From contig ONBT01000008.1 in the NCBI GenBank assembly GCA_900316075.1, positions 664 through 64,663 of the forward strand: a stretch of DNA of 64,000 nt. The letters are read 5' to 3'. The position numbers and the translations under genes are program-made. This document shows, one piece after another, positions 1 to 64,000 of the stretch (positions are counted from its first letter, which is position 1; each line of letters begins with the position of its first letter). The stretch is from an uncultured Lachnospiraceae bacterium. GTDB lineage: Bacteria; Bacillota; Clostridia; Lachnospirales; Lachnospiraceae. The notes beneath the pieces are model-generated. The model did no database searches, was not told the origin of the DNA, and worked only from the letters and a program-made list of their open reading frames with translations.

Positions 1-47
1 ATAAAAGGATAGATAATAATATAAAGCACTTTTCGGAGGTATATACC

Positions 48-296
48 ATGGCAGATACAAATGAAGTCAAAGTTACGAAAGAAACCCTGATCGGCGAGCT
101 CCTGCAGATCGACCAGGGCATCGGCTATATCCTCATGGGCATTGGCATGCACTGCTTCGGCTGTCCTGCATCCCAGATGGAATCCATTGAAGAAGCGGCC
201 ATGGTCCACGGGGTCAACCCCGACGCCCTCTGCGATGAGATCAACGATTACATCGCCACCCACCGGGCCGAAGCCGCAGCTCCTGCAGCTGAATAA
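48..296 (+). CDS. small DUF1858-type redox-disulfide domain protein
   Basis: 82-aa ORF with a GMHCFGCP motif and the overall pattern of hybrid-cluster-associated redox disulfide proteins. ggagg lies 8 nt upstream of the ATG. Confidence 0.6.
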   Translation: MADTNEVKVTKETLIGELLQIDQGIGYILMGIGMHCFGCPASQMESIEEAAMVHGVNPDALCDEINDYIATHRAEAAAPAAE

Positions 297-447
297 TTTC
301 ACATCAGAATTTTCAGAATCCCCCGCAGCTCAGGCAGCGGGGGATTTTTGGCGTTTTTCACAAGATTTGTCCTTCTGATTTGGTTACTTTTCCGAGTCAA
401 ATATTTTGCAAAAATGTTGCATTTATATTATTCATATGATATAAATA

Positions 448-1860
448 ATGTCAGTGAGAGACATCCTTCCGAATGCATACGGAAGGAGATATTCATTGGT
501 CTTACCATTCTTTTCTGATACGTACACCTGTGAAGCGACACTCCGGGAGGGAGAAAACACTTCGGTGTACCTGGTCAGACACATCGTTCTTGGAGAGCTG
601 CGCGTCATGAAGCTTGTGCGGCGCTATGCCCGGTCCGGTCGGCCTGCGGGAAGCAGAAGTCCGGCGGACGGCAGAGTGCCCGCGGTGGATTCGGCGGAAA
701 GCCCTTCAGGTCAGATCTCAAACGAGGCGCAGATTCTTTCAGGCCTGCGCTATCCCGGAATTCCAGCATTGTATGATGCAGCAGAAGACGAAAATTACGT
801 CTGTCTTATCGAGGAGTATTTCCCGGGAAGCGGTCTCGAAAGCTATCTCACAGAGCATCTGCTCTCAGAGAAGGAAATCAGCCATATCCTGACCGCTGTC
901 TGCGGGATTCTTACCTACCTGCATACCCGGCCCGGCGGCCCGATCCTCTATCTGGACCTCAAGCCCGAACACATCATTCTGTCCGGGGACAGGGTCAGCC
1001 TCATCGACTACGGCATTTGCCGTAGCCTTCAAAACGCCCATTCGGGCAAAGCAATTCCCGTTTTTGGAACCAGAGACTGGTGTTCGCCGGAAGCGGCGGC
1101 CGGAGGAGAAGTTTCGGTCCGGAGCGATATCTACAGCCTTGGCCGGCTTGCAGAAGCTCTGTACGAAAGGTGCTCCGACGGCAGGAAAAGAAGCGTGTCC
1201 GCAGTGATTATGAAGTCGCTGGCCACGGAGCCTTCTGAACGCCAGGAGACGGTAGCCGACTGGAAAGACGCCTATCTTGCAGCTATTTCGCAGGAGAAGA
1301 GTCAAAGGGGATGTCTCTCTCAAACAGTAGCCGTTGCGGGAACGGAACGGGGTGCGGGCGCCACTCATGTGGCCCTGGCCCTGACCGTCTACCTGAACCG
1401 GACGGGACGGAAAGCCGTCTACATCAACCGTTCGGGGAGGGCCGTGACAAGGAATCTCGTCGAAAACGACAGTACGTTTTGCGAGAAGGCGGACGGACTC
1501 ATTTACCACGCAGGTTTTATCGGCCTTCCTGAGAGGGGACCGGCTGCGGAGGAGCCGGCGCTGCCGGATGCCGTGCGGGTCGTGGATTGCGGAACGGACC
1601 TGAAAAGAGCCTATGATGCGGACCTTGTAATATTTGTCGTGAGCTCCTGCCTCTGGAGGGCCGGACTCATTGACAGCCGGGAGCCGCTGGGGCAGGGGAC
1701 CGCCGTTGTCCTGAATCCCGCAAGAAGGGCCAGAGGCATACGCATGTCGAAGGCTCTGGGGCAGAAGGTATACGGTTTTCCGCAGGACCCGGATGCTTTC
1801 ACGCTGACGCACGAGAAGGAACGATTTTTTCGACGGGCTGAGAAGGGTCTTTTGTTTTGA
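448..1860 (+). CDS. Hanks-type Ser/Thr kinase-like domain fused to a degenerate MinD/ParA-like domain
   Basis: N-terminal half has RVMK (beta3 Lys), NEAQIL (alphaC Glu), a YLDLKPEHI catalytic loop, DYG and SPE. C-terminal ~190 aa has a MinD/ParA-like layout (VAVAGTERGAGATHVALAL, VVDCG, VVLNP), but the Walker A position lacks both lysines. Confidence 0.6.
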   Translation: MSVRDILPNAYGRRYSLVLPFFSDTYTCEATLREGENTSVYLVRHIVLGELRVMKLVRRYARSGRPAGSRSPADGRVPAVDSAESPSGQISNEAQILSGLRYPGIPALYDAAEDENYVCLIEEYFPGSGLESYLTEHLLSEKEISHILTAVCGILTYLHTRPGGPILYLDLKPEHIILSGDRVSLIDYGICRSLQNAHSGKAIPVFGTRDWCSPEAAAGGEVSVRSDIYSLGRLAEALYERCSDGRKRSVSAVIMKSLATEPSERQETVADWKDAYLAAISQEKSQRGCLSQTVAVAGTERGAGATHVALALTVYLNRTGRKAVYINRSGRAVTRNLVENDSTFCEKADGLIYHAGFIGLPERGPAAEEPALPDAVRVVDCGTDLKRAYDADLVIFVVSSCLWRAGLIDSREPLGQGTAVVLNPARRARGIRMSKALGQKVYGFPQDPDAFTLTHEKERFFRRAEKGLLF

Positions 1861-2498
1861 AGGAAAGGACTGGGAATTTCAGGAGCGCGAAAAGGGAAAC
1901 CCTGGCATTTGCATCGGTCGGGCGCGGGACAGGAGCCACTTTCATGGCGGTCTGCTGTGCCAATTATTTCGCATCGGTGCTGGGCCAAAGGGTGGCTCTC
2001 GCGGAAGTATCGGGCCGGAACGAGCTCTCATTTGCAGCAAACGACGACATAGTGGTCAATGGCAGTGTATGCGGCTTTCAGTATCTGGATGTGGATTATT
2101 TTCCGGACCTTAGTACCGGAGCGCTATCCGCCCTTTATGATATGCCATACGATCGCATCGTCCTGGACTGCGGGGAAGCAAGACCGGGCATCGAAGACCT
2201 GCGGGCCGAAACCCTGTATTTCACAGCATCTGTAGTTCCCTGGCGCAGGGAGCAGCTTGCCATTCTTTTCGAGGGGATGTTTTCCATCACGACGGACACA
2301 CGAAGTGAGAAAATACTTTTGCTGAACCCCGAAGAAAGAGAGCGCAGGCGGCTTTCGGCCGAACTCCGCATGCCGGTCATCGGCGTGCCCTTCATCGGAG
2401 ACCCCTGCCGCCTGACCCAGGCGGACATCGAGGACCTGGGGGCCATTTTCGCCCCGGGTGCAGGGGAGAGGAGGGGATTGTTCAGAAGAAAAAGATGA
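1857..2498 (+). CDS. stand-alone paralogue of the degenerate MinD/ParA-like domain
   Basis: 213-aa ORF that overlaps the kinase stop by 4 nt (TTG start, uncertain). LAFASVGRGTGATFMAV, VLDCG and LLLNP motifs parallel the kinase C-terminal domain. Confidence 0.45.
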   Translation: MKERTGNFRSAKRETLAFASVGRGTGATFMAVCCANYFASVLGQRVALAEVSGRNELSFAANDDIVVNGSVCGFQYLDVDYFPDLSTGALSALYDMPYDRIVLDCGEARPGIEDLRAETLYFTASVVPWRREQLAILFEGMFSITTDTRSEKILLLNPEERERRRLSAELRMPVIGVPFIGDPCRLTQADIEDLGAIFAPGAGERRGLFRRKR

Positions 2499-3059
2499 CC
2501 GCAGGGCCAAAAGCCACCGCCCGGGGCGGATTTCGCCGCCGGAGAGGGGCTGAAAGACTGCGGTAAAAAGAAGCAGGGCCTGCGGCAGTCTCATCTGCCA
2601 GGATATGACCGGCCGCTGTCCCCGCTTCGATACCTGCCCGCGCAGGACGTACACTTATCGGACGTCCGCCGGACCGGGAAGCAGCATTCACATGACTAAT
2701 ACAGTGCCGTCGCTTCGGCCCCAGTCGCTGCCTTCCGGCCCGTGTCCGCGGAGAGGAGACAGATATACAGACATTCCATCAGGGGGTGCAAAAAGAAATG
2801 TTCATGAGCGGACGGCCTTCGGGCCGCCCGCTGCTTGGGGTGTACGAAAAAAGCCTCGTCCCGTGGCCTCGGACGGGGCCTCGCAGGGGCCCTTCGGGCC
2901 CGGCTCGGCCCCCGGACTTTCCTCCCTTCCCCACCTATGATATAATGGCCTCAAATTTGCGAAATTTCTGAAACTCCTTGAATTCGTGTTGCATATGCTT
3001 GTACGCAGCAAGTATTTCGGGATTTACATTATTCATGTAAAACAACAGGCTGGAAGAAA

Positions 3060-4799
3060 ATGGATACGACATCCGTCAAACGAAATACCAGAAGAAGAAA
3101 AAAGCGGCGGCAGGCACCCGTTCTCCTGATCGGCGTCCTCTGCGCCCTGGTCATCGCCGCGGGCTTTGTGGCCTATGTCATCCGCTACGCCCCGACCAAG
3201 GAGACCATGCCCCTGTCCTCCTACTTCCACACGACGGCGGAGGGTCAGGCGGCCGTCATCGTGAACGGCGCCTACGACGACAATCAGGACGGGACCGAGG
3301 TTCAGGGCCTGATCACCGGCGACGGGGCCTATCTCGAGGTCGGCTACCTGGATTCGACTTTTGACAAGGGCTATTTCTACGACACGACGGAAGGAATTCT
3401 CCGCTATGTGACTGATACGCAGGTCATTTCGGCAGCGAAGGACAATAGCGCCTATACCGTGGGCCGGGACAGTCAGGACCTGGGCAAGCCGGTTGTCGTC
3501 AATGCAAACGGGCTCGACTTCGTCTCGCTGGATTTCATCAAACAATATACCGACCTGTCCTACACGGCTTTTTCCGACCCCAACCGCATCGTGATTGAGA
3601 CCGCCGGCTACACGAAGAATGTCTCGAGAGCGAAAAAGGACACGGAAATCCGTCGCTTCGGCGGACCCAAGTCGAAAATCCTCTACAACATTCCCAAAGG
3701 GGAAGGCTTCTCGGTCCTGGAAAACTACGGCAAGTGGTCGAAGGTCCTGACGGACACTGGAGTCATCGGTTGTATCAGGAATTCCTGCATCGGAAACGTC
3801 ACGAGCCAGACCGCGGAAAAGCAGCTTCCGGACCGGGTATACAGCCACATTCTCATGGACAAGCCCGTATGTCTTTTGTGGCATCAGGTGACCAATGTAA
3901 ACGCCAACTCCGGTGTCTCGGACGTTATTGCCCGGTCCCCGGGAGTCAATGTCCTCTCCCCCACCTGGTTTACGGTGGCGGATGCGGCCGGCGGTCTCAG
4001 GTCCATCGCCAGCCTCGACTACGTGCGGACGGCCCGGGCGGCAGGCGTTCAGGTCTGGGCCCTTGTTGGCAATGTGGACAATGCGGACATCGACATGACG
4101 GCCCTTCTGTCTACGACCAGCACCCGGGACAATCTCGTGAACAATATCATCGGCAGCGCCATCGCCTACGACGTCGACGGAATCAATATCGACTTCGAGC
4201 AGCTCAAATCCTCGGCGGCCGGCGGCTACCGGGAGTTCATCCGGGAGCTGTCATTGAAGTGCGAGGCCAATGACCTGGTTCTTTCCGTGGACAATTATGT
4301 CCCGACCGACTACTCGGCCTTCTACGACCGGGCCAACCAGGCCGACTACGCGGACTATGTCGTCATTATGGCCTACGACGAGCATTACGGCGGGGCGGAA
4401 ACCGAAGGCCCCAACGCTTCGATTTCATTTGTAACCGATGGCATTACAAATACATTGAAGGAAGTACCCGCCAACCAAACGATTCTGGGCATGCCCTTCT
4501 ACACGAGGATCTGGGCGGTCAACTCCGCCGGAGCCACATCTGAAACCCTGAGCATTGCCGGGACGCCCCAGTTTCTGGCGGACCACGGCCTGACGCCCAC
4601 CTGGTCGGACGCCGACGGAACCAACTATGCGGAGTATGTAGACGGCGACACGACCTACAAAGTCTGGCTGGAGGATGCCAAGTCTCTTTCCCTGAAGCTT
4701 CAGGCCATGAAGGACAACTCCCTCGCCGGCGGCGCTTTCTGGAAGTCCGGGCAGGAGTCTTCAGACATCTGGGCCACCATCAATTCCTATATGCAGTGA
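3060..4799 (+). CDS. membrane-anchored glycoside hydrolase family 18 protein (YaaH/YdhD-like) with an SH3-like domain
   Basis: N-terminal basic stretch plus TM segment. GH18 catalytic signature DVDGINIDFEQ. SH3-like segment GEGFSVLENYGKWSKV. Confidence 0.8.
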   Translation: MDTTSVKRNTRRRKKRRQAPVLLIGVLCALVIAAGFVAYVIRYAPTKETMPLSSYFHTTAEGQAAVIVNGAYDDNQDGTEVQGLITGDGAYLEVGYLDSTFDKGYFYDTTEGILRYVTDTQVISAAKDNSAYTVGRDSQDLGKPVVVNANGLDFVSLDFIKQYTDLSYTAFSDPNRIVIETAGYTKNVSRAKKDTEIRRFGGPKSKILYNIPKGEGFSVLENYGKWSKVLTDTGVIGCIRNSCIGNVTSQTAEKQLPDRVYSHILMDKPVCLLWHQVTNVNANSGVSDVIARSPGVNVLSPTWFTVADAAGGLRSIASLDYVRTARAAGVQVWALVGNVDNADIDMTALLSTTSTRDNLVNNIIGSAIAYDVDGINIDFEQLKSSAAGGYREFIRELSLKCEANDLVLSVDNYVPTDYSAFYDRANQADYADYVVIMAYDEHYGGAETEGPNASISFVTDGITNTLKEVPANQTILGMPFYTRIWAVNSAGATSETLSIAGTPQFLADHGLTPTWSDADGTNYAEYVDGDTTYKVWLEDAKSLSLKLQAMKDNSLAGGAFWKSGQESSDIWATINSYMQ

Positions 4800-4800
4800 T

Positions 4801-5143
4801 GTAGGGGATGTCGTTTGCGTGAAAAGGCTTGAAATTGTCCCTTCCAAGGTCTGTAGGGGATGTCGTTTGTAGAGAAAGGCAAGAAATTGTCCCTTCCAAG
4901 GTCTGTAGGGGATGTCGTTTGCAGAGAAAGGCAAGAAATTGTCCCTTCCAAGGTCTGCAGGGGATGTCGTTTGCAGAGAAAGGCAAGAAATAGCCCCTTC
5001 CAAGGTCTGCAGGGGATGTCGTTTGCAGGGAAAGGCAAGAAATAGCCCCTTCCAAGGTCTGCAGGGGATGTCATTTTCAGAGAAAAGCAAGAAATAGCCC
5101 CTTCCAAGGGCTGTAGGGGATGTCATTTTCAGAGAAAAGCAGA
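4801..5143. repeat. 52-bp tandem repeat, 6 full units plus a 31-bp partial
   Basis: Units start at 4801, 4853, 4905, 4957, 5009, 5061 and 5113. Consensus is gyaggggatgtcgtttgcagagaaaggcaagaaattgtcccttccaaggtct. The array fills the whole spacer from the GH18 stop to the tsaC ATG. Confidence 0.95.
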
Positions 5144-6379
5144 ATGAATACCGAATACATAGAAATTAATCCGCAGGATGTAAACTGTCCTGCGGCGCAG
5201 AAGGCCCTGGAAAAGGCCGGGGAGATCATCCGCGCGGGCGGGCTTGTTGCCTTTCCGACGGAGACCGTGTACGGTCTGGGCGGGGACGCGGAAAACCGCG
5301 AGGCTTCGAAGAAGATTTATGCCGCCAAGGGCCGCCCCTCGGACAATCCCTTAATTGTGCACATATGCGAGCTCGGCCAGCTCAAAGAAATTGCTGCCGA
5401 GTATACCGAAGACATGCAGAAACTGGCCGACGCCTTCTGGCCCGGGCCCCTGACCATCATCGTGAATTCTTCAGGGCTCATTCCCCACGAGACGACCGGC
5501 GGCCTCGACACCGTGGCCGTCCGCTTTCCCTCCCACCCGGTGGCGAATGCCCTGATCCGGGTCAGCGGCCGCACCATTGCCGCCCCTTCGGCCAACACCA
5601 GCGGCCGCCCTTCCCCCACCCGGGCCTCCCACGTGAAGGACGACCTCGATGGGAAGATTGATATGATCATCGACGGCGGGCCCGTCAATATCGGCCTTGA
5701 GTCCACGATTGTGGACCTGACCGAGGACACGCCCACCATCCTCCGCCCCGGCTACATCACGCCCGACGATGTGAAACGGGTCCTGGGTTCCTGCCGCATC
5801 GATCCCGGCATTACGAATGAAAATACCCATGTCCGCCCGAAAGCTCCCGGTATGCGCTACCGCCACTATGCGCCGAAGGCGGCACTTACCATTGTGGAAG
5901 GCGAATATTCAAAGGTGCGTACTGCCATAGCGGAATATGCGGCTGCAACGGCCAGCGGCAAAGCGGTAGAAGCGGGCCTTTTAGGGCGCTCTTCCGAGGC
6001 GGCAGGCGGTGCCGTACCTGCAGGAGAGAATACAGCGAAGATCCAGCTTGCAGAAGGGACGCTGACTCCTGCCATGAAGCAGGTTCTCGAAGAGGAAGAA
6101 GAAGGAAAGTCCGTGAAAACGGCAATTATCTGTTCCAGCGAACTGGCAGATGAATACCGCGCAAATGCCCGCCTTAGTGCCTGTGGAGTAGATATAATTT
6201 CTCTGGGCGCTGAAGGCGACGACGAGGAAATTGCGGCCAACCTCTTTGCAGTCCTTAGAAAGTGCGACGACGACGGGGTGGAGCGGATTTTCTCCGAGTC
6301 CTTCGAAAACGGCCGCATCGGCGGGGCCATCATGAACCGCCTGATCAAGGCTGCCGGCCACGACATTATTTCTGTATAA
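5144..6379 (+). CDS. tsaC: L-threonylcarbamoyladenylate synthase, Sua5/YwlC long form
   Basis: Motifs VAFPTETVYGLGGDA, KGRPSDNPLIVHI and a C-terminal Sua5 domain (AIMNRLIKAA). Start moved to ATG 5144 because the ORF-track start at 5120 lies inside the repeat. Confidence 0.85.
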   Translation: MNTEYIEINPQDVNCPAAQKALEKAGEIIRAGGLVAFPTETVYGLGGDAENREASKKIYAAKGRPSDNPLIVHICELGQLKEIAAEYTEDMQKLADAFWPGPLTIIVNSSGLIPHETTGGLDTVAVRFPSHPVANALIRVSGRTIAAPSANTSGRPSPTRASHVKDDLDGKIDMIIDGGPVNIGLESTIVDLTEDTPTILRPGYITPDDVKRVLGSCRIDPGITNENTHVRPKAPGMRYRHYAPKAALTIVEGEYSKVRTAIAEYAAATASGKAVEAGLLGRSSEAAGGAVPAGENTAKIQLAEGTLTPAMKQVLEEEEEGKSVKTAIICSSELADEYRANARLSACGVDIISLGAEGDDEEIAANLFAVLRKCDDDGVERIFSESFENGRIGGAIMNRLIKAAGHDIISV

Positions 6380-6486
6380 CAAAAACCTGGTATTCCGGGA
6401 CAATTATCTGGAAAAGAAAGGCAGAAAAATGCAGGTACCCCTGTGTTTTTCAGCAGTCCGGGAACTGCGGGACTGCATATTATTAT

Positions 6487-7065
6487 ATGAACAGAGTCAC
6501 AAGAATAATATTTGCCGTCGGGGAAGGGCTCTCCCGCGGACCCATGGCGGCGGCCCTTTTCGGGGAGCTATATGATAATAAGGACATAGAAGTCCTGTCC
6601 CGGGGCATCCATGTGGCCTTCGAGGAACCCCTGAATCCCAAGGCCGAAGTCGTCATGATCGGCAACGGGATGGACATCACGGGCTTCACGGCCAAGCCCC
6701 TCATGGACTATGAGATTACGGACCGGACTATGATCTTTACGATGGGGAAGAAGGACCGGGAAGAGATTCTCGAAAACTTCGAATCCGCCGGGGAGGAGAA
6801 TGTCCGTATCCTGTCCGAATATGTGGGGGATGAGCTGGAAATCATGGACCCCTACGGGGGAACCCTGCAGTCCTACGGTCTCTGCTTCGAACTCATCAAG
6901 ACCACGGTGGAGAAGCTGATTTCCCTGATTGAAACGGACGGCCTCTTCGTCCGGGAGCCCGGCCTAGTCGCAGAGACAGAAAAAACGGAAGAGGCAGAAG
7001 AACAGCCAGTGGCAGAGGCCAGCCCACAAGCTCTGATGGATCAGGAGCAGGCCCCGCTGCAGTAG
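6487..7065 (+). CDS. low-molecular-weight phosphatase family protein (YwlE-like), catalytic Cys replaced
   Basis: IIFAVGEGLSRGPMAAALF aligns to the LMW-PTP loop IIFVCTGNTCRSPMAEALF. A DPYGG motif is present and the position after sua5 matches B. subtilis ywlC-ywlE. Start taken at MNRVTRIIF. Confidence 0.7.
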   Translation: MNRVTRIIFAVGEGLSRGPMAAALFGELYDNKDIEVLSRGIHVAFEEPLNPKAEVVMIGNGMDITGFTAKPLMDYEITDRTMIFTMGKKDREEILENFESAGEENVRILSEYVGDELEIMDPYGGTLQSYGLCFELIKTTVEKLISLIETDGLFVREPGLVAETEKTEEAEEQPVAEASPQALMDQEQAPLQ

Positions 7066-7172
7066 AGGTGCAATGATTCAAAGCCGCAAACTCTGAAGCG
7101 TTACATATTGTTTTACAAATAGGGATATGGTATAGAAAAAAGGGAAATATAATAGCTCTCGGGGGAAGTGCA

Positions 7173-7658
7173 ATGAGCGGAAAGAGAACGGATTATATCA
7201 GCTGGGACGAGTATTTCATGGGGATTGCGTCGCTTTCGGGCATGCGCTCGAAGGACCCCCACACCCAGGTGGGGGCCTGCATCGTGAGCCCGGCGAACAA
7301 GATTCTGTCCATGGGCTATAACGGATTTCCCAGCGGGGTCAGCGACGACGACTTTCCCTGGAACCGGGACGGGGCCCCGCTGGAGAACAAGTACTTCTAC
7401 ACGACCCACGCGGAACTCAATGCCATCCTGAACTATCGGGGCGGGTCGCTCGAGGGGGCCAAGCTCTATGTTTCCCTCTTCCCCTGCAATGAGTGCGCGA
7501 AAGCCATTATTCAGTGCGGCATCCGGGAAATCATCTACGACAGCGACAAGTACGCGGAAACGCCTTCGGTCATTGCGTCGAAGCGCATGCTGGACGCGGC
7601 AGGGGTCCACTACCGCAAATACATTCACACCGGCAGGAAACTGGAAATCGAAGTATAG
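7173..7658 (+). CDS. comEB: dCMP (deoxycytidylate) deaminase
   Basis: Zinc-site motifs HAELNAI and PCNECAKAI; 161 aa. Confidence 0.85.
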   Translation: MSGKRTDYISWDEYFMGIASLSGMRSKDPHTQVGACIVSPANKILSMGYNGFPSGVSDDDFPWNRDGAPLENKYFYTTHAELNAILNYRGGSLEGAKLYVSLFPCNECAKAIIQCGIREIIYDSDKYAETPSVIASKRMLDAAGVHYRKYIHTGRKLEIEV

Positions 7659-7667
7659 AAAAGTCCG

Positions 7668-7712
7668 GCTCGCGCCGGGCGCCCTTCGGGCGCCCGGCGC
7701 GAGCTTTATCAT
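7668..7712 (+). terminator. rho-independent terminator
   Basis: 17-bp perfect GC stem (gctcgcgccgggcgccc / gggcgcccggcgcgagc) followed by a T-rich tail. Confidence 0.7.
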
Positions 7713-7873
7713 TTCTGTACTAATTTATGTACAACGCGGCGGCTTTTGTAAAAATAGACAAAAAATATAGTATTCAAAAAGTTGTTGTGGTAATATTACA
7801 CAAGACGTGCTCCTAAAAGGGGCAGAAATATTAGTCATTTCAAAAATGTAAGCAGTTACAGGATGGGGGTCGT

Positions 7874-8194
7874 ATGATAGAAGATACCATTCAGGCCGTC
7901 AAAGCTGCTGAGGAAGAGGCGAAGAAGAAAGTCTCCGATGCCCGGGAAAAGGCGCACGAGATTGCGCGGGCCGGCGATTCGGAGATAGCGGACCTCTACG
8001 AGGCGGCGAAGGCCGGGGACAAGAGCTTTTACGACAACGAAATGCAGCTGGCTGCCCAGAAGGCGGACGAGATTCTCTCCGCCGCCCAGGCAAAGGCCGC
8101 CGAGGAAAAGCAGGCCATAGAGTCTGCGGCGGCGCCTCAGGAAGGGGCCGCTGTGGACGCGGTCATAGAGGCGGTGCTGGCACAAAGCAGGTGA
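7874..8194 (+). CDS. small coiled-coil V-type ATPase stalk subunit (G/H-like)
   Basis: 106-aa Ala/Glu/Lys-rich helical protein directly preceding subunit I in the operon. Confidence 0.5.
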   Translation: MIEDTIQAVKAAEEEAKKKVSDAREKAHEIARAGDSEIADLYEAAKAGDKSFYDNEMQLAAQKADEILSAAQAKAAEEKQAIESAAAPQEGAAVDAVIEAVLAQSR

Positions 8195-8198
8195 TGCG

Positions 8199-10690
<2,492 letters not shown>

Positions 10691-10775
10691 GAATAATATA
10701 GAACGCCAACTTTGCGTTAAACAAAAATTTGGCGAAAAATATTATTCATAAATCACGAACTGATAGGAGAAGGAA

Positions 10776-11378
10776 ATGGCAGGAGTTGACACAATCAAAA
10801 ACGAAATCCTGCAGGAAGCTGAAGAGACCGCGAAGGGCATCATAGCGGATGCGGAGGCGGCCAAGACCGGGCGTATCGAGACGGCGAAGGCGGAACTTGC
10901 CGACGCCACGGCGAAGAATGAGGTCAAAGCCAAGGCCGACGCGGCAGCCCACATTTCGAGGGCCGAGGCCAAGGCCGAGAGCGAAAGCCGCCGGGCTGTC
11001 CTTTCCGCCAGAAGCGAAGTCATAAACGACGTCATTGAAAAGGCCTACGAGAAGCTGAAGGGCCGCGACAGCGCTTCCTACTTCGCCATGCTTTATGGCA
11101 TGGTCGGGGCCGCTGCCCACGGGGAGGAAGGGACCATCGTCCTCTCGCCCGCCGACATGCAGCGCCTGCCGTCGGATTTCGAAAATAATGTAAACAAGGC
11201 CGCTGCGGCAAAAGGCGGCAGCCTAAAGCTCGACCCCGCAGGGGACCCGTCCATTGACAGCGGCTTCGTCCTCAAGTATGCGGGAATCGACGAGAACTGC
11301 TCCCTTTCGGCGATTTTTGAGAGCCGGAAGACGGACCTCTCGGATATTGTATACAGGAAGCTTTGGCCGAAGGAGTGA
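10776..11378 (+). CDS. atpE: V-type ATP synthase subunit E
   Basis: 200 aa with an Ala/Glu/Lys-rich N-terminal helix in operon context. Confidence 0.8.
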   Translation: MAGVDTIKNEILQEAEETAKGIIADAEAAKTGRIETAKAELADATAKNEVKAKADAAAHISRAEAKAESESRRAVLSARSEVINDVIEKAYEKLKGRDSASYFAMLYGMVGAAAHGEEGTIVLSPADMQRLPSDFENNVNKAAAAKGGSLKLDPAGDPSIDSGFVLKYAGIDENCSLSAIFESRKTDLSDIVYRKLWPKE

Positions 11379-11382
11379 TGCG

Positions 11383-12351
11383 ATGGGTGACAATTATATC
11401 TTTGCCGTCGCACGCATCCGGGTACTGGAGAAGAGCCTGCTGACGGATTCGGATATCGCCCAGATGAGCGGAATGAGTGATGCGGACGCTGTGACGGCCT
11501 ACCTCTCCGACAAGGGCTGGGGCGATGAAAACACCGGCCGGGACCCACAGAAAATGCTGGCTGCCGAGCAGGTGAAGACGGACAAGCTCATCCGGTCTCT
11601 GGGGGTCGGGGATGACATTCTCTCCATCCTCTCGATTTCCCAGGTCTACCACAATCTGAAGACCGCCATCAAGGACGTCTGCGTCGAGGGGGATTCTCCT
11701 TACGCCTACTACGAGCATCCGGTCTACAATGCGAAGTACTTCACGGACATTCTGCAGGAGAAAAACTACCGGGCCCTGCCCGCTGAGATGCAGAAGCCCG
11801 CGGAAGAAGCCATGAACGTCATGCTTGAGCACCACGACGGGCAGAAGTCCGACGTCATCATCGACCGGGCCTGCCTCGACTACATGGAAGCCCGGGCGAA
11901 GAAGTCCAAGTATCCGATTCTCCGGGACTATCTGGAGCGGACCGTGGCAGTCACGGACGTGAAGATTGCTGTCCGTGGTGCGCGGACAGGGAAGACCTAC
12001 GAGTACATCCGCGATGCGCTCGCTCCCTGCCGGACGCTGGACCGGGACATTCTGGCGAAGGCCGCATCCGAGAACGAGGAGTCGCTGCTCAACTACCTCT
12101 CCGGCCACGGCATGGCCGAAGCGGCGGACGCGCTCAAGACTTCCATCACGGCTTTCGAGAAGTGGTGCGACGACAGCATCATCGAGTCAATACGGCCGGA
12201 AAAGACCCATCCCTTCACGATCGGCCCAGTTGTGGCCTTCTATCTCGGGCGCATGAACGAGATTTCCACAGTCCGGGTCCTCCTGACCGCGAAGAAGAAC
12301 GGCTTTCCGGAGGAAGCGGTAAAGGAAAGGGCAAGGCGGATGTATGGATAA
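11383..12351 (+). CDS. atpC: V-type ATP synthase subunit C
   Basis: Start set at MGDNYIFAVARIRVLEKSLL, 5 nt after the atpE stop. The ORF-track N-terminal extension overlaps atpE. Confidence 0.8.
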   Translation: MGDNYIFAVARIRVLEKSLLTDSDIAQMSGMSDADAVTAYLSDKGWGDENTGRDPQKMLAAEQVKTDKLIRSLGVGDDILSILSISQVYHNLKTAIKDVCVEGDSPYAYYEHPVYNAKYFTDILQEKNYRALPAEMQKPAEEAMNVMLEHHDGQKSDVIIDRACLDYMEARAKKSKYPILRDYLERTVAVTDVKIAVRGARTGKTYEYIRDALAPCRTLDRDILAKAASENEESLLNYLSGHGMAEAADALKTSITAFEKWCDDSIIESIRPEKTHPFTIGPVVAFYLGRMNEISTVRVLLTAKKNGFPEEAVKERARRMYG

Positions 12352-12670
12352 GATTTGCGTAGTCGGCGACCGGGATTCCATCTACGGCTTCGCTGCCCTG
12401 GGCCTTTCCATTTTCCCGACGGCGGGGGACCACGAGGAGGACGCAAAGCTCCTCCGGCGGCTGGCCGACGGGGAATACGGCATTATTTATATCACGGAAA
12501 GCTGCGCGGCAGCCCTCTCCGATGTCATCGCTGAATATGCGGAAGATGTTTTCCCCGCCATCATTCAGATTCCCGGTGTCAGCGGAAATACGGGCGCCGG
12601 AATACAGGGCGTGAAGCAGTCGGTCGAAAAGGCGGTCGGAAGCGACATTCTTTTCGGAAACGACGATTGA
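12344..12670 (+). CDS. atpF: V-type ATP synthase subunit F
   Basis: 108 aa (KICVVGDRDSIYGF..GIIYITE) in operon context. Confidence 0.8.
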   Translation: MDKICVVGDRDSIYGFAALGLSIFPTAGDHEEDAKLLRRLADGEYGIIYITESCAAALSDVIAEYAEDVFPAIIQIPGVSGNTGAGIQGVKQSVEKAVGSDILFGNDD

Positions 12671-12690
12671 AATAGGAGGAAACGAAGACT

Positions 12691-14457
12691 TTGAGTACAG
12701 GAGTGATCAAAAAAGTTTCGGGACCGCTTGTCATTGCGTCAGGAATGCGCGATGCCAATATGTACGATGTCGTCCGTGTCAGCAAGGAAAGACTGATCGG
12801 CGAGATCATCGAGATGCACGGTGACGAGGCTTCCATACAGGTATACGAAGAGACATCGGGCCTGGGCCCCGGCGAGCCCGTCGAGTCCATGGAGGTTCCC
12901 CTTTCGGTTGACCTCGGACCCGGCCTGATTGGATCCATCTACGATGGTATCCAGCGGCCCCTGAACGTCATCATGCAGGTGACCGGCACGGACCGCCTGT
13001 CCCGCGGTGTCGAAGTTCCCGCTCTCGACGAGGAAAAGAAGTGGGACTTCGTGGCTACAGCGGCTGTCGGCGACGAGGTTGAAGCCGGTGACATCATCGG
13101 AACTGTCCAGGAGACATCCGTTGTTACACAGAAGATAATGATCCCCTACGGGGTTTCCGGAAAGATCAAGTCGATCCAGTCCGGCTCCTTCAATATCCGC
13201 GAGACCGTAGCGGTCGTTGAGACCGAAAAGGGCGATGTGAATGTCGCCATGGCCCAGAAGTGGCCTGTCCGTAAGGGCCGTCCCTACAAGACCAAGCTCG
13301 CTCCCAACACCCCTCTGATCACCGGTCAGCGTGTCATCGACGGCTTCTTCCCCATCGCCAAGGGCGGTGTTGCCGCGGTTCCCGGACCTTTCGGTTCCGG
13401 TAAGACCGTCATCCAGCACCAGCTGGCCAAGTGGGCCGAGGCCGACATCGTCGTCTACATCGGCTGCGGCGAGCGTGGCAACGAGATGACCGATGTTCTG
13501 AACGAGTTCCCTGAACTGAAGGATCCCAAGACCGGCGAGTCCCTGATGAAGCGGACCATCCTGATCGCAAACACATCGGATATGCCCGTTGCCGCCCGTG
13601 AGGCGTCCATCTACACCGGTATTACGATTGCTGAATACTTCCGCGACATGGGCTATTCGGTAGCCCTGATGGCGGATTCCACCTCCCGCTGGGCTGAGGC
13701 CCTCCGAGAGATGTCCGGCCGACTCGAGGAAATGCCCGGCGAGGAAGGCTACCCGGCCTACCTCTCCAGCCGGCTCGCCCAGTTCTATGAGCGCGCAGGT
13801 CATGTCATTTCGCTCGGCCACGAAGGCAGAGAGGGCTTCCTCTCCGTCATCGGCGCCGTATCGCCTCCCGGCGGTGATATTTCAGAGCCCGTTTCCCAGG
13901 CGACCCTGCGTATCGTCAAGGTCTTCTGGCGTCTGGACGCCGACCTGGCCTACCAGCGGCACTTCCCGGCCATCAACTGGCTGTCCTCCTATTCACTCTA
14001 TCTGGACACGCTGGAGAAGTGGTTCAATGACAATGTCGATGAGGGCTGGATGACCACCCGTCAGCACCTGATGACCTTACTTCAGGAAGAGGCTTCCCTG
14101 AACGAAATCGTGAAGATGGTCGGCATGGACGCCCTGTCGCCTCAGGATCGGCTGAAGATGGAAGCGGCCCGGTCCATCCGTGAGGACTTCCTCCACCAGA
14201 ACTCCTTCGACGACGTCGATACCTATACCTCTATCCGGAAGCAGTTCCGCATGATGCAGCTCGTATATGCTTACTACGACGAGGGCACCAAGGCCCTGGC
14301 TGCCGGAGCGAAGATCGACGACCTTGTCAAACTCCCTGTCCGCGAGGACATCGGCCGTTTCAAGTACACGGTTGAGAAGGACGTCGAATCCCACTACACT
14401 GAAGTTGCCGATGAGCTCGTCCGCGAGGTTGCCGGCCTGACCGGAAAGGAGGACTGA
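12691..14457 (+). CDS. atpA: V-type ATP synthase catalytic subunit A
   Basis: Walker [10 protein letters not shown]. 588 aa, TTG start preceded by aggagga. Confidence 0.95.
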
Positions 14458-14461
14458 AGAG

Positions 14462-15838
14462 ATGGCGAAAGAATACCGTACCATACAGGAAGTCGCCGGC
14501 CCCCTGATGCTGGTCAGAGGCGTAGAGGATGTCAAGTATAATGAGCTCGCGGAAATCGAGCTCGCCAACGGCGAGGTAAGACGCTGCAAGGTTCTCGAGA
14601 TCGACGGGGGCAACGCCCTGGTTCAGCTCTTCGAGGACTCCACCGGTATCAACCTCTCGAATTCAAAAGTCAGATTTCTCGGCCGCGTGATGGAGCTCGG
14701 CGTATCGGAAGATATGCTGGGCCGTGTCTTCGACGGCATGGGAAATGTCATCGATGACGGACCGGAAATCATCCCGGATAAAAGGATGGATATCAACGGC
14801 CTGCCCATGAACCCCGCCGCCCGGGAGTACCCGTCCGAGTTCATTCAGACCGGTATCTCCGCCATCGACGGCCTGAACACCCTGGTCCGGGGCCAGAAGC
14901 TGCCTATTTTCTCGGCTTCCGGTCTGCCCCACGCCCAGCTGGCTGCTCAGATTGCCCGTCAGGCAAAGGTCCGCGGCAAGGATGAGAAATTCGCCGTAGT
15001 ATTTGCCGCCATGGGCATTACCTTCGAGGAAGCGAACTTCTTCGAGCAGTCCTTCCGTGAAACAGGCGCCATCGACCGTACGGTTCTTTTCCTGAACCTG
15101 GCAAACGACCCGGCCGTAGAGCGAATTTCCACGCCCCGTATGGCCCTGACCGCCGCTGAATATCTGGCTTTCGAGAAGGGCATGCATGTCCTGGTAATCC
15201 TTACCGATATCACGAACTACGCAGATTCCCTGCGTGAGGTTTCCGCCGCCCGGAAGGAAGTTCCCGGCCGCCGCGGCTATCCCGGCTACATGTACACGGA
15301 CCTTGCGACATTGTATGAGCGTGCCGGCCGTATGAAGGGGCGGCCCGGTTCCATTACAATGATCCCGATCCTGACCATGCCCGAGGATGACAAGACCCAC
15401 CCCATCCCCGACCTTACGGGATACATCACAGAGGGACAGATCATCCTGTCCCGTGAGCTTTACCAGAAGGGCATCCAGCCGCCGGTTGACGTTCTGCCTT
15501 CCCTGTCCCGTCTGAAGGACAAGGGTATCGGCGAGGGCAAGACCCGGAAGGACCACGCCGCCACCATGAACCAGCTCTTTGCCGCATACGCACGAGGCAA
15601 GGACGCGAAGGAGCTCATGGTCATCCTCGGCGAGGCCGCCCTGACAGAGACCGACCTCCTCTACGCGAAGTTCGCTGACGAGTTCGAGAAGCGCTACGTT
15701 TCCCAGGGCTACGACACAGACCGCAGCATCGAGGAAACCCTCGAAATCGGCTGGGATCTGCTCCGCCTGCTTCCTCGGTCGGAATTGAAACGTATCCCCG
15801 ATGCGATGCTGGACGAATATTACGAAAAGAAGGATTGA
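14462..15838 (+). CDS. atpB: V-type ATP synthase subunit B
   Basis: 458 aa with typical B-subunit sequence ([22 protein letters not shown]). Confidence 0.95.
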
Positions 15839-15953
15839 GAGGTACATGGGGACTGCCAATAAGGGGACTGGCTCCCTACGCCGCACATTTGCGTGGCGAA
15901 GGTGCCTGTCCCCGGTTTGTAACCGTGTACTGAATGCCGAAAGGATATAACCT

Positions 15954-16631
15954 ATGGCATCTGTAAACGTAAATCCCACCCGGATGGAGCTGACCCGCCT
16001 GAAGAAGAAGCTGGCGACGGCCGTCAAGGGCCACCGCCTCCTCAAGGACAAGCGGGACGAGCTCATGCGCCAGTTCCTGGACCTGGTGCGGGAAGACATG
16101 GAGCTTCGAAAGAAGGTTGAAAAAGGCCTGGCCGACGCGAACCGGGAATTTGTCCTGGCCCGGTCCGGCATGGACGAGCAGACCCTGTCCGAAGCCCTGA
16201 TGGCGCCCAAGCAGGAAGTATACCTGAAGAAAAGCACGAAAAACGTCATGTCCGTCGACATCCCGGTTTTCGACTATGAGACGAGAACCCCGGACGAAAA
16301 CGACATGTACTCCTACGGCTTCGCTTTCACGTCGAGCGATCTGGACGGGGCGGTATCTTCGCTTTCCGAGGTCTTCAAGGACATGCTGAAGCTGGCCGAG
16401 GTCGAAAAGTCCTGTCAGCTGATGAGCGCGGAGATTGAGAAGACGAGACGCCGTGTCAACGCTCTGGAGCATGTCATTATTCCTGAGACACAGGAGGGCA
16501 TCCGCTACATCACGATGAAGCTGGACGAGAACGAGCGCTCGACCCAGGTGCGGCTCATGAAGGTCAAGGACATGATGCTGAACGAGGCCCACGGCTACGA
16601 CGAGAAGCTGAAGGCGCCCGTGGAAGAATAG
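15954..16631 (+). CDS. atpD: V-type ATP synthase subunit D
   Basis: 225 aa (NPTRMELTRLKKKL, HRLLKDKRDEL). Confidence 0.9.
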   Translation: MASVNVNPTRMELTRLKKKLATAVKGHRLLKDKRDELMRQFLDLVREDMELRKKVEKGLADANREFVLARSGMDEQTLSEALMAPKQEVYLKKSTKNVMSVDIPVFDYETRTPDENDMYSYGFAFTSSDLDGAVSSLSEVFKDMLKLAEVEKSCQLMSAEIEKTRRRVNALEHVIIPETQEGIRYITMKLDENERSTQVRLMKVKDMMLNEAHGYDEKLKAPVEE

Positions 16632-16649
16632 TAATGGCAAGGTGAACCA

Positions 16650-16892
16650 ATGCAGGTAGACAACAATCTGTCAAACAGAGACCGGGTGGACGACATCCGG
16701 ATGGAAATTGAAAAGCTGGACAAGCAGATTGAGGAGCACGAGAACGAAATCCGCCGGCTGAAGAACGACAAGGGGGCCCTGATGAAAGAGATGGGCAGCC
16801 TCATGGATTCGAAGACCGAGGAGACGCTTCTGAATGCGGTCTACGAGCAGCGGAAAATCATGCGGGAACGGGCCCAGAAGGGCAAGCAGTAG
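16650..16892 (+). CDS. hypothetical small coiled-coil protein at the operon tail
   Basis: 80-aa charged helical ORF with no recognisable family. Confidence 0.4.
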   Translation: MQVDNNLSNRDRVDDIRMEIEKLDKQIEEHENEIRRLKNDKGALMKEMGSLMDSKTEETLLNAVYEQRKIMRERAQKGKQ

Positions 16893-16919
16893 GCTCCTGA
16901 AGAGATATGAGAATAATAT

Positions 16920-16950
16920 AAGCGGCGCGGGCTTTTTGCCCGCGCCGCTT
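16920..16950. terminator. bidirectional rho-independent terminator between the ATPase operon and greA
   Basis: Stem aagcggcgcgggc, loop ttttt, stem gcccgcgccgctt, with A/T-rich flanks on both sides. Confidence 0.75.
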
Positions 16951-16954
16951 GGCG

Positions 16955-17455
16955 TCAGAAGGAACGGATTGCTTCGTCTTCCGACCCACCCTGTTTGATT
17001 TCTTTGATGACCACGTCGTAGGAGACGGAGTCATTGACGTGGACCGTGCAGGTATCGCCGACACTGTGGCCCCGGATGGCCTTGCCCACCGGGCTTTCAA
17101 TGGAGATGCGGTTTTCGAGGGAGTTGGCCCGGATACTGGTGACCAGCTTATAATCCTCGGTCAGGTCGTCCTCGGGGAAGTAGAGGGTGACCGTATCGTC
17201 CATGCCGACTTTTCCTTCGACTGAAGTGTCGTCGATGATGGTGGCGTTTTTCAGCATGTTCTCGAGGTAGCGGATGCGGGACTCGTTCCGGTTCTTGGCC
17301 CCCTTGGCCTCGTGGTATTCGAAGTTCTCGGACAGGTCCCCTTGGGCCCGGGTTTCCTTCACTTCCGCGATGAGCTCGGGGCGCTTGTTGAACTTCCGGT
17401 CGTCAATTTCGGCCTGGATTTTTTCCACATCCTTTTTTGTTAAACGTTCTCCCAT
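16955..17455 (-). CDS. greA: transcription elongation factor GreA
   Basis: MGERLTKKDVEKIQAEID..GDLSENFEYHEAK. Start set at Met45 of the ORF-track frame. Confidence 0.9.
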   Translation of the reverse strand: MGERLTKKDVEKIQAEIDDRKFNKRPELIAEVKETRAQGDLSENFEYHEAKGAKNRNESRIRYLENMLKNATIIDDTSVEGKVGMDDTVTLYFPEDDLTEDYKLVTSIRANSLENRISIESPVGKAIRGHSVGDTCTVHVNDSVSYDVVIKEIKQGGSEDEAIRSF

Positions 17456-17606
17456 TACAATCCCTTCTGTTTGTAGATTCCTAAAATATGAAAAGTCTGT
17501 AAACTCGGCTATGTCCGGCGGACAATGTGTTATAATACCACAATCTGCGGGCTCTGTCCGGATTTTTTCGGGCAGCAGACGAAACATAGGAAGGATATTA
17601 TTCTCA

Positions 17607-19382
17607 ATGGCAATTATGAAAAAACTGGCCGGCTACATCCGGGGCTTCTGGAAGGACACGATCCTGACCCCTATCTTCATGCTGGGTGAGGTCGTGGTCG
17701 AAATGATCATCCCCCTGCTGATGGCCCGGATCATCGACGACGGAGTTTACGGCCGGGATATGGATACGATAGTGAAGGTCGGAATCATCATGGCTTGCTG
17801 CGCCGGAGCCGGCCTCTTTTTCGGGGTCATGGGCGGCAAGTACGGGGCTTCGGCTTCGACGGGCTTTGCGAAGAACCTGCGCCAGGCCGAGTTCGAGTCA
17901 ATCCAGAAGTATTCCTTCAAGAATATCGACAAGTTCTCGTCGGCGTCCCTGATTACAAGGCTGACGACCGACGTCACGAACCTGCAGAACGCTTTCCAGA
18001 TGCTGATCCGCATGGGCATGCGGGCCCCGGCCTCCCTGATCGTGGCCATGGTCCTGTCCCTGTCCATCTCCCCGAGGCTGTCGATGGTCTATCTTTTCGC
18101 GGTCATCGTCATCGCGATATTCATCTTTTTCATGTCCGGCGCGGCCCAGCGGATTTTCAACGAGGTCTTCAAAAAGTACGATGACCTGAACGCCTCGGTC
18201 GGGGAGAATGTCTCCGGCATCCGGGTAGTCAAGGCCTACGTCAAGGAAGACTACGAGAAGAAGCGCTTCCACAAGGCCAATGAGAACCTCTACCACATGT
18301 TTATCAAGGCCGAGAAGCTCATGGTGGTCGCCATGCCCATCATGCAGGCGGCGGTCTATGCCTGCATTCTGGCTATTTCATGGTTCGGCGCCCGGATGAT
18401 CGTCCTCTCCGGCGGCAGCGAGCTTACGACCGGAAACCTCATGTCCATGCTTACCTACTGCATGAACATCCTGATGTCCCTCATGATGTTTGCCATGGTC
18501 ATCGTCATGATCCTGATGTCCACGGCTTCGGCCAAGCGAATCGTCGAAGTCCTCGACGAGGAACCGGATATCAAGAACCCGGACAAACCCCTGATGGAAG
18601 TGGAAGACGGCAGTGTCTCATTCAAGAACGTGGAGTTTTCGTACTTCGACAAGTATGAGGAACCCGTCCTGAAAAATATTAATATAGATATCCCCGCAGG
18701 TTCGACCGTGGGCATCATCGGCCCGACCGGGTCGGGAAAGACGACTCTGGTGAACCTCCTGTCCCGCCTCTATGACGTGAACGGGGGCTCGGTCGAGGTC
18801 GGCGGCCACGACGTGCGGGAGTACGACATCAGGACCCTGCGGGATTCCGTTTCCGTCGTACTGCAGAAGAATGTATTATTCTCGGGCTCTATCTACGACA
18901 ACCTCCGCTGGGGGGACAAGAATGCCACGGACGAGGAATGTCAGCGGGCGGCCAAGCTGGCCTGCGCCGACGAGTTCATCGACCGGATGCCCGACGGCTA
19001 CGACACCTGGATTGAGCAGGGCGGGACCAATGTCTCCGGCGGCCAGCGCCAGCGGCTCTGCATCGCCCGGGCCCTGATGAAGAAGCCCAAGGTCCTGGTG
19101 CTTGATGACTCTACCTCCGCCGTCGATACGGCGACGGACGCGAAGATTCGCCGGGCCTTCCGGGACGAGATTCCGGGAACCACGAAATTCATTATCGCCC
19201 AGCGGATTTCCTCCGTGCAGGATGCCGACATGATTCTCATCATGGACGACGGAAAAATTGCGGCAAGGGGAACCCATGAGGAGCTTCTGAAGACCAGCGA
19301 AATGTACCGAGAGCTCTACGAATCCCAGACGGGACAGGGTTCCGGAGACTTTGATAAGACTGCAGGAAAGGAGGGTGAGTGA
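17607..19382 (+). CDS. ABC transporter permease/ATP-binding protein (exporter half-transporter)
   Basis: Six-TM domain followed by Walker A GPTGSGKTT, signature VSGGQRQR and Walker B VLVLDD. Start set at MAIMKKLAGY. Confidence 0.9.
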   Translation: MAIMKKLAGYIRGFWKDTILTPIFMLGEVVVEMIIPLLMARIIDDGVYGRDMDTIVKVGIIMACCAGAGLFFGVMGGKYGASASTGFAKNLRQAEFESIQKYSFKNIDKFSSASLITRLTTDVTNLQNAFQMLIRMGMRAPASLIVAMVLSLSISPRLSMVYLFAVIVIAIFIFFMSGAAQRIFNEVFKKYDDLNASVGENVSGIRVVKAYVKEDYEKKRFHKANENLYHMFIKAEKLMVVAMPIMQAAVYACILAISWFGARMIVLSGGSELTTGNLMSMLTYCMNILMSLMMFAMVIVMILMSTASAKRIVEVLDEEPDIKNPDKPLMEVEDGSVSFKNVEFSYFDKYEEPVLKNINIDIPAGSTVGIIGPTGSGKTTLVNLLSRLYDVNGGSVEVGGHDVREYDIRTLRDSVSVVLQKNVLFSGSIYDNLRWGDKNATDEECQRAAKLACADEFIDRMPDGYDTWIEQGGTNVSGGQRQRLCIARALMKKPKVLVLDDSTSAVDTATDAKIRRAFRDEIPGTTKFIIAQRISSVQDADMILIMDDGKIAARGTHEELLKTSEMYRELYESQTGQGSGDFDKTAGKEGE

Positions 19383-19383
19383 T

Positions 19384-21294
19384 ATGCCGGGACCCGGAAG
19401 AAGAAACGGCCGCAGGGCCAGCAAAGAAGACAGGGCGAAGGCGGGCGTAGTCATGAAGCGCCTGTTCGCATACCTCTTTAAACATTATTCTATTCAACTG
19501 ATCTTTGTATTCGTCGGCATCATCGTGTCCGTCCTGGCCAATGTCCAGGGGACCATGTTCATGCAGACCCTGATCGATTCCTACATCACGCCCATGCTGA
19601 AGGAGGGCTCCACGGACTTCGGCCCGTTGCTTTCTGCCATCGGCCGGGTGGCCTTGTTCTACTGCATCGGCATCGGCTCGACCCTGGCCTACAATTACAT
19701 CATGATCTATGTGTCCCAGGGGACTCTCCGGGACTTTCGTGACCAATTATTCTCAAAGATGGAGTCCCTGCCGATCCGGTATTTCGACACACATGCCCAC
19801 GGGGACATCATGTCGGTTTACACCAATGATATCGATACCCTGCGGCAGATGATCAGTCAGTCGATCCCGCAGATCATCAATGCGGGCTTCACGGTCGTCT
19901 CGGTGCTCGTGTCTATGTTCATCCTGAACGTGCCCCTGACCCTGATCACCCTGGCAATGACCGGCATCAATATCTTCGCCACGGCCAAGCTGGCCAGCCG
20001 GTCCGGGGTCAACTTCACCAAGCAGCAGAATGCTATCGCCAAGGTCAACGCCGAAATCGAAGAGACCATGAACGGGCAGAAGGTGGTCAAGGTCTTCAAC
20101 CACGAGGAGGAGACGACAGAAGACTTCCGCAAGCTGAACGACGACCTCTTCGAGGCGGCGAATGCGGCTAATACCTACGCGAACGTCCTGGGGCCCGTTA
20201 ACTCCCAGGTCGGCAACCTCTCTTATGTCATCGTCGCCATGGCCGGGGGAGCGCTCGCCCTGTCCGGAATGGCAGGATTGACCGTCGGAAAGCTCGCTTC
20301 CTTCCTGACTTTCAACCGCTCCTTCATCATGCCCATCATGCAGGTTTCCCAGCAGTTCAACTTCATCATCATGGCCATGGCGGGCTCCCAGCGGATCTTC
20401 GACCTCCTGGACCAGGAGCCGGAGACCGACGAGGGCTATGTCACCCTGGTGAACTCGACGAAGGACGAGGCCGGGAACATTGTGGAGAGTGCGGAAAGGA
20501 CCGGCCACTGGGCCTGGAAGCACTACCACGCCGCGGACAATACCACGACCTATCAGCCCCTGACCGGGGACGTGGTCTTCGACGACGTGAACTTCTCCTA
20601 CGTGCCTGAGAAGCAGATTCTGTACGATATCCGAATTCACGCAGAGCCGGGCCAGAAGATTGCCTTCGTCGGGGCCACCGGCGCCGGCAAGACGACCATC
20701 ACGAACCTCATCAACCGCTTCTACGACGTGGAAGACGGGAAGATCCGCTACGACGGCATCAATGTAAACAAGATCAAAAAGGACGACCTCCGCCACTCCC
20801 TGGGCATTGTCCTGCAGGACACCCACCTCTTCACCGGCACCGTCGCAGACAATATCCGCTTCGGCAAGGAGAACGCCACCGACGAGGAAGTCATTGCCGC
20901 AGCGAAACTGGCCAACGCCGACGGCTTCATCCGCCGCCTGCCCGACGGCTACGACACGGTCCTGACCGGAGACGGGGGCAGCCTGTCCCAGGGCCAGCGG
21001 CAGCTGCTTTCGATTGCAAGGGCCGCCATCGCCGACCCGCCAGTCCTGATTCTCGATGAGGCGACCAGCTCCATCGATACCCACACGGAGCGCTTGGTGC
21101 AGGAGGGCATGGACCGTCTGATGTCCGGCCGGACCACCTTCGTCATCGCTCATCGTCTGTCGACGATTCGCAATTCAGACTGCATCATGGTCCTGGACCA
21201 GGGCCGCATCATCGAGCGCGGAAGCCACGACGAACTCATGAAGCAGCAGGGCCGCTACTACCAGCTCTACACCGGCAAAGTTGTGAATGCGTGA
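19384..21294 (+). CDS. ABC transporter permease/ATP-binding protein (heterodimer partner)
   Basis: GATGAGKTT, LSQGQRQL and ILILDE motifs. Starts 1 nt after the preceding stop. Confidence 0.9.
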   Translation: MPGPGRRNGRRASKEDRAKAGVVMKRLFAYLFKHYSIQLIFVFVGIIVSVLANVQGTMFMQTLIDSYITPMLKEGSTDFGPLLSAIGRVALFYCIGIGSTLAYNYIMIYVSQGTLRDFRDQLFSKMESLPIRYFDTHAHGDIMSVYTNDIDTLRQMISQSIPQIINAGFTVVSVLVSMFILNVPLTLITLAMTGINIFATAKLASRSGVNFTKQQNAIAKVNAEIEETMNGQKVVKVFNHEEETTEDFRKLNDDLFEAANAANTYANVLGPVNSQVGNLSYVIVAMAGGALALSGMAGLTVGKLASFLTFNRSFIMPIMQVSQQFNFIIMAMAGSQRIFDLLDQEPETDEGYVTLVNSTKDEAGNIVESAERTGHWAWKHYHAADNTTTYQPLTGDVVFDDVNFSYVPEKQILYDIRIHAEPGQKIAFVGATGAGKTTITNLINRFYDVEDGKIRYDGINVNKIKKDDLRHSLGIVLQDTHLFTGTVADNIRFGKENATDEEVIAAAKLANADGFIRRLPDGYDTVLTGDGGSLSQGQRQLLSIARAAIADPPVLILDEATSSIDTHTERLVQEGMDRLMSGRTTFVIAHRLSTIRNSDCIMVLDQGRIIERGSHDELMKQQGRYYQLYTGKVVNA

Positions 21295-21357
21295 GGGAAG
21301 TGTTATTATAAGCCGGATTTCGGGTTCACAAAACTTTGCACAATAGGAAGGAAAATC

Positions 21358-21933
21358 ATGGAAAACTCTGTGTCCACGAACAAGAAGAAAATCCTCACGG
21401 TGAAGAACATCGCCCAGATCGCCCTGGCAGCGGCCATCATCTGTGTTCTCGGGCCCCTTTCGATTCCCATCGGCCCGGTCCCCGTCTCCCTGACCCCCTT
21501 CGCCGTATACCTTGCGGTCGTCGTGCTCGGTAAGTACCGGGGCACTATCGCCACCCTCGTATACCTGCTCATCGGCCTGGCCGGCGTGCCCGTATTCTCC
21601 GGCTTCTCCGGCGGCCCCGCAAAACTCTTCGGACCCACCGGCGGCTACCTCGTCACCTTCTTCATCACGGCCTTCATCGCCGGCATCTTCTGCGACAAGT
21701 TCGAGAAGTTCTGGCCCTGCTTCCTGGGATGTCTCCTGGGTCTGGCCGTCCTCTATTTCGTCGGCACCGTCTGGTTCATGGTCGGCATGTCCATGGCCGA
21801 CAAGGCAATGGGCCTCTGGGCATCCCTGATGGCCTGCGTCATCCCCTTCGTCCCCTTCGACTGCGTGAAGATCGCCCTGGCCATCATCCTGGGCAAGAAG
21901 ATCCGCGGCGCCCTGAACAAGGCGGATATCTGA
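21358..21933 (+). CDS. bioY: biotin transporter BioY
   Basis: 191-aa multi-TM protein with GPLSIPIGPVPVSLTPFAV and GPTGGYL motifs. Confidence 0.85.
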   Translation: MENSVSTNKKKILTVKNIAQIALAAAIICVLGPLSIPIGPVPVSLTPFAVYLAVVVLGKYRGTIATLVYLLIGLAGVPVFSGFSGGPAKLFGPTGGYLVTFFITAFIAGIFCDKFEKFWPCFLGCLLGLAVLYFVGTVWFMVGMSMADKAMGLWASLMACVIPFVPFDCVKIALAIILGKKIRGALNKADI

Positions 21934-21949
21934 AATTTCTGATTGCGGG

Positions 21950-21979
21950 TTGACAAGCCGCGCCGGAGGGTGCTACATT
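21950..21979 (+). promoter_or_regulatory. sigma-A type promoter with extended -10 (RNA copy 1)
   Basis: TTGACA (21950-55), 15-nt spacer, TGC, TACATT (21974-79). The same architecture is kept in copy 2. Confidence 0.55.
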
Positions 21980-21985
21980 GAAATC

Positions 21986-22196
21986 GCCAGGAGAGAAATC
22001 TCCTCCTGCCTCGGCAGGACACATCGCGTAAGGAGCGCGCGTTCGTAGAACTGGCTACGTTATAAACGATCCGGCACCCCACGAGGTGGCTTAACCTCGC
22101 ATGGAAGTGGAAGGCTTCACAATTGGGTGGGACGCACCTAAACGAAACCAGGAAATTACTTGTAAAAGACCTTGCTATTCGGCAGGGTCTTTTTCA
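21986..22196 (+). ncRNA. unclassified structured RNA, copy 1 (stand-alone, own promoter and terminator)
   Basis: Non-coding with several hairpins (CGCGU-AAGGA-GCGCG, CGUAG-AACUGG-CUACG, CGAGGU-GGCUUA-ACCUCG, GGUG-N5-CACC). Paralogous to the reverse complement of 22908-23073. Confidence 0.55.
22165..22196. terminator. rho-independent terminator shared by RNA copy 1 and the convergent nuclease-like ORF
   Basis: aaaagaccttgc-tattc-ggcagggtcttttt. The hairpin overlaps the 3' end of the minus-strand ORF. Confidence 0.7.
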
Positions 22197-22810
22197 TTGC
22201 AGAAAAGTTCTGCCAGCGGCTCGGGAAATGAAGGAAAAAGCTCATCGAAAAGACCCGTTTTGATTTCTATCAAAGGCCTTCTGTATAAGCCCTCAGGCTG
22301 GGATTTACTGCAAATCAATATCGTGCGGTAGCGTGCGGTAGTAAAATTCTCAATTGGACTGGGAATTAACGTAATAGGAAAATAGATATCATCAGTTTCA
22401 ATTGCAAACCCGAGAATTGCCTCTTTTCCATATGCATAGGAAAATTCAACATTCCTTGTGATTTTGTCCTTCGAGCCAATACTCATATACTTGGCATCCT
22501 TGAGGTTAAGGATTCGGGCACAGCAAGAGCACTTTTCTACAACGGTTGTACGTATGTGCTCCCGAGAGGGAAGGCAGTCTGAAATTATTAGCCGATCATC
22601 GAAAGCACGATCAAAGAATTCAACGGCTGAAAGTATGGGACTCGTCAGCCCGAGAAGGTGCATAAACTGGTGTTTTCTGAACCTGGCTTGGAACCAAAGG
22701 TACTGTGGGCTATTATTATTTTTCCCGATAAAAAGAAAGACCTGGTCCAACAATTGGTTGTATTGAACTGCTGCGGAATGAATGGCAGCGAGCAATTGCT
22801 CATCCGTCAT
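22175..22810 (-). CDS. PBECR-like (Barnase/EndoU/ColicinE5-D/RelE-like) putative nuclease
   Basis: The ORF is AT-richer than its flanks. The motif FQARFRKHQFMHLLGL and overall size recall PBECR4-type domains (from memory, not searched). Start uncertain: 22810 or 22828 preferred, because the track start at 22882 lies in a terminator hairpin. Confidence 0.5.
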   Translation of the reverse strand: MTDEQLLAAIHSAAVQYNQLLDQVFLFIGKNNNSPQYLWFQARFRKHQFMHLLGLTSPILSAVEFFDRAFDDRLIISDCLPSREHIRTTVVEKCSCCARILNLKDAKYMSIGSKDKITRNVEFSYAYGKEAILGFAIETDDIYFPITLIPSPIENFTTARYRTILICSKSQPEGLYRRPLIEIKTGLFDELFPSFPEPLAELFCNEKDPAE

Positions 22811-22857
22811 AGAAGTAGAAATGATCATAGACAGTACCCAAGAAAAGAAACTAGAAT

Positions 22858-22896
22858 TGAAAGAAAGAAAAGGCCTTGCCATGAAGCAAAGCCCTT
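22858..22896 (-). terminator. leader terminator/attenuator hairpin upstream of the nuclease-like ORF
   Basis: Minus-strand sequence GGGCUUUGC-UUCAU-GGCAAGGCC followed by UUUUCUUUCUUUC. It is positionally homologous to the copy-1 terminator. Confidence 0.6.
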
Positions 22897-23073
22897 ATAG
22901 ATAAGATACTGGTTTAGTTTAGGTGCTTGCCACCCATTTGAAAGCCTTCCACTTTCCCGCGAAGTCAAACTACTTCGTAGAGAGGATGCAGAGTTTTAAC
23001 GTAGCCAGTTCTACGAACGCGCGCTCCTTACGCGATGTGTCCTGCGGTGACAGGAAGAGATTTCTCCCTTGGC
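22858..23073 (-). ncRNA. unclassified structured RNA, copy 2 (5' leader of the nuclease-like ORF)
   Basis: The reverse complement aligns with copy 1 along its whole length. A 49-nt block is identical (22997-23045 versus 22014-22062). Confidence 0.5.
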
Positions 23074-23079
23074 ATCTTC

Positions 23080-23109
23080 AATCTACCACCCTCCTGTCGA
23101 TCCTGTCAA
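23080..23109 (-). promoter_or_regulatory. sigma-A type promoter with extended -10 (RNA copy 2 / nuclease leader)
   Basis: On the minus strand: TTGACA (23109-23104), 15-nt spacer, TGG, TAGATT (23085-23080). Confidence 0.55.
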
Positions 23110-23258
23110 TAACTCCCCGATTTTTTCCCAAAAATTTCATATTTTTTCAAATTCCCCCTAAACAAATATACGCAAATAGCCGAAATCCATTCTGAAAAGT
23201 ATCTTTATGTCCTTTTTTACAGGGTGTGGAAAAGACGGACAGAAAGAAGGAGCTATAT

Positions 23259-26200
23259 ATGTCTGGTAAACAGAACGGATTCTCGAAAATTCCTCTTGCG
23301 CGAAAGATAGAGGCCCTGGTCCTGACGGCGGTCACCGTCATTGCGTCGGCTTCCGTGGACTGGTCTTCCTTAACGGCAAGAGCGGAAGATACCTATCCGT
23401 ACGACGGTTCTCTGACTACTATGGTTGAGCTCGACCAGTCGAACCCGGTCATCAAGAGAGAGGTCATCGGAAAGGGCGGTAATCAGGCCGACAATACGCC
23501 CATGTATCTGGGAATCCACTCTGCCTACATGAATGTCCAGCTTTCAGAGGGGGCTACTGCCCACTATGAGGTGGCTATATATCAGAATTACGCAGATGAT
23601 GCGGATTATACGACCGCCACAAGTGTGCGCAGCGGAAACGAAATAGCTTCCGGTGATCTGACCCAATATGATAACGTGATTACTCTTTGGGACTGGCCGG
23701 ATGACAAGAACGCCCTTGTATACCTGGCGTCCGGCGAGAAGGCCACGATTGAAGTCACATTCTCCAATATTTCAGAAGGGGCCGTGATTTCATATGGTCA
23801 GGATTCAGAACAGAATTCTATAGCAGTCGGGACAAAGTATGAGAGTACTTTCTCGGATGCGGAGCTGGTTTCCGAAACCGGCCGTTCGAGCTATGTCACA
23901 GTTACGAACGGGGCGCCTATTGATTTCACGGGCGATTTCTCCCTGGCTCCGTCTTATAAGCGGAATATCTATTACAAGCTTTACGACAGTTCAGATAATA
24001 CGAATATCACGACGATTGCCAGCAGCTCCGACTATACAGCGACCTCCCATGCTTCTATAGCGGTAGATGACACACAAAAACTTCTGACGCCCGGTACCGA
24101 GTCAGGTGAAGATACCCTTCTGGTCTTTTCCGGCAACGATTCTTCGAAGTGGCTTAAGATTCCCGTGCGGATAGTTGCACCAAACATTAGTTATAGCAAT
24201 CTAACCTATAATGGAAATTCCGTTTCCGTGGTTACGCCGTCCTGCGGCCTTAATGTACTTACAGAAGGAACGGATTTCTTTGCGACCTATTCCGGTGAAG
24301 ACAGACAGGGGAATCCCTATAATGACGATGTAGCTTCCAATATCAGGAATGCCGGCGAATATACGGTAACCCTGTCCGGCGCGGCCGGAACAGACTATGA
24401 AGGCCTGACATATACTGAATCCTTTTCTATTGCTCCAAAGGATATAAATGAAGTAACTACCGGATCGGACATGCAGGTCGACCCGGCTGCGCTTTCAGTT
24501 ACCAATGCGGACGGAGCTTTGACTGATAACGGGCAGAACCTGATCAAGGATTATGACTACACGGTCGACAAGGTAGAGCGGGATGCGGCAGACAATGCGA
24601 AGTATTCCATCACGATTACCGGAAAGGGAAACTACACCGGGACCCGGGTTATCCAGTCGTCCAATTCGCTTAGCGGTACAGTGGATCTCAATACCCTTGT
24701 TAATAAGCTGATGCTTACGAAGGACAAAAATTCGTCAGAGGGGGCGATTTATGTCTTTGATGCAACGGCTCATAATGAACCCGGAATCTATTTTTACGAT
24801 AAAAACAACACACAGCTGAATCTAAAGCTGCACAATGATTACGAATACGCAATACGGGACAACAGCACACAGGCAGTCGTATATGACTCCGTGACGCCTT
24901 CGGCCATTACGTATGCCGGTGCTGTTAATGCAGGATACTATACAGTGGAAATCCGGGGACGGGGGAAGTATACCGGAACCATCAAATCGACCGACTTTTC
25001 AGATCAGGTCTTTCAGATTCAGCGGCGATCTCTAACCTACAACAATTTCATCGTGAAGATCAGTCCGGTTACATTCGTGGCTGATGACACCGTGCACCAG
25101 CCGACCAGTGTAACGGCAGAGTATCGTTACGGTACAGATGGCTCCAGCCGCTGGACCATGCGTCAGGGCATAGACTATGATTATGCTTTTGATCAAACGA
25201 AAGATGCGGGTACCTATGCGGTTCGGATTATTCCCCTGGAAACCGGAAATTTCTCCGGCGAGACCATAAACTTCTCAAACCATAAGCAGGCAGTGGCAGG
25301 AACATCAGTAGCCGATTTGGATGCCAATCCGGATTTGATTCATCCGGAATCCGTCGTCACATATGAGATTATTGCGTCTCTGGACAAGGCCGATGTCTGT
25401 CTGACAGACGGGAATACCTTCCCGGATGTCAATGTGGCCAATGTGGGAACCTCCTGGGTTTCCGCCTACTCGGCAGTCTATGATGGGAATGCAAAACAGC
25501 CTAAAGTTCAGGTGAAGATCGGGGCTCATGAACTGTCCCAGTACGTCAATGATACAACCACGCCCAATGCGGACTACAAAGTCATATATGATCCGACAAA
25601 AGAGACAAATGTAGGTGAGGCCAGCCTGATCATCCAGGGCATGAACAAGTTCGAGGGCCAGCCCATTCTGACGGTCAAATACACCATCACGCCGATTTCC
25701 CTGGCAGCCGGTGATCTGACGGTATCCAAAGAGAAGACATATGACCCTAATGGCAAGGCGGCTACTCTGGCGAACGGGGAATATTCTGTTTCTCATGACA
25801 AAAAATCTCTTTCAGAAGGAACGGACTTCGTTCTCGAGTATGAAAATAATACAGATCAAGGGGATGCTACGGTTACGGCCAAAGGTATCGGCAACTATAC
25901 CGGATCCGCAATCGCGGTTATGAAAATCAATCCCTTTGATTTTACGAAATCAACGGATTTTACAATTAAATCAATCCCGGATCAGTCCTATACCGGCAGC
26001 GAAATTAAACCCGATGAAAAGGGCTTGGTTGTCGTGCAATATAAAGGCTGGAAGACGCTGGAAAAGGATGTGGATTATAAGGTTACCTATGAGAAGGGAA
26101 CCAATATCAAGACCACAGATAAGGCAAAGGTTATTATTACAGGTCTTGGAAATTATACTGGCGTTAAATATACGACGTTCAGGATTAAGACCAAGAGCCT

Positions 26201-29200
26201 GCTGGATGGAGTAACCTATCGGATTGGAGGCACAAAGACCGGCACGCTTTCCGGAACGACCAATACCGGGTATACGGAAGAGTATACAGGTAAACCCAGC
26301 ACTCCCAATATTGAATTGAACAATGGTGCCCTGCGGAACGGAGTTGACTATACCGTTTCGACAAGTTCAGCCATCAGGGCCGGCAAACGGACCATTACAA
26401 TCACCGGTATCGGCAACTATGCCGGGACGGAAGCAAAACTGGTCTATGTCGTCATTCCTAAGGCATTGACCAGCGCGAAGGCTGTGCCGGTTGCATCCGG
26501 TGCCTCCACATCCGGAGCTATCCAGACCGGTACGGACGCCATCAAGCGCTACTACAAGGTTCAGATCGGAACGGGATCCAATGCAATTCCCCTGTCACCG
26601 GCTTCCATTACCTACAATGCAGACGGTACAGCAGAGTCTGTCACGGATTCCGGCGATTATACTTTCCAGTGGACGCAGCCTGACGGGACAGAACTCGCTG
26701 AAAATCAGATTCCGTCCATAGCAGGAGAGGGCTACACACTGAAGATCACCGGCCACGGGAATTACTCGGGAAGTGTTTCCGTCGACCGGGATGGCAGCAC
26801 AGCAAAGAACAAGCTCATGGTCGGCGCCTCAGTTGATGCGGTGGATGTCATCCATATCCTTGACCGCAGCGGTGATTCGGTACCTTATCTGGGCTCCAAT
26901 TTGCCTGCTGTTTACCTGGAATCAGGCAAGCTGACGTCGAAGACCTCCTCTGTAAATCCGTACAACCAGAATATTGTAGTCAGCGGCAACAGTATTGCAC
27001 TGGCAGGACCGGACTATGAGAACGGTCAGTACAAGAACGATACGGCGAAGGACTATACCGTCCATTTCGTTCCCGGTACAACAGCTTCAAAGGATGATGC
27101 GGCTGCAGAACTCAGCTCCCTGCCTGTCAATACACAGTTTAAGGTCCGTGTTTCTGCAGTGGCTGGCTCCAAGCTTTTCTTCGGCAGCCACCAGACGGAA
27201 CGTGTATTTACCGTATCAGCGACAGACCTTTCCGACTTCGGGAAGAAAATAACCGGCTATCGTGCCGGCCGGCTGACGGTATCCGACACAGCAGTAGCGG
27301 AGCCCTATGTCGTATCGAATGGCTCTGAAGTGTCTGCTGCGGCTATCTCCTACGAATACACCGGCAGCACCATCACGCCCAAGCTCAGTGTGACCTGCAC
27401 TCCGGTTACGCCGGACAGCAGCAAATTCAACGGGACTTTTGCGCCCATCAACCTCCTGTCCTACGCGACGGTCGCTCCGGCCACTATTCCGGCGGATGTA
27501 AAGAAAAATCAAAACTTCACCCTGACCGCCAATACAGGTTCCGGCTTCTCCGGCACTCTGACCATTCCGTACGAGGTGACGCAGAAAAAGATTACGGAGG
27601 ACATGATCAAGATGTCCCCGACGAGCGCGACCTACAATGGAAGCTCTCAGAAGAACGTCATCGATAGCGCTGTCACGGTCACATATAATAATAAACCCCT
27701 GACCAAGGATAAGGATTATACCCTCAGCTACTTCGAAGATGCGGACGGCAAGACATCGATTGATCCGAAGAGCGGTGACTTCACGAAGGCTCAGAGCATC
27801 TACATTCAGGTCTCTGGAACCGGAACGAATTTTGACACGACACCTGTCATGTATCCGGATCCTTTCGTTATTAAGGGGAAGAGTCTGTCCTCAGCAACCC
27901 TGACGCTGGGTGGAGACGTGACAAAACCGGCCGGCTCGGATATCTACTATGCCAAGTACAATGGCGGAAATGTCGTTTCTCCTACTGTCATTGTGACGGA
28001 CGGCAGCCGGACATTGTCCGGAACATTCAATAAATCGGATCCCGGCAAAGACTACTACTATGATCCGACGAGTGCAGACTCGCTGACCCAGACCGGCGGC
28101 GTTGGTCTGAAGACCGTCACCGTCAAAGGCCTCAACAATTACAGCGGTGATGCGGATCTGACGGAGAGCTTCTATGTATATGGAGAACTGTCAAAGGATG
28201 CATCTTTAGCAGGTTCATTTACAACTAGCGATGTAGCAGATTACAAAACATATGAACTTGATGAAAATGGCCATCTAATTACATCGGAAACCAAGACAGC
28301 CTTTGATTACACACAAGTTGAATTTAAACATGGGTCCGATATCTTGACCTATGGCACCCACTATACAGCATCTCTTAAGCGGGACGGGGTTTCGGTATCC
28401 GATATGTCTGTACCCGGTGTCTATACGATTACCTATACAGGCACAGGGATCCGCAATGGCTGCTATGGTACGGTGACGTTTAACAATATTACCGTCAAAG
28501 GTAATCTTGAGTATGCGACGATATCCGGGGTCAATGAGAATTACGATTTCAAAGGCAAGGATAATATTCCCGGCCCGACGAATATCGGTCAGATTACAGT
28601 AAAACTCGGTAACTATCCCATTCCTACCAAGGCGCTGAAGTTTACATCTTCATCGACGAATAATTATATTCCGACCGATGGAACAAAAGATGCGACAATC
28701 ACGGTAGAGGTCAATACCGACAACGACACGTACAAGAATCTTTATACAGGAAGTGTCACGGCCAACTACAATATCCGCTATGACCTGAGCAAAGTGACGA
28801 TTGCCAAAAAGTCGGGGGCGACGCTCTCTATGACAGATGATGCAGACACTTTGAAGTCAAAGATAGAAGTGACTTATAAGGGCCAGACGCTGGTTGAAAA
28901 TCAGGATTTCATATACAATCCGCAGCCGGAGTGGGTTTCCACCGGTTCTAATGCGACCCCTCGCCTTACCTTTACTCTCCAGCCGGACGCGAACCTCGAT
29001 CACTCCTACGGAAGTAAGTCCAGCACAGCTCTGACGGGAACCCGGAAACCGTTGAACAAGGATACGGCAAATGTATCCATGACTACTTCTCAGTCTACTA
29101 ACACCCAGGAGTACGATGGACAGGATCATTTCAATGACTTTGCCGGAAACGTCGAGATTACCTACGATGGTGAAACACTGAATCAGGGAACAGACTATGC

Positions 29201-32200
29201 GGTTCAGGTCACCAAGCAGGGAAGTTCCACATCTCTTAAGGCCGGTGATATGGTCAACGTCGGCACCTATGAGCTGAAGATTCGTGGTGTTGGCAACTAC
29301 AAGACAGATGCGGGAAAGGAACTGAAAGCGACATATACGATTACGTCCAGATCTTTGAAGGATAATTCCGCCACTATGGAATTGACAGATTCGGATGATA
29401 ATCAACTGTATTATTCAGGAACAGAACTGAACCCTGAATATACCGTAACTGATGATCTGGGGAACGTTCTGACAAAGGATGACTATACGATTAAGTATAC
29501 GGCCTCCGATTGGAATGCTGGAACAGAAGTAACAGTTACAGTTTCCGGTAAAAACAATTATAAGGATGATATTACTGACAAGTTCACAATTCGAAAGGTC
29601 AGTCTTGACAGTACGCTGATTAAGGCTACCTCGACTGCGGTTTACAATGGTCAGAAGCAAACGCCGACTGTTACTGTTCAACGTGTAGATGACGACGGGA
29701 CAGTTTTAGCAACCCTGAGTGATCCTACTGATTATAAGTTTACGCCTCCGACAGATCAGGACCTGACAAATGTGGGCAATCATACATGCTCGATTTCCGC
29801 AGGAACGAACAAGAACTATACGGGTACGAAGGACTTTGAATTCATTATCACCCCGCGTTCCCTTACAAGCAGTGGCATCGAAGTCATCCTCGACAATGCG
29901 GACGGCAAGTATGCCTATGCTAACGGCGACGCAGTAACGCCTACCGTTACCATCACAGATACAGGCCTTGCGACAGGCGGCACCACACCGCTTGTATCCG
30001 GTACAGACTACACAGCGACACCCGCCAACAATACCGTCTCTCATTCGAGCGATAATACTGACGGGGCAGCCCCGGTCGTACAGATCATAGGGAACGGAAA
30101 CTACGGTGGCGAAGTCGACAAGTATTTCCAGATCGGCACCGACCTATCAGACGCAACGGTAACACTGGATAAATCTACCCACGGCTATGACGGCGCGGCC
30201 TTCCGGCCGACGGTCACCGGTGTGACCCTGAATGGAAATGCGCTGACAGAGACGACCGACTACACCGGCCCGGCCTATACGACGACGGGCGGGGCAGTCC
30301 TGGCAGCCACAGAACCCACAGCCAAGGGTACTTACAAGGCAACCGTCACCGGGACGGGGGCTTACTTCGGTACGGCTTCTGCGGAGTATACGATTACGGC
30401 CCAGAATGCCAGCCGTGCAGACATTATAGTGGAATTCCAGAGCGATAGCGCTATGCAGACAGATGATAGTGGAGCGCCTTTCTGGTACTACACGGGTGAG
30501 GCCATCACGCCTGCGGTCAAAGTCTACTATTCGCCGGATGATGACACGAAGACGGAATTGACTGGCGGAGATGCAGACAGTACGACGGCGGACTATTACC
30601 TGACATATTCAAGCAATGTCAATGCCGGCGAAGAAGCCTCCATCACGGTCCACCTGATCAATAATTACGCGATCAGCGGGACGGAAGACCGGGTGGCCAC
30701 ATTTACAATCAAGCCGGTAGATATTAAAGATTTTTCGCTGACTCTCAATGGCGGCACAAAAGCTGACTTTGATGGCACGGCTCAGACGAAGGCCTTCACC
30801 CTTTCCGGAAAGAATCCGGCCGGGCAGACGGTTTCCAAGGTCTACAGCGGTACAGCCGTACAGATTGAAACCGAGGCAGCGAACGACGGCCTGAATGTCG
30901 ACTGGACGAACAATATCGCTCCCGGTACAGCCAACCTGCAGGTCAGCGGTACCGGCAACGGGAATTATACCGGTACGGCTCCTCTGGCAACGATGACCAT
31001 TGTCGGCGTGATCAGTGATGCAACGATAACGGTTGCCCGGTCCACGAATATCCAGGCGAAGGTGACGCCCAAAGTTACGGTCGACTTTAAGGACAAGTCC
31101 GGCACAAGCCATATCATCGATCCGGATTCCGGTTGGTACGATGTTACATATCGGGCGGATACCGGGAACTGGAAGACAGCGACAAAGGTCGAAGTCACTG
31201 TCAAGGGCGTCGAACCCCTGCTGGGTATGACTTATATCACCGGAACCAAGAAAGCCTATGGTGAACTGACGGATGAACCGACAGGGCTTTTCCTGACAGG
31301 GTACAATGCAACTTACCAGTACACCGGACAGCCGATCAGCCCTTCCGGCCTTGTGGTTTCAGGCAGTGCAATGCAGGGCGGCAATATATCCGTGGTCGGC
31401 TTTATTTACCATAGCGACAAGGATGACAGTGCCTGCATTATTCCCGGTACGGTAACTATGTCAGCCATTGTATCTTATACAGACAGTACCGGAACTACAA
31501 AGACGACGGAGGTTTCCGAAGACGCAAACGGCAATCAGGCAAAGTTCCGGATCCTGAAGCGTTCTCTGAAGTCCTGCGATATCATAGGACCTGTCGATGT
31601 ACGGTACAATGGCAGCGCCCAAGAGCCGGTCGTTTCCATCAGCGCAGACGGAAATCCGCTGACGCCCGGAAAGGATTATAAGATTACGGGCTATGTGAAC
31701 AATACAAAGCCCGGCACGGCTACAGTCTCTATTACGGCAGGCGACAACGGCTATGTTTCCGGTAAGACGTCAAAGACATTCACGATTTTTGTCGCCAATG
31801 TGACCGGTCTCACAGCGACATCCGTTTCCACGACTTCTGCGAAGATATCCTGGAGTGCGAGCCCGAGTGTTGACGGTTACCTCCTGACCTACGAGAACAC
31901 AAAGGGTGTCCAGAAGGTTCAGACAAAGAACCTGACCTATACGGTGACAGATCTTCCGACGGACGATTCAACCCAGGTGGCGGTTCAGGCCTTTGTAAAT
32001 GAAGGCAGCACCCCGACCTATTTTGGTGATCCGAATACGATATTCGCGAAAACCGCTTTGACGGCAACGACGACGACCGGAAGCTCTTCAGGCGGAAGGA
32101 ATACGGTCCGTTGGAGTACGGTTTCCGGAGCCAACGGGTATGAGATCTGGCGGGCGACGAGGAAGGATGGAACTTACGAATTGCTTACGACAGCCACGGC

Positions 32201-32360
32201 TTCGGCAACGAGCTATACGGACTCCCATGCGACGGTCGGGACGACTTATTACTACAAAGTTCGCGCTTACAAGATCAGTACGACAGCCGGGTCGACGTTC
32301 GGACAGAAGTACGGTTACAGTAATTTCTCGAATTCCGTTGCCATCATGACCGTGAACTGA
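23259..32360 (+). CDS. giant secreted surface protein with >20 MBG/YDG-type repeats and two C-terminal Fn3 domains
   Basis: Start at ATG 23259 with aaggag 7 nt upstream. Signal peptide ends at ..SLTARAED. Repeats of ~80-90 aa match the pattern Y.G....P.V......L..G.DY.V.Y..N...G.A.V.I.G.GNY.G. Fn3-like segments VTGLTATSVSTTSAKISWS and VRWSTVSGANGYEIWR. No C-terminal sorting signal. Confidence 0.85.
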   Translation: MSGKQNGFSKIPLARKIEALVLTAVTVIASASVDWSSLTARAEDTYPYDGSLTTMVELDQSNPVIKREVIGKGGNQADNTPMYLGIHSAYMNVQLSEGATAHYEVAIYQNYADDADYTTATSVRSGNEIASGDLTQYDNVITLWDWPDDKNALVYLASGEKATIEVTFSNISEGAVISYGQDSEQNSIAVGTKYESTFSDAELVSETGRSSYVTVTNGAPIDFTGDFSLAPSYKRNIYYKLYDSSDNTNITTIASSSDYTATSHASIAVDDTQKLLTPGTESGEDTLLVFSGNDSSKWLKIPVRIVAPNISYSNLTYNGNSVSVVTPSCGLNVLTEGTDFFATYSGEDRQGNPYNDDVASNIRNAGEYTVTLSGAAGTDYEGLTYTESFSIAPKDINEVTTGSDMQVDPAALSVTNADGALTDNGQNLIKDYDYTVDKVERDAADNAKYSITITGKGNYTGTRVIQSSNSLSGTVDLNTLVNKLMLTKDKNSSEGAIYVFDATAHNEPGIYFYDKNNTQLNLKLHNDYEYAIRDNSTQAVVYDSVTPSAITYAGAVNAGYYTVEIRGRGKYTGTIKSTDFSDQVFQIQRRSLTYNNFIVKISPVTFVADDTVHQPTSVTAEYRYGTDGSSRWTMRQGIDYDYAFDQTKDAGTYAVRIIPLETGNFSGETINFSNHKQAVAGTSVADLDANPDLIHPESVVTYEIIASLDKADVCLTDGNTFPDVNVANVGTSWVSAYSAVYDGNAKQPKVQVKIGAHELSQYVNDTTTPNADYKVIYDPTKETNVGEASLIIQGMNKFEGQPILTVKYTITPISLAAGDLTVSKEKTYDPNGKAATLANGEYSVSHDKKSLSEGTDFVLEYENNTDQGDATVTAKGIGNYTGSAIAVMKINPFDFTKSTDFTIKSIPDQSYTGSEIKPDEKGLVVVQYKGWKTLEKDVDYKVTYEKGTNIKTTDKAKVIITGLGNYTGVKYTTFRIKTKSLLDGVTYRIGGTKTGTLSGTTNTGYTEEYTGKPSTPNIELNNGALRNGVDYTVSTSSAIRAGKRTITITGIGNYAGTEAKLVYVVIPKALTSAKAVPVASGASTSGAIQTGTDAIKRYYKVQIGTGSNAIPLSPASITYNADGTAESVTDSGDYTFQWTQPDGTELAENQIPSIAGEGYTLKITGHGNYSGSVSVDRDGSTAKNKLMVGASVDAVDVIHILDRSGDSVPYLGSNLPAVYLESGKLTSKTSSVNPYNQNIVVSGNSIALAGPDYENGQYKNDTAKDYTVHFVPGTTASKDDAAAELSSLPVNTQFKVRVSAVAGSKLFFGSHQTERVFTVSATDLSDFGKKITGYRAGRLTVSDTAVAEPYVVSNGSEVSAAAISYEYTGSTITPKLSVTCTPVTPDSSKFNGTFAPINLLSYATVAPATIPADVKKNQNFTLTANTGSGFSGTLTIPYEVTQKKITEDMIKMSPTSATYNGSSQKNVIDSAVTVTYNNKPLTKDKDYTLSYFEDADGKTSIDPKSGDFTKAQSIYIQVSGTGTNFDTTPVMYPDPFVIKGKSLSSATLTLGGDVTKPAGSDIYYAKYNGGNVVSPTVIVTDGSRTLSGTFNKSDPGKDYYYDPTSADSLTQTGGVGLKTVTVKGLNNYSGDADLTESFYVYGELSKDASLAGSFTTSDVADYKTYELDENGHLITSETKTAFDYTQVEFKHGSDILTYGTHYTASLKRDGVSVSDMSVPGVYTITYTGTGIRNGCYGTVTFNNITVKGNLEYATISGVNENYDFKGKDNIPGPTNIGQITVKLGNYPIPTKALKFTSSSTNNYIPTDGTKDATITVEVNTDNDTYKNLYTGSVTANYNIRYDLSKVTIAKKSGATLSMTDDADTLKSKIEVTYKGQTLVENQDFIYNPQPEWVSTGSNATPRLTFTLQPDANLDHSYGSKSSTALTGTRKPLNKDTANVSMTTSQSTNTQEYDGQDHFNDFAGNVEITYDGETLNQGTDYAVQVTKQGSSTSLKAGDMVNVGTYELKIRGVGNYKTDAGKELKATYTITSRSLKDNSATMELTDSDDNQLYYSGTELNPEYTVTDDLGNVLTKDDYTIKYTASDWNAGTEVTVTVSGKNNYKDDITDKFTIRKVSLDSTLIKATSTAVYNGQKQTPTVTVQRVDDDGTVLATLSDPTDYKFTPPTDQDLTNVGNHTCSISAGTNKNYTGTKDFEFIITPRSLTSSGIEVILDNADGKYAYANGDAVTPTVTITDTGLATGGTTPLVSGTDYTATPANNTVSHSSDNTDGAAPVVQIIGNGNYGGEVDKYFQIGTDLSDATVTLDKSTHGYDGAAFRPTVTGVTLNGNALTETTDYTGPAYTTTGGAVLAATEPTAKGTYKATVTGTGAYFGTASAEYTITAQNASRADIIVEFQSDSAMQTDDSGAPFWYYTGEAITPAVKVYYSPDDDTKTELTGGDADSTTADYYLTYSSNVNAGEEASITVHLINNYAISGTEDRVATFTIKPVDIKDFSLTLNGGTKADFDGTAQTKAFTLSGKNPAGQTVSKVYSGTAVQIETEAANDGLNVDWTNNIAPGTANLQVSGTGNGNYTGTAPLATMTIVGVISDATITVARSTNIQAKVTPKVTVDFKDKSGTSHIIDPDSGWYDVTYRADTGNWKTATKVEVTVKGVEPLLGMTYITGTKKAYGELTDEPTGLFLTGYNATYQYTGQPISPSGLVVSGSAMQGGNISVVGFIYHSDKDDSACIIPGTVTMSAIVSYTDSTGTTKTTEVSEDANGNQAKFRILKRSLKSCDIIGPVDVRYNGSAQEPVVSISADGNPLTPGKDYKITGYVNNTKPGTATVSITAGDNGYVSGKTSKTFTIFVANVTGLTATSVSTTSAKISWSASPSVDGYLLTYENTKGVQKVQTKNLTYTVTDLPTDDSTQVAVQAFVNEGSTPTYFGDPNTIFAKTALTATTTTGSSSGGRNTVRWSTVSGANGYEIWRATRKDGTYELLTTATASATSYTDSHATVGTTYYYKVRAYKISTTAGSTFGQKYGYSNFSNSVAIMTVN

Positions 32361-32384
32361 CCGGTAGAAGCAAAAAAAAAATAA

Positions 32385-32393
32385 TGCTATAAT
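32385..32393 (+). promoter_or_regulatory. extended -10 element (TGcTATAAT) just upstream of the sortase gene
   Basis: TG at 32385-86 and TATAAT at 32388-93, 10 nt before ATG 32403. No SD visible, suggesting a very short or absent leader. Confidence 0.4.
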
Positions 32394-32402
32394 GACGCCG
32401 TC

Positions 32403-33539
32403 ATGAAAGAAAAGAACACTTTCAAAATCGGCGAATATACCTTCACTTCCTTCCACGAATACCGGGACGGAAAAGAGGACTTAAAGAAGATTTCCATCAT
32501 CCAGGAAAAGCTGGATATACAGGATCCGGAGGTGGCCGTCCGCATATACAGGGACATTCGGGACGGCCGTCTCTCCTTCAAGACGGACATCGGAAATGAC
32601 TTCGCCCGCCACATTTCTGACATTGTGGCCGAGAAGTCAAAAGGACTCATTGCCGACCGGGAAGTCGTGGAGGAAGCCGACAAGAGGACCGGCTATACGC
32701 GCTGGATCGGCATCGGGCTGACCTGCGCGGCGGCGGCCCTCTTTGTCTATTTCGGCGGCCAGCAGTATCTGAACTGGCAGCGGACGAAGCAGGCGGAGGA
32801 GCTCCGGGCCCAGAAGGCGGCCGCGATTTCTGAGGGTAGCCTTTCGGCGGCAGATGAGGATGCGGCTGCCTCAATAGTGACGGGCGGGGGGACGAAATTT
32901 ACCCAGCCGGAGCGGGACCCCTTTGCCATGTCCACGGTGACGGATCCGAATGCGGCGACCATCCTGCCCGAGTACGAGACCCTCTACGAGCGGAACCATG
33001 ACCTCGTGGGCTGGCTCACGATTCCGGACACGGAAATCGACTACCCGGTCGTGCAGACGACGGACAATGAATATTATCTGAAGCGGAACTTCGACGGGGC
33101 CTCCGATTCCAACGGGACCCTCTTCGCCGACTACCGCTGCGGCATTCTCAATGCCTCGACGAACACCATCATCTACGGCCACAATATGAACTCGGGCCAG
33201 ATGTTCGGCAGCCTGTCCGACTACTACGAGGACCCGGCCTACTACAGCGCCCACCGGACTGTGAATTTCAACACGATCTACGAGAAGCGGACCTACGAGA
33301 TCGTGGCTGTCTGCCTTTCCGACGTCAAGTACCAGGACTCGGACGACTACCGCTACTACAACTTCATCAACGCCACGAACGAGACCGAGTGGGACGCCTT
33401 CGTCGAGAACGTCCGCTCCACGACCATGTACCCCGAGGACCTGGACCTGTCCCCCGGCGATGAGGTCCTGACCCTGTCCACCTGTGACCACTACAAGGAC
33501 AACGGCCGCCTCTTCCTGGTGGCGAAGCGCATTACATGA
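32403..33539 (+). CDS. srtB: class B sortase with ~100-aa cytoplasmic N-terminal extension
   Basis: GWLTIPDTEIDYPVVQTTDNEYYL, LFADYR, IIYGHNM, LTLSTCD and RLFLVAKR motifs. One TM segment (IGIGLTCAAAALFVYF). Confidence 0.85.
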   Translation: MKEKNTFKIGEYTFTSFHEYRDGKEDLKKISIIQEKLDIQDPEVAVRIYRDIRDGRLSFKTDIGNDFARHISDIVAEKSKGLIADREVVEEADKRTGYTRWIGIGLTCAAAALFVYFGGQQYLNWQRTKQAEELRAQKAAAISEGSLSAADEDAAASIVTGGGTKFTQPERDPFAMSTVTDPNAATILPEYETLYERNHDLVGWLTIPDTEIDYPVVQTTDNEYYLKRNFDGASDSNGTLFADYRCGILNASTNTIIYGHNMNSGQMFGSLSDYYEDPAYYSAHRTVNFNTIYEKRTYEIVAVCLSDVKYQDSDDYRYYNFINATNETEWDAFVENVRSTTMYPEDLDLSPGDEVLTLSTCDHYKDNGRLFLVAKRIT

Positions 33540-33815
33540 ATAATGATGAAATGTAAAGCCCGAGGAAACCATTTTGCCCCGATTAGCTATGAATGCCCCC
33601 ACAACTTGTGTTGCGGGGGTAAAATTTTGCAAAATACAGTGGAAATAGTGGAGAACCTGTTTTATAATATACAAGATATTGTAGGGCCCGGTGCGTCCAG
33701 TGGACGCACGTTTTCGGGCCGACCGAAGCGAAGCGTAGACCTTAGTGTGTGCGTCCGAAGACGCGGCGCTTTATATTATTCATGAGAAACAGAAGGCTTC
33801 ATTCCGCAGAAAGGA

Positions 33816-35426
33816 GTGAAGGCAAGGATGACAGAGAATGTATTTGTCCGACTCTTTAAAGATATCGGGGGTAAGGTTTCCGCAATGAAGAAGGGTACGA
33901 AGATCGGCTGGCTGCTCATCGCCATATCCATCGTCTTTTCCCTGTGGGTGGTCGTGAGTCAGAGCAGCAAGGCTGTGGACCAGGACATCACAAATGCAGG
34001 TTTTATCCTCAGTTCCGACGGAAAGACACTGACAAAGTATACTGGTGGGGCGACAACCATCAGCTCCAGTCAATCGTCATATGACGATGGAAAGCTGCCG
34101 GATACAGTAACCGCGATAGGCACAAACGCCTTTGCAGATTCCGGCGTTGAAGTGATTGATCTGCCGGAGACGGTGACGACTCTTGAGGACGGGGCTTTTG
34201 CCGGGGCTCAGCTTTTGACTAGCATTTCCGTTCCCGGTGTGACTGCGATCCCGGATCAGGCTTTCAATCAGTGTTATGAATTGACTGCATTCACGGTACC
34301 GGATGCGGTGACAAGCATCGGAAGTTCGGCTTTTGCCGGGACTGAAATTACGACAATCAATGTTCCGGCAAATTGCAATCCGGCAACGGGCGCATTTGAC
34401 GGGGCAGAGCAGCTGACGGCGATTACGGTCTCAAGCGGGAACAGCAACTACCGATCCGATGGAACGAATCTCTATAGTTCAACGAAACTGATCCGGGTGC
34501 CGGAAGGAACCAAGACCGCGACAATGGCAGTTTCGGACGGAACGACCGGGATTGCGGCCGGCGCCTTCAAAGGAGCAAAGAATGTCACGGAAGTAGATTT
34601 GCCTGCCTCGGTAACAACTATCGACACCGGTGCCTTTACGGATTCCAAGATATCAAAGCTGGTCATTAATAATAAAGATGCTGTAATAAACGATACAGGT
34701 ACCCTTCCGGCTGGTGCGGCTGTTTGGGGCTACACAGGAAGTACGGCTGAAACGTACGCTTCTGACAATGGATATACATTTGTACCATTAGGCGGTAATA
34801 CCACTGTTGACCCCAACAATGGCGGCAACTCCGGCGGCGGCAGTTCCGGCGGCGGATCTTCGTCCGGGGGCGGTAGCAGTTCTGGCGGCGGCGGATCTTC
34901 GTCCGGGGGCGGCAGCAGCTCGGGTGGCGGCGGTTCTTCATCCGGCGGTGGCAGCAGCTCGGGCGGCGGGTCGTCGTCCGGCGGCAATTCCGGCGGGAAC
35001 ACCGGAAATAACACCGGCAACAATACAGGAAACAACACGGGTAATAACACCGGCAACACAGGCAATAATACCGGGAACAACACAGGCAACAATACAGGGA
35101 ACAACGGCAATACCGGAAATAACGGAGCTACGCCGGGTACCAATACCGGAAACAATACGGGAAATACCGGGACGAACAACGGCGGTACGAACGGCACAAA
35201 CAACGGAGGCACGGCCCAGCCGGGCGTCCGGGTGCCTTCCAATACAGGCTCCACCGGAAATACCCACACGGCGGACAATACGCCGAAGACGGCGGACGGG
35301 GACCTCGATCCCCGCTTCGTCATCGCCTTGGCGGTCTTCGCAGCAGGCCTTGCGACCATCATTCTGAGCCGCCGCCAGCGGGCGGTCATCGTACAGAAGG
35401 CCGGGAACTCCAGGCTGGACGACTGA
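33816..35426 (+). CDS. BspA-type leucine-rich-repeat surface protein with low-complexity stalk and C-terminal cell-wall sorting signal
   Basis: LRR_5-like repeats (IGTNAFADSGVEVIDLPETVTTLEDGAFAG..) followed by a G/S and then an N/T/G stalk. C-terminus is NTPKTAD, a hydrophobic segment and SRRQR. Start uncertain among GTG 33816, ATG 33828 and ATG 33885. Confidence 0.8.
   Translation: MKARMTENVFVRLFKDIGGKVSAMKKGTKIGWLLIAISIVFSLWVVVSQSSKAVDQDITNAGFILSSDGKTLTKYTGGATTISSSQSSYDDGKLPDTVTAIGTNAFADSGVEVIDLPETVTTLEDGAFAGAQLLTSISVPGVTAIPDQAFNQCYELTAFTVPDAVTSIGSSAFAGTEITTINVPANCNPATGAFDGAEQLTAITVSSGNSNYRSDGTNLYSSTKLIRVPEGTKTATMAVSDGTTGIAAGAFKGAKNVTEVDLPASVTTIDTGAFTDSKISKLVINNKDAVINDTGTLPAGAAVWGYTGSTAETYASDNGYTFVPLGGNTTVDPNNGGNSGGGSSGGGSSSGGGSSSGGGGSSSGGGSSSGGGGSSSGGGSSSGGGSSSGGNSGGNTGNNTGNNTGNNTGNNTGNTGNNTGNNTGNNTGNNGNTGNNGATPGTNTGNNTGNTGTNNGGTNGTNNGGTAQPGVRVPSNTGSTGNTHTADNTPKTADGDLDPRFVIALAVFAAGLATIILSRRQRAVIVQKAGNSRLDD
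34818..35215. repeat. in-frame short tandem DNA repeats encoding (GGSSS)n and (NTGN)n
   Basis: Reiterated ggcggcagcagctcgggyggc and aacaccggmaacaat-type units inside the LRR gene. Confidence 0.7.
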
Positions 35427-35453
35427 AACATTTGAACTTTAAAATGAGCATGC

Positions 35454-35491
35454 AAAAGGCTGCGAAGAAAAAAATCTTCGCAGCCTTTTTT
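35454..35491. terminator. bidirectional rho-independent terminator
   Basis: aaaaggctgcgaag-aaaaaaat-cttcgcagcctttttt, between convergent genes. Confidence 0.75.
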
Positions 35492-35530
35492 GGGCATACA
35501 GTATAAATGCTTCAAGGAAAACGTCCGCCC

Positions 35531-38110
35531 CTACTTCGCCTGGTCCAGGACCGTGACGAAGGTGTTGCCGGCGGCGGCGAAGGCCGCCGCCGCATCGCTC
35601 TTGCCCATCTTCTTGGTGTCGCCCGTGGCCGGGTCAAAGAGAACCACATTGGCTGTGTCGTAGGCCGAGATGATGGAAGCCGTCCCGTCCGCAAACTCAG
35701 CGTACACAGGCTCTCCCCGACTCACGTAGTAGAGGACTTCCTGCAATGTAGCGCCGGTCAGGTTCAGGACCTTGCGGTCCGACAGGGTGGCGGTCATGAT
35801 GGAAGAGACCGACTGGCCCTGCTCGAGCAGGGTGTCCACGTCCACATTCTCTCCGAAGGCCGAAAGCATGGCGGCCAGGGCCTGGCCCCGGGAAGTCTTT
35901 GCGTTCGAGGCCGAAAGCTTGCCGCCGGACTTGCCGGTGGACGGCAGGCCCCGCTTCCAGATGTAGTTCTGGGAATTGTCGATGACAATGCCCATCTGGG
36001 TATCCGCGATGGAGACCGCCTCGGTCACGTCATAGGTGGCCGCCACAACCCGGCTGCCGACATAGACGAAGTACTGCTCCTCCACGTCGGAAACCTGGAT
36101 GTCGATGTCGTGGCCTTTGGCCATGAGGACAAGGGGCGCTGTCGAGGCCGAGATGCCGGCCACGGTCTCGTCGCTTCCGAGCTTTGCCATGACCAGAGTA
36201 GCCGAGATCCCCTTGCCCTCGGCGGCCGCTCGCTTGAGGCTCACGGCCCGGTTCACCTCGCCCTCTGCGTTCCGGATGGTGTCCCCGGCCGCCGCAACGA
36301 ACTGCCCGTCCTCTCCCTTCGTGACCCGGGTCAGGTTCAGGGCGGCGTCCTCCTTCTTGGAATCCGTCACATAGAGGCCGTCCTTCTGGTAGGTCATGAG
36401 GACATCGTTCGACGCATTCGAAGCCGAGATGATTTCCAGCTCATACATGGGGTAGAGGGTGAGGCCGGAGGCCGACTCGGTGATGTCGCCCTCCCGGACC
36501 CGCCCGTACACGAGGTCGTCGTCCATGAAGGCCAGCACCCGGAGCTCTTCCCCGGATTCGGGCGCCAGAGTCCGGTCCGTACCCGCCTCGAGGTCTTTGA
36601 TTACTATCGTGCCTTCCCTGCCGCCGATGGCGCCCCCGTCGAGGGCCACATAGCGGCGGGAGTCGGAAACCGCGTACTCGGACTCGGCCAGGCCGTAGGC
36701 AATCGTGTTGATGGCCATGGTCGAGAGGTTGACGTGGACCAGCGAGCCCTCTTCCATGATGTAGAAGTCGTCGGTGGAAGACTTGTAAATGAGCTCGGAG
36801 AAGTCGGCGTTCAGAATCTGGAAGGACTTCTTCGACTTGATGAAGGTCTGCTCGGTCGTGTGGCCGGTGGTGGCGTCGTAGCGCATGACGTCGATGCCGC
36901 AGAGGCCCTCGTGCCGCCCGGCGTTCATGTAGCCGTAGACGACGAAGTCCACGGTTCCGGTCTCGTCAATCGAAAGAATCTTGATGGCGTGCTCGTTCCA
37001 GAGGGCGCGCGCATCGGCCTCCTTGCCTGCGCCCGAATATTCGTTGAACGAGAATAATGTAATGAACTGCCCTTTGGATTCGACGTACTCGTACAGCTCG
37101 CCCCCCTGTACGAAGGCCACAATGCGGCCGTTCTCGTTTGACCGCATCTGGTAGTCGGAGGGGATGACGCCGAGAGTCAGACTGTTCTCGCTGACCCGGG
37201 AGGCAATGGGGGTGAAGCGCTCGGTCATCCGCCGGTCGTAGTCCAGGAGGAACATGCGCTCGGTCCCGTAGCGGACCTTGAAATATTCACTCACGTCATA
37301 GATGTCCCCGGCGTCATCCCGCATGGTATAGTACATGGTCAAAGCGGAATAATTGTCCGAGATGTCGTTCCACTCGAAGATGGTGTCCCCGGACTTCTCG
37401 CCTGAAAAGCCCGCCCAGCAGACGTCGGCAGCCGTGGACTTGATCGTGACCTCGGCCAGGCCGGTTGTGTCGGTGGAAGCCGCGTCCTCGGCCGGCTCGA
37501 TATAGGTGGCAAGGGCCCCGGAGTTTCCGTCCCGGGCCTTCTGGGAGAAGTCCTCCGCAAAGGCCGCAATCTGGTCCTGGTGGGCGTTCTTCGGCATGAT
37601 TATTCTGGTGTAGAAGAAGAGCTCCCGCCCGTCGGCCTTCATATTGAGGACGAAAAGGTACTCGTCCCCGTCCTCGATCAGGTTCTCAAGCTCGGGAGAG
37701 ACCGTCACGACCCCGTCCACGGGAGCCGGCACGTCTTGTATCTTCGTCTCCGCAATCTTCCGGGAGGTATCAAGGGAGCGGATCTGGTAGGAAATGTCGG
37801 AAATCTTGTTCCCGTAAGTCTTGATATTGATGGGCAGAATCCGGGTCTCGTCGAGGGGGGCGACCGCATCCCGCATGTAGCAGGCGTCCATCTCGGCCGT
37901 GTAGGCCCGGAGGGAGCTGATTTCCCGGCCCCCCGCCGTCAGGGAGACCGTGGGCAGGGTGGGGCCGGACATCTCGGACGTCGTGTCCTTCGTGTGGAAG
38001 TTTATTATTATAGAGAATAATATAAGGCACCCCAGAAATACGGCCAACAGCAGCAATACGCGCTTGATCAGTCCCTTGGGCAGGCCCTTGGTTCGAAAGG
38101 TAAGATTCAC
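35531..38110 (-). CDS. hypothetical 859-aa membrane-anchored extracytoplasmic protein
   Basis: GTG start with gaagga SD. One N-terminal TM segment (VLLLLAVFLGCLILFSIII). No family recognised. Confidence 0.7.
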   Translation of the reverse strand: MNLTFRTKGLPKGLIKRVLLLLAVFLGCLILFSIIINFHTKDTTSEMSGPTLPTVSLTAGGREISSLRAYTAEMDACYMRDAVAPLDETRILPINIKTYGNKISDISYQIRSLDTSRKIAETKIQDVPAPVDGVVTVSPELENLIEDGDEYLFVLNMKADGRELFFYTRIIMPKNAHQDQIAAFAEDFSQKARDGNSGALATYIEPAEDAASTDTTGLAEVTIKSTAADVCWAGFSGEKSGDTIFEWNDISDNYSALTMYYTMRDDAGDIYDVSEYFKVRYGTERMFLLDYDRRMTERFTPIASRVSENSLTLGVIPSDYQMRSNENGRIVAFVQGGELYEYVESKGQFITLFSFNEYSGAGKEADARALWNEHAIKILSIDETGTVDFVVYGYMNAGRHEGLCGIDVMRYDATTGHTTEQTFIKSKKSFQILNADFSELIYKSSTDDFYIMEEGSLVHVNLSTMAINTIAYGLAESEYAVSDSRRYVALDGGAIGGREGTIVIKDLEAGTDRTLAPESGEELRVLAFMDDDLVYGRVREGDITESASGLTLYPMYELEIISASNASNDVLMTYQKDGLYVTDSKKEDAALNLTRVTKGEDGQFVAAAGDTIRNAEGEVNRAVSLKRAAAEGKGISATLVMAKLGSDETVAGISASTAPLVLMAKGHDIDIQVSDVEEQYFVYVGSRVVAATYDVTEAVSIADTQMGIVIDNSQNYIWKRGLPSTGKSGGKLSASNAKTSRGQALAAMLSAFGENVDVDTLLEQGQSVSSIMTATLSDRKVLNLTGATLQEVLYYVSRGEPVYAEFADGTASIISAYDTANVVLFDPATGDTKKMGKSDAAAAFAAAGNTFVTVLDQAK

Positions 38111-38259
38111 AGAAAATTCCTTCTTTGTAAATTGTAAGTAAGGTGGGAGCGTGCTATAATACGGTCTTTGCAGAGCCTGCTTTCGGCCCTGCCGGAATGC
38201 GCCCGCTTTTCGGGCACTGCAGACAAATATTATACTGATTTTTATACCTATTTCAAACC

Positions 38260-40356
38260 ATGAGCGCGAAAAGCACGATAAAAAAGATATTCAAGATGCC
38301 GGAGGCCTCCCGGAAGCCGCCTTCCTTCCTGGATCGGCATGCCCTGCTCTTTCATATTCCCTTTGCCCTGCTCCTCTGCTTCGTCATTGAAGCCATCAGC
38401 CGCCACTCGGCCCTGGACTCCCTCCGCTTCATCGTAAACGAGCCGGTGGCCTATATCTACAATTCCTATATTATTTTTGTATTTCTGACCATCTGCTTCC
38501 TGACCAGGCGGCAGGCCTTCGTCCGCATCCTGGTGGCGGCCCTCTTTATCGCCATGGGAATCGCGAACGGCATCATTCTCCTGAACCGGGTCACCCCCTT
38601 CGGTTTTTCGGATATCGGCATGATCGGGGACCTTTTGACCATGCAGAACACGGGCTACATGTCGAAGGGCGAGAGCATCGTCATCATCGCGGCCATCGTG
38701 GTCTTCTGGTACATCATGAAGCGGAAGTTCCACTCCTGCAAGCGGATTGTTCCCCGTATGCCAATGAAGTTCCGCCTGCTGTTTTTCGTCCTGGCCTTTG
38801 CCAGCCTGCCCCTGGTCACCACGGGCCTGCAGTCGACGAGGCTCATCGACTCCTACTTCGGAAACCTGGCCCGGGGCTACCTCGACAACGGCTACCTCTA
38901 CGGCTTCGCCATGAGCGCCTTCGGCCGGGGCATGAGCACACCCAAGAAGTACAGCGCAGACACCGTGGCGAAGATCACGAAGGAAGATGACCGCTACGCC
39001 GAAGAAAATCAGACCGACTTCAACGCCACTTCGGGTCCCAATATCGTCGTCATGCTGCTGGAGTCCTATCTCGACCCTTCGGAGGTCAAGTTCCTCGACA
39101 CCAGCGAGGACCCCAATCCCTTCTTCCACTACCTGGAGCAGAACTATTCTACCGGCCACCTGACCGTTCCCGTTGTCGGGGCCGGGACCTGCAATACCGA
39201 GTTTGAAATCCTGACCGGCATGTCCTGCCGCTTCTTCGGGCCCGGGGAATATCCCCAGAAGACGATTCTGAAAAAGACCGACTGCGAGTCCTTCGCGGCG
39301 GACCTGCACACGGTGGGCTACGGAACCCATGTGGTTCATAATAATGGAGGCAATTTCTATTCCCGCCGCAACGCCTTTTCCATGATGGGCTTTGACTCCT
39401 TTACATGTAAGGAAATGCTGGACATCACGGAGTATAATCCTTTGAATTCCTGGCCTCTGGACTACGTCCTCACCGACGCCACGAAAGAAGCCATGGACAA
39501 TACACCTCAGTCCGACTTCGTCTATACGATCACGGTCGAGACCCACGGGGACTACCCGACTTATAAGGTCTTTGACAACCCGGAGATCAAGGTCAAGGCG
39601 CGGGGAAAAGACGAGGAGACGAAATACAAGTGGGAATACTACGTCAATATGATTCATGACCAGGACAAGTTTCTCAAGTCCTATATTGATATGCTCTCCA
39701 AGCGGAACGAGCCCACCCTCTTCATCGCCTTCGGCGACCACATCCCGACCATGGGCCTCACGGACCGGGAACTGAAGTCCGGGGACACCTACAAAACCAA
39801 GTATATCACCTGGAACAATTTCGGCATGGAAAAGCACGACCAGGACCTGACCTCCTACCAGCTGGTCAGCCAGTACTTGAACCGCCTGGGCTTCCACGAC
39901 GGGACCATGCTTTCCTACAACCAGCGGCAGATGGCGGACGGGGTGGCATTTACGTCAAACGCTTATTCCGACAATCTGGAGATGCTCCAGTACGACCTCC
40001 TCTACGGCAAGCGCTACGCCTACGGGGACGACAAGGACAAGTATCCGGCTTCCAATATCGTCATGGGCACCCACGACATCACGGTGGACCGGGCCTACCT
40101 CTTCGGGGGCAAGCTCCATATCTACGGGGACGGCTTCACCAAGTGGTCCAAGGTCTTCGTCAACGGGCACAAGGTCTCAACCGCCTACCAGTCGGGCCAG
40201 CACCTGACCATCGACGGGGAAGACATCAAGAATGCGGACCTCATCCAGGTCAAGCAGATCGGCTCCTCGGACACAGTCTTCCGGGAGTCGAACGAACTCG
40301 TCTATATCGTCCATTCGAACGCCGCCCGAATGACGGCGATACCCTCGCTGGATTAG
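38260..40356 (+). CDS. LTA synthase family (sulfatase-type) membrane protein
   Basis: Five N-terminal TM segments, then a sulfatase domain with VVMLLESY and GAGTCNTEFEILTG (nucleophile Thr region). Confidence 0.85.
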   Translation: MSAKSTIKKIFKMPEASRKPPSFLDRHALLFHIPFALLLCFVIEAISRHSALDSLRFIVNEPVAYIYNSYIIFVFLTICFLTRRQAFVRILVAALFIAMGIANGIILLNRVTPFGFSDIGMIGDLLTMQNTGYMSKGESIVIIAAIVVFWYIMKRKFHSCKRIVPRMPMKFRLLFFVLAFASLPLVTTGLQSTRLIDSYFGNLARGYLDNGYLYGFAMSAFGRGMSTPKKYSADTVAKITKEDDRYAEENQTDFNATSGPNIVVMLLESYLDPSEVKFLDTSEDPNPFFHYLEQNYSTGHLTVPVVGAGTCNTEFEILTGMSCRFFGPGEYPQKTILKKTDCESFAADLHTVGYGTHVVHNNGGNFYSRRNAFSMMGFDSFTCKEMLDITEYNPLNSWPLDYVLTDATKEAMDNTPQSDFVYTITVETHGDYPTYKVFDNPEIKVKARGKDEETKYKWEYYVNMIHDQDKFLKSYIDMLSKRNEPTLFIAFGDHIPTMGLTDRELKSGDTYKTKYITWNNFGMEKHDQDLTSYQLVSQYLNRLGFHDGTMLSYNQRQMADGVAFTSNAYSDNLEMLQYDLLYGKRYAYGDDKDKYPASNIVMGTHDITVDRAYLFGGKLHIYGDGFTKWSKVFVNGHKVSTAYQSGQHLTIDGEDIKNADLIQVKQIGSSDTVFRESNELVYIVHSNAARMTAIPSLD

Positions 40357-40405
40357 AGGATTGGCGGAATCTGCATCAGACCAGTCGCAATAAAATACTC
40401 AATGG

Positions 40406-40447
40406 ATCAACTTTATTTCAGAATTGAAATAAAGTTGATTTTTTTTG
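40406..40447 (+). terminator. rho-independent terminator
   Basis: 14-bp AT-rich stem (atcaactttatttc / gaaataaagttgat) followed by T8. Confidence 0.75.
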
Positions 40448-40483
40448 AAGTTTATTCCATAATTATTGCAAAAGGAGACCTTT

Positions 40484-41812
40484 ATGGAACGTCAAAAGCA
40501 TCTGAAAAAGCGGGATTATTTTCTGGACCGACTGCTTTCTTACAGGGACAGCGAGCCGATTAAGGTTGTCACCGGCTTTCGGCGGTGCGGAAAATCCAGT
40601 ATTTTGGGGCTGCTGTGCCAGGAACTCAGGAAGTACGGTATTGCGGAAGAACAGATTATTTATATTTCCTTTGAACTGCTTCAATTCCGGTCTATGACTT
40701 ATCTTGAGCTTTATGACTATGTCAAGGCGCACGTTCTGCCGGACCGGAAGATGTATTTCATTTTTGATGAAATCCAGGTTGTGGACCATTGGGAAGAGGC
40801 CGTGAATTCGCTTCATACAGAGGTGGATGCGGACATTTATCTCAGCGGTTCCAATGCGCGCCTGCTTTCATCTGACCTTTCAACCTACCTTTCCGGCCGC
40901 TATATCGAGTTGAAAATGCTGCCCCTGTCATTCAACGAGTTTATTCGCTTTCATGGATATCAGATGGAACAGTACACGTCTCCAACGGGAACGACTGGGA
41001 TTCGCATTCTGGATGCAGAAAAAGCATCTGTCTCTTCAGAAGAGATGCTGGAAGCCTACTTCACTTTTGGCGGATTTCCGGGTTTAGCTGATTTCGGATT
41101 TGATCGGGAGAAGGCATTTGCTCTGATTGACGGCATCTACAATACGGTTGTTGTCCGGGACATTCTGGAACACGAGAACCGGAAGGACAGCGGAGAACGA
41201 AAAGTCACTGACCCGGTCCTGCTGAAAAAAATCGCCTGTTTTATGGCCGACAGCATTGGCAGCAGCATCTCAATGAACGGGATCAGCAACATGCTGGTAT
41301 CGCAAAAGGAGCTTACGAATCTGTCAAAGCAGGGAAAGCCTGCAGTAGCTACTGTACAGGCATACGTAAATGCATTTGTTCAGAGTTATTTCTTTTATCC
41401 GGTAGATCGTTACGATATCAAGGGAAAGGAATATCTGAAAACCCAGAAAAAATATTATATCGTTGATCCGGGACTCCGAAGCTACCTGTTGGGATATCGG
41501 GGGATCGACCGCGGACATCTCATCGAAAATATTGTCTTTCTGGAGTTTCTTCGCCGAGGGTACACCGTTTCCATTGGAAAAATCGGTTCCCTGGAAGTCG
41601 ATTTCATTGTCGAGCGCCGTGATGAGAAATTGTATGTCCAGGTCACAGAGTCTCTGAGCGATGAAGCTGCCGCTCAAAGAGAGCTGGCGCCCCTTCGTCA
41701 GATACGCGACAGCTTTCCGAAGATTATCATCTCGGAAAGACAGCCGCAGGGACTGACTGAAGACGGCATAGAAGTATGGAACCTTGTGGATTTCCTTCTG
41801 GGAAAGTCATGA
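40484..41812 (+). CDS. AAA-family ATPase (AAA_14/DUF4143-type)
   Basis: Walker A GFRRCGKSS and Walker B FIFDEIQ. Lower GC than surroundings. Start set at ATG 40484 with aaaggaga SD. Confidence 0.75.
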   Translation: MERQKHLKKRDYFLDRLLSYRDSEPIKVVTGFRRCGKSSILGLLCQELRKYGIAEEQIIYISFELLQFRSMTYLELYDYVKAHVLPDRKMYFIFDEIQVVDHWEEAVNSLHTEVDADIYLSGSNARLLSSDLSTYLSGRYIELKMLPLSFNEFIRFHGYQMEQYTSPTGTTGIRILDAEKASVSSEEMLEAYFTFGGFPGLADFGFDREKAFALIDGIYNTVVVRDILEHENRKDSGERKVTDPVLLKKIACFMADSIGSSISMNGISNMLVSQKELTNLSKQGKPAVATVQAYVNAFVQSYFFYPVDRYDIKGKEYLKTQKKYYIVDPGLRSYLLGYRGIDRGHLIENIVFLEFLRRGYTVSIGKIGSLEVDFIVERRDEKLYVQVTESLSDEAAAQRELAPLRQIRDSFPKIIISERQPQGLTEDGIEVWNLVDFLLGKS

Positions 41813-41859
41813 CGTGTCAATCCCAATAAGTCACGATTGCAATATTAAAAGCCAAAAGT

Positions 41860-43215
41860 ATGACTGAGACAAACTCTGCAGATAAAAACTTAATGACAAC
41901 CGGCCCTGTCGGACAGAAAATCGTCCGCTTCGCCCTGCCCCTCTTCCTCGGCAATATCTTCCAGCAGCTTTATAATACGGCCGACTCCCTGATTGTCGGA
42001 AACTTCGTGGGCAGCGAAGCCCTCGCCGCCGTAAGCTCCTCCGGCAACCTCATCTTCATGGTGACAAGCTTCTTCATCGGCATTGCTTCAGGAGCCGGAG
42101 TCCTGATCGGAAGCAGTATCGGAGCCGGAGACAGGAAGCGGACGGAGACCACAGTCCATACGACCGTGGCCTTCGGCATCATCTGCAGCGTCATCATGAC
42201 CCTGATCGGCATTCTGCTTGCCCCGCCCATTCTGATTTTGATGCAGACTCCGGAAGATGTCCTTCCCCTCTCCATCACCTATTTCAGAATCTACTTCGCC
42301 GGGGCCTTCGGCTTCGTTATGTACAATACCTTTGTCGGCATCCTGCAGGCCGCCGGAGACAGCCGCCACCCCCTCTACTACCTGATCTTCTCCAGCGTCG
42401 TAAACATTATTCTTGACCTGATATTTGTAGGGCCTTTGAAGATGGGCGTGGCCGGAGCGGCTCTCGCCACGGACATCTCCCAGATTGCCAGCGCTCTTCT
42501 CTGCTTTGTCCGTCTGGTACGGACAGATGCGGACTACCGTATTGTTCCGCGGAAGATCCGCATTGAAAAGCGGACCCTGCGTCTCGTGCTCGGGCAGGGC
42601 CTTCCGGCAGGCCTGCAGAATTCCGTCATGGGCTTTTCCAATGTCGTGATTCAGTCCTATATCAATGCCTATGGAACGGCGGCCGTGGCCGGCATCGGAG
42701 CCTATATCAAAATTGAGGGCTTCGTCTTCATTCCCATCACGTCCTTCGCTCTGGCCATCACGACTTTTGTCAGCCAGAACCGGGGCGCCGGGCAGAAAGA
42801 AAGAATCAAGGACGGCGTCCGCTTCGGCCTCATCTGTACCCTGGTGATTGCAGAGATTCTCGGGCTCCTGCTGGCCGTCTTCTCCCCCCAGATGATCTAC
42901 CTCTTCGACCGGAATCCGGAGGTCATTCATTACGGAGTCATGCGGGCCCGCATTGTCACCCCCTTCTTCTTCCTCTGCGCCTACACCCACGCCATGAGCG
43001 GCGTCCTCCGGGGCCTGGGCAAGCCGATTCCTTCTTTACTGGCTTTCCTTCTCTGCTGGTGCGTCGTCCGGGTGGCGGGCCTGGCCATCGTGGAGCTATT
43101 CGTCCACACCATCATGACGACCTACATCATCTATCCCGCCACGTGGGCCCTGAGCAGCCTCTTCCTTTTCTTCTACTACAGGCATGTCAAGAAGACTTAC
43201 CTTGTGACGGAGTGA
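41860..43215 (+). CDS. MATE family efflux transporter
   Basis: 451 aa, 12 TM segments, N-terminal motif PLFLGNIFQQLYNTADSLIVGNFVG. Confidence 0.85.
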   Translation: MTETNSADKNLMTTGPVGQKIVRFALPLFLGNIFQQLYNTADSLIVGNFVGSEALAAVSSSGNLIFMVTSFFIGIASGAGVLIGSSIGAGDRKRTETTVHTTVAFGIICSVIMTLIGILLAPPILILMQTPEDVLPLSITYFRIYFAGAFGFVMYNTFVGILQAAGDSRHPLYYLIFSSVVNIILDLIFVGPLKMGVAGAALATDISQIASALLCFVRLVRTDADYRIVPRKIRIEKRTLRLVLGQGLPAGLQNSVMGFSNVVIQSYINAYGTAAVAGIGAYIKIEGFVFIPITSFALAITTFVSQNRGAGQKERIKDGVRFGLICTLVIAEILGLLLAVFSPQMIYLFDRNPEVIHYGVMRARIVTPFFFLCAYTHAMSGVLRGLGKPIPSLLAFLLCWCVVRVAGLAIVELFVHTIMTTYIIYPATWALSSLFLFFYYRHVKKTYLVTE

Positions 43216-43453
43216 AATAAGGTTGTGTACATTCGGGCAGGTCCGAAAGGACAGGGGATGCTTTTTCTTCTTGACATTCATCTGACACTGCAATATATTT
43301 GTAACATCTTCAAGCGGCATTTCGCCGCAGCTGTGTTCGCAGCAGGGTCTCTCCTTTCCGGAGGGGCCGCATACTCACTTTTCTTTTGTTCCTGTCTCGC
43401 GATGGGAATAGAAATGCTTTTGTTCAGATGCTATAATCGAAAGGAGAAAGCGT

Positions 43454-44296
43454 TTGGAAACAAAGAGAAAAACTTATGACGAACTCACCTTCACGGATGA
43501 CTTCATGTTCTGTGAGGTGCTGCGGAACCATCCGGAGCTCTGCAAGGCACTGGCGGAGCTGGTGACCGGCAGGAAGGTACAGTCTGTCCGCCTGCCTCAG
43601 GCGCAGATGTCGGAAAAATTCCTGTATGAGGGCAAGGGCGTTCGCTTCGATATTACCTTTGAGGATGATGCTCATACGAATTATGACATCGAAATGCAGA
43701 CGGTCCTGAAAGCAGGCATTTCTAAGCGCAGCCGCTACTACAGCAGTATGATCGACATGTACCATCTGAAACAAGGGACTGAATATTCAGCCCTACCGGA
43801 TTCGTACATCGTCTTCATCTGCTTGGAAGATCCGTTCAAGAAGGATATCGCCCGGTATACATTCCATGAAACATGTGAGGAACTGCCGGACTATCGCCTG
43901 GAGGACGGAAGGACAACCATCTTCATCAATTCCAAGAGCTCGAACGGAGCTTCTCCGGAACTGCTGGAATTTTTTGATTACCTGAACGGCCAAGGCCCTA
44001 GTTCTCCTTTGACAAAAGCAATTGAGAAAGCGGTCCTGGACCAAAAGGATAGTGAAGAAGGGAGAATACGTTATATGACTCTTGAAGAACACTACAAAGA
44101 GGAACGGGAAATCGGAAAAGCAGAAGGCATAGAAATCGGAACAGAAAAGGGGATAGAAATCGGAACAGAAAAAGGAATAAAAATCGGTAAGTCCGAGATG
44201 ATTCAAAATGCTGTGGCTGCCGGAAAATCTGTGGAGCAGATTGCAGATGTCCTGGGTCTTTCCGTAAAAGAAGTTCAGCGGTTTTGCCAACTCTGA
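43454..44296 (+). CDS. Rpn-family recombination-promoting nuclease / putative transposase (PD-(D/E)xK)
   Basis: TYDELTFTDDFMFCEVL, VRFDITFED..YDIEMQ and KRSRYY motifs. C-terminal GIEIGTEKG repeats. TTG start 6 nt after aaggaga. Confidence 0.75.
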   Translation: METKRKTYDELTFTDDFMFCEVLRNHPELCKALAELVTGRKVQSVRLPQAQMSEKFLYEGKGVRFDITFEDDAHTNYDIEMQTVLKAGISKRSRYYSSMIDMYHLKQGTEYSALPDSYIVFICLEDPFKKDIARYTFHETCEELPDYRLEDGRTTIFINSKSSNGASPELLEFFDYLNGQGPSSPLTKAIEKAVLDQKDSEEGRIRYMTLEEHYKEEREIGKAEGIEIGTEKGIEIGTEKGIKIGKSEMIQNAVAAGKSVEQIADVLGLSVKEVQRFCQL

Positions 44297-44553
44297 TTTC
44301 GTGCAAATCCCGTCGCCGTCTCCTTCCAAAAGCCTTCAGTGCCTTTGCGCTAGCTGCCGGTCAGCAAGGGCAGAATGGGAGCCGAAGGCACGAGAGTCCT
44401 GCAGGTCCGGCGTGAAAATCCGGTGAGTGGCCAAACCGCCTGCACAAAATGTGAGTATTCAAGAGCCTGGCCTGATGCAAGGGTAAGCGGGAAAAGAAGG
44501 GGGCCCCGACGGACGCCGCAGCGGTCCGTAAACCGGTAATTCGGCTGGGGGAC

Positions 44554-44583
44554 TTGCGAACTTCCTGCATTTAAGACTATAAT
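44554..44583 (+). promoter_or_regulatory. sigma-A promoter for murC
   Basis: TTGCGA, 18-nt spacer, TATAAT, about 45 nt upstream of the murC ATG. Confidence 0.55.
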
Positions 44584-44626
44584 ATTTTGTTTTGAACAAT
44601 ATCCCTGATTTGAAAGGTTTTGCATA

Positions 44627-46057
44627 ATGAACGGAATCGATCTGTCGAAGCCTCTGAAGGTCCATTTCATCGGCATTGGCGGAATATCCATGAGCGGCCT
44701 TGCGGAAATTCTCTTGGGCCGCGGTTTTGAAGTCTCCGGCAGCGATCGGGCCGAAAGCCCCCTGACGAAGCACCTCTCCGAGCTCGGCGCCGACATCCGC
44801 TACCCCCAGGCGGCGGAGAATATCGGCAGTCGGCCCATCGACCTCGTGGTCTACACGGCGGCCATCCACCCGGACAACCCCGAGTACGTAGCCTGTGTCG
44901 ACCGGGGCCTTCACATGGTGACCCGGGCGGCCCTGCTCGGCGCCATCATGGACGAGTACGCCCAGTCGGTGGCCATCGCCGGTACCCACGGCAAGACCAC
45001 GACCACTTCCATGGTGACCCAGATTCTGCTCGAGGACAGGCTACACAAGCCCACAGTCTCCGTCGGCGCCATTGACCCGGCCATCGGCTCCAATGTCCTC
45101 GTGGGCAACGACGACGCCTTCGTGGCCGAGGCCTGCGAATACTCGAATTCCTTCCTCTTCCTGCACCCGACCGTCGCCGTCGTCTTGAATGTCGAGGCCG
45201 AGCATCTGGACTTCTTCAAGAACCTAGGCGCCATCCGCGAGAGCTTTCATGAGTTTATGACTAATGTAAAGCCCGGGGGCTGCGTGGTCATAAACTCTTC
45301 CATCGAAAACTATAAAGAGCTGGCGGCCGGCCTCAATGAAGGCGTCCGGGTCGTGACCTACGGCCTGACAAGCGAAGCGGACTGCCATCCCGAAGATATT
45401 ATTTATAATGCCCTTGGCTGCGCCTCCTTCGTCCCTGTATATAAGGGAAAGAAGCTCTCACGAGTAGAACTGAAGGTGCCCGGCGAGCACAATGTCGGAA
45501 ATGCCTGCGCTGCAGCGGCTGCGGCCATCGCCCTCTCTGAGAACGAGCAGACTGAAGCAGCAGGCGGGACCTTTGCGGTCAGCCCGGAGGCAATCGCGGC
45601 GGGCCTTTCCAAGTTCACCGGAGCCAAGCGCCGCTTCGAGTACCGGGGCACCTTCCAGGGGGCTACGGTCGTGGACGACTACGCCCACCATCCGACGGAA
45701 ATCGAGGCTACCCTGAAGGCTGCCCAGCGGGTGGACCACAAGAGACTGATCCTGGTCTTCCAGCCCCATACCTATACCCGTACGAAGTCATTTCTGAATG
45801 ACTTCGTACGGGTCCTGGGGCTCGCGGACACGGTTGTGCTCGCCCCCATCTACGCGGCCCGGGAGAAGGACGTCTACGGCATCCATTCCACGGACATCCG
45901 GGACCTGCTGGTGCAAGCTGGAAAAGACGCCTACGCTTTCGACACGTTTGATGAGATTGAAGATTTTCTTCGAAAAAATTGTATGAACGGCGACCTGTTG
46001 ATAACAATGGGGGCCGGAGACGTCGTAAAAGTCGCCGATGATATCACGGCGGGTTGA
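44627..46057 (+). CDS. murC: UDP-N-acetylmuramate--L-alanine ligase
   Basis: HFIGIGGISMSGLAEIL, GTHGKTTTTSM and Mur ligase middle/C-terminal domains. Confidence 0.95.
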   Translation: MNGIDLSKPLKVHFIGIGGISMSGLAEILLGRGFEVSGSDRAESPLTKHLSELGADIRYPQAAENIGSRPIDLVVYTAAIHPDNPEYVACVDRGLHMVTRAALLGAIMDEYAQSVAIAGTHGKTTTTSMVTQILLEDRLHKPTVSVGAIDPAIGSNVLVGNDDAFVAEACEYSNSFLFLHPTVAVVLNVEAEHLDFFKNLGAIRESFHEFMTNVKPGGCVVINSSIENYKELAAGLNEGVRVVTYGLTSEADCHPEDIIYNALGCASFVPVYKGKKLSRVELKVPGEHNVGNACAAAAAAIALSENEQTEAAGGTFAVSPEAIAAGLSKFTGAKRRFEYRGTFQGATVVDDYAHHPTEIEATLKAAQRVDHKRLILVFQPHTYTRTKSFLNDFVRVLGLADTVVLAPIYAAREKDVYGIHSTDIRDLLVQAGKDAYAFDTFDEIEDFLRKNCMNGDLLITMGAGDVVKVADDITAG

Positions 46058-46069
46058 CTTATGAACATT

Positions 46070-46119
46070 ATCCACAGGAGAAGGCCTTTTCGGAGGCGGA
46101 GCCCTGTGGATATTTTTTG
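46070..46119 (+). terminator. probable terminator after murC
   Basis: 9-bp stem atccacagg / cctgtggat with a 24-nt loop, followed by attttttg. Confidence 0.5.
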
Positions 46120-46281
46120 CCGTGGAAACAGGGCCTGACCAAGACTTATCAACAGTGTGAACGAAGGCGGAAACCCGCGCCGTTCCTGCCTTGTGGGCAA
46201 CTTCATCCTTTTCGGAAGCTGTCGGCTGTGCTATAATTCGTCTCACCTTAAATTCGAGGGGAGAGGAAGACTCACCGATAC

Positions 46282-47415
46282 ATGGATGACATACGACTGA
46301 GGATCAGCCGGGCCCGCCAGCGGGTTACCGCCGTACCTGACATTTTTATAGATGAATATATGAAGGACGCGAACGGGGAGTTCGTGAAGATTTACCTCTA
46401 CCTCCTCCGCTGCCTTTCGAGAGACGACGGCTCTTTTTCGGTTTCCGCCATGGCCGACGCCCTGGACCACACGGAGCGGGACATCAGCCGGGCCCTGCGC
46501 TACTGGGAGAAGAAGGGGCTGATCACCCTGGAGTTCGACGGGAAGGAAGAGCTTATAGGAATCACCCTGGTCGACATCACCGGAGACTATCCGGAGACGT
46601 CTGCGGAGAAGGCTCCTGTCCCGGCAGGGGATGACGCGGTGGCCCTGACCTGCGGGAAGCGGCCCCGGGGCGGAGCGCCTGCCGGGAAGGCTGCTGAGGA
46701 AGAGCGACCCGCTCCGGCCCTTGAAAAGGACCACGACCCGGTCGAGATTGCGGCCGCTGCGGATGAGGATGAGGAGATCCGGGATACCCTGCAGGCTGCG
46801 GAAATCTATCTGGGCCGGCCTGTGACGCCCCAGGAGACGGCGAAGTTCTACTCCTGGTACCAGGACCTTCATATGTCCCCCGCCCTGATTTCCCACCTGA
46901 TCGAATCCTGCATCGGGGCCGGCCACCGGGATTTTTCCTATATGAATGCGGTCGCCCTTCGGTGGACGGAGAAGGGCTTCAAGACCCCGGAGGAGGCCGA
47001 GACCTACGGGAAGGTCTACTCGACTACCTACCGGGCCGTGGTCAAGGCATTTGGCATATCGGGCCGGAACCTCTCCGACGCGGAGACCGCCTATGTGGAC
47101 AAGTGGGTGACCGAATACGGCTTTGGGGACGGCATCATCGCCGAGGCCTGCCGCAAGACGATTCTTCGCCTGGGCACGGTCAGCTTCCCCTATGCGGATT
47201 CCATCCTGGCCCGCTGGGCGTCTTCCGGCGTCACGTCCCTTTCGGACATTGCGGCCCTGGACAAGAAGCACGGGCAGGAGACCAGCCGGGATTACAGCGT
47301 GAAGCTGGGAACCGGAGCGAGCACCGCAGGCCCCGTGAATCCGAAGATTCACAACTTCCCGGAGCACAATTACGACTTCCAGTCCATCGAGCAGAAGCTC
47401 CTGAAGAAGTCTTGA
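46282..47415 (+). CDS. DnaD/DnaB_2-domain replication protein
   Basis: N-terminal winged-helix region (ISRALRYWEKKGLI) and two DnaB_2-like repeats (FYSWYQDLHMSPALISHLIESCI; AYVDKWVTEYGFGDGIIAEAC). Confidence 0.75.
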   Translation: MDDIRLRISRARQRVTAVPDIFIDEYMKDANGEFVKIYLYLLRCLSRDDGSFSVSAMADALDHTERDISRALRYWEKKGLITLEFDGKEELIGITLVDITGDYPETSAEKAPVPAGDDAVALTCGKRPRGGAPAGKAAEEERPAPALEKDHDPVEIAAAADEDEEIRDTLQAAEIYLGRPVTPQETAKFYSWYQDLHMSPALISHLIESCIGAGHRDFSYMNAVALRWTEKGFKTPEEAETYGKVYSTTYRAVVKAFGISGRNLSDAETAYVDKWVTEYGFGDGIIAEACRKTILRLGTVSFPYADSILARWASSGVTSLSDIAALDKKHGQETSRDYSVKLGTGASTAGPVNPKIHNFPEHNYDFQSIEQKLLKKS

Positions 47416-47436
47416 GATTATAGAAGGAAAAAACGA

Positions 47437-48528
47437 ATGCCTCTGACAGGGGACCAGTACCAGAGCGTGATGCGGGTCATCAACGCACGGGAGCTTGCAG
47501 CCGAGCGGGCCGCGGAAGACCGGCGGAGAGAGACCTTTGCGAGGCTGCCCGAACTGAAGAAGCTGAAGGACGAGGTGACCGCCGCCGGCGTCACGGCCAC
47601 GAAGAAGTACATGGCCGGGGACAAGGGGGCCCGGGAGGCCTTTGACAAGATCCGGAAAACCGCGGCGGAAATGGAAACTGCCCTCCTGGCCAAGGAAGGC
47701 CTGCCGGCCGACTATCTCGAGCCGCAGTACACATGTCCGGATTGCCATGACACGGGGATTTTCGACGACGGGACCCCCTGCCACTGCTTCACCCAGCTCG
47801 CCTACGACATCATATATTCCCAGGACCGGCTTCGCTACTGGCTCAGCCGGAACAGCTTCGGGAGCTTTGATCTCTCGCTCTACTCCGACGCGGAGACGGA
47901 CCCCGTAACGGGGGAGACCTGCCGGACCCTGGCGGAGCGGGCCCTCGGAACGGCCGCGGCCTTTGTCTATGACATGACGGGGCGGCCCGTTCACGGCAGC
48001 CCCGCCGTCATGGCCGCTGTAACTGCCTCGGGCAAGTGTCCGGCTGTTGACGCCGGCTCCGGCAGCCTTGCGGCTGCCCCTGCCGGTCCGGCGCTCGCTG
48101 AGGCTCGCGCCTCCGTCCCCAACCTTGTCATCTACGGCTCCACAGGCACCGGCAAGACCTTCCTCACCCACTGTATCACGGGCGAGGTCATGGACGCGGG
48201 GAAGACCTGCATATATCTCACGGCCGCGGAATTCGTGGATGTGGCGGAGCAGGCGGAGTTCAAGCACCAGCCCGAGGATTTCCGGAACTGCTTCACCTGC
48301 GACCTCCTGGTCATTGACGACCTGGGGACCGAGCTTGTGAACTCCTTCACGTCCGGCGTTGTCTACCGGGTCGTGAACGAGCGGCTCCTGAACCGTAAGT
48401 CCACCGTGATTTCGACCAATCTCATGCTGGACCAGCTGCAGACGACCTACTCGGACCGGACCTTCTCGCGGCTGGGCGGGAATTACAAGTTCATCCGCCT
48501 GGTCGGGGCCGACCACCGGGTAGAATAG
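47437..48528 (+). CDS. DnaI/DnaC-type helicase loader ATPase
   Basis: Zinc-ribbon-like CPDCHDTG..CHC, Walker A GSTGTGKTF and Walker B DLLVIDDLG. Confidence 0.75.
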   Translation: MPLTGDQYQSVMRVINARELAAERAAEDRRRETFARLPELKKLKDEVTAAGVTATKKYMAGDKGAREAFDKIRKTAAEMETALLAKEGLPADYLEPQYTCPDCHDTGIFDDGTPCHCFTQLAYDIIYSQDRLRYWLSRNSFGSFDLSLYSDAETDPVTGETCRTLAERALGTAAAFVYDMTGRPVHGSPAVMAAVTASGKCPAVDAGSGSLAAAPAGPALAEARASVPNLVIYGSTGTGKTFLTHCITGEVMDAGKTCIYLTAAEFVDVAEQAEFKHQPEDFRNCFTCDLLVIDDLGTELVNSFTSGVVYRVVNERLLNRKSTVISTNLMLDQLQTTYSDRTFSRLGGNYKFIRLVGADHRVE

Positions 48529-48669
48529 AGCTGGCCCACAAATGCACCGCCGGACATAGTCCGGCCCCGGGGCTCGCACAAGGCTTGCCCCGCCCGGAAA
48601 CGCACTGCGTCTCGTGAGTTTCCACAGAATGTGAGTCAAAAATAGTGCAATTTCCCGCAAAATGCCCCC

Positions 48670-48697
48670 TTGTTGCGGCTTTTCGAATTGTTATAAT
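48670..48697 (+). promoter_or_regulatory. sigma-A promoter with extended -10 for prs
   Basis: TTGTTG, 16-nt spacer (whose last 3 nt are TGt), TATAAT. Confidence 0.5.
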
Positions 48698-48758
48698 ATT
48701 TGCGGCCTAATTTACGGACTTTTTACATTATTCATCAGAAAATATGCGGAGGAAAGAC

Positions 48759-49946
48759 ATGGCAGGCAGCATCGGAAATGAAGATTTACTGACCAGAAAA
48801 CCGGTCGCACCCTTAGGGCTCATTCCCTTGAAGAGCATCGAGTCGATCGGGTCCAAGGTCGACAAGTTCCTGCTCGAATGGCGGGCGGAGCGGCCCATCG
48901 ACCACCTTGACAGCGTCGAGCAGCAGGATTACGCCAAGGACACCTTCATTATCAATACGAAGTGCCCCCGTTTCGGCTCCGGCGAGGCCAAGGCTACGAT
49001 TTCCGACTCCATCCGGGGCCTGGACATCTACATCCTGGTCGATGTCATGAACTATTCCCTGACCTATTCCATGTGCGGGCAGACGAACCACATGTCCCCC
49101 GACGACCACTACGCGGACCTGAAGCGGACCATCGCTGCCATCGGCGGCAAGGCCCATCGGGTCAACTGCATTATTCCTTTCCTCTATGAATCCCGCCAGC
49201 ACAAGCGGGCCTCCCGGGAGTCCCTGGACTGCGCCGTAGCTCTGCAGGAGCTTGTGAATATGGGCGTGGACAATATCATCACCTTCGATGCCCATGATCC
49301 CCGGGTCATGAATTCCATCCCTCTTCACGGATTTGAATCCATCCGCCCCGCCTACCAGTTCATCAAGAATATCTGCAAGAAGGTCAAAGACCTGCAGATT
49401 GACAATGACCACCTGATGATCATCTCCCCCGACGAGGGCGCCATGGACCGGGCAGTCTATATGGCAAACGTCCTCGGTGTCGACGTCGGCATGTTCTATA
49501 AGCGCAGGGACTATTCCCGTGTTGTCGACGGCCGCAACCCCATCGTCGCCCACGAATTCCTGGGCGATTCCGTCGAAGGCAAGGACGTCATCATCATCGA
49601 CGACATGATTTCCTCCGGCGAGTCCATGATTGACGTGGCGAGACAGCTGAAGAAGCGCAAGGCGAACCGGATTTTCGCGGTTTCCACCTTCGGCCTCTTC
49701 ACGAACGGCCTCGAGGCCTTCGATCAGGCGGTGGAAGACGGGGTCATCTACAAGGTCGTCACGACAAACCTCGTATACCAGACCCCGGAGCTTTTAGACC
49801 GGGAGTGGTACATCTCCTGCGATATGTCGAAATACATCGCTTATATCATCGATACCTTGAACCACGACTGCAGCCTTTCCTCCCTGCTCGATCCTTCGGA
49901 GCGGATCAACAATCTCCTCAAGAGATACCGGGCCGGTGAATATTGA
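48759..49946 (+). CDS. prs: ribose-phosphate pyrophosphokinase (long form)
   Basis: PRPP-binding loop VIIIDDMISSGESM. Start set at ATG 48759 behind GGAGGAAAG. Confidence 0.9.
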   Translation: MAGSIGNEDLLTRKPVAPLGLIPLKSIESIGSKVDKFLLEWRAERPIDHLDSVEQQDYAKDTFIINTKCPRFGSGEAKATISDSIRGLDIYILVDVMNYSLTYSMCGQTNHMSPDDHYADLKRTIAAIGGKAHRVNCIIPFLYESRQHKRASRESLDCAVALQELVNMGVDNIITFDAHDPRVMNSIPLHGFESIRPAYQFIKNICKKVKDLQIDNDHLMIISPDEGAMDRAVYMANVLGVDVGMFYKRRDYSRVVDGRNPIVAHEFLGDSVEGKDVIIIDDMISSGESMIDVARQLKKRKANRIFAVSTFGLFTNGLEAFDQAVEDGVIYKVVTTNLVYQTPELLDREWYISCDMSKYIAYIIDTLNHDCSLSSLLDPSERINNLLKRYRAGEY

Positions 49947-49974
49947 GAATAATATTTTCGCCATTGGTTACTGA

Positions 49975-50012
49975 GCCGGGCGGCGCGAACGAACGCGTCG
50001 CCCGGCCTTTTT
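49975..50012. terminator. rho-independent terminator after prs
   Basis: gccgggcggcgcg-aacgaa-cgcgtcgcccggc followed by cttttt. Confidence 0.75.
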
Positions 50013-50074
50013 GTCACCTGCCCGCATCGCTACGTCTGCTGCCGCCTGCGCGGTGCCTGTGTTGCCTTGGTGGG

Positions 50075-50488
50075 GCAAATACCGCCCATCGCCGTCATCC
50101 CTGAAAGTTCAAATCAGAAAAGCAAGTCGCTCACGCGGCGGATCCGGGCAAATACCGCCCATTGCCGCCATCCCTGAAAGTTCAAATCAGGAAATCAAGT
50201 CGCTCACGCGGCGGATTCGGGCAAATACCGCCCATATTTTTCATCGCCGGACGCCTGAAGCCCCAATGCATGGGCGGTATTTGTCTCAAATTGCCTGCCC
50301 TGCGACTTGTTTTTCATTTCTGAGCTCCGCCCATGCATGGACATGGGCGGTATTTGCGTGTGGGCGGCGGTTTAGCGACCAGGATTCATTCCCTTAGATC
50401 TTCCCGCCGCGCCGCATGGGCGGTATTTGCGTGCGGCCGGCACTTTTGCGACCGGACTTCCTTTTCCTGAGCTCCGTCTGCCGCCCGC
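50075..50488. repeat. 73-bp repeat array: three direct units followed by three inverted units
   Basis: Core GCAAATACCGCCCAT at 50075, 50148 and 50221. Its reverse complement ATGGGCGGTATTTG at 50270, 50343 and 50416. Exact 73-bp spacing within each arm. Confidence 0.9.
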
Positions 50489-50510
50489 ATCCCAAAATTC
50501 CCGCCAGCCC

Positions 50511-50538
50511 TCAAGAATCTCTGTCCCTTGTCCGATAG
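50511..50538 (+). promoter_or_regulatory. sigma-28 (FliA/SigD)-like promoter
   Basis: TCAA, 16-nt spacer, TCCGATAG, compared with the consensus TAAA-N15-GCCGATAA. It lies about 75 nt upstream of the flagellin start. Confidence 0.45.
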
Positions 50539-50613
50539 CATAAATAGCAGATTATTCTTTTTCAGGGCTTTCTTTACCTAATGTATCACTGAATAGACAG
50601 CGGGGCGACAGGG

Positions 50614-53449
50614 ATGTCAATGATTATCCAGCACAATATTCAGGCCATGAATAGTAGCCGCATGCTCGGCATTACGACCGGGCTGCAGGCCAAGTCCACG
50701 GAGAAACTGGCTTCGGGCTACAGGATCAACCGGGCGGCGGACGACGCGGCCGGCCTTGCCATATCCGAAAAGATGCGGAAGAAGATCCGGGGCCTGAACC
50801 GGGGCCAGGACAATACCATGGACGGTATTTCATTTGTCCAGGTCGGAGACGGGGCCATGGGCCAGGTGGCAGACATGATCCAGCGCATGAATGTGCTGGC
50901 TGTTCAGGCTGCCAACGGCACGAACTCGGCTTCGGACCGCGAGGCCATCCAGGGCGAAGTTTCCCACCTCAAGAAAGAAATCGACCGGATCAATGAAACG
51001 ACAAAGTTCAATGAAATGAACGTATTTTTACAGGACGAACCGAATATTGCGGAAGTGGAACTGTCCGTGACCGGAAAACCGGACACCCACGACGACCTCA
51101 ATTTCTTCCGGGACGATAATGGAAATGCCGCCGGCATCATTTTCACGGCTACCGGGTCAAGTGGGAAGATATTGATGCAGATCTTTATGATGCAAAAACA
51201 AATACATTTCATAAATGGATGAAGATGTCGGAAATTATGAACTGCATTATCACGGCATGGTTCTTGGACTGAATTTCATTTCCTGCGAAAGCCGCGGGGA
51301 CGAGATCAATGCCGTGAATTACGGCGGAACGAAAAGCATTATTTATGAATGGCATGAGCAGCCGGACGGGACGGAAAGCGATGTGGCTGTAGACGTTGCC
51401 GGGGGCGGAACCCTGACGGTAGACGATGAAAATGGCTACAACAAGAAATCCATGCTTTCGAAATTCGGTGCGGAGGCAAAATTTACAGTGAGGGCGGACG
51501 ATACCGGTGTCTGGCTCACGCACAATGGCTCTGAAGTGACCGGCTCGAAGAAGGCCTGGAAAGACCTGGTCACGATTTCCGCCTCGACATCCACCGACCC
51601 GGACAATAGAGTGACTCCCCTTAATGGAGAAAATACCGGGGGGATCGACGACGAAGACTGGACGGAGAAGCAGGATATTGCCGCCCACGATGATGCCTCG
51701 TTCAAGAACTACCGCTACTACTATATGGATGACGACGGGACAAACGATACCTATATTAATTTCGCGTTTTCCGTCGCGGACAATATCAGCAAAAAGCAGC
51801 TGATTGCTGGAATAGACGGCATTGAGGTCACGAGTGAACTGTCGAATTCCTATACGGCAAAGGCAGAGGGCGGGGTCGGCACCACGATAAATGATGTCAC
51901 CACAAAAGGGTCCGGTAAGTTTCTGACCTTTGAGCAGGAGGTGGCCTTCGGAAGGAATTTCTCTGAAAAAAACGGGACACTTACAGCAACAGGCAGTGTG
52001 ACAAGTGCTTCAGCTGCGGACGGAGCAGCCCTGGAGTTCTCTGCGGGCGGTCAGTCTGTGAAATTGAACGCCGGGGGAAATGAGGTAAATGCTACCTTGT
52101 CCGGCCTGCAGTCTGCCCTGTCTTCCCATATTGCCTATGCGGCTGACGCGGCAGTGGATCAGCTGGCTTCCGCCCAGGCTTCTGAGGACTCGGCCCGCCG
52201 GATTACGTCTTCTACAGGTTCATATACCGACCGAAAGACTGCGGATATCAATCTGAAATTTACAAACGGAGAGACCGGCGACGAGGAAAAGGCCATTACC
52301 ATTTCAGCGGCAAGGGACGTTTCAGTTGATGCACCGAATGTCACGGCCGATTTTGCTACTTCTTCAAGCGGAAAAGATGCCAAGGCCGGCGGCAAATACA
52401 TGGATGAGACGGAATATTCTTCGAACCGGAAGAGTACTTACGACACGGCATATAATAATAAGAAATCCGCACTGACGAGCTCCGACCAGGATGTCCGGCA
52501 GGCGGACAGTGATTATAATACCTGTCAGAAAGCCCGGACGGATGCGGAAGCAGCGGAGCGGACGAAACTGATTAACGGCCTTTCGGCGGACGAAAAGACC
52601 GCATATGACAACGCAAGGGCAGCCGGAAAGTCAGATGATGAAGCCCTGCAGGCAGCAGGCGTCTCTATCTCGTCAATAGCAAGTCAGGGCGAAACGGCCT
52701 ATCAGGCAGCCGTTAAGACAGCTGCTGAAAAGGCCGGGACAAATGCTCTGTAAACAGCAGGCTATGAGAAAACATTTGCCGATGCGGACAAGTACGGCAT
52801 TCAGGTTTCGTTCGGGTCGGAAAAAGTTGTCTATGATTCTGCCTCCGCTTTCAGAAACAGCATTGGGGCCAAGGCTCAAAGTCTTTCGGACAATTTAAAG
52901 ACGACCTCCCTTGACAATTTCCGCAAGGGCCTCTCCGTTTCACTGACCTCAGGCAAAGAAACGACAATTACCCGCTCCGGCCTGGAGAGACGGACCGCGA
53001 CAGACCGGTATACATTTTCTACGGAAATCCGTCCGATTATCAGAGAAGAGAAGATTGACTATGTGGGGATCCAGCACTCGGACGATCTCCCTGACCGGAC
53101 GGTAATCACGCGTTATAATAATTCAACCCGCAGCCTCGGACTGAAGGCCTTCAGTGTGCGGACGGAAAATCAGGCGACCCACGCAATCGACCTGGCAAAG
53201 AATGCCCTGGCCAAGCTTTCCGCCCACCGGTCCGCCTACGGCGCCATGCAGAACCGCCTCGAGCACACCTACAACTCCCGGGCGAATATGGAGGAGAACA
53301 CCCAGGCTGCCGAGACACGGATCCGCGACACGGATATGGCCGAAGAGATGGAGCGGTACAGCAAGAATAATATTCTCGCCCAGGCAGGACAGGCCGTTCT
53401 GGCCCAGGCCAATAATTCCAACCAGGGCGTGCTGGCCCTCCTGCAGTAG
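50614..53449 (+). pseudogene. disrupted giant flagellin gene
   Basis: Flagellin N-domain (50614-51222, LASGYRINRAADDAAGLAISEKMR) and C-domain (ends 53449, AMQNRLEHT..NILAQAGQAVLAQAN) are in different frames. The frame switches around 51160-51220. An in-frame TAA lies at 52751-52753, and the frame is otherwise open from 51215 to 53449. Confidence 0.75.
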
Positions 53450-53463
53450 CATCCTGAAAAATC

Positions 53464-53730
53464 ATGACTGAAGAAAAAATGTATGACAAATATGTTGACA
53501 TCACGGATGTGGTCTGCCCGGTCACTTTCGTGAAGGCCAAGGTCTCCTTCGACGAGATGGAGGTCGGTCAGGTCCTCCGGGTCCATATGAATGCCGGGGA
53601 CCCCAGCCGCAACGTCCCCCGTTCCTTCAAGCTGGAGGGGCAGAAGGTCCTCGAACTCTCCGACAACCACGACGGGACCTGCGAGATGCTTGTTCAAAAG
53701 GTTTCCGAGGAGCCGGAGCGGTACTCGTGA
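53464..53730 (+). CDS. TusA/SirA-like small sulfur-carrier family protein
   Basis: 88 aa. DVVCPVTFVKAK..GQVLRV pattern resembles the TusA CPxP fold motif. Confidence 0.6.
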   Translation: MTEEKMYDKYVDITDVVCPVTFVKAKVSFDEMEVGQVLRVHMNAGDPSRNVPRSFKLEGQKVLELSDNHDGTCEMLVQKVSEEPERYS

Positions 53731-54074
53731 ATCGGAAGACCGGCCCGGCGCTTTCACGCACCACCGCGTTACTGCGTTCTGCATATAGAAACAGTTGCAT
53801 AACCGGTTATTGAAGATTTTTTCGTTTTTATGTATAAAAAATGTAAAATGTCGCCCAAAAAATTTATGCAATTTGTTGTGCCTGCCCTGCAACTTATGCT
53901 ATACTGTCATCAAGATTTTCCAATACCCGTATTGTAAGCGGGTAATTGGACGGGGAGTGCGGGAAAGAGGCCTGTCAGCAGCTTGCGGAAACGGCGCGGG
54001 CAGAAGCGCGGGCCCGCTTTCGGGAGTCCGGCTTCCCGGGTGTGTGAGAAACTGCATGAATAGAGGTGACTGGA

Positions 54075-55349
54075 ATGATGCACAAAGAAATGATTGCCAT
54101 GCTCCTCGCGGGCGGGCAGGGCTCGCGTCTCGGCGTCCTCACCAGCGACGTTGCGAAGCCGGCTGTGGCATTCGGCGGGAAATACCGGATCATCGACTTT
54201 CCGCTCAGCAACTGTATCAACTCCGGAATCGACACCGTGGGCGTACTTACCCAGTACCAGCCCCTGGCCCTGAACCAGCATATCGGTATCGGTATTCCGT
54301 GGGACCTGGACCGCAATGACGGCGGCGTTTCCGTCCTCCCTCCCTATGAGCGGAGCGACAACAGCGAGTGGTATTCAGGCACGGCGAACGCCATTTACCA
54401 GAACCTCCAGTATATAGAAGGCTACGATCCCGACTACGTTCTGATTCTCTCCGGCGACCATATCTACAAGATGGACTACGAGGCCATGCTGGACTTCCAC
54501 AAGCAGAACCAGGCGGATGTGACGATTGCCGCGATTCCGGTTCCCATGGAAGAGGCTTCCCGCTTCGGTATCGTCATCACGGATGAGAACAAGCGCATCA
54601 CCGAGTTCGAGGAGAAGCCCGAGCACCCGCGGTCGAATATGGCTTCGATGGGCATCTATATCTTCTCCTGGCCGGCCCTGAAGGAAGCCCTGATTGCCCT
54701 GAAAGACCAGAGCAACTGCGACTTCGGCAAGCATATTATTCCATACTGCCACGAAAAGGGCGAGCGTATCTATGCCTTCGAGTTCAACGGCTACTGGAAG
54801 GACGTCGGAACCCTCGGCTCCTATTGGCAGGCGAATATGGAGCTCATCGACCTCATCCCGGAGTTCAATCTCTATGAGGAGTTCTGGAAGATCTACACCA
54901 AGCAGAGCCTGATTGAGCCCCTGTATGTGGCGGACTCGTCGACGATTTCGAAATCCATTATCGGCGCGGGCTGCCGGATTCACGGCGAGGTCACGAATTC
55001 CGTCCTCTCGGCCGGCGTCATAGTGGAAGAGGGGGCCTGCATCCGCGATTCCATTATTATGAAGAATACCGTCATCCACAAGGGTGCGTACATTGAAAAG
55101 TCCATCATAGCGGAGCGCTGCGAGATCGGCGAAAACACGAAGGTCGGCGTCGGCGACGAGCTGGAGTCCAAGCTCAACGCCTCCATCTACAGCTTCGGCC
55201 TGGCCACCATCGGCAACGGCAGTGTCATTCCGGCGAATGTAACCATCGGCAAGAACACCGCAATCAAGGGCGTTACGGACATGAACGATTATCCGAACAA
55301 CAGTCTTGAGGGCGGCGGATATATCATTAAGGCAGGTGATGTAGCATGA
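54075..55349 (+). CDS. glgC: glucose-1-phosphate adenylyltransferase
   Basis: [15 protein letters not shown] and GTANAIYQN motifs with a left-handed beta-helix C-terminus. Confidence 0.9.
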
Positions 55350-56464
55350 AGGCACTCGGAATCATACTTGCAGGCGGCAACTCCCAGAAGATGCGGGAAC
55401 TCTCCGAAAAGCGGGCCATTTCCGCCATGCCCATTGCCTGCAGCTACCGCAGCATTGACTTCTCCCTTTCGAACATGACGAATTCCGGCATTCAGACCGT
55501 GGCGGTGCTTTCCCAGTACAACGCCCGCTCCCTGAATGAACACCTGAATTCCTCCAAGTGGTGGAATTTCGGCCGCAAGCAGGGCGGTCTCTTCCTCTTC
55601 ACCCCGACTGTCACGGCGGACAACTCCTGGTGGTACCGGGGCACGGCCGACGCCATGTGGCAGAACATCGACTTCCTGAAGCAGCGGCACGAGCCCTACG
55701 TCGTCATTTCAAGCGGCGACTGCGTCTACAAGATGGACTTCGGGCCGGTGCTCGACTTCCATATCCAGAAGCAGGCCGACATCACCATCGTCTGCGCCCA
55801 CGCGCCCGAGGGGGACGACATCTCCCGTTTCGGTACCGTGAAGATTGACAATGAAGGCCTTGTGACCGAGTTTGAAGAGAAGCCCATGATGGCCCATTCG
55901 AATATCGTCTCCACCGGCACTTACATCATCCGCCGGCGGAAGCTGGTCGAGCTCCTGGAGCAGTGCAACCGCGAGGGCCGCTACAATTTCGTCACGGATA
56001 TCCTGGTCCGCTACAAGGGCATGAAGAAGATTTACGGCTACATGCTCGACGATTACTGGTCGAATATCGCCACGGTCGAGTCCTATTACCGGACGAATAT
56101 GGACTTCCTGAAGCCCGAGGTTCAGGACTTCTTCTTCCGCGAGGATTCGAAGATCTACTCCAAGGCCCAGGACCTGCCGCCCGCCAAGTTCAATGTCGGC
56201 TCGGGCGTCAAGAACAGCCTCATCGGCTCCGGCTGCATCATCAATTCCTACGTGGAGAACAGCGTCATCTTCAAGCGGGTCTTCATCGGGAACAATTCCA
56301 CGGTGAAGAATTCCATCATCATGAACGGGGCTTACATCGGGGACAATGTTCACGTGGAGAACTGCATCGTAGAGAGCAATGAAACCCTCCTCTCCGACCA
56401 GAACTACATCGGGGAGAACGAAATCAAGGTCGTCTTCGAGCGGAAGAACCGCTACGGGGTCTGA
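55346..56464 (+). CDS. glgD: glucose-1-phosphate adenylyltransferase regulatory subunit GlgD
   Basis: Paralogue of GlgC with a degenerate N-terminal loop ([14 protein letters not shown]). Overlaps the glgC stop by 4 nt. Confidence 0.85.
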
Positions 56465-56678
56465 CTTGCAGTGAGTGAAAAATCGTGCTATTATGCCGGG
56501 AGCATTGGCACGGAAACAGTGACTTTCAGGGGACCTGCCTTTTGGCGGGTCCCTATTATTTTGCCGTTCAAATGCAAGCTTTCCGTCCCATATAGATGCT
56601 CCATGAGAATAATATAAACCGCAGGGGTACCTCCTCTGCGGCACTTTGGCGTACAGCGAAAAGAAAGGAACGTCTGAT

Positions 56679-57242
56679 ATGTATATCGTAGCCGGCCTGG
56701 GGAATCCGGGCCTCAAGTACCGCCACACCCGCCACAATACGGGGTTTGATGCCATAGACACCATGGCAAAGGCTTTAGGGTGCGACGTGAAGAAGGACGA
56801 GTGCCGGGCAAAGACCGGAAGCACGGTCATTGCCGGGCAGAAGGTCCTCCTTGTAAAGCCCCAGACCTTCATGAATCTTTCCGGCGAGTCCCTGCAGGCC
56901 CTGTGCGCTTATTATAAGGTGAATCCCGAAGAGGGCCTGATTGTCATCTCCGACGACATCGCCCTGCCGGCCGGGAAAATCAGAATCCGCCACAAGGGCT
57001 CGGCCGGCGGCCACAACGGACTCAAAGACATCATCAAAAACTGCGGGACGGATGCCTTCGTCCGCCTCCGGATTGGGGTCGGCACCCTGCCGGCAGGCCA
57101 GGACATGATTTCCTTCGTCCTCGGCCGCGAGAGCAAGGACGACCGTCGGGCCGTGGAAGAGGCCTTCGAAAAATGCCTGCCGGCGGTTGAGACCATTATT
57201 ATGCAGGGAACAGAGAAAGCCATGTGCGCCTTCAACGGGTGA
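56679..57242 (+). CDS. pth: peptidyl-tRNA hydrolase
   Basis: MYIVAGLGNPG..YRHTRHNTGF and GSAGGHNGLKDI motifs. Confidence 0.9.
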   Translation: MYIVAGLGNPGLKYRHTRHNTGFDAIDTMAKALGCDVKKDECRAKTGSTVIAGQKVLLVKPQTFMNLSGESLQALCAYYKVNPEEGLIVISDDIALPAGKIRIRHKGSAGGHNGLKDIIKNCGTDAFVRLRIGVGTLPAGQDMISFVLGRESKDDRRAVEEAFEKCLPAVETIIMQGTEKAMCAFNG

Positions 57243-57381
57243 TGGGCGGTATTTGCGTTTAAATGCAAGAAAAGAGACCCACAAATTCCTTGCAAGCCCA
57301 AAGCATGGGCGGTATTTACATTTAAAAGCAAGAAAAGAGACTCTTATAATCCCATCAAGCCCGAAGCATGGGCGGTATTTG
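57242..57381. repeat. 63-bp tandem repeat (2.2 units) with the same ATGGGCGGTATTT core as the 50-kb array
   Basis: Cores at 57242, 57305 and 57368. The array fills the pth-mfd spacer, and the first core overlaps the pth stop codon. Confidence 0.85.
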
Positions 57382-57395
57382 TACAGGAAGCGACT

Positions 57396-60300
57396 ATGAG
57401 CGACATATATACCCAGGCCATACAGGGTCTGGCGGAAATTGACACGCTGCGGGATGCCCTGAAGAAGGGGACGGGCTCGCAGGGAGCGCTCGCCCTGGGC
57501 GGCGTCTCCGACAGCGCGAAGAATCTCGTCCTCTACGGGGCCGCAGGCGACATCCCCTGGAAGATCGTGGTCTGTGAGAACGACCGGACGGCGAAGGAGC
57601 GGGCGGCAGAGTACGCCTGGTTCGACGAGAACACGGTCTTCTTCCCGGGGAAGGACCTTTTGTTCTATCAGTCCGACCTCCGGTCGAACGAGCTCACGCG
57701 CGAGCGGATCAAGGCCATAGACGCCTTTCTTCACAAGGACCGGCTCACGATCTTTGCGAGCGCATCGGCCCTCATGAATATGCTGCCTCCGCGGGAGAAT
57801 TTCGAAAAGGGCTTCATGACGATTTCCGACCTCGACACCATAGAGCCGGATGCCCTCATAAAGCTCCTTGTGAAGAACGGCTATGAGAATGTGACGGAAG
57901 TGGCCGGACCGGGAGAGTTTACGTCCAGAGGTGGCATCATAGATGTCTTCCCCCTGACGGCAGAGTACCCGGTCCGTATGGAATTCTTCGGGGACGAAAT
58001 CGACTCCATGCGGACATTCGACACCGAGTCCCAGAAGTCCATAGAAAAAATCGAATCCTTCACCCTCTGCCCGGCCGGCGAATTCATCGTGAGCGGAGAG
58101 GAGAAGGCGGCCGGAATCAAGGCTGTGAAAGCCGACCTGAAGAAACAGTATGACACTTTGCGGGAAGCGAAGGAGACCGAGGCCGCCTTCCGCGTCAAGA
58201 CCCGGCTCGAGGACTTCGAAGAGGCGGTGGAGACCGGCTGGTTCGGCCAGGAGTTTGAGACCTACCTGCCCTATTTCTGCAAAAAGGCCGTATCCCTGAC
58301 GGACTGGCTGCCCAAAGAGGGCAGCCTCCTCGTCTTCGACGAGCCCTCAAGGATTTCAACCGCCGTCAAAGGCATTTCCGACGAATTTTCCGAGTCCATG
58401 AAACGGCGGATTGAAACCGGCGAAGCCGCCCCCCGCCAGGCGGAACTCCTTTTCTCGGAGGAGAGCACATACGCTCGCTGGGGCTCGCTCCCGGGCCTTA
58501 CATTATCCATGCTGGACTATACGAAGGGGAAGATCAGGGTCGCTGCCCGCTACTACATCCACACGACCGAAGTCGTCTCCTACCGGCGGGATTTCGACCT
58601 CTTCACGAAGGACCTGGCCAAGTACCGGAAGAATAAGTTCCGGGTAGCCGTCATCTCCCCTTCAAGAACCAGGGCAAAAAAACTTGCCGAGGACATCCAG
58701 TCCTACGGGGTCAACTGCTACTACAGCGAGGACCTGGACCGGGATACGGTGCCCGGGGAAATCATCGTCACCGTGGGGGGACTCACCACCGGCACCATCA
58801 TCGACGCCTCCGGCTGGGTCTTCATCACGGAGACGGACATCTTCGGCTCTTCGGTCCGCAAGAAGACGCGGAAAATCAAGCGTTACACGGGCGGGGAGAA
58901 GGTCCGGTCCCTGAGGGACCTGCATGTGGGCGACTACGTCGTGCACGAAAACTACGGCCTGGGCATCTACCGGGGCCTGGAAAAAATCGACGTGGGCGGG
59001 GTCACCAAGGACTACATCAAGATCGCCTACGCCAAGGGGGACAACCTCTACATCCTGGCCACCCAGTTCGACATGATCGGCAAGTACTCCGGGGCCGAGG
59101 GGAAGAAACCCAAGTTAAATGCATTAAACTCCCGTGAGTGGAGTGAAACCAAGTCCCGCGTCAGGAAGGCCGTCGGTGAGATTGCGGACGACCTGGTGGA
59201 GCTCTATGCCGAGCGGCAGCAGGAGACAGGCTTTGTCTACAGCAAAGACGGGCAGATGCAGCGGGAGTTCGAGGACAACTTCCCCTACGAGGAGACCGAC
59301 AGCCAGCTGGCCGCCATCGAGGACGTGAAGAAGGACATGGAATCCCCGAAGATCATGGACCGCCTCATCTGCGGAGATGTGGGCTACGGGAAGACCGAAG
59401 TCGCCCTGCGTGCCGCCTTCAAGGCCGTCTGCGACGGGAAGCAGGTCGTCTATTTATGTCCCACAACAATTCTGGCCGAGCAGCACTACAATACCTTCAC
59501 GGAGCGCATGAGTCCCTTTGCGGTTTCAGTGGCCATGATGAGCCGCTTCCGCAGCGCCGCTGAAAACAAGAAGACCGTATGCGGCCTGAAAAACGGGACC
59601 GTGGACGTCTGCATCGCCACCCACCGGGTCCTGTCCAAAGACGTGGCCTTCAAGAACCTGGGGCTTTTAATTATTGATGAGGAACAGCGCTTCGGGGTCA
59701 CCCACAAGGAGAAGATCAAGAAGCTGAAGAAGAATGTCGACGTCCTCTCCCTTTCGGCGACCCCCATCCCGCGGACCCTCCACATGAGCCTGGCCGGCAT
59801 CCGGGACATGAGCCTTCTCGAAGAGGCCCCCGTCGACCGCATGCCCATCCAGACCTTCGTCATGGAGCGGAGCCCGGAAATCGTCCGGGAAGCCATCGAC
59901 CGGGAACTGGCCCGGGGCGGGCAGGTCTATTATGTTTACAATAAGGTAAAGGACATCGCCGACGTAGCCGCGGAAATCCAGAAGCTGGTGCCCGACGCCT
60001 CCGTCGCCTTCGCCCACGGGAAGATGTCGGAAGGGGACCTGGAGTCCATCATGAGCGACTTCATCAACCGCCGCATCGACGTCCTCGTGGCCACGACCAT
60101 CATCGAAATCGGCCTCGATATCAGCAATGTAAACACAATCATCATCCACGACGCCGACCGCCTGGGCCTCTCCCAGCTCTATCAGCTCCGGGGCCGGGTC
60201 GGCCGCAGTAACCGCACCGCCTACGCCTTCCTCATGTATCGGAAGGACCGGATGCTTGCTGAGGTGGCCGAAAAGCGCCTGGCTGCCATCCGGGAGTTCA

Positions 60301-60989
60301 CGGACTTAGGGTCCGGTTTCAAGATTGCCATGCGGGACCTTGAGATCCGCGGGGCAGGAAACCTTCTGGGCGAGGCCCAGAGCGGCCACATGGAAGCCGT
60401 CGGCTATGACCTCTACGTCAAGCTCCTTTCCGAGGCCATCGCCGCGAAGAAGGGCCAGGAGACCGCGCCCGACTTCGAGACCTCCATCGATCTCATGATC
60501 GACGCCTACATCCCCGAGACCTACATCCCGGACGCTTCCCAGAAGCTGGAGGCATATAAGCGCATCGCCGGCATCAAGACCGAAGAGGACCGGACCGACG
60601 TCACGGATGAGCTCCTCGACCGCTACGGGGACCTGCCGAAGCCAGTGTCAAATCTCATGGACATTGCCATTTTAAAGGCCAGGGCCCACGCGGCATTCAT
60701 TACTAATATAAAACAAAAGGGGTCGGTCTATACTTTCGCCTTGCTGCCCAGCGGGCAGATTGATCCGGGACAGATTCCGGCCTTTGTCGAAGCCGAAAAG
60801 CCCTACCTCAGGTTTAACGTTGGCCGTGGGGCAGCAGGCGCGGAAGGCGCCGTTCCCCCCTCCTTCACCTTCGACGCCGCCGCAAATAACCGCCTCTCCA
60901 AAGCCGATGTCGCGGCGATTCCCACGCGGATTGTGGCGGAAATCGCAGACCGTCTGGTCATGAAAGACCCCGCCCCCGCGGAGGACTGA
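57396..60989 (+). CDS. mfd: transcription-repair coupling factor
   Basis: 1197 aa with a UvrB-homology N-terminus, CarD-like domain, DEAD/helicase motifs (GDVGYGKTEVA, LLIIDEEQRFG) and TRCF C-terminal domain. Confidence 0.95.
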   Translation: MSDIYTQAIQGLAEIDTLRDALKKGTGSQGALALGGVSDSAKNLVLYGAAGDIPWKIVVCENDRTAKERAAEYAWFDENTVFFPGKDLLFYQSDLRSNELTRERIKAIDAFLHKDRLTIFASASALMNMLPPRENFEKGFMTISDLDTIEPDALIKLLVKNGYENVTEVAGPGEFTSRGGIIDVFPLTAEYPVRMEFFGDEIDSMRTFDTESQKSIEKIESFTLCPAGEFIVSGEEKAAGIKAVKADLKKQYDTLREAKETEAAFRVKTRLEDFEEAVETGWFGQEFETYLPYFCKKAVSLTDWLPKEGSLLVFDEPSRISTAVKGISDEFSESMKRRIETGEAAPRQAELLFSEESTYARWGSLPGLTLSMLDYTKGKIRVAARYYIHTTEVVSYRRDFDLFTKDLAKYRKNKFRVAVISPSRTRAKKLAEDIQSYGVNCYYSEDLDRDTVPGEIIVTVGGLTTGTIIDASGWVFITETDIFGSSVRKKTRKIKRYTGGEKVRSLRDLHVGDYVVHENYGLGIYRGLEKIDVGGVTKDYIKIAYAKGDNLYILATQFDMIGKYSGAEGKKPKLNALNSREWSETKSRVRKAVGEIADDLVELYAERQQETGFVYSKDGQMQREFEDNFPYEETDSQLAAIEDVKKDMESPKIMDRLICGDVGYGKTEVALRAAFKAVCDGKQVVYLCPTTILAEQHYNTFTERMSPFAVSVAMMSRFRSAAENKKTVCGLKNGTVDVCIATHRVLSKDVAFKNLGLLIIDEEQRFGVTHKEKIKKLKKNVDVLSLSATPIPRTLHMSLAGIRDMSLLEEAPVDRMPIQTFVMERSPEIVREAIDRELARGGQVYYVYNKVKDIADVAAEIQKLVPDASVAFAHGKMSEGDLESIMSDFINRRIDVLVATTIIEIGLDISNVNTIIIHDADRLGLSQLYQLRGRVGRSNRTAYAFLMYRKDRMLAEVAEKRLAAIREFTDLGSGFKIAMRDLEIRGAGNLLGEAQSGHMEAVGYDLYVKLLSEAIAAKKGQETAPDFETSIDLMIDAYIPETYIPDASQKLEAYKRIAGIKTEEDRTDVTDELLDRYGDLPKPVSNLMDIAILKARAHAAFITNIKQKGSVYTFALLPSGQIDPGQIPAFVEAEKPYLRFNVGRGAAGAEGAVPPSFTFDAAANNRLSKADVAAIPTRIVAEIADRLVMKDPAPAED

Positions 60990-61010
60990 AGCCGGATTTC
61001 AAAAAAGAAG

Positions 61011-61039
61011 TTTACTAATCAGCCCCTTCCCGCTATAAT
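61011..61039 (+). promoter_or_regulatory. sigma-A promoter
   Basis: TTTACT, 17-nt spacer, TATAAT, 38 nt upstream of ATG 61077. Confidence 0.5.
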
Positions 61040-61076
61040 AGACAAGTTAAAAATTAGATTTGGAGGTTTTGTTTTC

Positions 61077-62216
61077 ATGTTCAATAGAAAGTCTGTCGCA
61101 AAGCTGGCCGCTGCCGGTCTTGCGGCTGCCATGGTCCTCACCGGCTGCACACCGGCTGCAAGCAGCACACTTGTCAATATCAACAAGGGCGAGGCAAAGA
61201 TCGAGTACGGCTACGGCTATTTCATGGCCAAGTATTACCAGTCCCTTTATGATATGACCTACGGCTCCTACTACGGGAGCAGTTTCTGGACCCAGGACCT
61301 GGCCAATGACGGCTCCACGATGGAAGCGGATGTCAAGGATTCCGTCATGGACGAGATGAAGTCCGAGTACATCCTGAACCAGCATACCTCCGATTACAAT
61401 ATTTCTCTGACGGACGACGAGACGAAGGCCATCGACGACGCGGTTGACAAGTTCTTCTCCGACAATGACGAGGATGCCCTGAAGGCCATGGGCGCCACGA
61501 AGGACTATGTCAAAAAGATGCTTACCGACAATACCGTCACGGCGAAGATGAAGTCCGCCATCGAGGCGGAGACCGAGGTCTCCCTGACCGACGACGAGAC
61601 CGGTCAGTCAAAGATTTCCTACGTGAAGTTCTCCACAGCGGCCACAACCGATTCCGACGGCAACAAGACCGAGATGTCCGACGAGGACAAGGCGGCAGCC
61701 AAGGCCAAGGCCGACGAGCTGGCCAGTGTGATGGCAGCTGATTTCGAAGACAAGGCCAAGGAACTCGACGCTTCCGTTCAGACCTATACCTATACGACGG
61801 CTGCGGATTCCTATGAAAACGAGAGCCTGCCCGAGGCAGTCATCAAGGCGGCCAAGGAAGTCGAGGAAGGCCACACCAGCGGCGTCATCGAGGATGCCGA
61901 TACCGGCTATTATGTCGTCCGCATGGATGCGGTCCATGACGACGAAGCCACGGCCACGAAGACCAAGGAGCTGACCCAGTCCGCCCAGGAGGACCATTAC
62001 AAGGAAGTTCTCGACGGCTGGGAATCGGACCTCAAGTGGTCCGTTGACGACAAGCTCTGGAAGAAGGTCACGATGACCGACTCCACTTTCACGATGAAGC
62101 AGAGCACGACGGATACCAGCACAGACACAACCTCTGACGGGGCTGTGTCCACCGACAGCGGCGCGGATACTACTTCCGACGGGGCAGTATCCACTGACAG
62201 CACCAGCGGCAATTAA
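61077..62216 (+). CDS. lipoprotein, SurA-N/PrsA-like chaperone domain, no obvious PPIase core
   Basis: Lipobox LTGC after the signal peptide. Position after mfd is typical of prsA-like genes in Clostridia. C-terminal TSDGAVSTDS repeats. Confidence 0.6.
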   Translation: MFNRKSVAKLAAAGLAAAMVLTGCTPAASSTLVNINKGEAKIEYGYGYFMAKYYQSLYDMTYGSYYGSSFWTQDLANDGSTMEADVKDSVMDEMKSEYILNQHTSDYNISLTDDETKAIDDAVDKFFSDNDEDALKAMGATKDYVKKMLTDNTVTAKMKSAIEAETEVSLTDDETGQSKISYVKFSTAATTDSDGNKTEMSDEDKAAAKAKADELASVMAADFEDKAKELDASVQTYTYTTAADSYENESLPEAVIKAAKEVEEGHTSGVIEDADTGYYVVRMDAVHDDEATATKTKELTQSAQEDHYKEVLDGWESDLKWSVDDKLWKKVTMTDSTFTMKQSTTDTSTDTTSDGAVSTDSGADTTSDGAVSTDSTSGN

Positions 62217-62280
62217 TGCATTGTATAATTCCCTTTTCTGGAAGATTCCATACAAATATTTTCTGAGGGCGAAATAGTAT

Positions 62281-63576
62281 ATGGAACAGTTTGTAATCAA
62301 GGGCGGTAAGCCCCTGCACGGGGAAGTAGCCATTGGCGGGGCGAAGAATGCGGCCCTGGCCATTCTGGCGGCGGCGGTCATGACCGACGACACGGTCACG
62401 ATTGAAAACCTCCCCGATGTCCGGGACGTCAATGTCATGCTGGGCGCCATCGAGGGAATCGGCGGCCGGGTGAAGCGGCCGGACCCCCATACGGTCATTA
62501 TCAACGGCTCTGCAATTGAATCGCTGAACGTCGACTACGAATATATCAAGAAAATCCGGGCTTCCTACTATCTCCTTGGCGCCCTGCTCGGCAAGTACAA
62601 GAAGGCAGAGGTCGCCCTTCCCGGCGGCTGTGCCATCGGAAGCCGGCCCATAGACCTCCACCTCAAGGGCTTCCGCGCGCTGGGAGCCGATGTGGATGTA
62701 AGCTACGGGCTGATTTCCGCCGAGGCGGACCGCCTCACAGGGGCCCATATCTATCTGGACAAGGTTTCCGTCGGGGCCACCATCAATATCCTCATGGCGG
62801 CCACATTGGCCGAAGGCAGGACCGTCATTGAAAACGCGGCGAAGGAGCCCCACGTCGTCGATGTGGCAAACTTCCTGAACTCCATGGGAGCCGATATCCG
62901 CGGGGCCGGGACGGACGTGATCCGGATCACCGGCGTTACCCGCCTGCACGGGACAGAGTACTCCGTCATTCCGGATCAGATCGAGGCCGGAACCTTCATG
63001 TTTGCGGCGGCTGCCACCCATGGCGATGTCCTCGTGAAGAATGTCATTCCCAAGCACCTCGAGGCCACGACGGTGAAGCTTCTTGAAACCGGCTGCGAGA
63101 TTGTTGAATTCGACGATGCGGTCCGGGTCATTGCGACAAATACGGTTCTCAGGCCGACTTCCGTCACGACGCTGCCTTATCCGGGCTTTCCCACGGACAT
63201 GCAGCCCCAGATGACGGCTGTTCTGGGCCTGGCGGACGGGGTCTCCACGGTCACGGAGTCCATCTTCGAAAACCGCTTCAAATACGTCGATGAGCTGGCC
63301 CGGATGGGGGCCAATATCAAGACCGAGTCCAATATCGCCATAATTACGGGCGTGCAGGGCTATACCGGGGCCAGGGTGTCCGCTCCGGATCTCCGCGCCG
63401 GCGCCGCTCTTGTGATCGCGGGCCTTGCGGCCGACGGATTCACAACAGTCGACGATATCCACTATATCCAGCGTGGCTATGAAAATTTTGAGGTGAAGCT
63501 CCAGGGCCTGGGCGCCGACATCGAGAAGACGTCGGACGAGCGCGAGGCGCAGAAGTTCCGCCTTCGGGTTTCCTAA
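62281..63576 (+). CDS. murA: UDP-N-acetylglucosamine 1-carboxyvinyltransferase
   Basis: GAKNAALAILAAAVM and catalytic Cys loop LPGGCAIGSRPIDLH. Confidence 0.95.
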   Translation: MEQFVIKGGKPLHGEVAIGGAKNAALAILAAAVMTDDTVTIENLPDVRDVNVMLGAIEGIGGRVKRPDPHTVIINGSAIESLNVDYEYIKKIRASYYLLGALLGKYKKAEVALPGGCAIGSRPIDLHLKGFRALGADVDVSYGLISAEADRLTGAHIYLDKVSVGATINILMAATLAEGRTVIENAAKEPHVVDVANFLNSMGADIRGAGTDVIRITGVTRLHGTEYSVIPDQIEAGTFMFAAAATHGDVLVKNVIPKHLEATTVKLLETGCEIVEFDDAVRVIATNTVLRPTSVTTLPYPGFPTDMQPQMTAVLGLADGVSTVTESIFENRFKYVDELARMGANIKTESNIAIITGVQGYTGARVSAPDLRAGAALVIAGLAADGFTTVDDIHYIQRGYENFEVKLQGLGADIEKTSDEREAQKFRLRVS

Positions 63577-63817
63577 TTCGCCATCAGGGCAGGGAGGGGC
63601 CTTTCCCGGGAAATGCAGTCCCGTCCCGTCTGTCGATGGCTTTCGGATCACCCTTCAGGCAGTCCGGTCGGGCTGCGTGGGGAGTTGGCTATTGTATTTC
63701 GTTTCATATGGATTCCTTTCAGCGGGCAGGGTTCTCCTGTCCGTTTTCTTTTGCCTGCAAACCGGCCGTCAGCTCCTGTCTGTGCACTTGGCAGGGGCTG
63801 CTTTGCCTAGTGTGTTT

Positions 63818-64000
63818 CAGCGTCTGCCCTTGGGCGCGGGGGCCTTGCGGCGGGCATTTTCCTGCTTGTTCTTGCGGACGGTCAGGACGATGGCAATGGA
63901 GGTGAATACGGCCCCGATCAGGAGGAATACGAGGACGACAGGGGAGGCTCCGGAATTGTCTTCGGTGGTTTCGCTGCCAAAGCCGGAAGTGGCCTTGTCG
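63818..64000 (-). CDS. 3' end of a truncated minus-strand gene; C-terminal TM segment plus basic tail
   Basis: My translation of the reverse strand from the window edge gives ..DKATSGFGSETTEDNSGASPVVLVFLLIGAVFTSIAIVLTVRKNKQENARRKAPAPKGRR*, with the stop at 63818-63820. It is not in the ORF track because its start lies outside the window. Confidence 0.4.

Follow-up and report, generated by a model that had tools for sequence, protein, structure and literature searches.

A 64,000-nt stretch of DNA from an uncultured Lachnospiraceae bacterium (hereafter the window) encodes a PBECR4-family protein whose gene is led by a structured RNA, with a second copy of that RNA converging on the gene from its 3' side. 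Comparison with homologous loci leads us to regard this locus, with moderate confidence, as a type III-like module for toxin-antitoxin function or abortive infection whose antitoxin is a non-repeat RNA. A sequence-only reading of the window had guessed at a ToxIN-like, RNA-controlled cassette with a non-repeat RNA, and that guess is favored by the comparative data, namely the conserved layout (8/8 loci reached through the protein), a repeat-containing RNA in a sister subfamily, and orphan copies of the RNA in phage tRNA arrays; it is from these data that antitoxin activity is predicted.

Architecture of the locus and its PBECR4 protein

The segments at 21950-22196 on the plus strand and 23109-22858 on the minus strand are inverted paralogues, as had been claimed, with 85% identity. 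MAFFT alignment of 21940-22200(+) with 22855-23120(-) gave a mean identity of 85% over ~260 nt, and the longest inverted-repeat arms (21950-22065 and 22994-23109; 116 nt, 84%) are accompanied by two more collinear arms. A search of the 64-kb window with a 43-nt probe from the identical block gave exactly two matches, compared to an expectation of 0 from shuffles. The insert between the copies is indeed AT-richer, with a GC content of 0.40-0.45 across 22150-22900 compared to 0.57-0.64 upstream.

Both copies have their own promoter, located at 21950-21979(+) for copy 1, where it begins 17 nt past the bioY stop (21933), and at 23080-23109(-) for copy 2. Each consists of TTGACA, an 18-nt spacer including TG, and either TACATT (copy 1) or TAGATT (copy 2), and each scores 10/12, in agreement with the near-consensus extended -10 promoters described previously; they are predicted to be constitutive and of the sigma-70 type. 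Copy 2 (22905-23074, minus strand), defined by covariance model R1, alignment and structure, leads the PBECR4 gene at its 5' end, and an intrinsic terminator at 22858-22896(-), with a 12-bp stem and a T-run, lies between it and the start of the ORF; a terminator scanner called this element at 22896-22869(-) plus the T-run. Copy 1 (21985-22155, plus strand), comprising hairpins P1-P7 and a pseudoknot, stands alone as a gene that converges on the ORF; it is followed by a hairpin with a flanking A-tract and T-run (22165-22196), recognized from sequence and fold. The scanner gave no call at this position, where the hairpin (22165-22194 plus T-run) is the terminal 13-bp helix of the MFE fold. A terminator had been proposed for each copy, and both proposals held on these grounds. 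The PBECR4 stop codon (22175-22177) sits within the copy-1 hairpin, so that this hairpin would serve both convergent transcripts, ending copy 1 and, on the opposite strand, the PBECR4 transcript, which fits the earlier description of copy 1 as a stand-alone convergent gene that stops at a shared hairpin.

Inverted repeats of ~250 bp around a compositionally distinct 0.7-kb insert could also be the termini of a small mobile element (MITE/transposon-like) whose RNA-like features are incidental, and in one related locus (L021), the entire twin unit is tandemly duplicated. We rejected this explanation as extremely improbable: a single copy is the rule among homologous loci, there is no transposase, the differences between the copies are compensatory in RNA helices, and each arm carries a promoter and a terminator in the order of an RNA gene.

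The nuclease-like ORF had been likened to PBECR-type domains, and an HMM search with the ORF as listed (22175-22882, minus strand) matched Pfam PBECR4 (PF18813; E=7.2e-16, 59.5 bits against a gathering threshold of 27) over 171 of 188 model positions, placing it in that family. It is a single minus-strand ORF, as described, but its extent required correction. Because homologues align only from residue 19 (M19), the true start is the ATG at 22828 rather than 22882, giving a protein of 217 aa (22175-22828); the first 54 nt of the listed ORF fall in the terminator and leader. Residues F55, H57, L58 and P151 are invariant among aligned homologues. H57, in the FMHLLG motif, is unchanged in alignments of 37 and of 11 homologues and lies within a helix spanning residues 52-58 (AF2 model, pLDDT 95.9). 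PBECR domains have been described as predicted RNases with a catalytic His in an N-terminal helix (Iyer et al. 2017, PMC5512222), and the window protein, which exceeds the family threshold, retains this His.

Pfam gives PBECR4 only, which puts the protein outside the ToxN/AbiQ, CptN and TenpN families; PADLOC had no model for it, and NCBIfam and PHROGs returned nothing informative, while the libraries tried do recognize the ToxN and TenpIN proteins found at two homologous loci (L039 and L038, respectively). Searches of the PDB by protein sequence and by profile yielded no match, Foldseek comparison of the AF2 model with the PDB gave nothing below E=0.1 even though the pLDDT is 96, and a BFVD search retrieved two unnamed phage proteins only. 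Colicins D and E5 belong to the BECR fold class; in the PDB sequence, profile and Foldseek searches, the window protein matched neither these nor PrrC or RloC. Since no solved structure resembles the AF2 model, the assignment of PBECR4 as a nuclease, predicted to be a metal-independent BECR-fold endoRNase, derives entirely from Pfam and Iyer et al.

Fold and conservation of the RNA

Collection of homologues yielded 57 matches, 55 of them distinct sequences, from Lachnospiraceae MAGs, metagenomes and phage contigs. The collection patterns demanded the P7 hairpin and part of the tail, so the invariance of P7 and part of the family picture are biased by sampling. The RNA, ~170 nt in length, folds into seven hairpins (P1-P7), and pairing of the P4 loop with the 3' tail creates a pseudoknot that closes its 3' domain. 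Across the 55 distinct sequences, 96% of cells are paired, compared to 35-46% in slid controls, and double (compensatory) changes occur in 33 of 44 pairs, with 0 of 500 shuffles reaching the observed values. These results indicate that the RNA is a genuine family whose fold is under structural selection. The pseudoknot covaries although it was absent from the model that built the alignment: ACUGG/CCAGU (loop/tail) is replaced by GCCGA/UCGGC (L050), UCUAG/CUAGA (L053), GCUGA/UCAGC (L069, L090), GCCGG/CCGGC (L057) and GCUGG/CCAGC (L088). In the window, it is formed by the P4 loop CUGG (22051-22054) and 3' tail CCAG (22148-22151) of copy 1, and by 23005-23008 and 22909-22912 of copy 2. Model R1 scores copy 1 at 147.8 bits (E=5e-33) and copy 2 at 164.5 bits (E=5e-37), the MFE z-score of copy 1 is -4.28, and every helix is preserved in both copies, with the differences in P5 and P6 being compensatory.

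Three other interpretations of conserved elements were considered and dropped. Pairing of a 5' GCCAG with the P4 loop in place of the pseudoknot was rejected, as the 5' end stays GCCAG or GCCAA while the loop changes to GCCGA, UCUAG or GCUGA. An 11-codon ORF (ATG CAC ... TGA) in the consensus of J4/5-P5 is absent in both window copies, shifts in length in L050, and has substitutions that are compensatory at the RNA level. A role as a CsrA sponge, suggested by GGA motifs in loops, was abandoned because the GGA-bearing P3 loop is not kept in phage copies.

The sequence-only reading had matched the RNA to no known family, and a search of Rfam 15 was negative both in 20500-24500 (E<=1) and, at the gathering threshold, across the window; the phage and type-B loci described below contained only tRNAs in the same search. 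BLASTN searches with the RNA found no match among GenBank phages or PLSDB plasmids. Viral contigs contained 0 matches to 27 nt taken from the 49-nt identical block, an empty result explained by the variability of the 5' domain. TRF detected no repeat in either window copy, which thus lacks the tandem repeats that define type III antitoxins. The 3' domain of the RNA is ~80% identical across loci whose proteins are only ~50% identical. Conservation of the RNA exceeding that of the protein is unusual for a co-evolving antitoxin and counts against the type III-like reading; it raises the possibility that the RNA additionally binds, or mimics, some conserved component of the cell.

Linkage of the RNA to PBECR4 genes

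Whether homologous RNAs neighbor PBECR-like ORFs was addressed from both directions. Starting from the protein, all eight subfamily-A PBECR4 genes looked up (P0002, P0007, P0011, P0012, P0190, P0195, P0217 and P0136) have the RNA and terminator ~56 nt upstream; these proteins are 34-47% identical to the window protein, and their genomic neighborhoods are otherwise unrelated. Starting from the RNA, the order promoter, RNA, terminator, RBS, PBECR4 was found in the window and most loci, and an intact or contig-truncated PBECR4 ORF lies 55-65 nt past the RNA in at least 16 genome-scan copies and 8 distinct metagenome loci (9 contigs). Thus, the layout of type III loci, in which an RNA gene directly upstream shares the promoter and an intrinsic terminator intervenes, is conserved in homologous loci, and the description of copy 2 as the leader of the nuclease-like ORF extends to homologues.

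In several loci (L030, L034, L036, L040, L043, L045, L080, L086, L088), PBECR4 is frameshifted or truncated behind an intact RNA (180-203 bits), and PBECR4 is likewise decayed in L047, where the RNA (167 bits) has an insertion in its 5' domain; such decay is of the kind expected for a toxin gene. Within this sample, every intact toxin gene was accompanied by the RNA. Window copy 1, L021 a/b and L075 are stand-alone: each has its own promoter and terminator and leads no ORF. The convergent twin is confined to the window lineage, L021 and L075, indicating that it is a lineage-specific extra copy; the proposed second copy in trans therefore does not generalize beyond these.

The position of the RNA, always 5' of the ORF and with a terminator after it, raises the question of whether it is purely a cis leader, i.e., a riboswitch or protein-dependent attenuator in which a ligand-binding, pseudoknotted aptamer gates read-through into PBECR4 with no antitoxin role in trans. 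The highly conserved junction nucleotides and pseudoknot are aptamer-like, and the P3 loop, near-invariant as UAAGGAGC in bacterial copies and missing from phage copies, suggests a function tied to the cis context. However, the ORF-less copies with their own promoter and terminator, the phage copies inside tRNA arrays, and the persistence of intact RNA where the ORF has decayed all argue against this explanation, which we consider rather unlikely. Moreover, the linker from the pseudoknot strand to the terminator is variable (15-25 nt), and inspection revealed no conserved antiterminator pairing; copies also occur outside 5' UTRs. Loop-loop kissing of P7 with the terminator was tried as an antiterminator and rejected, since it fits some loci (L017, L038) but not L018, L026, L082 or window copy 1.

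The strict RNA-protein linkage (8/8) and the complex tertiary fold would also be expected if the RNA were a required cofactor, scaffold or guide without which PBECR4 is inactive, and guide and scaffold RNAs are similarly more conserved than their protein. This appears quite improbable, given that an activator of a host nuclease would be of no benefit to phages, several lineages of which nevertheless retain structurally intact orphans. The protein is often lost while the RNA is kept, a pattern that better fits an antidote, and the terminator design makes the RNA exceed the protein, as in type III systems.

The cassettes lie in conflict loci, alongside ToxN with 2.9 x 45-nt repeats (L039), TenpIN (L038), the type II genes RelB/YoeB and RelB/ParE, and PemK/SocA. 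One cassette is near MobC/relaxase, and another is flanked by hsdS and hsdR in a type I R-M operon, as prrC is. The upstream neighbors vary in nearly every locus (BioY, BacA, thymidine phosphorylase, hsdS, relaxase, acetyltransferase) with no fixed chromosomal site, implying that the RNA and PBECR4 move together as a unit. This variability bears on a further explanation, that the RNA has a cellular or phage role unrelated to PBECR4 (e.g., in tRNA metabolism or translation) and that PBECR4 cassettes merely insert beside it, as islands do at tRNA and tmRNA genes. Genes other than PBECR4 do follow the RNA, including the ToxIN locus in L039, a 403-aa ORF of no known family led by the RNA and terminator in L038, and a short ORF, excisionase-like as read by eye, in L032; its placement in tRNA arrays by phages and its high sequence conservation point the same way. 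On the other hand, the chromosomal site is not fixed, and the exact pattern, which would miss variants, was found in only ~31 of 185,579 species-representative genomes scanned, so the RNA appears to be accessory rather than housekeeping. A sister subfamily also couples PBECR4 to a different RNA in a like manner, and we judge an unrelated role to be improbable.

In that sister subfamily (type B; L032, L049, L092, L093, L095), PBECR4 is associated with a distinct conserved RNA of ~190 nt that holds about two tandem units of ~52-53 nt, and the promoter/terminator/RBS layout matches that of the window-like (type A) cassettes. The type-B layout with its repeat units corresponds to the classical type III arrangement. 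Model R1 gave weak matches (11-15 bits) at the correct position in 4/4 type-B loci, which is suggestive of homology between the two RNAs.

Phage copies, related systems and a proposed mechanism

Orphan copies of the RNA that retain the 3' pseudoknot domain are present in phage contigs (L012-L014, L057, L062, L066, L077), none of which carries a PBECR4 gene. These copies are embedded in tRNA arrays, each adjoining tRNA-Thr(UGU), and lie 2-6 nt (76 nt in L077) upstream of a tRNA, from which they are presumably freed by tRNA processing. The pseudo-ToxI of phage PhiTE is reportedly a phage-encoded mimic of an antitoxin, and the phages here similarly carry antitoxin-like RNA without a toxin. Unlike pseudo-ToxI, these are full structured genes in tRNA arrays, kept by several phage lineages rather than arising in escape mutants.

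In the type III systems ToxIN, CptIN and TenpIN, the antitoxin RNAs consist of 2-5 tandem repeats of 34-45 nt (Blower et al. 2012, PMC3401426). The PBECR4 cassettes share with them the order of promoter, non-coding RNA, Rho-independent terminator and endoRNase-type toxin, a pseudoknotted RNA that persists when the toxin gene decays, and an occurrence on mobile elements and in defense-rich neighborhoods of Firmicutes, including Lachnospiraceae; in L038 and L039, the new RNA directly adjoins genuine TenpIN and ToxIN loci, respectively. They differ in that the RNA is one multi-hairpin fold of ~170 nt without tandem repeats and the toxin is PBECR4, of the BECR fold, rather than ToxN, CptN or TenpN. 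A structured, non-repeat small RNA upstream of the toxin, predicted here from sequence, is also found in AbiF/RCd22 of Clostridioides difficile, where the RNA acts in cis and trans and neutralizes the protein by direct binding (bioRxiv 10.1101/2025.04.15.648962), and in AvcID (PMC10511110), both of which are type III-like and tied to phage defense. The toxins of these systems are Abi_2/AbiD/F and a dCMP deaminase, respectively, in contrast with PBECR4. Their RNAs are also unrelated to the PBECR4-linked RNA, which matches nothing in Rfam, where the abiF motif is listed. PBECR domains themselves have been described as injected effectors of phages and conjugative elements and as solo proteins, with no mention of an associated RNA (Iyer et al. 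2017, PMC5512222). Unlike the PBECR domains of polyvalent phage proteins, the solo protein here is chromosomal, located in bacterial conflict loci, and always paired with an upstream RNA. The RNA was previously uncatalogued, and its association with PBECR4 points to a new RNA-antitoxin (type III-like) family.

Based on this type III-like reading, the following mechanism can be proposed. A strong intrinsic terminator follows the RNA, ~30 nt ahead of the PBECR4 start, and the majority of transcripts would halt there, generating a large excess of RNA, while rare read-through would supply toxin mRNA. The RNA, chiefly its conserved 3' pseudoknot domain, would bind PBECR4 and hold it inactive, and when RNA synthesis stops (e.g., during phage-induced host shut-off), decay of the RNA would free the RNase. 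In the window lineage, the additional RNA gene, with its own promoter facing the toxin gene and a bidirectional terminator common to both, may raise the RNA:toxin ratio and block or oppose transcription from the 3' side. The phage orphans would act as antitoxin mimics that silence the host toxin. Given that there is no tandem repeat and that the toxin is not ToxN, CptN or TenpN, the classical mechanism of processing and cyclic assembly may not hold.

The location of the phage orphans beside tRNA-Thr(UGU) is reminiscent of phage tRNA-based counter-defense in the context of PrrC/RloC, and the PBECR4 cassette between hsdS and hsdR likewise resembles PrrC. A more specific and tentative version, unlikely as it stands, is that PBECR4 is an anticodon-type nuclease acting on tRNA-Thr(UGU) or another conserved RNA of translation, that it is inhibited by a substrate-mimicking pseudoknotted RNA, and that recoded gut phages counter it with one unit of decoy RNA and replacement tRNA-Thr(UGU). 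Substrate mimicry would account for the much stronger conservation of the RNA compared to the protein. If true, this would be the first case of a BECR-fold toxin restrained by a non-repeat RNA antitoxin that mimics its substrate, and phages would have a matching counter-measure.

The 55-sequence alignment, with its strong covariation including the pseudoknot, is enough to seed a new Rfam family, and the orphan copies beside tRNA-Thr(UGU) offer a testable lead to the toxin target and to phage counter-defense. If the RNA neutralizes PBECR4, the BECR fold and a single ~170-nt pseudoknotted RNA would join the small set of RNA-antitoxin systems, and solo PBECR4 proteins, now annotated as predicted nucleases only, would gain their first biological context. 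It would also explain an uncatalogued RNA that recurs in human and animal gut Lachnospiraceae and their phages.

Inverted RNA copies and the PBECR4 gene of the window

An inverted-repeat search and alignment of one copy against the other bore out a sequence-only reading that the flanks of this locus are inverted paralogues. The arms at 21950-22065 and 22994-23109 are 84% identical over 116 nt, with two further collinear continuations, and 21940-22200(+) aligned to reverse-complemented 22855-23120 is 85% identical over ~260 nt, including a long identical block. A 43-nt probe from this block occurred exactly twice in the window, and shuffled sequences are expected to contain none. Each copy, copy 1 at 21985-22155(+) and copy 2 at 22905-23074(-), has the extended -10 promoter previously proposed (TTGACA, an 18-nt spacer with a TG extension, and TACATT or TAGATT) and is closed by a GC-rich hairpin and T-run; the AT-richer insert was also evident, with GC content falling from ~0.6 to 0.40-0.45 between the copies. 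The copy-1 terminator hairpin contains the stop codon of the intervening ORF, with an A-tract on one side and a T-tract on the other, and its sequence suggests that it can be used on both strands.

The sole long ORF between the copies, 22175-22882(-), proved to be of the PBECR type, matching Pfam PBECR4 in a profile search (E=7e-16, above the gathering threshold). All homologues begin aligning at residue 19 of the listed ORF, indicating that the real start is the ATG at 22828 (217 aa), ~30 nt past the copy-2 terminator. A perfect 2 x 10-nt tandem repeat within the coding region, on the antisense strand (CGTGCGGTAG, 22322-22341), is probably incidental. The host belongs to a Lachnospiraceae MAG lineage, and the identical locus is present in at least 23 metagenome contigs. 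Its upstream neighbor is bioY, and directly downstream of the cassette lies a 3044-aa repetitive ORF (23226-32360), which varies by strain (3044-3085 aa), is split in some contigs, and is followed by a sortase in sister contigs; its product is probably a cell-wall-anchored surface protein.

A structured RNA family upstream of PBECR4

Consistent with the claim that the RNA is unclassified, Rfam 15 returned no match at E<=1 in the region, and none at the gathering threshold across the whole window. DNA search patterns were derived from an 897-nt contig that opens with the 3' end of the RNA and a terminator and encodes a 44% identical PBECR4 homologue (P0002), and three collections were scanned. 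Viral contigs yielded 5 loci, representing 3 distinct phages; 185,579 species-representative genomes yielded 32 loci, of which 31 were genuine, almost all in Lachnospiraceae (Roseburia, Acetatifactor, Faecalimonas, Agathobacter, and Butyribacter among the genera); and metagenomes yielded 35, using a pattern with the pseudoknot strand unconstrained. A covariance model, R1, built on 32 sequences recovered 57 matches, 55 of them distinct.

On the R1-recovered alignment the RNA forms seven hairpins (P1-P7) and a pseudoknot that pairs the P4 loop with the 3' tail, and is devoid of repeats, in line with the long fold that had been proposed in place of short tandem repeats. The structure is 96% paired, versus 35-46% with partners slid, and the covariation check on homologues detected two-sided changes in 33 of 44 pairs, values reached by none of 500 shuffles. 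The pseudoknot covaries though it was absent from the model that made the alignment (loop/tail pairs ACUGG/CCAGU, GCCGA/UCGGC, UCUAG/CUAGA, GCUGA/UCAGC, GCCGG/CCGGC, and GCUGG/CCAGC). The invariance of P7 is partly a sampling artefact, because all search patterns required this hairpin. In both window copies every helix is preserved, and where P5 and P6 differ between the copies the changes are compensatory. Collectively, these comparative sequence data indicate a genuine and hitherto uncatalogued RNA family.

PBECR4 adjoins most bacterial copies of the RNA. Starting from the RNA, most copies are separated from a PBECR4 ORF 55-65 nt downstream by a linker of 15-25 nt, a terminator, and an RBS; starting from the protein, all eight subfamily-A proteins (the window kind) that were looked up have the RNA in that upstream position, and these share 34-47% identity with the window protein and lie in unrelated neighborhoods. 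Roughly twelve loci have a frameshift or truncation in the ORF yet retain an RNA scoring 167-203 bits, and no intact ORF without the RNA was seen among the collected loci.

The sister, Pfam-core subfamily (565 protein matches) is closer to the Pfam model (E=4e-40 for L032) and carries a different conserved and likewise uncatalogued RNA of ~190 nt, type B, in the same promoter/terminator/RBS frame (L032 2050-2290(-), L049 2283-2470, L092, L093, and L095; alignment A6). Type B comprises a 5' hairpin and the element GGGUGNGCUGACACC-UUAAAAAUCUGACA along with two repeat units of ~52 nt, and R1 matches it only weakly (11-15 bits). Base pairing is possible between the GCUGA loop of its first hairpin and its 3' tail, UCAGC, both invariant in five of five sequences; this candidate interaction resembles the type-A pseudoknot.

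Genomic settings and RNA copies without PBECR4

Several cassettes lie among defense or toxin genes. In L050 and L051 (2257-3154) the cassette is inserted into a type I restriction-modification operon, with hsdS on one side and hsdR on the other, a position that the prrC anticodon nuclease takes in E. coli; further neighbors include MobC/relaxase, RelB/ParE, and PemK/SocA. Two RNA copies accompany genuine type III toxin-antitoxin loci: in L039 a ToxN locus with 2.9 x 45-nt repeats (916-1180(-)) lies directly against the RNA, and in L038 the RNA is preceded by a TenpIN locus that carries repeats too (6743-7450(-)) and, together with its terminator, stands ahead of a 403-aa ORF that belongs to no known family, in place of PBECR4.

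Copies that lie convergently on the 3' side and bring a promoter and terminator of their own are confined to the high-GC lineage, namely the window, L021, and L075. L021 (3536-5961) holds two tandem twin cassettes, each with the RNA converging on a PBECR4 gene led by a second RNA, and the PBECR4 paralogues have diverged. Across the six high-GC copies, the P4-P5 junction has two variants, beginning AAACGAYCCGG and AACUNUGCA, and neither is tied to the leader or the 3' position.

The phage copies sit in tRNA arrays, on contigs without PBECR4, and suppressor tRNAs (anticodons cta and tca) in these arrays indicate that the phages are stop-codon-recoded. P4, P5-P7, and the pseudoknot are retained in these copies, whose 5' domain has diverged and is missing the bacterial UAAGGAGC loop. 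In every array the next downstream gene is tRNA-Thr(UGU) (L013 1366-1436, L062 3852-3922, L066 8628-8698, L057 821-893, and L077 1157-1231), 2-6 nt beyond the RNA, or 76 nt in L077. This adjacency may hint at the toxin target, or may simply be inherited synteny.

RNA 3' halves with a terminator also follow unrelated genes (L022 1073-1261, L037 2877-3015, and L041 6777-6926; neighbors are an ECF riboflavin S component, a RelB/YoeB pair, and a Butyribacter intestini locus), and the L041 type is found again in six contigs from metagenomes (L061, L067, L070, L073, L074, and L076). These fragments probably derive from lost cassettes and function today as terminators.

A putative RNA-antitoxin module

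On evidence that is computational throughout, a type III-like toxin-antitoxin or abortive-infection module appears the best fit to the anatomy and distribution of the cassette, a reading we favor with some reserve. It is not a classical ToxIN, CptIN, or TenpIN member, because its RNA lacks repeats and its toxin family differs. The closest functional analogues are AbiF/RCd22 (bioRxiv 10.1101/2025.04.15.648962) and AvcID (PMC10511110), whose antitoxins are structured, non-repeat RNAs. Full-text literature searches for PBECR and PF18813 found no published link between PBECR4 and an RNA.

Loci whose proteins share ~50% identity share ~80% in the RNA 3' domain. Although amino-acid and nucleotide identities cannot be compared directly, this difference makes it conceivable that the RNA imitates a conserved cellular RNA, the substrate of the toxin; the phage tRNA-Thr(UGU) adjacency provides a lead in this direction. 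In the module we favor, the RNA would be over-produced and would neutralize the PBECR4 RNase. The convergent twin would serve as an additional antidote gene under its own promoter and would also bring the toxin transcript to an end, and the phage orphan RNAs would act as antitoxin mimics.

Follow-up and report, generated by a model that had tools for sequence, protein, structure and literature searches.

Three adjacent genes in the window (the whole stretch of 64,000 nt that was analysed) code for a giant secreted protein, a class B sortase (SrtB) and a small protein with a cell-wall sorting signal. Judged by gene order, the three make up an operon that is conserved among rumen and gut Lachnospiraceae, where 18 genera or more carry it. 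The giant is devoid of a sorting signal. We tentatively favour the explanation that it is held on the cell via its C-terminal Fn3 region by the wall-anchored LRR protein, so that the two would make up a two-part surface fibre. A wider reading is possible but doubtful: an undescribed but widespread display system of Lachnospiraceae, in which a dedicated SrtB, its cytoplasmic domain matching no PDB fold, anchors a small adaptor that captures a sorting-signal-free fibre of ~100 nm by its terminal Lys-rich Fn3, either non-covalently or via a new sortase-made link, and in which the cassette is a hypervariable, recombining surface-antigen locus.

Gene products of the cassette

The cassette comprises the following features.

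23259..32360, + strand: giant gene (3,033 aa, secreted, without sorting signal; from the ORF, its translation and a ribosome-binding site)
23259..23390, + strand: signal peptide (giant residues 1-44; conserved c-region SVDWSSLTARA, followed by ED after the cleavage site)
23391..24188, + strand: N-terminal head domain (giant residues 45-310; rare, highly variable)
24186..31787, + strand: stalk of at least 23 Ig-like repeats of ~85 aa each (iterated repeat HMM)
31791..32357, + strand: two C-terminal Fn3 domains (Pfam fn3)
32403..33539, + strand: class B sortase gene (378 aa; TIGR03064, Pfam Sortase and PDB SrtB matches)
32403..32693, + strand: cytoplasmic N-terminal domain of the sortase (residues 1-97)
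33828..35426, + strand: BspA-type LRR protein gene (candidate adaptor; start alternatively at 33885 or 33816)
33975..34793, + strand: LRR domain, the variable part of the candidate adaptor
34818..35215, + strand: low-complexity (GGSSS)n/(NTGN)n stalk (from the translation)
35277..35426, + strand: cell-wall sorting signal (NTPKTAD, 18 hydrophobic residues, tail RRQRAVIVQKAGNSRLDD)

The giant is encoded by a single ORF (23226-32360), in which GAAGGAG 6 nt ahead of the ATG at 23259 marks the likely start. It is the sole protein longer than 1,700 aa in the genome and the sole carrier of its repeat type; neither this repeat type nor the terminal Fn3 type has a paralogue elsewhere in the genome. The N-terminus is a Sec-type signal peptide with a K/R n-region, a hydrophobic core and cleavage between ARA and ED. 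Within the giant family, S-[VI]-[DN]-W-[ST]-x-L is a recurrent motif of the c-region. The head domain gave no match in a Pfam search, and only five relatives were found among 1.84 billion representative proteins, all of them giants of 2,900-3,090 aa. They are 29-42% identical to the head, one near-identical allele excepted.

The repeats of the stalk share the signature Y-x-G...P.V.V...DY...G.GNY.G...F.I. The earlier note had reported more than 20 repeats and assigned them to the MBG/YDG type; the count stands, but the assignment does not, because no Pfam MBG family matched at E<=1 when the whole giant and six overlapping pieces were searched, and the modelled fold is Ig-like. AlphaFold2 predicts a single repeat to be a small all-beta Ig-like sandwich (pLDDT 95.9). 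A fold search with this model returned no match at E<=1e-3, and its likeness to Big_3, PKD and Rib-type domains is weak (best TM ~0.5).

Pfam fn3 matches two stretches within the last 189 aa (36.2 bits), and the protein ends with ...SNSVAIMTVN immediately past an Fn3 domain. The C-terminus carries no PxT/TPKT-type motif, hydrophobic stretch or basic tail. Scans of the whole giant and of its pieces with Pfam and NCBIfam revealed no SLH, CWB2, LysM, GW, choline-binding or LPXTG module at E<=1, and none of ~45 homologous giants has a sorting signal. Cohesin and dockerin gave no match in the giant, the sortase or the LRR protein.

The sortase reaches 153.8 bits with the class B model TIGR03064, only marginally above the cut-off of 153.75. 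Its 15 best PDB matches are all SrtB-family enzymes (best E=1.7e-38), and the catalytic domain matches Clostridioides difficile SrtB (4ux7) with E=1.3e-23. In the alignment with Bacillus anthracis SrtB (2oqw), YGHNM, TLSTC and GRL correspond to YGHRM, TLSTC and GRL, and the catalytic His, Cys (TLxTC) and Arg are all present. Residues 1-181 gave no match in a PDB search. A membrane helix at about residues 100-118 follows the cytoplasmic N-terminal domain, which had been described as unusual and ~100 aa long. This domain is indeed there (~95 residues) but is not unusual: it is homologous in all 156 SrtB ORFs compared from the Lachnospiraceae SrtB clade. AlphaFold2 predicts a beta-hairpin and three helices (pLDDT ~95 for residues 10-78), and no match was found to Pfam, PDB sequences or PDB folds.

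For the LRR protein, ATG 33828 is the more likely start compared with GTG 33816, as AGGAG lies 11 nt ahead of it and gene calls of orthologues open at the same Met. Pfam LRR_5 (BspA type) matches two stretches (106.1 bits, threshold 27.7). The low-complexity stalk varies in length among alleles and is likely a wall-spanning spacer. The C-terminus consists of NTPKTADGDLDPR, an 18-residue hydrophobic stretch and a tail that begins with RRQR. With this tripartite sorting signal and an N-terminal signal peptide, the protein has both features expected of a sortase substrate. Its tail is the only one with its motif that was found in the genome. The motif belongs to a type, [ST]P[KTQ]T[GA], that is common to substrates adjoining sortases across the SrtB clade; ~70 distinct tails beside related sortases included TPKTG (37), TPKTA (13), TPTTG (9), SPDTG (4), TPQTG (2) and SPKTG (2).

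These results bear out much of the earlier note, which had described a giant with a signal peptide, two Fn3 domains and no recognisable anchor, a SrtB-type sortase downstream of it, and an LRR protein with a sorting signal. The domain scans that it had proposed have been run and found no known anchoring module in the giant.

Conservation across genera and variation within the species

For a survey across genera, the best SrtB match from one genome per genus was taken (sortase identity 40-59%). The order giant, srtB, small sorting-signal protein occurs in 18 of the 19 assessable matches; it is also found in L004-L006, L084, L086-L089, L171-L176, L179 and L181. When distant giants were chosen without regard to context, a sortase was adjacent in all three. 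The giant stop and the srtB start are separated by a median of 12 nt, with 13 of the 18 gaps not exceeding 19 nt, and the median gap between srtB and the sorting-signal gene is 53 nt. An Rfam scan of positions 22000-36000 revealed no riboswitch, including the c-di-GMP type, or other known RNA at E<=1.

The adaptors in cassettes with a giant are always short (380-770 aa). A custom HMM identified a BspA-type LRR adaptor in 16 of the 18 genera, and the sorting-signal partner is not an LRR protein in the other two; L180 has an unrelated protein of 207 aa in this place. Docking, if it occurs, must thus be possible without the LRR fold as such. All homologous giants but one end in Fn3. The terminal Fn3 of the relatives is of the type ...YYYKVRAY...VTVK-COOH, is rich in Lys and has a nearly invariant ...VTVK-COOH end.

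The earlier note had called the cassette a surface island, which is misleading. A foreign island was considered and rejected, since the cassette is found at a fixed chromosomal place in many strains and in related genera. It is flanked by ABC-transporter, BioY and PBECR4 genes on one side and by genes for an 859-aa and an LtaS-like protein on the other. Its lower G+C content (46-54% vs. 54.9%) goes along with the composition of the giant gene itself.

Between flanks of 97-99.6% identity, the 12-kb cassette differs extremely among members of the species and varies as a unit; on the left, the hypervariable block begins at 23384-23388. The signal peptide is 82-100% identical among alleles and the mature parts of the same giants are 30-45% identical. 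Relative to L088, both the LRR domain and the C-terminal ~650 aa of the giant are replaced, and the sortase DNA between them is 95% identical. The LRR domain shares ~41% identity with its L088 counterpart, and the LRR protein is nearly identical in its signal peptide, stalk and sorting signal. The dN/dS values between the window and L088 are 0.28 for the giant mid-region and 0.09 for the sortase, a contrast which indicates faster evolution of the former and is not proof of positive selection. A search of metagenome contigs for more alleles yielded one further close relative only. From these comparisons, we regard the cassette as a deeply diverged, mosaic allelic locus. Such variation is as would be expected of an exposed structure under diversifying selection by phages, host antibodies or differing ligands.

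Retention of the giant protein

SrtB very probably cleaves the LRR protein past the Thr of TPKT, in front of Ala, and links it to peptidoglycan; its N-terminal domain possibly reads the conserved cytoplasmic tail of this substrate. The giant is a Sec-secreted, very acidic rod: a variable head is followed by Ig-like modules, ~25-30 in number, and by a terminal Fn3 domain or two. According to our preferred explanation, the wall-anchored LRR adaptor would grip the cell-proximal, net-positive terminal Fn3 module, and this docking step would replace a sorting signal of the giant's own, with the head pointing outward as in ordinary Gram-positive adhesins. The tight coupling of giant stop and srtB start may bring sortase and adaptor to the place on the membrane at which the C-terminus of the giant comes out. 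One distant homologue carries SLH domains at its C-terminus instead of Fn3, which points to this end as the site of retention modules in the giant family.

Sequence covariation between the giant C-terminus and the LRR domain gave no support for a specific contact. The mosaic seen between the window and L088 had seemed supportive but is contradicted by the pair of window and L174, where the LRR domain is 80% identical and the last 200 aa of the giant are 48% identical; the two parts are thus not tightly covarying. A charge complementarity between giant and adaptor (rho -0.67, p=0.024 at n=11) was withdrawn when it dropped to rho -0.13 (p=0.5) at n=28. In the larger set, the adaptor charge follows the acidity of the giant's body (rho 0.58, n=28).

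The missing covariation and the non-LRR partners would fit another explanation, which we consider unlikely: that the cationic terminal Fn3 binds anionic wall polymers (teichoic or lipoteichoic acids, wall polysaccharide) without the LRR protein, with SrtB and the LRR protein being a separate, co-expressed adhesin. The bodies of all giants are acidic, as are all adaptors, and 27 of 28 giants have a net positive charge, of up to +32, over their last 100 aa. Also in keeping with polymer binding, the LtaS-like gene stays near the cassette, and the pair of SrtB and LRR substrate occurs without a giant in most of the SrtB clade. However, the giant of the window has a net charge of -98 and its last 100 aa reach only a modest +5. 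Moreover, polymer binding would explain neither the short gap between giant and srtB across 18 genera nor why it is precisely in the cassettes with a giant that the adaptor is reduced to a single small domain.

Equally unlikely is mere release of the giant, which would then work as a soluble or matrix protein (bridging cells to particles, for instance) and be linked to srtB for reasons of co-regulation alone. Release would agree with the cleavable signal peptide and with the blank scans for anchoring modules in all libraries. However, cell-borne adhesins are built in this way, with a head that varies, a long stalk of Ig domains and a terminal module that is conserved. Furthermore, in no fewer than 18 genera the giant is strictly syntenic and coupled with a membrane sortase, and the distant homologue has its SLH domains at the same end.

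The earlier note had also suggested polymerisation of the giant by the sortase. This is improbable, because a protein without a sorting signal cannot be the donor subunit; a sortase-assembled pilus has such a signal on every subunit and a lysine contributed by its backbone pilin, and the giant has no such signal. We likewise give little credence to a covalent coupling, in which the sortase would use pilus-type chemistry to join the adaptor, at the Thr of its TPKT, with a lysine in the Lys-rich terminal Fn3, even though class B sortases can serve as pilin polymerases (PMC7900414) and both the close spacing of giant and srtB and the near-invariant VTVK end are compatible with it. The only sorting signal of the adaptor would be spent on the Thr-Lys link, leaving the pair unattached to the wall, and the long adaptor stalk resembles a wall-spanning spacer. 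Least probable, and only barely worth considering, is an uncleaved N-terminal signal-anchor that tethers the giant to the membrane: the conservation of this region, the recurrent c-region motif and the amino acids maintained in L084 through synonymous changes speak for it, but the hydrophobic core has only ~15-17 residues with a Glu inside, AXA-type cleavage sites follow the core (ASA before S, ARA before E), the conservation in L086 and L088 is explained by a recombination breakpoint at the signal peptide end, and the variable head would lie buried at the membrane.

Significance and comparison with known systems

Lachnospiraceae are bacteria that associate with fibre and mucus and are dominant in rumen and gut. 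To our knowledge, little has been established about their attachment to particles, hosts or other cells. The operon would represent a conserved system in which the cell displays its largest surface protein with no covalent anchor of the usual kind. If docking on the LRR adaptor is true, sortase-dependent display reaches proteins without sorting signals, and does so outside the cellulosome. With alleles that differ so extremely inside a single species, the cassette is probably targeted by phages or host antibodies, and it could also be used for strain typing. For surface display in Lachnospiraceae that are hard to engineer, the TPKT[A/G]D motif and its sortase could be of help. Experiments can be done in a carrier that has been cultured, Lachnospiraceae bacterium XBD2001.

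C. difficile SrtB, with its (S/P)PXTG substrates, is likewise a clostridial class B sortase that has adhesin substrates and a PxTG-type motif rather than LPXTG or NPQTN (PMC4155245, PMC4591827). The motif here, [ST]P[KTQ]T[GA]D, has Thr as its first residue and frequently Ala as its fifth. Further differences are the additional ~95-aa cytoplasmic domain of the enzyme and an operon that includes a non-substrate giant. The C. difficile substrates are under c-di-GMP control, and no corresponding riboswitch was found here.

In the Streptococcus pyogenes FCT region, class B sortases link Thr to Lys in pilus-type chemistry (PMC7900414). The cassette resembles that region (~11-16 kb) in being hypervariable between conserved flanks, in encoding a surface fibre with its own class B-type sortase, and in the deep divergence of its alleles. 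In contrast, FCT pilins all carry sorting signals and are covalently polymerised, whereas the giant is a single chain of 3,000 aa without such a signal.

In the cellulosome of Ruminococcus flavefaciens, the sortase-anchored ScaE holds anchorless scaffoldins by cohesin-dockerin pairing (PMC5301203, PMC4081043). Similarly, a small sortase-anchored adaptor would here serve a very large anchorless protein, again in rumen Firmicutes and from clustered genes, the interaction being inferred in our case. Any likeness is functional only: no cohesin or dockerin module was detected, and the candidate docking parts are the terminal Fn3 and the LRR domain.

The SrtB/BspA-LRR cassettes of Waltera, Acetatifactor and other Lachnospiraceae share the SrtB clade, the N-terminal domain, the TPKTG-type signal and the LRR_5 family. 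There, the LRR substrate is itself large (1,400-2,100 aa), and the sortase has no giant upstream of it. In the clade described here, by comparison, the substrate has shrunk to one LRR domain and the cassette has gained an anchorless giant ahead of the sortase.

Genes and products of the cassette

Positions 23259-35426 carry three + strand genes, for the giant secreted protein, the sortase (SrtB) and the LRR protein. The source draft genome has 2.53 Mb and 54.9% G+C, and its nearest named relatives are uncultured rumen Lachnospiraceae. The cassette and its 3' flank are arranged as follows.

23259-32360, + strand, giant protein
32403-33539, + strand, SrtB
33828-35426, + strand, LRR protein (in order: signal peptide, one LRR domain, (GGSSS)n/(NTGN)n stalk, tail)
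35531-38110, - strand, 859-aa protein (one N-terminal membrane helix, no Pfam match)
38260-40356, + strand, LtaS-like sulfatase, in the flank of the cassette

A PBECR4 nuclease gene lies upstream of the giant gene on the opposite strand. The gene 3' of the LRR gene is convergent and encodes the 859-aa membrane protein, which has no Pfam match; the LtaS-like sulfatase gene lies beyond it. A long ORF at 35507-37057 (+) was rejected as a gene, being a shadow of the 859-aa gene. The intergenic DNA at 22909-23094, 5' of the giant gene, is near-perfectly conserved, and an 81% inverted match is also present in the related locus L086.

The earlier note had described a 3,033-aa protein with a signal peptide, more than 20 MBG/YDG-type repeats and two Fn3 domains, devoid of a recognisable anchor. 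Translation most likely starts at ATG 23259 (GAAGGAG in front), which yields a 3,033-aa product with a Sec-type signal peptide; the C-terminus ...SNSVAIMTVN was confirmed. The sole matching Pfam family is fn3, found as two stretches within the last 189 residues; an NCBIfam scan gave no match, and a domain scan of six overlapping pieces (E<=1) returned no wall-binding modules. The repeat number also held, as an HMM iterated from one repeat detected the 85-aa unit at least 23 times within residues 310-2843. The assignment to MBG/YDG had to be abandoned: no MBG family of Pfam matched any of the six pieces at E<=1. One repeat, modelled by AlphaFold2 from 70 repeat copies (pLDDT 95.9), is a small all-beta sandwich. 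When compared to PDB by Foldseek, it had no match at E<=1e-3; Big_3, PKD, Rib, and cadherin-type domains, all Ig-like, were matched weakly (TM about 0.5). This model, together with the lack of an MBG match, argues for Ig-like stalk modules of an uncatalogued type rather than MBG domains. No second protein in the genome carries the repeat or the terminal Fn3 type, and the giant is the only one exceeding 1,700 aa.

The amino acids of the signal peptide and its c-region motif are kept despite many synonymous DNA changes. The motif, S-[VI]-[DN]-W-[ST]-x-L...A|E, follows the hydrophobic core and is common to giants: it occurs in the window (23259-23390), in the giants of loci L005, L006, and L171-L173, and in the database homologues P0154-P0189.

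The SrtB-type sortase has 378 aa and scores 153.8 bits with the NCBIfam class B model, barely over the cut-off of 153.75. The 15 best matches in a PDB search are SrtB enzymes throughout, with which its His (YGHNM), Cys (TLSTC), and Arg (GRL) motifs align; residues 1-181 have no counterpart in PDB. A cytoplasmic domain (residues about 5-95) precedes the membrane helix. While this domain is indeed present, as had been proposed, it is not an unusual feature of this enzyme: an HMM built from it and run on 156 SrtB ORFs of related loci detected it in all 156, and a search with the full-length sortase finds over 2,800 database proteins at E<=1e-40. From 89 sequences, AlphaFold2 models the domain as a beta-hairpin with three helices (pLDDT about 95 at residues 10-78), for which neither a Pfam match nor a PDB match by sequence or fold was found.

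The LRR protein was confirmed as a sortase substrate with a BspA-type LRR_5 domain (106 bits, Pfam) and a C-terminal sorting signal. It probably starts at ATG 33828 (AGGAG in front), and its tail consists of the segments NTPKTADGDLDPR, FVIALAVFAAGLATIILS, and RRQRAVIVQKAGNSRLDD, in this order. In 80 genome loci retrieved with the sortase as query, the product of the sortase-adjacent gene almost always ends with ...TPKTGDGIHPK, followed by hydrophobic residues and then a basic tail. The distinct tails from all loci are TPKTG (37), TPKTA (13), TPTTG (9), SPDTG (4), TPQTG (2), and SPKTG (2), and the substrates sampled from related sortase loci are all LRR_5 proteins. These counts point to [ST]P[KTQ]T[GA] as the predicted sorting motif of this Lachnospiraceae SrtB clade; no ORF in the window's genome other than that of the LRR protein has a tail of this type. 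Judged by sequence, the sortase is thus a class B member, and the LRR protein is an ordinary substrate of such an enzyme apart from its variant motif.

The cytoplasmic tail of the LRR protein (35370-35426) is longer than usual, and its pattern ...VIV....LDD is kept among alleles; the sortase N-domain is encoded at 32403-32693. One of these two conserved cytoplasmic elements may recognise the other.

Another contig of the same genome (C39, 5.7 kb; locus L002) carries genes for a second SrtB-like sortase, for an LCP protein (LytR_cpsA_psr-like) and for a 261-aa protein that ends with SAKTGSSFP, a membrane helix and RKYVA. The contig ends at the sortase. The same layout precedes a 4,668-aa anchorless giant in locus L180.

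Gene order in related genomes

The order of anchorless giant, SrtB, and short LRR substrate was first seen in the three closest genome loci (L004-L006) and occurs in every context examined for relatives of the giant or sortase (L084, L086-L089, L171-L176, L179, L181). Loci L173 and L185 are from a cultured isolate, Lachnospiraceae bacterium XBD2001.

For an unbiased survey, the sortase was searched against 400 genomes of the family, one per genus, 144 of which have a homologue at E<=1e-40. Around the 20 best of these matches (sortase identity 40-59%), 16 kb were fetched; one contig was too short for assessment. In 18 of the 19 assessable loci, a giant of 2,079-3,612 aa is encoded directly upstream of srtB and a sorting-signal protein of 380-770 aa directly downstream; the exception (L193) has a 678-aa gene in the giant's place. 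Between the giant stop codon and the srtB ATG lie 12 nt (median; <=19 nt in 13/18 loci), and between srtB and the next gene 53 nt (median). Of the downstream proteins, 16/18 match the LRR HMM and two have no Pfam domain. Based on this arrangement, we consider the genes for the giant, SrtB, and a short sorting-signal protein to be a conserved operon. A distant variant (L180) has an LCP gene, another sortase, and a gene for a 207-aa SPKTG protein, followed by the 4,668-aa giant.

The two downstream proteins of the genus survey that lack Pfam domains are not LRR proteins (432 aa in L190, 772 aa in L195), and trio order is kept in both loci. In the window, the gap between giant and srtB (32361-32402) is 42 nt, exceeding the 12-nt median of other genera; TATAAT is found 9 nt 5' of the srtB ATG, with no clear ribosome-binding site. 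Consensus scans, which provide pattern matches only, placed no terminator between the trio genes, and one promoter-like site 5' of the LRR gene at 33640-33668. An Rfam search of 22000-36000 found no family matches.

Allelic variation of the cassette

On the left, the metagenome contigs L086 and L088 are 99.5-99.6% identical to the window in DNA sequence up to 23384-23388, where the signal peptide of the giant ends; they rejoin the window at 35529 (89-97% identity). Between these breakpoints, identity is 30-45% (protein) for the giants, 72-97% for the sortases, and 48-64% for the LRR proteins. As DNA, the window and L088 are 88% identical over the middle of the giant and unalignable over its first 1,180 and last 650 residues. 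Sortase and LRR signal peptide together show 95% identity in this comparison, and the LRR domains about 41% (protein); stalk and sorting signal hardly differ. In L084 and L086, the last 400 residues of the giant match at 98-99%, the sortase at 90%, and the LRR protein at 92%; the remainder of the giant differs. In the giant's mid-region dN/dS is 0.28, compared with 0.09 in the sortase. These alignments characterize the cassette as hypervariable, with mosaic alleles.

The 859-aa and LtaS-like genes adjoin the cassette in many strains and related genera (L084, L086-L089, L172-L175). This flank is 97% identical to that of L086 and 89% to that of L088, so the variable zone may sometimes reach into it.

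Retention of the giant and comparison with known systems

The lack of a sorting signal is general. Five database relatives of the head domain (the N-terminal part following the signal peptide) have one or two C-terminal Fn3 domains, 27 of 28 further homologues, found by a search with the C-terminal third, end in Fn3, as do 18/18 giants from the genus survey, and none of these carries such a signal. The final strand typically reads ...YYYKVRAY...S..V.VTVK-COOH. The exception is P0184 (4,409 aa), a distant homologue which ends in SLH domains. SLH domains are a known non-covalent wall-binding module. Related fibres of other lineages thus use a known non-covalent wall anchor, and its position argues that retention functions sit at the C-terminus in the giant family.

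The layout of the giant, with its variable head, extended stalk and conserved cationic module at the end, suggests a cell-borne adhesin whose C-terminus would be cell-proximal. Its strict linkage to a membrane sortase gene, and the small wall-anchored partner that always accompanies it, fit this view as well. The wall-anchored adaptor (the LRR protein or its equivalent) would hold the giant through the terminal Fn3.

All adaptors are acidic, as is every giant (net charge -2 to -9 per 100 aa), and the last 100 residues are net positive in 27/28 giants (+4 to +32; +5 in the window). Adaptor and giant C-terminus charges covaried among 11 pairs (rho -0.67, p=0.024), but this was gone with 28 pairs (rho -0.13, p=0.5); in the larger set, the charge of the adaptor correlates instead with how acidic the body of the giant is (rho 0.58, p=0.001). 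Sequence comparison is supportive for window and L088, where LRR domain and giant C-terminus both changed and the sortase was kept; for window and L174, the LRR domain is 80% identical and the giant's last 200 residues only 48%. Tight covariation of giant C-terminus and LRR domain was thus not found in these pairs. As the covariation tests lend no support to a specific contact, we treat adaptor docking as the best-fitting model, tentative and unproven.

The cationic C-terminus would also suit an Fn3 that binds wall polymers directly, which we consider unlikely. Simple release of the anchorless giant is an equally doubtful alternative, set against its strict coupling to a membrane sortase. A Thr-Lys link made by the sortase is improbable, and retention at the membrane by an uncleaved signal-anchor is very improbable. 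Sortase-mediated polymerisation, considered in the earlier note, is unlikely because the giant has no sorting signal to donate.

The [ST]P[KTQ]T[GA] motif is close to the (S/P)PXTG motif of Clostridioides difficile SrtB (PMC4155245). A SrtB with a large LRR substrate is common in other Lachnospiraceae, whereas the window's clade has the trio with an anchorless giant. Searches of full-text literature gave no published description of this trio, and it is apparently the new part, SrtB with an LRR substrate being already widespread. In function, the closest parallels are the Ruminococcus flavefaciens ScaE adaptor, although ScaE uses cohesin-dockerin pairs (PMC5301203), and the hypervariable Streptococcus pyogenes FCT pilus region, the subunits of which, however, all carry sorting signals (PMC7900414).

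Follow-up and report, generated by a model that had tools for sequence, protein, structure and literature searches.

Dispersed intergenic repeats are known from a few well-studied bacteria, and what maintains their sequence and geometry is mostly unresolved. NIME arrays consist of dRS3 repeats, 20-bp inverted repeats of the consensus ATTCCC-N8-GGGAAT, separated by RS units of 19 to 214 bp with no fixed period; they differ in unit number between close relatives and flank gene-replacement regions, and recombinase binding is the proposed explanation (PMC1797815). REPs are high-copy extragenic palindromes of 20-40 bp, often located at the 3' ends of genes; BIMEs are mosaics of variable unit number in which orientation alternates, and REPINs place two inverted repeats around a short spacer (PMC3116915). 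The pneumococcal BOX element, boxA-(boxB)n-boxC, is a composite intergenic repeat of a Firmicute, with distinct ends, variable internal tandem modules and a predicted stem-loop, and its length varies between strains with module number (PMC3049150).

In this study, a palindrome located between prs and a flagellin gene was analyzed in a 64-kb window, the whole stretch of DNA under study, to which all unlabeled positions refer. The source genome (G000) and all genomes with which it was compared are metagenome-assembled genomes (MAGs). We consider it fairly likely that the palindrome arose as a single insertion of a mosaic repeat that is non-coding and lineage-specific, with a module that is probably read by a protein, and that it is not a regulator of flagellin. 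The palindrome (50075-50488) has two arms. The left arm (50075..50235, reverse strand) carries GCAAATACCGCCCAT three times, at 50075-50089, 50148-50162 and 50221-50235 (core starts at 50075/50076, 50148/50149 and 50221/50222). The right arm (50270..50505, forward strand) consists of three units, each with the reverse complement, ATGGGCGGTATTTG(T/C), as its first part, at 50270, 50343, and 50416. The core-to-core steps across the array are 73, 73, 48, 73, and 73 bp. Nine core matches with at most one mismatch were detected in the window versus 0.02 expected from shuffled sequences, none of which reached nine. Two full 73-bp units, 93% identical to one another, make up the left arm, with the box CAAGTCGC at 50123-50130 and 50196-50203; the right-arm box, at unit positions 33-40, is GCGACTTG, GCGACCAG or GCGACCGG. 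The facing cores enclose a 34-nt centre (50236..50269), identical in sequence at the orthologous site of the sister species G005. A GC-rich terminal module lacking the GACTTG box (50016..50074, ...gcctgtgttgccttggtgg) abuts the outermost core on the left and is multiplied in G005; on the right, homology with G005 stops at about 50505. A small palindrome, CCGCCCATG-CATGGA-CATGGGCGG (50327..50350), arises where the tail of the first right-arm unit contains part of an inverted core. This palindrome folds as DNA at -11.4 kcal/mol (z = -4.2) and was kept in array 1 and lost in array 2 of G005. The first-pass annotation had described opposed arrays with a strict 73-bp spacing within each arm, a symmetry centre near 50252, arms that are homologous but diverged outside the core, and the additional short palindrome. 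Our measurements agree with it on all of these points: the symmetry centre, calculated as the midpoint of the 34-nt segment, is 50252.5, and the arms are 72-73% complementary outside the core.

The anatomy of the unit was derived from a logo anchored on the core, for which 71 units with the 73-bp period and 53 with the 63-bp period were taken from the source genome and a sister species. Two blocks are conserved, positions 1-15 (ATGGGCGGYATTTGC) and 33-40 (G-N-GACTTG); the remainder is variable. The unit plan is a 40-bp module (15-nt core, 19 variable nt, and the GACTTG box), after which a linker of 23 or 33 bp brings the period to 63 or 73 bp. Cores of the same orientation are 63 bp apart in 63 cases and 73 bp apart in 76, with few exceptions. 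Unit tails from different loci are 51% identical in register compared to 25% when shifted, indicating that they are homologous, old, and almost free of indels; within an arm the identity is 82%. Opposed neighbours are arranged minus then plus, with cores facing each other, and 17 of 24 have the 48-bp spacing that leaves a 34-nt centre. The plus-then-minus order was observed at close range in one pair only, involving a two-mismatch match in contig C56. From one element lineage to another the 34-nt centres vary in sequence, but each of them includes a short palindrome and is similar to the last 17 nt of a unit tail. Judging from these sequences, the opposed form looks like the fold-back of a tandem array, which would later have spread and diverged. 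Small ORFs were rejected as an explanation: frames in the 63-bp array run for just 6-20 codons, and 73 is not a multiple of 3. No orientation rule of the arrays relative to transcription was found.

A scan of the source genome revealed 46 cores (with up to one mismatch) versus one for a reversed control. The family is spread over at least 10 intergenic sites, the neighbour genes of which are functionally unrelated. Seven loci show the opposed minus-then-plus arrangement, one-way arrays fill the pth-mfd and uvrB-uvrA spacers, an element is also located upstream of rsmI, and solo cores occur in other spacers. The pth-mfd array is the second one of this core family in the window (57242..57381, forward strand); its three cores are spaced by 63 bp, and it extends from the stop codon of pth to the ribosome-binding site of mfd. 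The first-pass annotation had allowed for a core present only here and at 57.2 kb, which is not what the whole-genome scan and the relatives show. The exact core was detected in four of the eight species of the genus, with 92 copies in G005, 30 in G000, 16 in the half-complete G002, and 5 in G001; of the 53 other genera sampled, two had single matches at chance level. In the genomes searched, the core is confined to four sister species, all belonging to a single uncultured Lachnospiraceae genus. A search for a two-core pattern that covered 185,579 species, with one genome each, matched only MAGs titled Lachnospiraceae and one contig titled Bacteroides. The same pattern had no match in viral contigs, which speaks against a phage origin. 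No autonomous element, with two arms around a gene, was found, and a literature search for a described Lachnospiraceae repeat family returned nothing relevant. Two other regions were recorded in the course of the survey. On G005 contig JAZASQ010000041.1 (locus L014), an 8-kb accessory region encodes a cell-wall-binding repeat protein, a PIN toxin, and a DUF4143 ATPase, and almost all of the gaps between its genes are filled by a single young subfamily, with four or five elements in total. A second 73-bp family (GAGAAGAATCTTCT...GAAATTTCTCC) is interleaved among these elements. On contig C49 of the source genome (14023-14856), two fold-back arrays bracket a 277-aa ORF that has a PD-(D/E)XK-like motif (YPDF...IWEHFG) and matches nothing in Pfam or NCBIfam; the G005 orthologue of this ORF also adjoins arrays.

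The core family is one of several. Tandem Repeats Finder, applied to the whole genome, identified 137 arrays with a period of at least 30 and modes at 52 and 73 bp; about 99-100 arrays of these period classes account for 0.83% of the genome. Several families are present, with the cores GGGGATGTCATTTGC, TTGGCGGACTTTTGTC, GGGGTGTCAAAATTTGA, and GGGGNCAAATGCAA, and the TTGGCGGAC family is distributed over the same species as the core family of the prs array. The families share one plan, core15 + N19 + box6 + a linker of 12, 23, or 33 nt, which gives 52, 63, or 73 bp. The 52-bp form is represented in the window by an array of 6.6 units (4800..5141, forward strand) with the core GGGGATGTCGTTTGC and the 12-nt linker; this family has about 100 cores in the genome. 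The GGGGNCAAATGCAA family has periods of 62, 72, 83, and 94 bp. At 10.4 bp per turn, the periods 52, 62/63, 72/73, 83, and 94 bp are within 0.11 turn of 5, 6, 7, 8, and 9 helical turns, and a 56/57-bp family is off whole turns. The fit holds for five of six period classes (binomial P = 0.0025), a statistic that was devised after the periods had been seen and that treats related families as independent tests, which they are not. A Fourier test of the A/T profile of the units was specified before looking. The helical harmonic ranked first or second in four family/period sets (permutation P 0.002-0.017) and third in two more; the 56/57-bp control family showed no helical signal (P = 0.65). It is the 40-bp module that carries the signal (P = 0.005), not the linker, which therefore behaves as a spacer constrained in length rather than in sequence. 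The 56/57-bp family (GGTTCCTGACCCCC, 89 hits) is very abundant on contig C44, and about 95-bp direct repeats of it flank a fold-back element on contig C56 (12200-12800).

Orthologous sites may be filled, empty, or held by a sister family. The last case is seen in an orthologous spacer (C67), where G000 has a 52-bp family (GGGGATGTC) and G005 and G002 have a 63-bp family (ATGGGCGG); the units of the two align over about 40 nt. At the prs site G000 has 3+3 units and G005 has 5+2 around the same centre, and the differences between them are whole units. In G001, the prs terminator is followed by 110 bp and then flagellin, with no array; in outgroup species a different gene follows prs. The region downstream of prs in G002 (L051) matches G000 exactly through the terminator and the first unit, though prs itself is just 89% identical; the second core then jumps to the right flank at a CCGCC microhomology, which may represent a real deletion, assembly collapse, or MAG chimerism. 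The pth and mfd genes have overlapping stop and start codons in outgroups, and their spacer contains a 76-nt degenerate remnant in G001, three cores in G000, and six in G005. At the C77 site G005 has at least 11 units where G000 has a solo core. The C21 site is filled in G005 and the C59 site in G002, and both are empty in G000. At these two sites and at prs, the boundaries between filled and empty alleles are blurred by intergenic divergence, and no target-site duplication is definable.

An inversion or a change of copy number between strains had been raised as something to look for. Whole-unit changes do occur between species, but the orientation of the centre is the same in G000, G005, and an independent metagenome contig. 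An inverton was rejected on the basis of these three assemblies and because the centre follows the polarity of the arms in nine of nine elements of one subfamily. The arrays are not CRISPR arrays either, since the segments between cores are homologous (within arms and between loci, as given above) and not unique spacers. Between G000 and G005 (L050) the prs array is 95.8% identical over the aligned part of 50073-50505, compared to 88% for the prs gene and 76-84% for the pth-mfd units. Selection on the whole array or recent exchange could account for this conservation; a purely neutral element would explain neither of the two. Where G000 has the flagellin region, G005 has two unrelated genes, which lie between two direct copies of the array that are 87% identical over 435 bp and have the same centre.

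The genes next to the palindrome in the window are as follows. Upstream, prs (48744..49946, forward strand) encodes ribose-phosphate pyrophosphokinase with the Pfam domains Pribosyltran_N, Pribosyltran, and Pribosyl_synth. It is followed by an intrinsic terminator (49975..50012, forward strand; 13-bp GC-rich stem and T-run) that is conserved in G005, G002, and G001, and the array lies downstream of this terminator. A motif TCAA-N17-CCGATA (50511..50537, forward strand; TCAA-N16-TCCGATAG when counted to the 8-mer), identified by inspection only, begins 5 nt past the end of the element; we take it to be sigma-28-like in comparison with the sigma-D/sigma-28 promoter consensus, and it was also compared with G001. 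No sigma-70 promoters were found in 49800-50700. The core resembles TGG...TTGC; however, by inspection GG and GC are one base too close for a sigma-54 promoter, in which the -24/-12 spacing of these elements is invariant. The downstream gene is a broken flagellin paralogue (50614..53449, forward strand), with Flagellin_N at 50614-51222, a middle ORF at 51215-52753, and Flagellin_C at 53063-53449. A stretch of 609 bp in its middle region (51658-52266) is absent from an otherwise 97-99% identical metagenome contig (L067). The source genome is otherwise flagellate, with FlhA and five further Flagellin_N-family loci.

The inverted arrangement could in principle be an assembly artefact of a repeat-rich MAG: core-family members are often found at contig ends in related MAGs, and G002 has a collapsed or deleted version at the prs locus. 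This is hardly credible. The independently assembled metagenome contig Ga0256404_1016272, which differs by 3 substitutions in the 674 bp of 49947-50620 (99.6% identity), has the same six cores in the same 3+3 layout and spacing, making a misassembly very unlikely; in addition, G005 has the same centre and arms with other unit numbers, and the architecture recurs at seven loci. The first-pass annotation had also proposed that the array could present six phased binding sites just upstream of a sigma-28-like promoter, and the cores might accordingly be read as operators of a regulator of the adjacent flagellin gene. The phasing stands (73 bp corresponds to 7.0 turns), and the element does stop 5 nt short of the motif, but the link to flagellin is unsupported. 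The orthologous flagellin of G001 keeps its CCGATA promoter-like motif without any array, and the orthologous prs array of G005 precedes unrelated genes. No core was found near any of the five other Flagellin_N-family loci in the source genome, the downstream gene is split into separate ORFs in both independent assemblies, and the same element occurs at many unrelated loci (upstream of rsmI, uvrB-uvrA, pth-mfd). The array is therefore not conserved with the promoter in orthologues and paralogues, as a flagellin/sigma-28 regulatory region would be, and a role as operators is very improbable. The copy at prs would instead be an incidental insertion between a terminator and a promoter rather than a dedicated regulator, and a tempting but unsupported link to flagellin regulation is removed.

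The palindrome had further been suggested to form a cruciform or a long RNA hairpin. The hairpin is thermodynamically possible: the whole 441-nt element folds as RNA at -187 kcal/mol versus -152 for shuffled sequences (z = -6.6), and the centre hairpin has z = -3.5. Extrusion of a cruciform is doubtful, because a perfect stem of just 15-19 bp encloses a 34-nt loop and complementarity between the arms is about 72%. If the element acted as RNA, a read-through hairpin might terminate, insulate, or stabilize the mRNAs of neighbouring genes, as REP and BOX can. Its position directly after the prs terminator is consistent with such a role. So is the enrichment of arrays of these families between convergent genes, where two 3' ends meet (23 of 77 versus 17.8% expected, P = 0.0065, with gene calls from a crude ORF picker); the same enrichment also counts in favour of the mosaic repeat. 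Some arrays also extend to the ribosome-binding site of the next gene and must be transcribed. However, single 63/73-nt units fold no better than shuffled sequences (z from -0.2 to -1.6), the core has no complementarity to the box, and no Rfam 15 family matched 49000-58500 at E up to 1. A one-way array lacks a partner for a hairpin, such arrays point both ways with respect to the genes that flank them, and periods in multiples of 10.4 bp are a property of duplex DNA and not of RNA. An RNA role for the arrays is less likely on these last grounds, together with the unfolded single units, and we regard the hairpin explanation as quite improbable. A recombination platform is also unlikely, though less so. 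The arrays would then be host-useful docking modules, comparable to NIME, that are bound by a lineage-specific recombination protein and provide portable homology for gene exchange; a nuclease of the Rpn family is a candidate for this protein. Rpn, a recombination-promoting nuclease/putative transposase family (TIGR01784, 115 bits), has four copies in G000 and is the only multi-copy gene family of this genome. Close homologues were found only in the repeat-rich G000, G005, and G002, and the 3' ends of two copies in G005 and of a paralogue in G002 lie directly against core arrays. The gene replacement between direct array copies in G005, the helical phasing of the module, and the NIME precedent (PMC1797815) fit as well. 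On the other side, none of the four Rpn-like genes of the source genome adjoins an array, the two G005 cases are paralogous copies that may reflect a single event, and the co-distribution rests on one clade of three to four species. Many arrays flank housekeeping genes (pth-mfd, uvrB-uvrA, rsmI, prs), and a recombination product was not directly observed. The link between Rpn and the repeat arrays is a lead only. One of the four Rpn copies is located in the window (43454-44296), and all four share a conserved upstream leader (...ccggacggctcggatttcacattattcttctac...).

Returning to the lineage-specific mosaic repeat as the preferred explanation, we found it dispersed over intergenic sites of four sister species, with whole units gained or lost between them. 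Units would be gained and lost by unequal recombination or replication slippage between identical cores. A sequence-specific DNA-binding protein may read the 40-bp module on one face of the duplex, and such reading would maintain the invariant core and box and the whole-turn linker lengths. Such a protein might belong to the host, or it might be the recombinase or transposase by which the element spreads; neither a partner protein nor a transposase was identified for the repeat. From its conservation and helical phasing, the module is probably a protein recognition site. A wider proposal is that the approximately 400 units of the superfamily serve as docking sites for a lineage-specific DNA-binding or recombination protein, again with Rpn as the candidate, and that genes are swapped between arrays; we rate this as rather unlikely. 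If true, the modules would be read on one helix face with whole-turn linkers aligning the bound proteins, which would make the arrays a Firmicute counterpart of the mechanism proposed for NIME, with a gene swap as at the G005 prs locus. The geometric signal is unusually clean, as homologous units of 52, 63, and 73 bp differ only in a linker stepped by one turn. Since A/T patches recur at every turn of the 40-bp module, phasing mutants would allow a direct test of the hypothesis that proteins form a lattice on one face of the DNA. In practical terms, the arrays break contigs in rumen and gut Lachnospiraceae MAGs and create artefactual ORFs; they could serve as strain-typing loci.

The element belongs alongside NIME, BIME/REPIN, and BOX in kind, and it fails the defining sequence and structure tests of each (PMC1797815, PMC3116915, PMC3049150). 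Like NIME, it has a short conserved repeat regularly interspersed with family-limited spacers in intergenic regions, variable unit numbers among close relatives, and arrays that flank a gene-replacement region, and recombinase binding has been proposed there (PMC1797815). Unlike dRS3, the core is not self-complementary, and ATGGGCGGYATTTGC does not correspond to the dRS3 consensus; the periods are quantised at 52, 63, and 73 bp, in contrast to the RS units (PMC1797815). The fold-back arrangement is not a feature of NIME, the host is of another phylum, and an integrating phage or recombinase is not linked to the arrays here. The high copy number, the extragenic location, often at gene 3' ends, and the mosaics of variable unit number are shared with REP and BIME, and the core-N34-core centre recalls the two inverted repeats of a REPIN (PMC3116915). 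However, the unit is not a short imperfect palindrome and does not fold alone as REPs do, and each arm is a direct array, unlike the alternating BIME (PMC3116915). The core-N34-core form, at the 17 of 24 junctions noted above, always lies inside tandem arms, and many arrays are one-way. A link to RAYT was rejected: Y1 transposase-like genes (PF01797) are present in seven of the eight species of the genus, including species without the core. No core with up to two mismatches was found within 1.5 kb of the three PF01797 genes of G000.

With BOX the element shares the composite, intergenic Firmicute character, internal tandem modules of variable number, distinct ends, and a predicted stem-loop, but BOX has a single tandem block whose two ends differ, where the element has a pair of opposed arrays, and no helical quantisation is reported for it (PMC3049150). 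No sequence relationship to boxA-C is apparent, with Rfam as the only scan. For a comparison with miniature transposable elements (MITEs), the arms are inverted; a target-site duplication is not definable amid the intergenic divergence, no autonomous copy was found, and the Rpn-like gene family is only a lead. Outside bacteria, the Foldback (FB) elements of Drosophila have long inverted arms of tandem sub-repeats, variable arm length, and a short or absent central loop; their sub-repeats are 10-31 bp, and some copies have coding loops. The inverted arms of tandem sub-repeats, with a length that varies between copies, and the short centre are common to both; FB elements differ in being eukaryotic, in the size of their sub-repeats, and in the coding loops of some copies, an autonomous form that was not found in the present family. 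Plasmid iterons and the sopC centromere are tandem protein-binding sites at whole helical turns, present as single loci beside the gene for the binding protein. The spacing at whole turns is shared with the family studied here, which differs in occupying many chromosomal sites without an adjacent cognate gene. No described family matches, and the family is undescribed. It is distinctive in combining fold-back arms made of direct tandem units with a linker that is quantised in helical turns across sister families.
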